From Synechococcus sp. A15-28 (GTDB taxonomy: Bacteria > Cyanobacteriota > Cyanobacteriia > PCC-6307 > Cyanobiaceae), in NCBI RefSeq assembly GCF_014280175.1, contig NZ_CP047931.1, forward strand, positions 2,130,001 to 2,162,000: a stretch of DNA of 32,000 bases, read 5' to 3'. Shown here in pieces: positions 1 through 32,000 of the stretch. The notes under the pieces are model-generated. The model was not told the DNA's origin. It saw only the letters and a program-made list of their open reading frames with translations, and did not search any database. The position numbers were made by a program, and so were the translations under genes. The stretch's first letter is position 1, and every line of letters begins with the position of its first letter.

Positions 1-60
1 GTCTCTGCCCTGCATCGCCAATTCAGAGCGAAATCGTGAGGTTATAGATGATATATTGGA

Positions 61-816
61 TCAATACCGTGCCAACTCGGCGGTTGTGCTCACCACCCGA
101 ACCTGCTGAGTCGCGGTGACCACGCCATCGGGGTGCACCAGCATCAGGGCCCATGCCTGAATCCCCGGGCGTTGCGGTGCCTGCACCTGCTTGAACAAGC
201 CTCCGCCGCCGAGGGGAGCCAGCTGGATGGTGGGACGTTGCTGGTCGAGGCGCTGATCCGGCGTGAGTTCGATCAACCCTCCTGCCGCTACCGCCTGACC
301 CAAAGGCTCATCAAAGATGACATCGATGTCGTAGCGGCTGCCGGTGAGCACCGCGTCTGGGACCTGCACGGTGATAGGCAACGAAGCCGTGCCGCTGCGC
401 AACAGCGAGTGCTCATCGATCACCTCCTCCTCCAGCAACACACCGGCCTCGATCCGTCCGGCGAGGACCTGCGACGCCTCAAGCCGATAGTTCAGGCCAT
501 CAGCCTGCCTAGTACCACGCACGTTGACCCTCAGGCGGGAGCGGCCATCGGCCAGGGGATCCATCGCCTCGACACTCCAGCTGGCCTCCGGGAACGCAGC
601 GGATAAATCGTCATAACGACGCCGAATCGTGCTCTGGAGATCAGGCCCCGTGAGATGGAGCAGTCCTTCGGCATCGCGACTGTTGAGGGCCATCTCCAGG
701 CGACTCCCATACCCTGCCGCCGGGGATGGGGCCGCGACACTCGACGCCACCACCGGCAACGGCAGCGCCAACGCACACACCAGGCTCAGAAGGGCTGCTC
801 GCACTGAAGACCGCAC
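61..816 (-). CDS. hypothetical exported protein
   Basis: 251-aa ORF. The N-terminus MRSSVRAALLSLVCALALPLPVVASS looks like a signal peptide. Divergent from murG. No family recognised by eye. Confidence 0.55.
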   Translation of the reverse strand: MRSSVRAALLSLVCALALPLPVVASSVAAPSPAAGYGSRLEMALNSRDAEGLLHLTGPDLQSTIRRRYDDLSAAFPEASWSVEAMDPLADGRSRLRVNVRGTRQADGLNYRLEASQVLAGRIEAGVLLEEEVIDEHSLLRSGTASLPITVQVPDAVLTGSRYDIDVIFDEPLGQAVAAGGLIELTPDQRLDQQRPTIQLAPLGGGGLFKQVQAPQRPGIQAWALMLVHPDGVVTATQQVRVVSTTAELARY

Positions 817-874
817 CAGACCAACCCCGTCAATCGACCTAAGTTAGGCGCCACCAACGGGGACGTCCGCCGCC

Positions 875-1951
875 ATGACCCGGCTTCTGATCGCCGCCAG
901 CGGCACCGGCGGCCACCTGTTCCCGGCCCTGGCGGTGGCGGACTGTCTCGATGAGGGCTGGCAGGTGCGCTGGCTCGGTGTGCCGGACCGCCTCGAAACA
1001 CAGCTGGTGCCGGAACGTTTCCGGCTGATCACCGTTCAAGCCGGGGGCCTGCAGGGCAGCGGCTTGCGCAAGCTCTGGCAGCTACTGAGGCTGGTGGCGG
1101 CTGGCTTTCGGGTGCGGCGCCTGTTGAAACGTGAACGCACCCAGGTGGTGTTCACCACCGGCGGCTACATCGCAGCGCCGGCGATCCTCGCGGCTCGACT
1201 CTGCGGCATCCCCGCCGTTCTGCATGAAGCCAACGCCGTCCCCGGCCGCGTCACGCGACTGCTCGCCCGCTTCTGCACTGCCGTGGCCATCGGTCTGCCG
1301 GCGGCCTCAGAACGCATCCCCGGCTGCAGACCATTGCTCACAGGGATGCCGGTCCGCAGCAGCTTCCTCAACCCCCAACCGTTGCCGGACTGGGTGCCCA
1401 CTGGGGAGGGGCCGCTGCTGGTGGTGATCGGCGGCAGCCAGGGAGCGGTTGGCCTCAACCGCATGGTGCGAGCGGTCCTGCCGGAGCTGCTGGAGCAGGG
1501 CTGCCGGGTGGTGCACCTCACCGGCCGCAACGACCCCGAGGTGGGCCAGATGCAGCATCCGCTGCTGGCGGAGCGTTCCTTCAGCGATGAGATTCCAGGC
1601 CTGCTGCAACATGCCGACCTCGCCGTCAGCCGAGCTGGCGCCGGCAGCCTCAGCGAACTGGCGGTGTGCGGGACTCCCACCATCCTGGTGCCCTTCCCCC
1701 AGGCTGCGGATCAACACCAGGAGGCCAATGCCGCCTGCGCCGCTGAAGTTGGCGGGGCGGTGATCGTCCATCAGCACGCACCGGAGGAGCCGGTGCTGAT
1801 GCAAACGATTGAACGGCTGCTCGGGGCACGGCTCGGCCGCCCCCAGGCGGATCCCACCTTGCTTCCGACCATGCGCCGGGGCATGCAACACCTTGCGGTG
1901 CAGGACGCCGATCAACGGCTGATGGATCTGCTGCAAAGCCTTGTGGCCTGA
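875..1951 (+). CDS. murG: UDP-N-acetylglucosamine--N-acetylmuramyl-(pentapeptide) pyrophosphoryl-undecaprenol N-acetylglucosamine transferase
   Basis: 358 aa. N-terminal [19 protein letters not shown] glycine-rich motif, VIGGSQGA, and a C-terminal QHQEANA-type motif, all typical of MurG. Confidence 0.9.
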
Positions 1952-1953
1952 AC

Positions 1954-3030
1954 TCAGTGCTGGGGAGCACGCTGCAGCTCCCGCCGCAGGGCGCGAACGA
2001 TGCGGCGGTTGTTCCAACGGGACTGCAGGCCGATCCGCAGCCAACACTCCCCCAGACCGGCGAAGGATCGACAATCCCGCAACAGAATCCGATGGCGCTT
2101 TTCAAGCGCTTCGCGCAGGGGCACCTGGGAGGTCTCACTGCGGATGAGCAGATAGTTCGCCGCCGACGGCATGGCGCAGATCCCGGGCAGGGCAGCCAAC
2201 TGCCGCTGCATCCAGACCCCCTCCGTTGCCGTCCAACGCTGCACGCGCTCACACCAGCGTCGGTAATGCCGAGGAGATGCCAACAACCGTTCGCCAACAG
2301 CTAAAGCAATGCCATTCACCGGCCAGGGGTCACGCCATGCCGCCCAGCGCTGCAACCGCTCGGGCTGTGCAACGGCATAGCCCAGACGCAGCCCGGCGAT
2401 GCCATACAGCTTGGTGAGGCTGCGGATCACCACCAGGTTGGGGTGGTGCTGCACCAGCGGAATCAGCGACTGCCGCTCGCCATCGGGCACCAACGGCAGG
2501 AAGGCTTCATCGCAGATCACCAGCGAATAGCGCTCGAGCAGTGGTACGAGCGACTCACAACTCCACAACTGGCCTGTGGGGTTGTGAGGGTTGCAGATCC
2601 AGAGCACTTCAGCCTGGCTTGGCTTCGGCAGGGGCTGGGGAGCATCAGCGCACCAGTCCAGCGGCAGCTGCTGACCCATCCAGGGCCCATCCCAGCAACC
2701 GAGGGCTCGGCTGTAGTCAGCGAAACCAGGAGATGGCAGCAGACTCAACCCCGTTCCAGCTGCATCACGCGCAGCCCAGGTGAACAGTTCTGCGGCCCCG
2801 TTACCCGGCAACAACATCGCACCGGGAACGGCGTGCAACCGCGCCAGGTTGCGACGCAAACCACTGAGATGACGATCGGGGTAGTCACGAATGAGTGATC
2901 GCCTCAGCGGCGGCAGACGGGGGGTCCAGGGCACCAGAGATGCGCTGGCATCCAGCAGATCTGAGGGTCGACAGCCAAGGCGCGCTGCAATCGAAGCCCG
3001 GTTGCCGCCGTGACGGTGCTCGACGTCCAT
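1954..3030 (-). CDS. cobD: class I/II PLP-dependent aminotransferase, CobD-like threonine-phosphate decarboxylase
   Basis: The HRHGGN...DLLDASASLVPWTP N-terminus resembles the CobD HGGN...DFSANINP pattern, and SLTKLYGIAGLRLGY is the PLP-lysine context. The ORF track starts at 3138, but that extension overlaps the pyrD 3' end. I use the ATG at 3028-3030 (MDVEHRHGGN). Confidence 0.65.
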   Translation of the reverse strand: MDVEHRHGGNRASIAARLGCRPSDLLDASASLVPWTPRLPPLRRSLIRDYPDRHLSGLRRNLARLHAVPGAMLLPGNGAAELFTWAARDAAGTGLSLLPSPGFADYSRALGCWDGPWMGQQLPLDWCADAPQPLPKPSQAEVLWICNPHNPTGQLWSCESLVPLLERYSLVICDEAFLPLVPDGERQSLIPLVQHHPNLVVIRSLTKLYGIAGLRLGYAVAQPERLQRWAAWRDPWPVNGIALAVGERLLASPRHYRRWCERVQRWTATEGVWMQRQLAALPGICAMPSAANYLLIRSETSQVPLREALEKRHRILLRDCRSFAGLGECWLRIGLQSRWNNRRIVRALRRELQRAPQH

Positions 3031-3082
3031 CCCGACTCCCGATGAACTCAAGCAGCCAATTTTTAAGTATGCCAATTGACTC

Positions 3083-4285
3083 TTAAACCCCTGAACAGCC
3101 TTCCGCATCGTCTGAAGCGGCCAGCCAGGGCAAACCACTGCCCACCGCCTCCGAGATGGTCCTCAAACCATGGCGGTCCATCTGCATCTGGAGCCCCTCA
3201 AGAATCTGAGGCACCAGATCAGGCCCTTTGAAAATCCAGCCCGTATAGAGCTGGACCAATGAGGCTCCAGCGGTGATCCGCTCCCAGGCGATCTCAGCCG
3301 AATCGATGCCTCCAACACCGATCAGCGTCAGGGCCGGCCCGGCACTGACCCGCAGGCGGCGGATCACTTCAAGTGCCCGTTGCCGCAGGGGCGCTCCACT
3401 GAGCCCCCCCGCTTCCTGTGCCAGGGTGCGGCCGGTCTGCAGCAGCCGACGCTGCTCCAGCCCCAGGCGATCCAGGCTTGTGTTCACCGCGATCACCCCA
3501 GCCAAGCCCTCCTCGAAGGCCAGGCGAGCGATGCCATCAATCGCCTCATCCTCCAGATCTGGAGCGATCTTCACCAGCAATGGCGGACAGGCCGGCAAGC
3601 GCCGCAGTCGCTCCACCAGCCGCCGCAACTGACTGGAGTCCTGCAGATCCCGCAGTCCAGGGGTGTTTGGGGAACTCACATTAATCACGGCGTAGTCCGC
3701 CGAGGGAGCCAGCAGCTCCAGCGAGGAGGCGTAATCCTCCGGGGCCTGTTCCAGCGCGGTGACCTTGGATTTGCCCACGTTGATTCCCAGCACCGCCGGG
3801 CGGCGGCCGGGGGGATCCAGCCGTTGCCGTTCCAGGGTTCTGCGCAACGCCTGGGCCCCGTCGTTGTTGAAGCCCATGCGATTCAGGGCCGCCTGTTCCT
3901 CGGCCAGACGAAACAAACGGGGGCGGGGATTGCCGGGCTGGCCATGCCAGGTGACGGTGCCCACCTCCGCAAAGCCGAACCCGAAGCGATCCCAGAGACC
4001 GGCCGCCACACCGTTCTTGTCGAAACCGGCCGCCAGACCCACCGGATTGGGGAAACGACAACCGAACAACACCTGCTCGAGGCGCAGATCACGCCGCTGC
4101 AGATCACCGGCAAGGCCCTCCAGCACCGTGGACACCAGGGGCCATTGACGCCTCAGCGACGCCTGTCCCAGAGCGGTCAGTGCTGTCTGCGAGAGCTGCT
4201 CTGCATCCAGTCCTTCGTCATTGGCCAACACCGGCCCCAGCCAGCGCTGGTAGAACTCGCCGCTGCTGAGAGGGGATGGCGGCAT
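3083..4285 (-). CDS. pyrD: dihydroorotate dehydrogenase (quinone), class 2
   Basis: 400 aa with [27 protein letters not shown] and [15 protein letters not shown] motifs characteristic of PyrD. Confidence 0.9.
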
Positions 4286-4294
4286 GGCGATCGC

Positions 4295-5035
4295 TCAGGA
4301 CTGTTCTGATCCTGCCTCGCGACGCTGCAGGGTCCAGCGCCCCTCTTCAGCTGGGCGCACCTGCCAGTCCCGCCAGAACCACGGCTCCTGACGGCGCTCG
4401 AGCTGCTTCAACGGCAGTTCCACAAGCTGCGCCAGCTCCAACAGGCTGAGGCTGAAGCCCCCATCCGCCAGACGATCCGCCAGCTCCAGGCGGCTTAACA
4501 ACTGCACCAGCTGTTGTGGTGCTGGATCGTCATCGGCCACCTCCGCATCACCCTCAACAGATGGCTGCCCGAGATCCATAAGGCGACCCTGGGAAAAAGC
4601 GACTGCGATCCGGTCCACCCGATCGTTGTCCGGATCACCGCTGTGGCCTTTCACATAGGCCAACGGCACATCATCCAGCCGGGCTGCGTCCAGAGATTTC
4701 CAGAGATCCTGGTTCAGCACAGGCTTGCCGGCCGCTGTCTTCCAGCCCTTGCGCTTCCAGCCCTTGATCCAGGAGCCAAGTCCATCGATCAGGTATTTGC
4801 TGTCGGTGCGCAGGGTGAGATCGGGATGCCGCGGAAGGTCCTTCAACCGCTGCAGCAGCTCCAACGCCGCCTGCAGTTCCATGCGGTTGTTGGTCGTCGC
4901 CGGGTCATGACCGCCGAATTCCTCGACACTGCCGTCTTCAAAGCGCAGCAGGCCTCCCCAGCCCCCTGGGCCCGGATTACCACTGCAGGCTCCATCGGTG
5001 GCAGCAGCCACCACCCGGCCCCGTCCTTCAGCCAT
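4295..5035 (-). CDS. rnhA: ribonuclease HI with a ~95-aa C-terminal extension
   Basis: [39 protein letters not shown] and [17 protein letters not shown] carry the RNase H catalytic D/E/D/D contexts. The ORF could also start at 5083. The ATG at 5033-5035 gives the canonical N-terminus. Confidence 0.8.
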
Positions 5036-5085
5036 TGCTCCCCCTGGGCTGGTTTCGATACAACGTGGTTTCTCGCAGGCCACTG

Positions 5086-5784
5086 ATGCGGCGAACTTAC
5101 TTCCGCAGCCTGATCCTGGCCGCAGTCCTTTGCGGCACCGCGGGGTGGTTGCCAGCGGCTCAATCCGCCCGCGGCCTGTTCGACAGCAAGGCGCTGCAGC
5201 AGAACCGCTTTGCGGTGCTGGCTCAGCCGGTGGGACAGCGCAACTGGAAGCTGTTGGTGCTGGAGCAGATCAAGCAACGACCCCGCTGCTGGACACTGCG
5301 ATCGGACGGTCTGGTGGATCCGACCCTCAACACCTTCAACTTCGCCGGGATCTGCAGCCGTTACCTCGACAGCAATGGCTATTCCCTTCGCAGCGGTGGT
5401 GAGGACCTTGGCAGCCGCTTTCGGCTGAGCCTGCGGCAGAGCGGCAACAATCTGCAGTTGCAGGCCCTCAACCCACGCCAGGGAGCTCCCATCGTGGTCG
5501 GCCGAGTCACGATCCCAAAGCGGGATCGCAACGGCTTCGTTCAGATTCGGCTGGATCCAGCCTGGCGCCTGGAACGACGGGTCTACAAAGGCCGCACCCT
5601 CAGCCACGTCTATTTCGCCCATCCAGACCCGGTGAACCGGCTCCTGGCCCGGGCGGAGCAAGGAAGTGACAGCGGATTCAGCCGGCTGGGGGCCCCAACG
5701 GCACCGATGGCACCAAGACGTAACCAACGCGTGGCCAGTAATGGGCAACCCATTCAGCTGGAGGTCATTCCGTACCGCCCCTGA
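5086..5784 (+). CDS. conserved hypothetical exported protein
   Basis: The ORF 5035-5784 has an internal start, [27 protein letters not shown], which gives a clean signal peptide. No catalytic motif recognised. Confidence 0.55.
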
Positions 5785-5865
5785 CGTGACCAACTGTCAC
5801 AGTGACAGTCGGCAGGCTGACCTGCCAGGATGTGAGATACCTTGACCTGCACTTAGGTTTTATTT

Positions 5866-5963
5866 GTGTGAGGAGTGCAGAGCATCTCTTCAGGGTCGAA
5901 ACAAGGACAGACTCCTGAACGTGTTCCACTTAAAAAAGCCCCTGCCTTAGGCGGGGGTTTTTT
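5866..5963 (+). ncRNA. candidate Yfr-type small RNA (carries the exact complement of the Yfr1 undecamer; strand not settled)
   Basis: GTGTGAGGAGT at 5866-5876 is the reverse complement of ACTCCTCACAC. A TAnnnT-type -10 candidate, TAGGTT, lies at 5854-5859. GAAACA is at 5898-5903. A 6-bp helix pairs AGGAGT 5871-5876 with ACTCCT 5911-5916. A strong intrinsic terminator lies at the 3' end. The region is intergenic and AT-richer than its flanks. Confidence 0.3.
5932..5963. terminator. bidirectional rho-independent terminator shared by rplL (-) and the exported-protein gene or sRNA (+)
   Basis: AAAAAA-GCCCCTGC-CTTAG-GCGGGGG-TTTTTT. The GC-rich stem pairs 5939-5945 with 5951-5957 (7 bp). It is flanked by an A6 tract on one side and a T6 tract on the other, so it reads as hairpin plus U-run on both strands. 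Confidence 0.65.
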
Positions 5964-6058
5964 ATTGCCATGTCGAGGCAGCAAAAAGCTGGCCTTTGAA
6001 GACCGGCTTTGTTGGTCTTGAAAAAGTTGGTCGGGCCGGCAAAACCTGCCCGATGGGA

Positions 6059-6451
6059 TCACTTGAGAGTGACCTTGCCACCCACTTCTTCGATCTCTTT
6101 CTTGAGAGCTTCGGCTTCGTCTTTGGAAATGCCTTCCTTGACGGGCTTGGGGGCAGCCTCCACCAGAGCCTTGGCGTCGCCAAGACCCAGGCCGGTGGCG
6201 TTGCGCACAGCCTTGAGCACCTTGATTTTGGCTGCAGCGTCGAAGCTTTCGAGGATGACGTCGAATTCGGTCTGTTCCTCGGCGGCTTCACCACCACCGG
6301 CGGCAGGAGCGCCGGGGGCAGCCATCACGACGCCGGCGGACGCGGCGGCTGACACACCGAAGGCCTCCTCGATCTGCTTGACCAGCTCGGAAGCTTCCAG
6401 CAGAGAAAGGGACTTCAGTGATTCGAGAATTTCGTCGGTTTTTGCAGACAT
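6059..6451 (-). CDS. rplL: 50S ribosomal protein L7/L12
   Basis: 130 aa: [33 protein letters not shown], an Ala/Gly hinge, then [24 protein letters not shown]. Confidence 0.95.
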
Positions 6452-6507
6452 GGTTGTGAATGAAGAAGCAACAGATCAGTGAAACCAGTGATGTCGGCAG
6501 AGAGCGC

Positions 6508-7035
6508 TCAGCTATCGCCGCCTTCGGCGTGCTGCTTGAGCGCCCGCGCGAGACCGGAGGGAACCTCGTTGATGCCCACAGCAACCTTCGTGGCCACGGC
6601 GTTGATCGCACCGGCGATCTGTGCCATGAGCTGCTCCTTGGAGGGGAGATCGGCGATGGCCTTGATCTCGTCCTGAGAGAGAAGCTTGCCTTCGAAAAGG
6701 CCGCCCTTGGTTTCGGACTTTTTGGTCTCCTTCTGGAAAGCCTGAACGGCTTTCACACCGGCACCGACATCGCCCTTGATTAGAACGAAGGCGTTGGTGC
6801 CTGTGAGAAGAGAGTCGAGATTCGACCAGGCGTTGTCACCATCGATGGCACGGCGCATCAAGGTGTTTTTGGTCACCTTGCACACCGCGTTGCCAGCCCG
6901 CAGACGATCCCGCAGGTCGGACATTTCCTTGATGGAGAGGCCCTTGTAATCAAGAACCAGCGCCAGTTCGGACTCGGCGAGGAGCTCCTTGAGCTCTCCG
7001 ACGATCTGCTGCTTGCTCTCCAGCGTGCGGCCCAT
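6508..7035 (-). CDS. rplJ: 50S ribosomal protein L10
   Basis: 175 aa, immediately upstream of rplL. Has the typical L10 N-terminus ([12 protein letters not shown]...[17 protein letters not shown]). Confidence 0.95.
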
Positions 7036-7271
7036 AGGGATTGGATCGGATCGAGGGGGAACAAGCTGGACACACGGCCGATCGAGTCTTCGAAGAAGAC
7101 GAGGCCGCGTGTCGATCCAATCCCGAATGGGAGAAAAATCGTGTCGCGTCTGCCTCGGCAGGGATTACATCGACTGGCCCGTCAAAGACGGGCCTTGAAT
7201 TCCTGCTGTCTCTGGCCGGGCGCGTGCCCGATTTGGCAATTGCCAATGTTTGAGTGTAAACGAGAGCCGGC
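7036..7271 (-). promoter_or_regulatory. structured rplJ (L10) leader, candidate autoregulatory element
   Basis: 236-nt spacer inside the r-protein cluster. A perfect 12-bp long-range helix pairs 7037-7048 with 7113-7124, and its 3' arm (mRNA sense) ends 1 nt before the rplJ AUG. Inner hairpins are GTCTTC-GAA-GAAGAC (7086-7100) and GGCCCGTC-AAA-GACGGGCC (7176-7194). Confidence 0.4.
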
Positions 7272-7979
7272 TCAGCTCCCTTGCTCAATGTCCTGGAGGG
7301 CAGAGAAGTCCACTTCCACGGACGGACCCATGGTGGAGGTCACATACAGAGACTTCCAGTAGCGGCCCTTGGCACCGCTGGGCTTGTTGCGGTCGATGGT
7401 CTCCTGCAGGGTCTTGAGGTTCTGGAGGAGAGCCTCGGCGGTGAAGCTGGCTTTACCGAAACGCACGTGCACGATGCCGGTGCGATCTGCCCTGAATTCC
7501 AGTTTGCCGGCCTTGAATTCCTGGATGGCAGCCGCCAGATCCGTGGTCACGGTGCCGGCCTTGGGGTTCGGCATCAGACCCCGGGGTCCCAGCACGCGAC
7601 CGAGCTTGGCCACCTTGGGCATCATGTCCGGTGTGGCGATCAGCAGGTCGAAATCCATCTCACCTTTGGCGATGGTCTCCACCAGGTCTTCGTCGCCGGC
7701 GAGTTCAGCCCCCGCCGCCTTGGCCTCGGCGACCTTCTCACCGCGGGTCACCACCGCGATGCGAACGGTCTGACCGGTGCCATTGGGCAGCGCCACGGTG
7801 GTGCGCAGCTGCTGGTCGGTGTATTTGGGATCGATGCCGAGGCGCACGTGGGCCTCCATCGTTTCGTCGAACTTGGCGTTGGCGTTGTCCTTGACCAGGG
7901 CAATCGCCTCGAGGGGTTCGTAGAGACGATCCTCGATCTTGCCGGCGAGGCTCGCCAGGCGTTTTGAGAGGGTTGGCAT
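7272..7979 (-). CDS. rplA: 50S ribosomal protein L1
   Basis: 235 aa, with [23 protein letters not shown] and the [14 protein letters not shown] motif. Confidence 0.95.
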
Positions 7980-8051
7980 AACAGGATTGGGGTACGGACG
8001 ACATCAGCGATGTCTCCCCCGGTAAGGGTTGAAGAATGAAGCGGCGACGAT

Positions 8052-8477
8052 TCAGTCGCTGATGGAAACGCCCATGTTGCGGGCGGTTCCTTCGATGATC
8101 CGCATGGCGGACTCGACGCTGGTGCAATTGAGATCAGGAAGCTTGGTCTTGGCGATCTCCTCGAGCTGGGCCCGGTTGATCGATCCGACATTGCCCTTGG
8201 CGGACTCGCCGGAACCTTTCTCGATCTTGGCGGCCTTGGTGATCAGCACCGACGCTGGAGGCGTCTTGGTGATGAAGGTGAAGCTGCGGTCTTCGTAGAC
8301 CGAGATCTCCACCGGGATCACAAAACCGGCTTTGTCCTGCGTCCGAGCGTTGTACTCCTTGCAGAACATCATGATGTTCACACCGTGCTGACCGAGGGCT
8401 GGGCCCACCGGTGGTGCAGGGTTGGCTTTGCCGGCCTGAAGGGCCAGCTTGATAACTGCGGTGACTTTCTTGGCCAT
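8052..8477 (-). CDS. rplK: 50S ribosomal protein L11
   Basis: 141 aa: [44 protein letters not shown]. Confidence 0.95.
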
Positions 8478-8584
8478 TGACGAACGGCTTTTGACATCTG
8501 CGGATCACCAGGCCCGTGGGCCGAGTGGGGCAGGGTGAAAATCACCCCTGAGGCCGCCCTCCGCAGGGAAGCGGCCGCCGCTGG
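8478..8584 (-). promoter_or_regulatory. structured rplK-rplA leader, candidate L1-binding autoregulatory element
   Basis: 107-nt nusG-rplK spacer. An outer 7-bp helix (CTGCGGA 8498-8504 with TCCGCAG 8560-8566) encloses GGCCC-GT-GGGCC (8511-8522), GGGTGA-AAA-TCACCC (8533-8547) and GAGG-CCGC-CCTC (8550-8561). Confidence 0.35.
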
Positions 8585-9253
8585 TCAGTTCTGCTTGGAG
8601 ATCTGTGAGAACTCCAGTTCCACAGGAGTTTCACGACCAAAAATGGACAACAGGGCCTTGAGCTTGTTGCGCTCTCCCGAGACCTCGATCACCTCGCCCT
8701 GGAAATCCTTGAACGGACCAGCGGTCACAAGGATCTGATCACCCTCGGCGAGATCCACCTTGACCACGGTTTTCTTCTCGGCCGCACGCTTGAAGATCCG
8801 ATCGACTTCCGCGCGGCTGAGGGGGCGCGGCTTGATATGGCCACGAGCCTTGCCCGTGGCGCGACGATCCTCCGCCCCAACGAAGTTGATCACGTTTGGC
8901 GTGCTGCGGACCGCCATCATCGTGTCCTCATCGAGAACCATCCGCACCAGCACGTAACCCGGGAAAACCTTTTCTTCAGTGGACTGGCGGGAACCGTCCT
9001 TTTTCAACTTGACCGCTGGGGTCTGCGGGATCTCGATCTCGAGGATGCGCTTGCTCACCCCCAGCGTGATCGCCCGCTGCTCCAGGGTCGCCTTCACTTT
9101 CTTCTCGCAGCTGGAGGCCACCTGAACCGCATACCAGCGCGCAATCGCGGTGTTGGCGGCCGGAGTGTCCGACAGCGTGCCCTCTTCACCCTCATTCGGG
9201 GCCGGCAGGTCGCGCACCTCGGAGGGGTCCGTTGTGGTCAGATCGTCGGGCAC
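8585..9253 (-). CDS. nusG: transcription termination/antitermination factor NusG
   Basis: 222 aa. WYAVQVASSCEKKVKATLEQR is the NGN domain and the C-terminal part ILVTAGPFKDFQGEVIEV is KOW-like. There is an acidic N-terminal extension. It sits in the conserved secE-nusG-rplK context. Confidence 0.9.
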   Translation of the reverse strand: MPDDLTTTDPSEVRDLPAPNEGEEGTLSDTPAANTAIARWYAVQVASSCEKKVKATLEQRAITLGVSKRILEIEIPQTPAVKLKKDGSRQSTEEKVFPGYVLVRMVLDEDTMMAVRSTPNVINFVGAEDRRATGKARGHIKPRPLSRAEVDRIFKRAAEKKTVVKVDLAEGDQILVTAGPFKDFQGEVIEVSGERNKLKALLSIFGRETPVELEFSQISKQN

Positions 9254-9272
9254 GGCTGAAAAGGGGTGCGGA

Positions 9273-9563
9273 TCAGCGGAACACCTGGGATGACGCCCAT
9301 CCGAAGAAGCGACTGACGGCGGCGATGCCGGCGGCCGACAGACTCACCATCAGGATCACAGCGATCGACTCGCTGAACAGCTGCTGACGGCTGGGCCAGA
9401 CCACAAGCTTGAGTTCATCGACCGTGGCCGGCAGAAAACCGCGGGGTGCGGCTGGCTCTGCTGGGGTGGTGTCAGGACTCTTGGTTGAGGTGTCCTCGGA
9501 AATCGGGCTGGTCACGGAAGGGGGACCGGGAGTTGACAGGGATGCCGGCAGGCACACTGCCAA
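9273..9563 (-). CDS. secE: preprotein translocase subunit SecE
   Basis: Small ORF just upstream of nusG. The C-terminal half, VDELKLVVWPSRQQLFSESIAVILMVSLSAAGIAAV, matches the SecE TM segment pattern. The exact start is uncertain. Confidence 0.75.
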   Translation of the reverse strand: MAVCLPASLSTPGPPSVTSPISEDTSTKSPDTTPAEPAAPRGFLPATVDELKLVVWPSRQQLFSESIAVILMVSLSAAGIAAVSRFFGWASSQVFR

Positions 9564-9585
9564 ACGAACACCCTACTGGATGCCC

Positions 9586-12291
9586 CTACGACTCCACAGG
9601 CTCAAACGCCAATGAGCTGCCGTCGTCTGTTCCGCAACGAACCCGGATGCCCCGCGCCGAACGGAAACGATCCTCCAGCAGTTGGGTGGCCAGTGGGTTC
9701 TCCAGTTGACGCCGCAGCACCCGGCGCAACGGACGGGCGCCGTACTCCGGTTCATGGCCCTGACGGGCCAGCGAATCCGCCACTGCATCGTCCACATCCA
9801 ATGACAGCCCCTGTTCCGCCATCAGGGAGGCGAGATCGGCCAGTTGCAAACGCACGATCCGCACCAGATCCTTCACCTCCAAAGGGCGGAAGCGAATCAC
9901 TTCATCGATCCGATTGAGAAACTCCGGACGGAACTGACTGGCCAGGGCCGCATCCACCTGCTGCTGGAGCTGGTCGTCATCGCTGGAACCGGACCGGGCG
10001 TGCTCAAGGATCGCCGGGCTGGCCAGGTTGCTGGTCATCACCACCACGGTGTGGCGGAAATCAACGGTCCGCCCCTGGGAATCGGTGAGTCGGCCGTCGT
10101 CCAGAACCTGCAGCAGCAGATTGAACACATCCGGGTGAGCTTTCTCCACTTCATCCAGAAGCAACACGGCGTACGGGCGCCGGCGCACCGCCTCGGTGAG
10201 CTGCCCCCCCTCCTCGTATCCGACGTAGCCCGGCGGAGCACCGATCAGGCGTGCCGAAGCGTTGCGCTCCATCAACTCGCTCATGTCGAGGCGCACCAGG
10301 GCTTCCTCCTCATCAAACAGAGACGTAGCCAGTGCCTTGGCCAGCTCCGTTTTGCCAACACCCGTCGGGCCAAGAAACAGGAACGAACCCACGGGCCGAC
10401 GGGGATCCTTCATCCCGGCCCGCGCCCGTCGGATCGCTGCGGAAACGGCGGCCACCGCTTCCGCCTGGCCGATCACCCGCTCCGCCAAGTGACTCTCCAA
10501 GGCCAGCAGCTTGCGACGTTCTCCCGCTAGGAGGCGCTGCACTGGAATCCCGGTCCAACGGGCCACCAAATCAGCGATGTCCCCCGCCTCCACCTGTTCC
10601 CGCAGCAGTGCCGTCCCCGATGCCTGCGCCTCGGACTGACTGTCTTCCAACGCCTCCCGGCGCTGCTGCACGGTGTGCAGCTGGTCGTACTGCAACCGAG
10701 CGGCCTCCTCCAGATCCCCCTGTCGTTCCGCCTCGGCGATGGCATGACGCAGGTCTTCGTCCTGCTGCAGCAACTGACCAAGCTCCTCCAGCTGGGTGCG
10801 CTCCTCCTGCCAACGCCGGCGCAGATCATCCAGCCGGGAGGACACTTCCAGACGTTGACGCTGCAGCTGGATCCGCTCCTCCTCCGGTGATTGTTCCGCC
10901 GCCAGCAGCGCCAGTTCCACCCGGCGCAGGTCCGCCTCAGCCTCCTCCACCACCTGTGGCTTGGAGGTGACTTCGATCTTCAGCTGAGCCGCGGCCTCGT
11001 CAATCAGATCGATCGCCTTGTCCGGCAGGCAACGGTCGCTGATGTAGCGATCCGCCAATCGATTGGCGGTCTGAATCGCCTCGTCGGTGATGGTGACGCC
11101 ATGGTGAAGCTCGTAGCGCTCCCGCAGGCCCCGCAGGATCTCCAGGCTGAGTTCCAGATCCGGTTCGCGGATCAGCACCTGCTGAAAACGACGGTTGAGG
11201 GCAGGGTCCTTTTCGACAGTGCGTCGGTACTCCTCCGGCGTGGTCGCGCCGATACAGCGCAGGTCCCCCCGCGCCAGGGCGGGCTTGAGCAGGCTGCCCG
11301 CATCGGTGCTGCTGCGGTCGCTTCCAACGATGGTGTGGAGCTCGTCGATGAAGAGCACCACCCCGGAATCGGAGCGACTCACCTCCTCGAGGACAGAGCG
11401 CAGGCGTTCCTCGAACTGACCGCGGAATTTGGCCCCGGCGATCAGGGCACCCAGATCAAGGGCAATCAGTCGAAGCCCCTGCAACGAGTCCGGCACCTCA
11501 CCGGCCACGATCCGCTGGGCCAGGAGCTCGGCGATGGCCGTCTTGCCGACGCCGGGTTCCCCGATCAGCACCGGATTGTTCTTGCTGCGGCGGGACAGCA
11601 CCTTGATCAGGTTGCGAATCTCGCTGTCGCGACCGATCACCGGATCGAGGGAACCAGCCTCTGCCTCCTCAGTGAGATCACGGCCAAAAGCTTCAAGGGC
11701 CGAGGGCTCCTGCTCCAGTTCAACCGGGGGCTGGGCAGGGGTGGGGACAGACGGCTGAACCGATGGCGTCGGCTCTGGAGCCATCACACGGGGGGGCGGT
11801 GCCGGTTGAGGCGTCGGAGCTGGGGTCGGAACAACCGACGGCTGCTGCAGCAGGCTCTCCAGCCGATCAGCCGCAAGGCCCTGGGCCGCAAACAACTCGG
11901 CCCCGATGCGGGGGTCGGCACCAACCGCAACGACCAGCTGAGGCACATCGATCAAACGATCCCCCCAGCGGCCTCGGATCTGCTCAGCGGTCTCCAGCAG
12001 CTGCTCCAGGTCTTCACCGATGAACAACTGATCACCCCGCGCCGGAGGCTGAGCCGCCAGCACATCCTCCAGACGATCCAGGAGATCATCCGAGCGCAGC
12101 GGCAGCGGATCCACCCAGCGCCTGAAGGCCGAATCACTGAACAGCACCTGGATCAGATGCTCAACATCCAGCTGGTCATGGCGCCAGCGACGGGCCATGT
12201 CCTGACCAGCCAGCAGAAGCTCCCAGGCGGGATCGGAAAAACGGTCAGGCTCGTGGGTGAGGCTGCCGCGGGAGGCGGGGGTGCCGGTCAT
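9586..12291 (-). CDS. clpB: ATP-dependent chaperone ClpB (Clp/Hsp100 with two AAA+ modules and a coiled-coil middle domain)
   Basis: 901 aa. Walker A motifs are [12 protein letters not shown] and [13 protein letters not shown] long charged coiled-coil segment separates NBD1 and NBD2. Also has the [12 protein letters not shown] and GARPLRR motifs. Confidence 0.9.
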
Positions 12292-12686
12292 GCAGCGGCG
12301 AGGGTGGAGATCTCGATCAACTCCACCTTGTAGCCGTCAGGGTCCTCCACGAACGCAATCACCGTGGAACCGTGCTTCATCGGCCCCGGCTCACGCACCA
12401 CCCGGCCACCCTTGCCACTGATGGCGGCGCAAGCGCTGCGGATATCATGCACTCCAAGGGCGATATGGCCATAGGCATTGCCGAGGTCATAGGAACTGGT
12501 GTCCCAGTTGTGGGTGAGCTCCAGCACCGTCTGCTCCGACTCCGGCCCGTAACCAACGAAGGCCAGGGTGAAACGACCGGTGGGGTAGTCCTTGCGCCGC
12601 AGCAGCTGCATGCCGAGCACCTCGGTGTAGAAGGCGATGGATTGGTCCAGATCCCCGACCCGGAGCATGGTGTGAAGCATCCGCAT
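12288..12686 (-). CDS. gloA: lactoylglutathione lyase (glyoxalase I)
   Basis: Last 132 codons of the 535-aa minus ORF: [47 protein letters not shown]...GHIALGV...[14 protein letters not shown]. The stop overlaps the clpB ATG (ATGA). Confidence 0.85.
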
Positions 12687-12770
12687 GGGGCGCGGTTTCC
12701 TGACGTGAACGTTCAAGCATTCTGGCCGGGTGCCAACGGTCACAATGCGAGAGCAGGGGGCGACCCATAA

Positions 12771-14090
<1,320 letters not shown>

Positions 14091-14106
14091 TCGGCAAGCG
14101 TTGCCC

Positions 14107-15759
14107 TCAGCGATTGGAGCCAGGCAACTGCTCCAGTCGCTGGTCCCGGCGAATGCGCACTTGCATGCGGAACCAACCCATGCCCACGGGTATTGCGGCA
14201 GCAGCAGGAAGCACGGCCCAGAGCGGTCGAACACTGGCGCCGACGATGGCAGTGGACAGGGCCAGGCAGCCCAGCAGCACCGACTGACCGATGGACTGCT
14301 GCGCCAGCGTCATGCGTCGGAACTGGCGATCGGACTCTCCCAGACGCACTTGCAGCTGCAGATCACCCTGCTCCAGCCGTTCCAGACTCTCGTCCAGACG
14401 ACGGGGGAGGGCCGCAGCGCGGCTGCTCAACGCTCCCACCTGACGTCCAAGTTCATTGAACAGGTCGCTGGAGCCGGATCCGCTCGACGTCATCAGAGGA
14501 AGGAGGTAAGGCTTAGCTATCGCTACGAGGCTAAAAGCCGGATCGAGGCTGCGGCCGACGCCCTCAAAGGTCGAGAGTGCCCGCATGACGAAGATCAGCT
14601 CCACCGGCAGGCGAAACGGCTGGCCATACACCAGGTCGTAGAGGTCACCGGAGAGCTTGTCGATCACATTGCTGCTGAAGGGAGGGGTGAGGGCCTCCTT
14701 GAGCATCAAACGCACCAACCGGCGGACCGGGCCGACATCAATGCCCCTGGAGATGACCCCCGCCGCCTGCATCTCCTGCACCAGCGCGGCCGAATCTCTC
14801 GCTGCAGCCGCCCGCACCATGGAGCCCAGCCGACGGCGCAGGCCATCGGAGAGCAGCCCCATCATCCCGAAGTCGTAGTAGATGAGAGCGCCATCACTGG
14901 CCACCGCCAGATTGCCGGGATGGGGGTCAGCGTGGAAGAAGCCAAAGCGCACCAACTGCTTGAGGTAGCTGGCTGCTCCGATTTCCGCCACAGCAGAGGG
15001 ATCGATGCCGGCGTCCAGCAGCGCCTCCCGGTCGTTGACCTTGATTCCCGGCAAATAATCAAGGCAAAGCACCCGACGGGTGCTTTGCTCCCAAACCACC
15101 GCAGGAATGCGGATGCGCTCGTCGTCGAGGAACTGCTGACGGAAGCGGGCTGCGTACTGCGCCTCAACCCTGAAATCCAGTTCCCGCAACAACACCCGCC
15201 GACACTCCCGTGCCATCGCCGGCCAGTCGCGCCCGCGCCCCCAACTTGGGTGACGCTGAAGCACTGCCGCCACCTGCTGCATCACCTCCAGATCCAGCCG
15301 GAACAACGTGTCGAGCCCGGGCCGTTGGATCTTCAGCACCACCTGCCGGCCACTGCGCAGGCTGGCCCGGTGCACCTGGGCCAAAGAGGCGGCACCCAAA
15401 GGCACCGGATCGAGGTCAATCACTTCGGCGCAACGGGGCCCCAGCTCCTCTTCCAGGACGGTTTGCACCTGCTCAAAGGGAAACGCGGGAACGCTGTCCT
15501 GCAGGGACGCCAACTCCGCCACCCAGCCGGCCGGGAGGATGTCCGGGCGTGCAGAGAGCAACTGCCCCAGCTTGATGAAGGCCGAGCCCAGCCGCAGCAG
15601 CTCAGCGGTCAGCCAGCGCGCCCGCGCCTGCTGCCTCGCGGCGCGACTGTTCGCGGTCTGCCCACCTCGGTAGGTCCAGGCCTGGCTGTCCCACCACAGG
15701 AACAGCAGCAAGGTGAGGACGGCGCGCCAGATCCGCAGCCCCCGCAGCATCCGACCCAT
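14107..15759 (-). CDS. ABC1/UbiB-family atypical protein kinase
   Basis: 550 aa. FIKLGQLLSARPDILP, AAASLAQVHRA, VLKIQRPGL and FFHADPHPGNL are hallmarks of the ABC1/aarF family. The C-terminal region contains hydrophobic segments. Confidence 0.85.
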   Translation of the reverse strand: MGRMLRGLRIWRAVLTLLLFLWWDSQAWTYRGGQTANSRAARQQARARWLTAELLRLGSAFIKLGQLLSARPDILPAGWVAELASLQDSVPAFPFEQVQTVLEEELGPRCAEVIDLDPVPLGAASLAQVHRASLRSGRQVVLKIQRPGLDTLFRLDLEVMQQVAAVLQRHPSWGRGRDWPAMARECRRVLLRELDFRVEAQYAARFRQQFLDDERIRIPAVVWEQSTRRVLCLDYLPGIKVNDREALLDAGIDPSAVAEIGAASYLKQLVRFGFFHADPHPGNLAVASDGALIYYDFGMMGLLSDGLRRRLGSMVRAAAARDSAALVQEMQAAGVISRGIDVGPVRRLVRLMLKEALTPPFSSNVIDKLSGDLYDLVYGQPFRLPVELIFVMRALSTFEGVGRSLDPAFSLVAIAKPYLLPLMTSSGSGSSDLFNELGRQVGALSSRAAALPRRLDESLERLEQGDLQLQVRLGESDRQFRRMTLAQQSIGQSVLLGCLALSTAIVGASVRPLWAVLPAAAAIPVGMGWFRMQVRIRRDQRLEQLPGSNR

Positions 15760-16136
15760 CAGGAGCGGGCCTCAAGGGCACGGTTGATCTCGGCGATGGA
15801 GGCGCGCAGGCGATCCACCATCTCCTGAGGAGAGCTCGGGTTTGAATCGGTGCTGATGACGGCGGACTCAACGCAGGAATCGGATGCTGGAGGTGGAGGA
15901 GCGTCGCCATGTTCCAGTCGCTCGGCTTCCGCCCGAACCTCGTCCTGGAACAGCTCCCATTCCTGGCGCAGGCGCTCCGGAGCATCCTGAGCGAGCACGG
16001 CAATCTCAGCCGCTGCGTCCGCCAGACCATGACCCAGGCGGGCACTGATCCGGTTGACGGTGGCACGGATGAACGCGTCCGAAGACCCCATGAGCGCCTC
16101 GAGAAGGAGGAAACTCTGGCAGATCCGTTGGTTCAA
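15759..16136 (-). CDS. hypothetical protein
   Basis: 125-aa ORF in line with its neighbours. Its TGA shares one nucleotide with the ATG of the ABC1 kinase gene (TGATG). No recognisable domain. Confidence 0.45.
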   Translation of the reverse strand: MNQRICQSFLLLEALMGSSDAFIRATVNRISARLGHGLADAAAEIAVLAQDAPERLRQEWELFQDEVRAEAERLEHGDAPPPPASDSCVESAVISTDSNPSSPQEMVDRLRASIAEINRALEARS

Positions 16137-16141
16137 CCGAG

Positions 16142-16738
16142 CTACGGATTGGGGGCTGCTACCGGTTCCAGGGGAACAAAGAATTCGTCCTGATCAACGC
16201 TCACCTCAGAGTCCGTCGCCTCCAGCACTGGATCAATGGGATTGAAAGGGTCAACCGAAGGATCCACCAATGGATCGATCAAGGCAGCCGGTTCAGGCTG
16301 AGGCTCCTCTGGCCACAGCTGTTCGGGTTGCGTCCAAGCCGGTGCAGTCCAGGTGGGCTCAGGTAAGGGCGCCTGCAAGGCCAGTTCCTCCTTGCGGGCT
16401 AATTCCGCCTGAAGGCGGGCTTGCTCTTCAGCCTTGGCTTTGGCCTGACGCTCTGCCTCTTCCTTGGCTTCGATGGCGGCAACATCCACCATCAGAGGGA
16501 CCTTGCTGCCATTCGCTTGGCGCAGCGACGCCAGCGATTCACCTGGAAACGCGAGACCGGCAAAGGGCTCCGGCTGGCGTGGGGGGTCAGGGTTGGTTTG
16601 CAGGGTCACTACCCGATGGGTAATGCCATAGCCCAAGGAAAAACAACAACCGGTCACCAAGGGGCCGACCCAAAAGCGTGGTCGGCGCCTCTGCGCTGCC
16701 TCGACCTTGGTTTCGCTGGGCTCGGTGGGTTGGTTCAT
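16142..16738 (-). CDS. hypothetical membrane-anchored protein with a charged coiled-coil segment
   Basis: I use the internal ATG at 16736-16738 (MNQPTEPSE...), which avoids overlap with argJ. One TM-like segment (FWVGPLVTGCCFSLGYGI) and an EAKEEAERQAKAKAEEQARLQAELARKEE stretch. Confidence 0.45.
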   Translation of the reverse strand: MNQPTEPSETKVEAAQRRRPRFWVGPLVTGCCFSLGYGITHRVVTLQTNPDPPRQPEPFAGLAFPGESLASLRQANGSKVPLMVDVAAIEAKEEAERQAKAKAEEQARLQAELARKEELALQAPLPEPTWTAPAWTQPEQLWPEEPQPEPAALIDPLVDPSVDPFNPIDPVLEATDSEVSVDQDEFFVPLEPVAAPNP

Positions 16739-16775
16739 GGCTCGATTTTTGCAGCCATTCGCAACCAGGCCAAGG

Positions 16776-18005
16776 TCAAGTGGTGTAGTCGGCGTTGATA
16801 CGCACGTATTGATCAGACAGGTCACAGCCCCAGGCACACCCCTGGCCGGGGCCAGCGCCCAGGTGGATCCGGATCACCACCGTTTCTTGCCGCAACACGG
16901 CACTGGCGGCCTCCCGATCGAAGGAGAGGGGCTGACCGGATTGCATCAATTGATGCGGGCCGATCCAGAGAGCGACGGCGTCCGGATCAAAGGCGACACC
17001 CGACCGGCCAGCGGCCGCAACGATCCGGCCCCAATTGGGATCCCGCCCATGGACAGCCGTTTTCACCAAGGAGGAGCCGGCGATGGTGCGGGCCACGCGC
17101 CGCGCTGCTGGTGCATCCGGAGCGCCCTCCACTTGCACCTCTATCAGACAGGTGGCCCCCTCGCCATCCCGGGCAATGGCCTTGGCCAAGTGCTGCATCG
17201 CTTCGATCAGCCCCTGCTCCAGAGCCGCATGGTGGGCCGAATCCAGCGGTGCACCAGCCGCAAAAGCCAGCACAGTGTCGTTGGTGCTGGTGTCGCCATC
17301 AACGGTGATGGCGTTGAAGGAGCGCTGCACCGCCCGGCTCACCATGGCGTTCCACAGCGACGGTTCAACACCGGCATCGCAGCTGAAGAAACCCAGCATG
17401 GTCGCCATGTCCGGATGGATCATTCCCGACCCCTTGGCCATCCCGCCAATACGCACCTTCCGCTCGCCAAGGTTGGCTTCCAACGCCACCTGTTTGTCCA
17501 CCAGATCGGTGGTGAGGATGGCGTTGGCAGCCGCCGCGCCAGCTTGCGCTGACATCGTCTCCACCAAGGGATCGAGCCCCGCCAGCAGTGTCGGCATCGG
17601 GATCGGCACGCCGATCACACCGGTCGAGCAGATCAACACCCCCTCGGCATCAAGCCCCAGGAGATCGGCGAGGGCCTGGGTGGCGCGCTGACTGTCGATC
17701 AGACCGCGGTCACCAGTGCAGGCATTGGCCTGCCCGGAATTGATCAGAACCGCTCTTGCCACTCCCCCCTTGGCGGCCAGACGTTCAGCGCAGAGATCCA
17801 CACAGGCCGCCCGCACGACGGAGGTGGTGAAGCTGCCGGCACAGACCGCTGGTTCGGGCGCCACCAGCAGGGCGAGGTCCGGCTTGCCGGAGGGCTTCAA
17901 ACCCACCGCGACACCCGATGCCTGAAAGCCCTGGGGAGCGGTGACACCTCCGGTGACCATCTGCCAGGGGGAATGCATGGCACAGCCGAGGGAAACTTGA
18001 ACCAT
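16776..18005 (-). CDS. argJ: bifunctional ornithine acetyltransferase / N-acetylglutamate synthase
   Basis: VTAPQGFQASGV, GMAKGSGMIHPDMATMLGF (self-cleavage site context) and a C-terminal INADYTT are typical ArgJ. An alternative start is at 17978. Confidence 0.9.
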   Translation of the reverse strand: MVQVSLGCAMHSPWQMVTGGVTAPQGFQASGVAVGLKPSGKPDLALLVAPEPAVCAGSFTTSVVRAACVDLCAERLAAKGGVARAVLINSGQANACTGDRGLIDSQRATQALADLLGLDAEGVLICSTGVIGVPIPMPTLLAGLDPLVETMSAQAGAAAANAILTTDLVDKQVALEANLGERKVRIGGMAKGSGMIHPDMATMLGFFSCDAGVEPSLWNAMVSRAVQRSFNAITVDGDTSTNDTVLAFAAGAPLDSAHHAALEQGLIEAMQHLAKAIARDGEGATCLIEVQVEGAPDAPAARRVARTIAGSSLVKTAVHGRDPNWGRIVAAAGRSGVAFDPDAVALWIGPHQLMQSGQPLSFDREAASAVLRQETVVIRIHLGAGPGQGCAWGCDLSDQYVRINADYTT

Positions 18006-18019
18006 CCTCCTTCGGCAGC

Positions 18020-18616
18020 ATGCAGCGCCGCATCGGCCTCACCGGTGGCATTGCCAGTGGAAAAAGCAGCGTCGGCCGTTTGCTCGAAGCACGGGGCTGG
18101 CCCGTGCTCGATGCCGATCAATACGCTCGCGACGCCTTGTCTCCGAACACGCCTGCATCAGAGGCGGTGATGGAGCGTTTCGGTTCAGCGGTGGGGACTG
18201 CCGCCCATCTGAACCGCAAAGCCCTCGGACGAATCGTGTTCAACGATTCCGTCGAACGCCGTTGGCTCGAGGCCTTGATTCATCCCGTCGTGCGGGACCG
18301 GTTTCAGCAGGAGCTGGAGCGGCGCAGCCATGAACCGGTGGTGGTGCTGATGATCCCTTTACTGTTCGAAGCAGGGTTGGAGTCTCTGTGCAGCGAAATC
18401 TGGCTCGTGAACTGCACACCCGAACAGCAACTGGCGCGGATGATGCAACGGGACGGGCTGACCGAGGAAGAAGCACAGGCACGACTGCTGGCGCAGTGGC
18501 CCCTTGCCCGTAAGCGGAACCTCGCAGACCAGGTCATTGAGAACAGCGGCGCACTCGATGCGCTGGTGGCAGCGGTCAACCGTTGCGACCCGGTTTCTCC
18601 CGGAACCACTTGGTGA
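18020..18616 (+). CDS. coaE: dephospho-CoA kinase
   Basis: 198 aa with an IGLTGGIASGKSSV P-loop at the N-terminus. Confidence 0.85.
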   Translation: MQRRIGLTGGIASGKSSVGRLLEARGWPVLDADQYARDALSPNTPASEAVMERFGSAVGTAAHLNRKALGRIVFNDSVERRWLEALIHPVVRDRFQQELERRSHEPVVVLMIPLLFEAGLESLCSEIWLVNCTPEQQLARMMQRDGLTEEEAQARLLAQWPLARKRNLADQVIENSGALDALVAAVNRCDPVSPGTTW

Positions 18617-19421
18617 TCACCCATTTACTGCCCTTCTCGACCGGTATGGCTTCATGCAAGGTGAAGGGATTGGGCGTGCCATCGGCCTGCAGATTGTTCC
18701 AAGCCAACGCAAGGCCAGGCACTGGCGTGAAACAGCGCCCAAGGCGCTTGAAGCAGGTCTCACCACCGCGTTCCACAGCGTTCAGATACACCATCAACGT
18801 CCAGGTGCGTTGCCCACCACTCGTGGTGTGTTTGGTGAATTCCTTGGTGCCGGGGGAAAACCAATCGGTGTGCTCCTTGAAGTACTCACCAGGGTCATAC
18901 CGCTGCCCCTGAATGGGTTCAGACAACCGCGGATCAACACCCAACAGTTCGGCAAATCGTTGATCCAATCGCGCCGCCAGGGCTGGGTGGTTCTGGCGCA
19001 GATGGCAGGTTCGACTGGTGCGGTAGTCACTGCTGCCTCGGGTGACCGTGGACGGTTTTAAAGAACTGTTGATTACCTCAATCACTTCCTCGCACTCGTC
19101 CCGGTCAAGCAGGTGCGGCAACTCATAAATCTGGGCCAGCGGAGTATCCAAACGCCAGGCTCTCGGCTGGTGATCCGGGCGTGTAATCGGAGCCTCAAAC
19201 CAGCCAAGCCAGTTCACCGATTGCAGCGATGGTTTGCTGTCAGCCAACTGCACGGGAGCAGTCTCTTGTGATGTTCCCTGATCGAGAACAGCCTCGATCG
19301 CCTCGCGATCGAAGCCCTGCGCCATCGCCCGGTCCACCAGGCCATCCCGCGCACAACCGCGATCACGGTTGTGCCGAAGCCAGTCACTCCAGGCGTCCGG
19401 AATGGCCCGACTGGCTGTCAT
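18576..19421 (-). CDS. prolyl 4-hydroxylase-like 2OG-Fe(II) oxygenase
   Basis: 281 aa. YFKEHTDWF..., TLMVYLN..., GGETCF... and HEAIPVEKGSKWVITKW fit the P4H-alpha-type HxD...H...K/R double-stranded beta-helix pattern. Its ATG overlaps the gatB stop (ATGA). Confidence 0.7.
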   Translation of the reverse strand: MTASRAIPDAWSDWLRHNRDRGCARDGLVDRAMAQGFDREAIEAVLDQGTSQETAPVQLADSKPSLQSVNWLGWFEAPITRPDHQPRAWRLDTPLAQIYELPHLLDRDECEEVIEVINSSLKPSTVTRGSSDYRTSRTCHLRQNHPALAARLDQRFAELLGVDPRLSEPIQGQRYDPGEYFKEHTDWFSPGTKEFTKHTTSGGQRTWTLMVYLNAVERGGETCFKRLGRCFTPVPGLALAWNNLQADGTPNPFTLHEAIPVEKGSKWVITKWFREKPGRNG

Positions 19422-20899
19422 TCCCCTTTCAGTTTTCTGCTCAAAATCTGATTGGCCAACTTGGGATCTGCCTTACCCCCGGTCTTCTTCATCAATTGAC
19501 CCACGAAGAAGCCCTGAAGCTTGTTTTTGCCGCCACGGAATGCCTCCACTTCATCGGGGTGAGCCACCAGCAGTTCATCCACGATCGCCTCAATGGCCGC
19601 CGGGTCACTGATCATGCCGAGCCCGCGCTCATCAACAATGGCCTTGGGTGAACCGCCCTTCTCCAGAAGTTCTGGAAGGATGTCCTTGGCGATCTTGCCG
19701 CTGATCTTGCCGCCATCGATCAACATCACCATCTCGGAAAGCTGTTCAGGCCGAAACGGCAGCTCGCTGTAGCTCAACCGCTGGGAATTCACGTAGGCGG
19801 CGATATCCCCAGTGATCCAGTTGGCTGAAAGCTTGGCATCGGCACCGGCAGCCACCACGGCTTCGTAGTAGTCGGCCATGGGCCGTTCGTCCGTCAGCAC
19901 CCGGGCGTCGTATTGCGACAAACCCAGATCATCGGCGTAGCGATGGCGCTTGGCCGCTGGCAGTTCCGGCAGTTCGGCACGCCAACCCTCCCGCTGCTCA
20001 GCACTGACCTCAATCGGGCCTAAGTCGGGATCAGGGAAATAGCGGTAATCGCTGGCACCCTCTTTGCTGCGCATGCTCTTGGTGAGCTGCTTGCCCTCGT
20101 CCCAGAGGCGGGTTTCCTGCACGATCGTCTCGCCCGCTTCAATCGCCTTCACCTGACGCTTGATCTCGTACTCACACGCCTTCTGAATGGCGGAGAAGGA
20201 GTTCATGTTCTTGATCTCAACCTTCGTCCCGAAGGGAGCATCGGGCCCTCGGCGCACGGAGATGTTGACGTCACAGCGCAGGGAGCCTTCCTGCATATTT
20301 CCATCCGAAACACCCAGATACCGCATAATCCGGCGGATCTCTGAGGCGTATTCGGCCGCTTCACGGCCGGTGCGCAGGTCCGGCTTGCTTACGATCTCCG
20401 CCAAAGCCACCCCAGCGCGGTTGTAGTCCACAAGGGAATGGGTGGAGCCTGCCAGGCGGTCACTTCCGGCGTGCACAAGCTTGCCCGCGTCCTCCTCCAT
20501 GTGAAGGCGTTCGATCCCAATGGTCTTCAGGTAGGTGTCCTTGCCTTTCTCAGCCACCTCCACCTCAATCCAACCCTCCTCGGCGATGGGCTCGTCGTAC
20601 TGGGAGATCTGGTAGTTCTTGGGCAGATCCGGATAGAAATACTGTTTGCGGTCGAACTTGCTGTGCTCAGCGATCTTGAGGTTCAGCGCCATCGCCGCCT
20701 TGACGGCGTACTCGAGCACCTTTTGATTCAGCACCGGCAGCGTCCCTGGCAGTCCGCAGACCACCGGATCGATGTGGGTGTTGGGGTCGTCTCCAAACGA
20801 GGTGGATGCCGACGTGAAGATCTTGCTGTCGGTCCCCAGCTGCACATGGGTTTCCAGGCCAATCACGGCTTCCCAGGCGGGCTCTGCTGCGACCATCAC
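19418..20899 (-). CDS. gatB: Asp-tRNA(Asn)/Glu-tRNA(Gln) amidotransferase subunit B
   Basis: 493 aa: WEAVIGLETHVQLGTDSKIF, MEEDAGK, RCDVNISV, and a C-terminal FFVGQLMKKTGGKADPK (GatB/YqeY tail). Confidence 0.95.
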   Translation of the reverse strand: MMVAAEPAWEAVIGLETHVQLGTDSKIFTSASTSFGDDPNTHIDPVVCGLPGTLPVLNQKVLEYAVKAAMALNLKIAEHSKFDRKQYFYPDLPKNYQISQYDEPIAEEGWIEVEVAEKGKDTYLKTIGIERLHMEEDAGKLVHAGSDRLAGSTHSLVDYNRAGVALAEIVSKPDLRTGREAAEYASEIRRIMRYLGVSDGNMQEGSLRCDVNISVRRGPDAPFGTKVEIKNMNSFSAIQKACEYEIKRQVKAIEAGETIVQETRLWDEGKQLTKSMRSKEGASDYRYFPDPDLGPIEVSAEQREGWRAELPELPAAKRHRYADDLGLSQYDARVLTDERPMADYYEAVVAAGADAKLSANWITGDIAAYVNSQRLSYSELPFRPEQLSEMVMLIDGGKISGKIAKDILPELLEKGGSPKAIVDERGLGMISDPAAIEAIVDELLVAHPDEVEAFRGGKNKLQGFFVGQLMKKTGGKADPKLANQILSRKLKGE

Positions 20900-20984
20900 G
20901 GCAATGCATCGATCTGAGTGATCCTATGGAAAGGAGGAGCCCTGAAACGCCCTTGTTGAGACCCTCAGCTCAGTCACGAATGCC

Positions 20985-22097
20985 ATGAGTCAGACCGAGC
21001 GAACGCCGACCCTCATCCTTGGTGGCGGCTTGATGGGGTTGGCCATTGCCCACCAGCTGGCACGGCGTGGAATGGCTGTCCGCGTGATCAGCCGCAAACG
21101 ACGTGAAGCAGCGGGATTTGTGGCTGCCGGGATGCTTGCCCCCCATGCCGAGGGCCTATCGGGCGCTCTGTTGCAACTGGGGCAAACCAGTCTGGAACTC
21201 ATCCCCCGTTGGGTGGGACAGATCGAAGTGGACAGCGGTCTGAGCTGCGGGCTCAGGGCCTGCGGGATCGTCGTTCCTTTTCGGAGCGACGGGGAACGAA
21301 CGCAATACCCCACAGCCAGATATGGGCTGGAACTCAATCGCGTCGAACTCGAGCAAGAACTCCCGGGTATCGGCCCGAGTTGGTCCAGCGGTCTGTTGTT
21401 CGAGCAAGACGGCCAGATCGACAACCGCAGGCAGCTCATGCGCGCACTCGAACGCGCCTGCGTCTCCCTGGGAGTTCAATTTCTAGAGGGCAGCCATGTC
21501 AAGGACATCCAAAGGGACACCTTTGGAGCTCTCAGTGGCGTCGTGATGAAAAGCGCCGAAGGTGATGAATGCCTTCTGGCATGTCAGCAAGCTGTATTGG
21601 CCTGTGGTGCCTGGAGCCATCAACTCATTCCGGAACTCAACGTCTTTCCGGTCAAAGGACAAATGCTGTCCTTGCAAGGGCCAAGGGAAACACTCAAGCG
21701 GGTGATCTTCGGGCCAGGAACCTACATGGTTCCTCGGGAAGACGGTTTGGTGGTTGTGGGCGCAACCAGCGAACGACACGCCGGTTTCGAGGAAGGCCTC
21801 ACCCCTGATGGACAGAAACAGCTGCAAGCAGGGTTGGAGTCGCTTTTACCTGCAGCAGCAGGTTGGCCTCCGATGGAACGGTGGTGGGGATTTAGGCCTT
21901 GCACTCCTGATGAAGCACCTCTTCTGGGCGAGAGTCCCATCCCAAGGCTTTGGCTGGCCTGCGGTCATCACCGCAATGGAGTCCTGCTGGCCGCAATCAC
22001 GGCTCAGATCACTGCAGAGGCACTGAGCGGGATCAACACCAGACAGGACTGTCTTGATGAATTTCGCTGGGATCGCTTCACCAAGGCGCACCCATGA
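20985..22097 (+). CDS. thiO: FAD-dependent glycine oxidase
   Basis: 370 aa. ILGGGLMGLAIAHQLARRG is the dinucleotide-binding fold, and the C-terminal ACGHHRNGVLLA is typical of the ThiO/DAO family. Confidence 0.7.
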   Translation: MSQTERTPTLILGGGLMGLAIAHQLARRGMAVRVISRKRREAAGFVAAGMLAPHAEGLSGALLQLGQTSLELIPRWVGQIEVDSGLSCGLRACGIVVPFRSDGERTQYPTARYGLELNRVELEQELPGIGPSWSSGLLFEQDGQIDNRRQLMRALERACVSLGVQFLEGSHVKDIQRDTFGALSGVVMKSAEGDECLLACQQAVLACGAWSHQLIPELNVFPVKGQMLSLQGPRETLKRVIFGPGTYMVPREDGLVVVGATSERHAGFEEGLTPDGQKQLQAGLESLLPAAAGWPPMERWWGFRPCTPDEAPLLGESPIPRLWLACGHHRNGVLLAAITAQITAEALSGINTRQDCLDEFRWDRFTKAHP

Positions 22098-23427
22098 GCT
22101 CAATACCAGCCCAGAAAAACGGATTCGCAACGCCATTTGAAACACGGCGTTGTTGAGACGGCGTGAGCTCCTGCAACAAAGGTATTCCATCAACACCGAT
22201 CAGCTCCTTACCAGACAACTTGATTTGATTGCGAATGAATGCCTGACGTGTTAATTGCATCGCCTCAGCTTTAGGAACACCCTGCTCGAGATAGCGATAC
22301 ATCTGAACAAAATAAGCAGACGTCACTACATCATCGACATACCAAAGGGTGCCTACTGCACTTCGAGCACCAGCTTGCAATGCAAGTCCGCTGAAACCCA
22401 ATTCAGCATCAGCATCACCCAAAGCTGTTCTGCAGGCACTGAAGACAACCAGATCAAGCGGAACACCCTTACGTTTCTCGCGAAGCGTGGCAAGCTCTTT
22501 CATTGAGAGTGGTCCAGTGCCGGAGTGCAGTTGCGACGCCTCAGGGCCACCGGGCTTAAATTCAGCATGTGTAGCCACATGGAGAGTGCTATATCCAGGA
22601 TCGGACGCTTTATCCAGAAAAGATGAAGGGGTAAATTCCTGATTAAGAAATTTATCTTTTTTTTCGTCCGAAGAAATTCGATTCAGCTCCTGGGGAACCA
22701 ATGGCAAAGCGGCTAAACCTTTGAATTCTGAGGCACCGAGTGCCAGTACACGGTCGTCAGGACTGCTTTTTTGCTCAAAGTCAGTAAGCGCCAGAGACGG
22801 TGTGATCGCAAAAGCAAACCGATCACCGAAATATTGCTGCCCATCACTCAGAGCCGCGAATGGGACTGCCTGAAGTCCACGATCAGCAGCAATCAGCAAT
22901 GTCGTTACCTTTTTGGCTTGAAGGACTGGCTGCAATTCAGAAAAAAAGAGAGCGTAAAGCTGCCGGGATGCTGACTCGGGGTCTTCCACCTTCAAGGGCT
23001 CAAGTCTCGAAAGCTGCATGTATAACTGCCGCAACTGGTCGCGAAACACTTTTGACGAAAGCTCGACGCGAAATCCCTCAGCATCTCCACTAGAAGGAAT
23101 CAATGTAATGTCGAGAAATGAATCAGATTTTGCAGAAGACGTCCTACCTTCCGCCTGAGTATAACGAAAGTGGATCACCGCAGGATTGTATTTTTTGGGA
23201 TCAAATCCAGGGAGCTCTGACACTGACCGCGTCGCCTCCGTATCGGGATTTGGATTGGCAAAAACGTGAATAGGTCTGAGCAGGTCTGATCCAAGAGCGC
23301 AACAGATCAAGACAAAGGCAAGGCGCCAAATTGGGATCAAATTAATTCTCAGAGTCTCAGGTGTCCATCTCACAGGAGATACCAAACCGTCAGGTAACTT
23401 TTGCAGGTACCGGAATTGTTTGATCAC
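22078..23427 (-). CDS. exported CHAT-domain (caspase-fold, clan CD) peptidase
   Basis: 449 aa with a GTG start. N-terminal hydrophobic anchor or signal: IPIWRLAFVLICCALG. The CHAT core runs from LYALFFSELQPVL...LLIAADRGLQAVPFAAL. The dyad contexts are LHVATHAEF (His287, nt 22567-22569) and VVFSACRTALG (Cys332, nt 22432-22434). The C-terminus NPFFWAGIELMG is canonical. AT-rich composition. Confidence 0.8.
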   Translation of the reverse strand: MIKQFRYLQKLPDGLVSPVRWTPETLRINLIPIWRLAFVLICCALGSDLLRPIHVFANPNPDTEATRSVSELPGFDPKKYNPAVIHFRYTQAEGRTSSAKSDSFLDITLIPSSGDAEGFRVELSSKVFRDQLRQLYMQLSRLEPLKVEDPESASRQLYALFFSELQPVLQAKKVTTLLIAADRGLQAVPFAALSDGQQYFGDRFAFAITPSLALTDFEQKSSPDDRVLALGASEFKGLAALPLVPQELNRISSDEKKDKFLNQEFTPSSFLDKASDPGYSTLHVATHAEFKPGGPEASQLHSGTGPLSMKELATLREKRKGVPLDLVVFSACRTALGDADAELGFSGLALQAGARSAVGTLWYVDDVVTSAYFVQMYRYLEQGVPKAEAMQLTRQAFIRNQIKLSGKELIGVDGIPLLQELTPSQQRRVSNGVANPFFWAGIELMGAPW

Positions 23428-26400
23428 TATTGACCTCCTGCTATTTGTTGTCGCAACTGCTGCAAGTAATTACCAATCTGCCCTGCAGATGGCGTACGGC
23501 GGCCTGAAAGTTTAGGCAAGTTCAATGCACCTACAGCTCGATCTGTCGCCGCACTATCACCTTCAGAAACGCCTGCCAAAGCCTGTGAGGCATCAACTCG
23601 TTTTACGTTTACAGCTGCCGATGGTGCCGACTCCTGGCCTCCTGATCCTCCCTGATCTCCTTCAGAGGAGCCTTCTCCTTCTTCGTCAGATCCTGCCTCT
23701 GCGTCTCCTTCTCCTTCTGTTTCTCCTTCACCATCTCCTTCCCCTTCAGCATCTCCTTCCCCTTCAGCATCTCCTTCCCCCTCAGCATCTCCTTCTGCTT
23801 CTGCATCAGCGTCTGCCTCATCGGCACTGTCGTCGGTTCCGCCTTCCTCCGTTGATGTGTCCTCCGAGGAATCAGTGGCAGCTGAGTCATCCGAGGAATC
23901 AGTGGCAGCTGAGTCTGATGTCTCGCCTGCAGCTTCTCCACTTTCTCCAGCAGCTGAGGTTTCGGAGCCAGCTGCTGTATCAGAGCCAGAGCTAGCCTCT
24001 GAATTGGAAACATCAGCCGTTGCGCTAGCAGCGGTTGACTCTGACGTTGCACTGGCCACACCAACAGAGGAGGTAGCAGTCGATGATGTGGAAGACCCCT
24101 CAGAGCTCACCGTAGCAACCTGAAACGAATCACCCAAAGAAAGATCGACTGATGTTCCCTCTGCAGAAAGACTGGACGGAACAAGCGATGCTGCGACTGT
24201 TTCAACTGTATCGTTCACACTCGAGGAAGCGTCAGTTGATCCTGTCTCAGTCGTTGCGGCAACAACTGAAACCACGTCTGAGGTTGAAGCGGCCGAAACA
24301 GGCGCATTAGGCGACATGCTTGCAGTACTCGTTGACGTTGACATTTCAGGAGCTGCAGCAACATCAACAGAAGGGGAAACCATTGGCATAGTCGCTGTTG
24401 TTTCAATAACAGCAATCGCATCCGCAATGGTTTCGACATTGCCTTCGGTTACAAATGTAGAAATGAAGGCATCAATCGTTTCAGGCCCTCCAAAGGGTTG
24501 CTGATCACCGAGGTCGTCAAAAGGTGGTAATTCACCGGGGTCGTCAAAAGGTGGTAATTCACCGGGGTCGCCAAAAGGTGGTAATTCACCGGGGTCGTCA
24601 AAAGGTGGTAATTCACCGGGGTCGCCAAAAGGTGGTAATTCACCGGGGTCGCCAAAAGGTGGTAATTCACCGGGGTCGCCAAAAGGTGGTAATCCACCGG
24701 GGTCGCCAAAGGTTGGTTGATCAAGTATTGATTCCGGCGTTAGCTCTAGCGTCGGATCTGGCTCATCCTCTTCCTCTGGCTCTGGTGTCAGCTCTAGAGA
24801 AGGGGAAGCAGAAATCTGTGAAGAGCAAAGGTTGGAGGTCCCACTGCCTGAACAAGTCGCCGTAAGAGATGCTCTCGAAGCACTGCCCGCATTTACGGTC
24901 AATCGACCAGCCACAACCTTTGTCGAACCTGAGTAGGTAAGTTCTCCTAATCCACCACTCGAGGAATCAAAATACTTAAGCGTCCCTTCTCCATCCTTGA
25001 CGAAGTTTCCGGGCCCAGAAAATGTCATATTATCTATCGAAACAGTACTTCCAGAGGCAACAAAGAGAGTTTGATCGCCGGGGCCGAGAGTCACACTAGC
25101 TAGCGAACCACCCGAAGAGGTACCGAGAGGGATATCAGTTAAAGATGAGATTTTCGCATTATTTTCAAGCGAGATATTCGTACTTGAAAGAAGAGCATTA
25201 GCACTTGAAAATTGAATGTCAGCCGAGTCAATAGAAACCGCCCCAGCAATAGTAGAATCCCCAGCAAGCTTAAAAGCACCATTATTGTTAACAGTTAAAG
25301 CCTGGTCGTATGCTATGTCGCCAATAGTATTCCTTAAATTAATTCCATCGCTAAGGCTTGGAGCAATCGAATCAAAGAATGTAGAAACAGTTCCGCCACC
25401 ACCAGAAGCATTACCGCCAATTCGCAAATTACAGCTGGACGACGATCCACAACTACTCCCAACAGTCACCATTGCTGCAGCAGACAAACTCGTGGTGTCG
25501 TTCAGAAGCAACTCCCCGCTTAGCGCTTCTAAGGCAGAATCCCCAGTTAGCTCAAATGGATTGGTAATCGTGGCACTACCGGAGACCAACTGTATTATCG
25601 CCTCTCCACTACCAGATGATGAACCAAGAGCCAATTGCTCTGCTAACAGAAAATCGTCTGTAGACGAACCACCAACAATATGAAGTGCAGCCCCCTGATC
25701 AATAGACGTGCCACTGGAGGCAATACCACGAGTAGTGGCCCCCAAAGCACTAGCGCTTGATATCTCTAAAACGCCAGCGCTGACCGACGTTGCACCTTCA
25801 TAAGTATTTGCTCCAGATAACTTCAATGTTCCGGATCCTTCCTTAGTAAGTGATGATCCACTTCCTGAACCAGCAATCACGCCAGAGAAGGTTGTCGACC
25901 CATCAGAATCGGCAATATTGACGGTAAGAGTATTTGAATTGAGATCAGCGTTTCCGGCACCTTGCAACCCACCGATAGTGTCATTAGAGCCAACTTTATA
26001 ATTCGCTCCACTGGCAACATCCACAACTGTTGAGTCTGAAAGAGAGCCTGACAACAAAAGAGTTCCCTCATTAATTGATGTCTCACCCGAAAAAGTGTTT
26101 GCGCCTGATAGTGTCGTAGTCCCACTTCCGGCCTTCGAAAAAGCACCATCACCAGAAATCACACCAGAAAATGTAGTACTCGCATTGTTCAATCCACCAG
26201 CAGTTAAGGTGACACCTGAAGCTAAATCAATGTCGCCAGATCCTGATATTGAACCAATCTCATCTGTAGCATCAACATCAAATGTTGCACCACTACTTAC
26301 ACTTAAAGCTGTATTCGCAAGTGAGCCAGTAACTTTCAACGTTCCGGCCGATAACGACGTTGCTCCTTCATAAGTACTTGCTCCAGACAACTCCAATGTT

Positions 26401-29400
26401 CCGGATCCTTCCTTAGTCAATGATGACCCACTTCCTGAACCAGCAATCACGCCAGAGAAAGTTGTCGACCCATTAGTATCAGCATTATTGACGGTAAGAG
26501 TATTTGAATTGAGATCAGCGCTTCCGGCACCTTGCAACCCACCGATCGTGTCATCAGAACCAACTTTATAATTCGCTCCACTGGCAACATCCACCAATGT
26601 TGAGTCTGAAAGAGAGCCTGACACTAAAAGGGTTCCCTCATTAATCGATGTCTCACCCGAAAAAGTATTTGCACCTGATAGTGTCGTGGTCCCGCTCCCA
26701 GCCTTCGAAAAAGCACCATCACCAGAAATCACACCAGAAAATGTAGTACTCGCATTGCTCAACCCACCAGCAGTCAATTTGACACCTGAAGCTACATCAA
26801 TATCGCCAGATCCTGATATTGAACCAATCTCATCTGTAGCATCAACATCGAATGTTGCACCACTACTTACGCTTAAAGCTGTATTCGCAAGTGAGCCAGT
26901 AAGTTTCAACGTTCCGGCCGATATTGTTGTCGTCCCCGTATACGTATTTGCACCTGATAGTGTTGTAGTCCCACTTCCGGCCTTCGAAAAAGCACCATCA
27001 CCAGAAATCACACCTGAGATTTCTGTACTGGCGTCTGCTCCAGTTTTCAGAGATAGATTATCAAGTCCCCAGTGGTCAAAAATACCACTCCCCCCCGCAC
27101 TAAAACTCTTCTGACGGAAACGAAAAGTAGCGGTGCTTCCTGAAGCAAGGCTATCTACTACAGAATCAGGAATAGAGTATGAATATTTATTCCATTGCCT
27201 ACTAGAAGAGGAAATAGTAATTTCCAACCCGGACGTATATGAACCTCCATCAATGGAATATTCTAAAATAACTTCTTCGCCTAGTTCAACTTCCTCGCCA
27301 CCATTGAAGTCGTCTCCATAAATAAAATCGAATGTAATTGTCGCGCCATCTGTAGGGTCAAAACTATCCGTTGTAGCTTGCCTATCAGATGCGTCGACCC
27401 TGCCAAAAAATAGTGATTTAACTTGACTACCATTATCAAATGAATTGTTAACTCCTTGTTGGCCCGAAATCTGACTAGACGAGGTGATTAAACTTCCAGT
27501 TCCATCACTACTTGACGAAAAATCCTCAGAAGTTGTATTTAAATTACTCAAACCTCCTGCAGTCAACGTTACACCTGACGCCAATTGGATCGCTCCCGCT
27601 CCTGCGAGTGAACCGATAGTGTCGCTTGAATCAACGTCGTAGGTTGCACCACTTTCCACTGTTACCGCTGTCGTATCGGCAAGTGAGCCAGTAACTTTCA
27701 ACGTTCCGGCCGATATTGTTGTCGTACCCGTATACGTATTTGCACCCGAAAGAGTCGTTGTCCCACTTCCAGCCTTACTCAAAGCGCCAGCCCCTGAGAT
27801 CACTCCAGAGAAAGTAGTATCACCGGCTTGTGTAACATCCAAAACTGTTCCCTGTGCGACAACAACTCCACCAGCTCCTGACAAACCACCAGAGTCAGAT
27901 GCCGTAACGAAAACGTTTGATGATGATCCTGGATTCCAATCGATTGATGCCCCCGAATTGATCGCAACACCTGTCTTGGAGTCAAGCGTCAAATCTTTAC
28001 TACTCGCAGATCCGTCACTTATGATAGAAGCATTAATGATTATATCTTTATCAGCAACTAGCGACAAGCTACCGCCAGCACCAGAGTCAACATTTACCTC
28101 ACTTGAAACAGTGATTGTTCCGGCCTCTGCACTTTCTGATCCAGATGCTGCGACTGAGCCACTCCCGACACTACTTGAGGAGGATGCAGTTGATATAGAG
28201 ACATCATTTCCAGCTTCTAGGGCAGTAACAATTGCCGTAGCCTCAGAAGAAGTCAAGGTGTAATCAAACGGATCCAATAGCCACAAACCTTGCTCTCCTT
28301 GAATTGCAGTGGCATCCACATCAATTCCAGCCACATACAACTCAAAGCCAGATGTTTCAATATGACCTCCATCCCCTTCTTTATCACCACCACTCGCCAA
28401 CAACTGTCCTCCAACAGTTGTCACCGACTCAGGGTTGTTGATATCACTCCACACTACAATTTCACCACCATCACCATCAATAATGGCAGACGCATCCAGC
28501 ACCGCTCCTTCTTCAATCTTAGTAGTGATCGCCTGGCGCACCGTTTCATCACTATTTTGCCAACTGCCGCCGACTTCAATCTTTCCACCACCACCGGTTT
28601 GCACCGCCATTAATTCCGTACCATCGCCAACAACAACCTCTTCTCCTGTCAACGTCAACCGTGCTCGGTCGACTTGATCATTGCCAACACTTATCTTGCT
28701 CTCCCGCACCGCCACAACTCCACCCGGTGCGTCAGCAAACAAATCACGATCAATTCGGATATCAATCCCCTCCATCTGAATCACCGGGACCGTGTCATCG
28801 GCATGATTGACAACATCCAGCGAATCCGTACCGCTGAACCCAAGCGCTCCCGGGAGCGGGTTTCCTTTCAGCGCATCAAGATTGGCGGCTCGAGTCTTGA
28901 ATACGTCGAACAGTCCATCGCCAAAACGCAGCGATCTAGTGGTACTCAGATTCAAGCTTGGTACATTAACGAACCCTACACCCGATCCAAGATGAATCCC
29001 TCCTGGCGATAGCCAGTACAGATTTGCCTTTGACGAAAACTGAATAGATTTATTAATATGTGTACCGAGAGGTGATGTCACACCCACTACAAGATTACGC
29101 TTACCTCCTGTATCAATTTGAACGCTCTTGATCTTGCCGCGGGTGTCGAAATCCTTGAACCGCATGAATTTATTGCGGCCAGATTTCTTACCACCACTGA
29201 TGCGGCACACACCAGCACTGCAGCGCCCACCTTTCTGGCCGTTCACCTTGGTGTCGAACCCTTTACCTTGTCCAGCACGAATCTCCGCAGAAGCTGGAGA
29301 CTGGTTCAAGATGCTTGACATCCCCAGGAACACACCCAAGGAGAAACGAATGAAGTTCTTGGAACCAGTTGATGCCATAAACCTTTGTTGAACCAGCCTG

Positions 29401-29429
29401 CCCAAATCGGATGCGTCAGCTTTTAACAC
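23427..29429 (-). CDS. giant TpsA-type exoprotein (filamentous-haemagglutinin-like, with PATR-type beta-strand repeats)
   Basis: 2000-aa uninterrupted ORF. Signal peptide (FSLGVFLGMSSILNQSPASA). The alternative start ATG at 29378 is about equally likely. An N-terminal TPS domain is followed by repeated GSGTTTLSGANTYTGTTTISAGTLK modules, an FGDPGELPP repeat, and a Ser/Thr-rich then Asp/Glu/Gly-rich tail. Confidence 0.85.
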   Translation of the reverse strand: MLKADASDLGRLVQQRFMASTGSKNFIRFSLGVFLGMSSILNQSPASAEIRAGQGKGFDTKVNGQKGGRCSAGVCRISGGKKSGRNKFMRFKDFDTRGKIKSVQIDTGGKRNLVVGVTSPLGTHINKSIQFSSKANLYWLSPGGIHLGSGVGFVNVPSLNLSTTRSLRFGDGLFDVFKTRAANLDALKGNPLPGALGFSGTDSLDVVNHADDTVPVIQMEGIDIRIDRDLFADAPGGVVAVRESKISVGNDQVDRARLTLTGEEVVVGDGTELMAVQTGGGGKIEVGGSWQNSDETVRQAITTKIEEGAVLDASAIIDGDGGEIVVWSDINNPESVTTVGGQLLASGGDKEGDGGHIETSGFELYVAGIDVDATAIQGEQGLWLLDPFDYTLTSSEATAIVTALEAGNDVSISTASSSSSVGSGSVAASGSESAEAGTITVSSEVNVDSGAGGSLSLVADKDIIINASIISDGSASSKDLTLDSKTGVAINSGASIDWNPGSSSNVFVTASDSGGLSGAGGVVVAQGTVLDVTQAGDTTFSGVISGAGALSKAGSGTTTLSGANTYTGTTTISAGTLKVTGSLADTTAVTVESGATYDVDSSDTIGSLAGAGAIQLASGVTLTAGGLSNLNTTSEDFSSSSDGTGSLITSSSQISGQQGVNNSFDNGSQVKSLFFGRVDASDRQATTDSFDPTDGATITFDFIYGDDFNGGEEVELGEEVILEYSIDGGSYTSGLEITISSSSRQWNKYSYSIPDSVVDSLASGSTATFRFRQKSFSAGGSGIFDHWGLDNLSLKTGADASTEISGVISGDGAFSKAGSGTTTLSGANTYTGTTTISAGTLKLTGSLANTALSVSSGATFDVDATDEIGSISGSGDIDVASGVKLTAGGLSNASTTFSGVISGDGAFSKAGSGTTTLSGANTFSGETSINEGTLLVSGSLSDSTLVDVASGANYKVGSDDTIGGLQGAGSADLNSNTLTVNNADTNGSTTFSGVIAGSGSGSSLTKEGSGTLELSGASTYEGATSLSAGTLKVTGSLANTALSVSSGATFDVDATDEIGSISGSGDIDLASGVTLTAGGLNNASTTFSGVISGDGAFSKAGSGTTTLSGANTFSGETSINEGTLLLSGSLSDSTVVDVASGANYKVGSNDTIGGLQGAGNADLNSNTLTVNIADSDGSTTFSGVIAGSGSGSSLTKEGSGTLKLSGANTYEGATSVSAGVLEISSASALGATTRGIASSGTSIDQGAALHIVGGSSTDDFLLAEQLALGSSSGSGEAIIQLVSGSATITNPFELTGDSALEALSGELLLNDTTSLSAAAMVTVGSSCGSSSSCNLRIGGNASGGGGTVSTFFDSIAPSLSDGINLRNTIGDIAYDQALTVNNNGAFKLAGDSTIAGAVSIDSADIQFSSANALLSSTNISLENNAKISSLTDIPLGTSSGGSLASVTLGPGDQTLFVASGSTVSIDNMTFSGPGNFVKDGEGTLKYFDSSSGGLGELTYSGSTKVVAGRLTVNAGSASRASLTATCSGSGTSNLCSSQISASPSLELTPEPEEEDEPDPTLELTPESILDQPTFGDPGGLPPFGDPGELPPFGDPGELPPFGDPGELPPFDDPGELPPFGDPGELPPFDDPGELPPFDDLGDQQPFGGPETIDAFISTFVTEGNVETIADAIAVIETTATMPMVSPSVDVAAAPEMSTSTSTASMSPNAPVSAASTSDVVSVVAATTETGSTDASSSVNDTVETVAASLVPSSLSAEGTSVDLSLGDSFQVATVSSEGSSTSSTATSSVGVASATSESTAASATADVSNSEASSGSDTAAGSETSAAGESGEAAGETSDSAATDSSDDSAATDSSEDTSTEEGGTDDSADEADADAEAEGDAEGEGDAEGEGDAEGEGDGEGETEGEGDAEAGSDEEGEGSSEGDQGGSGGQESAPSAAVNVKRVDASQALAGVSEGDSAATDRAVGALNLPKLSGRRTPSAGQIGNYLQQLRQQIAGGQ
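23733..23804. repeat. 18-nt tandem repeat x4 encoding the acidic (G-E-G-D-A-E)n segment
   Basis: ATCTCCTTCCCCTTCAGC at 23733, 23751 and 23769 (1 mismatch), plus a degenerate copy at 23787. Confidence 0.8.
24486..24720. repeat. 27-nt tandem repeat, 7 near-identical units plus degenerate flanking units, encoding (F-G/D-D-P-G-E-L-P-P)n
   Basis: The unit GTCG(T/C)CAAAAGGTGGTAATTCACCGGG starts at 24513 and recurs every 27 nt to about 24701. It is in frame in the minus-strand CDS. Confidence 0.9.
25690..27810 (-). repeat. array of autotransporter-associated (PATR-type) beta-strand repeat modules, interrupted by a non-repeat insert
   Basis: At least six protein-level copies of SKAGSGTTTLSGAN-T-Y/F-x-G-x-T-x-I-x-x-GTL-x-x-x-GSL. 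DNA-level similarity is visible, for example 26891-26990 versus 27683-27780. Confidence 0.7.
25786..26925. repeat. 570-bp direct tandem duplication (2 copies) inside the giant gene
   Basis: Copy A 25786-26355 and copy B 26356-26925 align without indels. By-eye line-by-line comparison gave roughly 35-40 mismatches (about 93% identity). One unit is 190 aa and spans several PATR modules. Confidence 0.85.
28260..29267 (-). other. TPS (haemagglutination-activity-type) secretion domain of the giant protein, approx aa 55-390
   Basis: CRISGGKKSGRNKFMRFKDFD parallels I-T/S-GG...G-N-x-F-x-x-F. ANLYWLSPGGIHLGSG sits in the position of the NPNGI motif. GGEIVVWSD, GGDKEGDGGHIETSG and GLWLLDPFDY match patterns seen in large FhaB/COG3210-type exoproteins. 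Confidence 0.7.
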
Positions 29430-29617
29430 AGCCTCGCACAGATGTGCAAATCACCCATACAATCATAAATAAAAAACTATATTATTCTTCAATTGTCCAT
29501 GAATTTTGTGTTGAATTGGCAACTGAAGTCCACTGCTTTGTCAAGCCAAAACCTGTAGGCGACAGTCATCACAGTGGCTTTCGCCGATTCTAGTGACAAT
29601 AGCCAAACGTAAAATCG
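29430..29617. promoter_or_regulatory. AT-rich divergent control region between tpsA and tpsB
   Basis: 188-nt spacer between divergently oriented genes and the most AT-rich stretch in the window (for example ATAAATAAAAAACTATATTATTC). Contains a TATATT -10-like hexamer at 29479-29484 and two TGAATT copies 12 nt apart (29511 and 29523). No transcription start can be proven from sequence. Confidence 0.35.
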
Positions 29618-31303
29618 TTGGTTGCCGTGCTGCTCCTGGCCCAGCTTGTTGCTCCCCCACTTCAGCCGGGGCCTGTTCGCCTACCGAACACGGCTCCTCA
29701 GCAGCGGCCCAAGGACGATGGGGCAGTGTTCAAGGTTCCGCCGGGATCTTCCGCCGATCCCAAAAATACTGAAAGCAATCAGGATGCTGACGCCGCAGAC
29801 CCATCAACAAGCGACTGGAGGCCGGAGATTATCGGAGAGACGCCGTACTCCAACGAACAGATTCAACAGATCCTCAGCGGCTGTGGCAAAGCCAGCATTA
29901 ACGCGACGTTGAACGCCTGCGCAGCACAGCTCACAGCTCGGCTCATCCAGGACGGTTACGTCAACAGCCGCGTCTACAGCCTCAAAACTCCGGCCCCAGG
30001 TGCTCTGGAAGTGGTTCTGGGCACGATTGCTGAACTGCGGATCAACAGTGAAGACGAAGCTTTACAGCGGCAGATCCAGGAGCAACTGACCCCTCTGATT
30101 GGCAGTGTGCTTCACATCCCCACGCTGGAAAAGGAACTTGCTCGCGCCCGCCGACGAGGAGCTGGAACGATCAAGGGAGGGATGGGACGCCTGGGCAGCG
30201 ACCCCACCAAAGCGATGGTGAATCTCACGATTACACCTGCCGAACCGGAACCACTCAACGGAGACATTGCCCTCGGAAACAATGGCAATGTCGGAAGCGG
30301 TGAATGGCGTGGTGTCGCCACGCTTCTCCAGAAAGGTCTGATCGAACGAGGGGACACAGCCCTGCTGTTTCTGGAGTTGAACAGCGATGGTGATCTGGAG
30401 TTAGGTAGCAAGGTTGCCTCTCTCACCTACACCTACCCTCTCGGGGACAACTGGTCGGTCACAGGGTCCTTCGGCGTCAGCTTCCGCCGCTTTGTGGAAT
30501 TTCAGAAGCCGGCTTACAACTTCAGTTTCCGCACACTGCAAGGGCTGCTGCAATTGGAGACAACTCTGCAGGAGTCTGAAAATTTCACATGGACCGCTGC
30601 AGCAGCATTCAGCACCAATCGCAGTGACAGCTTCAAATCAGGGCGCAGTTTCCCGCTTGTCAGCGGCGGTGGAAACGATGGCTGGTCTCACAGTGGTTTT
30701 CTCAAACTCAGCACCAACGTTGGTGGATTCACCGGACCGCTGTTCTGGAACACCAATGCTTATTTCAGCCAGGGCATTGCCGGAGTGACCCTTGATGAAC
30801 ACCTCCACAACTTGGATGTTGCAGGAATTGAACCAGGCGAGGCTCGTGCTGTCGGAGCGCTGACTGACATCGGTTTAAGCCTGTCTCCAACGACCACCGT
30901 CAACATCAGATTGGCTGGTCAGCTTGCCTTCAATCGCCTGCCAGGAAGCATGAGCTTCGGTCTCGGCAGTGCTGTAGGCCTACGGGGACTTCCAGGAAGT
31001 CTGATCGGAGGAGATAGTGGATATCTGGCGACTGGGGAAGTTGTTTGGACCCCGTGGCAGAAGGATGAACAAAGGATTTCTCTCATTCCCTACCTGGGTA
31101 TCGGTGGTGTTCACACCGCTACGAGTGTTGCAACTCTGGAAGACAGCATCGGGGTGACCGGGCTGATCGGCCGCTATCAAAACGGCCGATGGGAAGCGGA
31201 ACTCGGCTGGGTCGACACGTTTAAGTCAAACGACAACCCGGGGCTGTGGAACGACTGGATCCTCGGCCACGGGCTGCACACCATGCTCCGTTACAGCTTC
31301 TGA
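29618..31303 (+). CDS. TpsB-type (ShlB/FhaC/HecB family) outer-membrane transporter with POTRA domains
   Basis: 561 aa. POTRA-like segments (IIGETPYSNEQIQQIL, LIQDGYVNSRVY, LEVVLGTIAELRI, LHIPTLEKEL). The C-terminal half has alternating beta-strand character and ends in MLRYSF, an aromatic terminus typical of OM barrels. The start is TTG at 29618 or GTG at 29627. Confidence 0.75.
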   Translation: MVAVLLLAQLVAPPLQPGPVRLPNTAPQQRPKDDGAVFKVPPGSSADPKNTESNQDADAADPSTSDWRPEIIGETPYSNEQIQQILSGCGKASINATLNACAAQLTARLIQDGYVNSRVYSLKTPAPGALEVVLGTIAELRINSEDEALQRQIQEQLTPLIGSVLHIPTLEKELARARRRGAGTIKGGMGRLGSDPTKAMVNLTITPAEPEPLNGDIALGNNGNVGSGEWRGVATLLQKGLIERGDTALLFLELNSDGDLELGSKVASLTYTYPLGDNWSVTGSFGVSFRRFVEFQKPAYNFSFRTLQGLLQLETTLQESENFTWTAAAAFSTNRSDSFKSGRSFPLVSGGGNDGWSHSGFLKLSTNVGGFTGPLFWNTNAYFSQGIAGVTLDEHLHNLDVAGIEPGEARAVGALTDIGLSLSPTTTVNIRLAGQLAFNRLPGSMSFGLGSAVGLRGLPGSLIGGDSGYLATGEVVWTPWQKDEQRISLIPYLGIGGVHTATSVATLEDSIGVTGLIGRYQNGRWEAELGWVDTFKSNDNPGLWNDWILGHGLHTMLRYSF

Positions 31304-31304
31304 A

Positions 31305-31763
31305 TCAACCCTCGACGCGCCAGCTCTGGTCAGACGGTGTCCAGTCATTGAGTTCGGTCGCACCAAACCAGAGACCAATTTCAAATTCAGCTGTTTCCGG
31401 CGCATCCGATCCATGGATCACATTACGGCCGATGTTGACCGCCAAATCGCCGCGGATGGTGCCGGGCTCAGCTTCAAGAGGCTTGGTGGCCCCGATCAGC
31501 TTGCGGGCACTGGCGATTACCCCATCGCCTTCCCAAACCATCGCCACCACCGGGCCGGAGGTGATGAAGTCAACCAAGCCAGCGAAGAAGGGGCGCTCCT
31601 TGTGGACGCCGTAATGCTGCTCAGCCAGCTCGCGGCTGGGGGTGAGCTGCTTCAGACCAACAAGCTTGAAACCCTTGCGCTCGAAGCGGCCGAGAATTTC
31701 ACCCACCAGCCCGCGCTGGACGCCGTCGGGCTTAATGGCGATGAAGGTACGTTCGGCGGCCAT
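31305..31763 (-). CDS. ndk: nucleoside-diphosphate kinase
   Basis: [38 protein letters not shown]...NVIHGSD. The ORF track starts at 31820, but the ATG at 31761-31763 gives the canonical N-terminus (152 aa). Confidence 0.9.
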
Positions 31764-31867
31764 AAAAAAAGTCCGTGTGTCGCGCCATCGTCCGTGGCCA
31801 CCCTGCCGCTTGGCAAGCACACCATTCCGAACAGTCTCTATCTTTTAGAGATTCTTACCCGCACGCC

Positions 31868-32000
31868 ATGGTCTTGACGGCGGCTGAACGGCCCTGGTCT
31901 GTGGCCCAGAGCGCGGCGTTGTACGGCCTGGAGCGCTGGGGCGATCCCTACTTCTCGATCAACGCCAAAGGACATGTCGTGGTGCAACCACGGGGGGATC
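31868..32000 (+). CDS. speA: biosynthetic arginine decarboxylase, 5' fragment (runs off the window)
   Basis: MVLTAAERPWSVAQSAALYGLERWGDPYFSINAKGHVVVQP matches the SpeA N-terminal pattern (W..S..LY.i..WG..YF.IN..G.v.V). Only 44 codons are visible. Confidence 0.6.
   Translation, partial: MVLTAAERPWSVAQSAALYGLERWGDPYFSINAKGHVVVQPRGD

Follow-up and report, generated by a model that had tools for sequence, protein, structure and literature searches.

Among two-partner secretion (TPS) systems, HMW1A/HMW1B and HxuA/HxuB of Haemophilus influenzae and EtpA/EtpB of ETEC have a TPS domain of 'family 2' and combine a β-helical, adhesin-like passenger with an adjacent tpsB gene. In HMW1 and HxuA the C-terminus remains periplasmic, locked in TpsB by a disulfide loop (PMC5422565). 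FhaB of Bordetella, the partner of FhaC, has a TPS domain of another subfamily and a periplasmic C-terminal part that controls maturation, with a proline-rich array and a conserved extreme C-terminus in its prodomain. FhaB is processed by the unlinked proteases SphB1, CtpA and DegP, and some TpsA C-terminal domains, e.g., CdiA-CT, are exported.

Among CHAT proteins, Csx29 (TPR-CHAT, Craspase) and separase are cytoplasmic, RNA- or securin-regulated, and have a TPR or helical N-terminal region. DdvA, an anti-sigma factor of Myxococcus xanthus, is a periplasmic TPR-CHAT protein for which envelope-signal transduction by proteolysis has been proposed (PMC11506125). In marine Synechococcus, the genomic-island module Syn_GI122 is annotated as containing 'secreted CHAT domain-containing proteins' (Doré et al. 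2020), which fits the locus described here; the statement is a single annotation-level sentence that does not touch on TPS secretion, fusion and fission, or mechanism. No experimental study of a split or fused TPS-CHAT system was found in the literature, in agreement with an earlier sequence-only reading of this trio.

Results

The window, a stretch of 32,000 nucleotides from Synechococcus sp. A15-28, contains three ORFs, verified at the coordinates listed in Table 1, which lie between ndk and thiO, with thiO converging directly on the CHAT gene. Profile homology assigns the trio to type Vb (two-partner) secretion in a marine Synechococcus, as the sequence-only reading had proposed. The transporter, expected to carry POTRA segments and an aromatic C-terminus, matches Pfam ShlB (30.7 bits, cutoff 22.7) and, at a borderline score slightly below the cutoff of 24, POTRA_2 (23.4 bits), while its orthologue profile (A7) matches CdiB (6wim, 1e-26) and FhaC (4qky, 1e-18) over positions 35-515, near full length. 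It comprises a conserved N-terminus MLLLAQLVAPPLQPGPVRLP, a proline-rich stretch, POTRA domains, the barrel and a C-terminal ...RYSF, and its true start is probably GTG 29627, judging from orthologue N-termini. The promoters of tpsB and tpsA presumably both lie in the divergent intergenic region, in which a consensus promoter scan gave no match above chance. No HMW1C/EtpC-like glycosyltransferase gene is present between ndk and thiO, and, unlike HMW1, HxuA and EtpA, the system belongs to a cyanobacterium and has no known pathogenic role.

Table 1. Features of the TPS-CHAT locus, in window coordinates
Feature	Position	Strand	Basis
CHAT peptidase gene, 449 aa, probable detached TpsA C-terminal module	22078..23427	-	Pfam, AF2, Foldseek
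CHAT module: N-terminal β/α subdomain (residues 75-152) and Pfam CHAT (153-446)	22090..23205	-	Pfam
Predicted catalytic Cys332	22432-22434	-	conserved dyad
Predicted catalytic His287	22567-22569	-	conserved dyad
Signal-peptide-like CHAT N-terminus, residues 1-57	23257..23427	-	hydropathy, translation
CHAT leader h-region LAFVLICCALG	23290-23322	-	sequence
TpsA, 2000 codons, HMW1/EtpA-class two-partner secretion cargo	23427..29429	-	Pfam, profiles, translation
TpsA C-terminal motif VDASQALAGVSEGDSAATDRAVGALNLPKLSGRRTPSAGQIGNYLQQLRQQ, residues 1934-2000	23430..23630	-	conserved in split and fused forms
Low-complexity tail: proline-rich, then Ser/Thr-rich and acidic (EGEGDA)	23631..24824	-	translation, repeats
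Cys-x8-Cys loop ATCSGSGTSNLC, C1526/C1535, passenger end	24825..24860	-	conserved
Variable passenger: six PATR repeats and Reelin-subrepeat-B-like insert	24915..28139	-	Pfam
Reelin-subrepeat-B-like insert, residues 668-793	27051-27428	-	Pfam Reelin_subrepeat-B 5e-11
TPS secretion domain and first β-helix turns, ~residues 49-430	28140..29285	-	profile A2
Putative TpsA Sec signal peptide M18-A48, ...SPASA/EIRAG cleavage	29286..29378	-	read from translation
AT-rich divergent intergenic tpsB/tpsA, GC 0.40	29430..29617		sequence, GC
TpsB, FhaC/CdiB-type Omp85 transporter	29618..31303	+	Pfam, orthologue profile

TpsA probably starts at ATG 29378 (M18), which would give the signal peptide MASTGSKNFIRFSLGVFLGMSSILNQSPASA; orthologue ORFs begin in a similar way (L025). 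The TPS domain has no direct Pfam match in TpsA itself, and NCBIfam TIGR01901 remains sub-threshold (17 bits, cutoff 29.1). PF05860 is present on homologues with identity up to 82-92%, and the profile of the TpsA N-terminus and its homologues (A2) matches EtpA (8vba, E=2e-89) and the HMW1 TPS domain, or pro-piece (2odl, E=9e-39), which bears out the predicted TPS domain of the giant protein. The domain contains a C70/C75 pair, and SPGGI replaces NPNG. The passenger is β-helical and adhesin-like, with the autotransporter-associated β-strand repeat PATR detected by Pfam (2.6e-54), and varies in length and content between strains. It ends in a Cys-x8-Cys loop, also found in fused relatives (L025, L027, L029, L030, L034, L040), which may be the counterpart of the HMW1/HxuA disulfide anchor; it lies ~465 residues before the C-terminus, whereas the HMW1/HxuA loop is at the C-terminus. 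Unlike in HMW1, HxuA and EtpA, the loop is followed by a low-complexity tail, with PPFGDPGEL arrayed as a 27-bp x 7.9 tandem repeat at 24505-24717, then by a motif predicted at low confidence to be helical (AF2, fused relative P0125), and then by the CHAT peptidase.

The CHAT protein contains a full domain (Pfam CHAT, E=6.6e-50) with the three motifs previously picked out, LHVATHAEF, VVFSACRTALG and NPFFWAGIELMG. The catalytic His is kept in 142 of 143 representatives (50% identity clusters) and the Cys in 141, and both are invariant among 49 close homologues. In Foldseek, the AF2 model (pLDDT 74) matches Csx29 best (4.5e-11), followed by DdvA (8rot, 8e-8), SAVED-CHAT and, more weakly, separase (~3e-5), and NCBIfam Csx29 remains at 15 bits, far below its cutoff of 300. 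The protein has its His-Cys dyad and two-lobed CHAT module in common with Csx29 and separase, which differ from it in regulation, N-terminal region and, as predicted, location. DdvA, although similar in modelled fold, is membrane-anchored, carries TPR repeats, lacks a complete active site and controls an ECF sigma factor, with no TPS partner.

The GTG start shares its G with the TAG stop of TpsA, as first read, and is preceded at 6 nt by an AGGAGG Shine-Dalgarno sequence. Because of this sequence and a dN/dS of ~0.05 (against L003, L004 and L012), the split CHAT gene appears functional, and with its signal-peptide-like leader and conserved dyad the protein has the features of the dedicated exported partner envisaged earlier. 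The putative signal peptide, identified solely by hydropathy and the -3/-1 rule, is atypical: its n-region would be long if translation begins at the GTG, and a charged residue lies close to the h-region. The putative cleavage site is HVFA/NPNP, other in-frame starts are V19 (GTG) and L30 (TTG), and AF2 places a helix at residues 33-45. Cyanobacterial Sec leaders can also target the thylakoid lumen.

CHAT and TPS genes co-occur: of 37 loci whose sequence extends 6.5 kb or more upstream of CHAT, 35 contain a TpsB gene and 32 a TPS N-terminus like that in the window; the split locus L103 has neither TpsA nor TpsB within 10 kb. Filamentous cyanobacteria and roughly two thirds of related picocyanobacterial loci have the TPS domain, β-helix, helical motif and CHAT on one polypeptide, as in the single ORFs L015, L018, L021-L039 and L041. 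CHAT is at the extreme C-terminus of a protein of at least 800 aa in 105 of the 150 top representatives; in 91 of these 105 the N-terminus is a homologue of that of the window TpsA, and Pfam places TPS and CHAT within one protein in P0212, P0230, P0205, P0125 and the relatives P0385-P0392. The hosts include Synechococcus MIT S9509 and, among others, Microcoleus, Kamptonema, Coleofasciculus and Spirulina, in line with the TPS-CHAT fusions that the sequence-only reading mentioned for filamentous cyanobacteria. A ShlB-type gene adjoins the fused gene in both picocyanobacterial loci examined for called genes. These fused proteins, annotated as 'CHAT domain-containing protein' or 'filamentous hemagglutinin family protein', share homology with the window proteins across TPS domain, β-helix, motif and CHAT module; the window divides these parts between two genes, of which the second carries a leader of its own.

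Judged by these homologies, the family layout is signal peptide, TPS domain, β-helix, low-complexity tail, helical motif and CHAT peptidase, and CHAT is the own C-terminal domain of TpsA, separated by gene fission rather than recruited as an accessory. Among non-identical modules 34 are split and 63 fused, with six split clades and a Fitch minimum of 6 changes, a pattern that points to fusion as the common state, fission with leader gain as recurrent, and the separate gene as derived. The description of CHAT as separately encoded thus holds for this genome but not for the original state. The motif (...LNLP.LSGRRTP...LQQ.RQ) is the C-terminus of all split TpsA proteins examined and precedes linker and CHAT in fused ones, which places the split in the linker between motif and CHAT. 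A hydrophobic leader is specific to the split forms, each of the six clades having its own; the leaders are unrelated in sequence, include textbook-like signal peptides (L095, L103, L118), and have a median hydropathy maximum of 2.25, versus 1.22 for fused linkers (Mann-Whitney p=1.5e-15). It is probable that the protein is a detached C-terminal module that needs export.

In relatives the conserved module is wider and includes a CHASE2 cyclase, a small secreted DUF928-like protein and a cNMP-binding MscS channel, none of which figured in the sequence-only reading. Of the 23 loci that extend 8 kb or more on each side, 21 have the cyclase and 20 the small secreted FPGRRVGGGTRGEC protein, and the order of neighbour genes differs between loci. 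Related picocyanobacteria with shared synteny supply most of the CHASE2 evidence. CHASE2 and DUF928 genes are also found beside the TPS-CHAT gene in two distant lineages, L043, where TpsB is in the operon and genes overlap, and L126. No CHASE2 or DUF928-like gene is present within the 32 kb of the window. The window ends in speA; in CC9616 the cyclase comes next.

Discussion

The best overall explanation, to which we assign a probability of about 0.5, is a TPS cargo with a detached periplasmic CHAT peptidase and a possible link to cAMP; the original interpretation is partly supported. By homology, the β-helical passenger is exported by TpsB, and the tail beyond the Cys-x8-Cys loop may be kept periplasmic, as in HMW1 and HxuA. 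CHAT would reach the periplasm, where DdvA provides a precedent for a CHAT protein, through its own Sec leader in the window and, in fused relatives, as the C-terminal part of TpsA; periplasmic retention of the fused form is not certain given exported domains of the CdiA-CT type. There CHAT may dock on the conserved tail motif and serve as a regulated protease at the fibre base, cutting the tail and/or neighbouring periplasmic proteins, with fibre retention or release possibly coupled to the cAMP pathway and the CHASE2 cyclase encoded next to the module in relatives. Our inference is that the periplasm is the site of CHAT action, on or at the TpsA tail, and the present state of the protease as a separate, apparently exported gene suggests action between the two membranes, possibly with the neighbouring cAMP sensor. 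Cleavage of the tail itself is a serious but tentative possibility. The nearest functional analogy to the tail may be the periplasmic part of FhaB, similar in layout, with the difference that the protease here is the own, or formerly own, C-terminal domain of TpsA and has a caspase fold. The linkage to CHASE2, DUF928 and MscS genes, kept for CHASE2 and DUF928 in two distant lineages, hints at a signalling role, although functional coupling to the cyclase is somewhat doubtful.

A simpler function for CHAT would be that of a housekeeping maturation or release protease that trims the proline-rich, acidic tail, with CHASE2 as a syntenic neighbour or expression regulator and no signalling. The intact dyad, the tail motif adjoining CHAT in fused and split forms alike, and the resemblance of the tail to the FhaB prodomain all agree with this. 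However, self-removal alone would leave a split CHAT dispensable, yet the gene is under strong purifying selection and six split clades exist, and the CHASE2 and DUF928 linkage persists in distant lineages and across varied gene orders; the explanation is therefore unlikely. Clan CD also contains transamidases, including PorU, GPI8 and legumain-type ligases, and CHAT could accordingly cut the motif, a conceivable sorting signal, and join the new C-terminus to an envelope component, thereby anchoring the fibre. Such a transpeptidase is very improbable, as the motif is internal rather than terminal in fused forms, the structural neighbours Csx29, separase and DdvA are hydrolases or regulators, and nothing separates the reaction from hydrolysis.

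An effector role outside the cell, directed at grazers, phage, competitors or nutrient acquisition, would make CHAT a second exported cargo, and in fused proteins it does sit where CdiA-type C-terminal effector domains do; the Syn_GI122 annotation (Doré et al. 2020) also speaks of secreted proteins. This is improbable, because independent fissions gave CHAT a plain hydrophobic, Sec-type leader in each case and never a TPS domain. Furthermore, CHAT is the best-conserved part of the locus and the passenger is variable, the reverse of polymorphic toxins, and no immunity-like ORF follows the CHAT gene before the converging thiO. It is hardly credible that the split represents gene decay, with a frameshifted fusion in which the CHAT half goes unexpressed or is made only via programmed frameshifting. 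The CHAT frame is indeed open for 14 codons upstream of the GTG, at -1 to the TpsA frame, but no slippery heptamer is present, other split loci have gaps of 20-80 nt with stops between the two genes, and the Shine-Dalgarno sequence, dN/dS, invariant dyad and leader in each independent split all oppose it.

The trio had also been described as a compositionally distinct insert. Its composition is distinct: GC content is 0.48-0.49 for TpsA and CHAT and 0.57 for TpsB, whereas the flank has 0.63. But the module occurs clade-wide at or near the ndk-thiO neighbourhood and belongs natively to the clade rather than being a foreign insert. The low GC of the module in the A15-28 genome is unusual and suggests allelic replacement.

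Domain content of the three genes

The three genes constitute a type Vb (two-partner) secretion system; the cargo terminates in a CHAT peptidase, which is split off here as a gene of its own. Two-partner secretion is well studied in pathogens, and to our knowledge no characterised TpsA has a protease of caspase fold for a C-terminal module. ORF calls and translations bear out the three reading frames described by the sequence-only reading, and the CHAT protein shows the His and Cys motifs and the NPFFWAGIELMG terminus that it quoted. As it had also described, the last base of the TpsA TAG stop is the first base of the CHAT GTG start, and a perfect AGGAGG stands 6 nt upstream of that start. The true starts of TpsA and TpsB are likely to be ATG 29378 and GTG 29627, respectively.

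Coordinates of the genes in the window and of associated genes in related loci
Feature	Sequence	Positions	Strand	Remarks
CHAT ORF	window	22078-23427	-	449 aa
TpsA giant ORF	window	23427-29429	-	2000 aa
TpsB ORF	window	29618-31303	+	561 aa
speA start	window	31862-32000	+	CC9616 has CHASE2 cyclase beyond speA
Small secreted protein	L025	11405-12049	+	also in 60 other loci, e.g. L012 11277-11945, L071 1286-1921
CHASE2 cyclase and cNMP-binding MscS channel	L001; L025	1-1029; 12030-13889

Judged by homology, the trio bears the marks of type Vb secretion, namely a signal peptide and TPS domain on TpsA and an adjacent, divergent Omp85-family TpsB with POTRA. The Sec signal peptide at the TpsA N-terminus was read from the sequence. 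The TPS (secretion) domain has no direct Pfam match and reaches 17 bits with NCBIfam TIGR01901 (cutoff 29.1), being too divergent for Pfam. PF05860 is carried by homologues up to 82-92% identical, and a profile (A2) of the TpsA N-terminus and its homologues finds EtpA (E=2e-89) and HMW1 (E=9e-39) among PDB sequences; such similarity places the domain in the HMW1/HxuA/EtpA subfamily. TpsB exceeds the Pfam cutoff for ShlB and falls 0.6 bits short of that for POTRA_2. A single-sequence TpsB search against the PDB gave no match, whereas an orthologue profile (A7) matched CdiB (1e-26) and FhaC (1e-18) over nearly the full length. Homology supports export of the passenger by TpsB.

The variable β-helical passenger of TpsA contains six PATR repeats and a Reelin-subrepeat-B-like insert in Pfam. 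Further on, a 27-bp tandem repeat (24505-24717) encodes a proline-rich array, beyond which come stretches rich in Ser/Thr, acidic stretches and, as the C-terminal 67 residues, a distinct segment. The Reelin-like domain (E=5e-11; 27051-27428, minus strand; TpsA residues 668-793) sits between PATR repeats and is an unusual module in a bacterial β-helix adhesin. As a separate observation, the TpsB N-terminus, M-LLLLAQLVAPPLQPGPVRLP, is almost invariant among orthologues (window 29618-29690; L001, L012, L015-L041), a degree of conservation unusual for a signal peptide. Its first residue is the Met, stop codons occur a few codons earlier, and neither a charged n-region nor an obvious signal-peptidase site is present, which is odd for the signal peptide of an outer-membrane protein.

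The CHAT protein, by family a clan CD peptidase of caspase-like fold, has a full Pfam domain (PF12770, E=6.6e-50, 170.6 bits, residues 153-446 of 449). A CHAT profile found no match among PDB sequences, but the fold search with an AF2 model (pLDDT 74) did: Foldseek returned Csx29/TPR-CHAT, DdvA, SAVED-CHAT, separase and caspase-1/4. The catalytic dyad is intact and conserved, as had been expected, with H287 and C332 invariant in 49 homologues; among 143 distant representatives, down to 34% identity, the His is kept in 142 and the Cys in 141, the rest being gaps. Exact look-ups of the window CHAT protein and of a relative, P0099, returned no database record.

Fusion and proposed fission of TpsA and CHAT

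An exhaustive HMMER search with the window CHAT protein yielded 36,029 relatives. Of the 150 top-ranked representatives, 105 are at least 800 aa long with CHAT at the extreme C-terminus, and 91 of the 105 have an N-terminus homologous to that of the window TpsA. Pfam finds TPS together with CHAT in one chain in P0212, P0230 and P0205 (TPS 146, 129 and 137 bits), and relatives with CHAT 53-61% identical combine it with PATR or with a sub-threshold TPS. The TPS-CHAT fusions that the sequence-only reading named for filamentous cyanobacteria do exist, in Microcoleus, Kamptonema/Oscillatoria, Coleofasciculus and Spirulina, and Synechococcus MIT S9509 is another source of them. The fusion is already visible in database annotations, under the names 'CHAT domain-containing protein' or 'filamentous hemagglutinin family protein'.

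Among the fetched loci, TpsA and CHAT are fused as one ORF of 1300-2200 codons in L015, L018, L021-L039 and L041, and split in the window, Synechococcus strain CC9616, L003-L012 and L019. The sequence-only reading had presented CHAT as a separately encoded partner; there are indeed two genes in the window, but CHAT is TpsA's own C-terminal domain, fused to it in relatives. The observation itself is confirmed, and the reading of the trio is partly supported. Split TpsAs end in a motif approximating ...VDA..A...GD..AT.RT...LNLP.LSGRRTP....I...LQQ.RQ.., and the same motif stands in fused proteins just upstream of a short linker followed by CHAT, so the gene appears to have been cut in the linker. 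In a neighbour-joining tree of the CHAT module, which is unrooted, the split forms make up six clades, and Fitch counting gives at least six changes; because distant relatives are fused, we infer that these changes are repeated fissions. Apart from these, the P0253 cluster holds P0414 (1197 aa) and P0415 (339 aa; longest contig 23745 nt for both), possibly a further TPS-CHAT split outside the picocyanobacterial set.

In split loci a hydrophobic segment lies in open frame ahead of CHAT. The segments are mutually unrelated in sequence, and examples such as MLNRRLLPFLLGLSLVGLTPRHAWA|A, MTVRLMPLLALVGLLAAAPTARA|A and MQRKAGVRRILSIGSAVALLVGVAHSPIEAQA|N resemble ordinary Sec signal peptides. For 34 split forms the maximal 11-residue hydropathy has a median of 2.25, and for the corresponding linker in 63 fused forms the median is 1.22 (Mann-Whitney p=1.5e-15). 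Split CHAT halves appear to have gained a signal-peptide-like leader each time. Cyanobacterial Sec leaders may also target the thylakoid lumen. A lipoprotein signal on the leaders was rejected on inspection, as the Cys residues fit a lipobox inconsistently.

Proposed site and mode of CHAT action

A TpsA reaches the periplasm by Sec and then threads through its TpsB. If the C-terminus leaves the periplasm at all, it does so last. In the HMW1/HxuA subfamily the C-terminus stays periplasmic, a disulfide loop locking it in the pore of TpsB (PMC5422565). There are exactly three Cys pairs in the window TpsA; one of them, the Cys-x8-Cys loop that ends its passenger, is conserved, including in fused relatives. 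Whereas the loop of HMW1/HxuA is at the extreme C-terminus, that of the window TpsA lies about 465 residues before it, and an anchor role for it would be by analogy. DdvA provides a precedent for a periplasmic CHAT protein (PMC11506125). Since CHAT has repeatedly been detached with a plain export leader and never with a TPS domain, its site of action would most simply be the periplasm, the compartment common to both routes, and it is quite probable that the detached module needs export. Split TpsAs have kept the C-terminal motif, which suggests that CHAT still recognises the TpsA tail (the part after the Cys-x8-Cys loop) after the split. In a model of the natural fusion P0125 the motif region is helical, at low pLDDT (37-62), a result with no bearing on docking.

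The picture we favour is a surface fibre threaded through TpsB, its tail retained on the periplasmic side and a periplasmic CHAT protease docked on that tail at the base. CHAT would cleave the tail, an adjacent protein of the periplasm or both, and would be linked to cAMP signalling. Candidate substrates are the TpsA tail, a small secreted protein with a FPGRRVGGGTRGEC motif and a CHASE2 domain, the latter two encoded nearby in related loci. Cleavage of the tail is conceivable at somewhat under even odds, and coupling of CHAT to the CHASE2 cyclase at slightly lower odds.

A strong rival is that CHAT does nothing beyond maturing or releasing TpsA; self-removal alone, however, would leave the retention of CHAT after fission unexplained. 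In FhaB-type maturation, a C-terminal prodomain that has a proline-rich region and a conserved extreme C-terminus is removed in the periplasm. The TpsA tail contains a proline-rich array and ends in a conserved motif, and may be comparable. A sortase-like transpeptidase is possible but unsupported. That CHAT is instead an extracellular effector is disfavoured, as split CHAT forms are without a TPS domain, CHAT is highly conserved while the passenger varies, and an immunity-like gene is absent, with no ORF between CHAT and the convergent thiO in the window. A decaying or frameshift-dependent CHAT gene is rejected: split CHAT, with dN/dS of about 0.05 against L003, L004 and L012 at saturated dS, is under strong purifying selection, and a programmed -1 frameshift joining TpsA to CHAT lacks a slippery site here and meets stop-filled gaps in other split loci.

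Two known system classes were also compared and set aside. Unlike in contact-dependent inhibition or a polymorphic toxin, CHAT is the conserved part (60-98% identity across strains) and the passenger the variable one. The Csx29 model of the type III-E Craspase scores 15 bits against a cutoff of 300, and the match to PADLOC BovA is confined to the CHAT catalytic core (residues 260-401). As for CHAT-based anti-phage defence, the neighbours are TpsA, TpsB and housekeeping genes.

Neighbouring genes and a possible link to cyclic nucleotide signalling

In relatives, TPS-CHAT and TpsB are adjoined by a CHASE2-domain adenylate/guanylate cyclase (by Pfam), a cNMP-binding MscS channel and the small secreted protein. 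Of the 23 loci flanked on each side by 8 kb or more, mostly from related genomes with shared synteny, 21 have the cyclase, 20 the small protein and 14 the channel. The small protein (about 215 aa) has the invariant FPGRRVGGGTRGEC motif just after its signal peptide as well as conserved Cys and Trp residues, and it adjoins either the CHAT gene or the cyclase. It is weakly DUF928-like, with hhalign giving E=0.0018 at 15% probability and Pfam matching one of 18 members at E=0.024. Pfam DUF928 itself takes its position in two distant metagenomic loci, L043 (CHASE2-cyclase, DUF928, TpsB and TPS-CHAT, with overlapping genes) and L126 (TPS-CHAT, DUF928 and CHASE2). A metagenome scan for distant TPS-CHAT contexts yielded picocyanobacterial relatives only, so the evidence from distant lineages rests on these two contigs. 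The cyclase may lie on the same strand downstream of tpsB, downstream of CHAT, or in the order TpsA-CHAT, TpsB, cyclase.

Neither the cyclase nor the small protein was found within the 32-kb window, which stops inside speA. In both the window and CC9616 the trio has moved to between ndk and thiO, and if the CC9616 gene order holds, cyclase and channel would follow speA, past the last base of the window. Doré et al. make an annotation-level mention that fits the wider module.

These associations raise the prospect of an outside-in signalling device in relatives, with the trio at its core and five parts in all: the fibre with TpsB, the tail-held CHAT, the small protein, the CHASE2 cyclase and the MscS channel. 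When contact, pulling or loss to grazers or phage disturbs the fibre, the protease would be switched; its cleavage of the small protein or of the CHASE2 domain would then set the cAMP level. The probability of this reading is put at roughly 0.22. If true, it would be the first proposed input for CHASE2 and DUF928 and a protease-coupled surface sensor in some of the ocean's most abundant phototrophs.

No experimental work on TPS-CHAT proteins, or on their connection with CHASE2 or DUF928, came up in the literature search, nor did any description of the recurrent fission with leader gain, the tail motif or the CHASE2/DUF928 linkage, or any report of inputs to either domain. Repeated fission with leader gain points to the protease's workplace without experiment, and the split gene is a genetic handle by which the protease can be mutated in this strain without touching the adhesin. 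The recurrent fission, tail motif and linkage make the system directly testable, and the linkage could offer a testable entry to the inputs of both domains. Members of the family occur widely among marine and freshwater picocyanobacteria, themselves important as primary producers, as well as among filamentous cyanobacteria, and the high variability of the passenger between strains fits a surface protein exposed to phage and grazers.

Genomic setting and composition

The flanking genes (ndk, a thiO-like FAD oxidase, gatB, coaE, argJ and clpB) are core picocyanobacterial content. A genome scan found 40 loci in marine Synechococcus, Cyanobium, Vulcanococcus and some Prochlorococcus including MIT 0707, and the metagenome scan 80 more. 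The predicted co-occurrence of CHAT with TPS and TpsB genes holds: among 37 loci with at least 6.5 kb upstream of CHAT, TpsB is present in 35 and a TPS N-terminus, sought with a window-derived query, in 32. In the TpsB-positive exceptions (L082, L083, L099 and L121) CHAT is part of a long open frame upstream or close to one that the contig limits, and their N-termini may be a different TPS subtype missed by that query. At one split locus, L103, TPS genes are absent within 10 kb.

The module had been described as a compositionally distinct insert. Its composition is distinct, GC being 0.48-0.49 in TpsA and CHAT, 14 points under the flanks (0.63), and 0.57 in TpsB. A foreign origin was not borne out, since the TPS N-terminus and TpsB accompany the CHAT module across the clade wherever the flank suffices, which marks the module as native to it. 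In other strains, by contrast, its GC is merely 0-6 points under the flanks; the larger deficit here suggests that the allele was recently exchanged for that of a relative with lower GC, with a breakpoint perhaps in or near tpsB.

A promoter and terminator scan found nothing exceeding chance. The CHAT gene (minus strand) and the thiO-like gene (plus strand, 20985-22097) overlap convergently at their 3' ends by 20 nt (22078-22097), and so there is no room for a terminator or gene downstream of CHAT. Elsewhere in the window, long ORFs overlap on opposite strands (14050-15828, plus; 14107-15759, minus), of which the plus-strand ORF (592 aa) has no Pfam match. CC9616 carries a fumarase-class gene inside the gatB-to-coaE interval. 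Loci L010, L016, L019 and L026 sit in public MAGs named Pseudomonadales, Klebsiella, Crocinitomicaceae and Salipiger, probably through binning errors. The Cyanobium-like locus L044 has two TpsA-CHAT paralogues (1-4498 and 8001-10844) around a single tpsB and MscS-cNMP gene, one of at least 1593 aa with PATR and the other of 947 aa with a canonical TPS domain.
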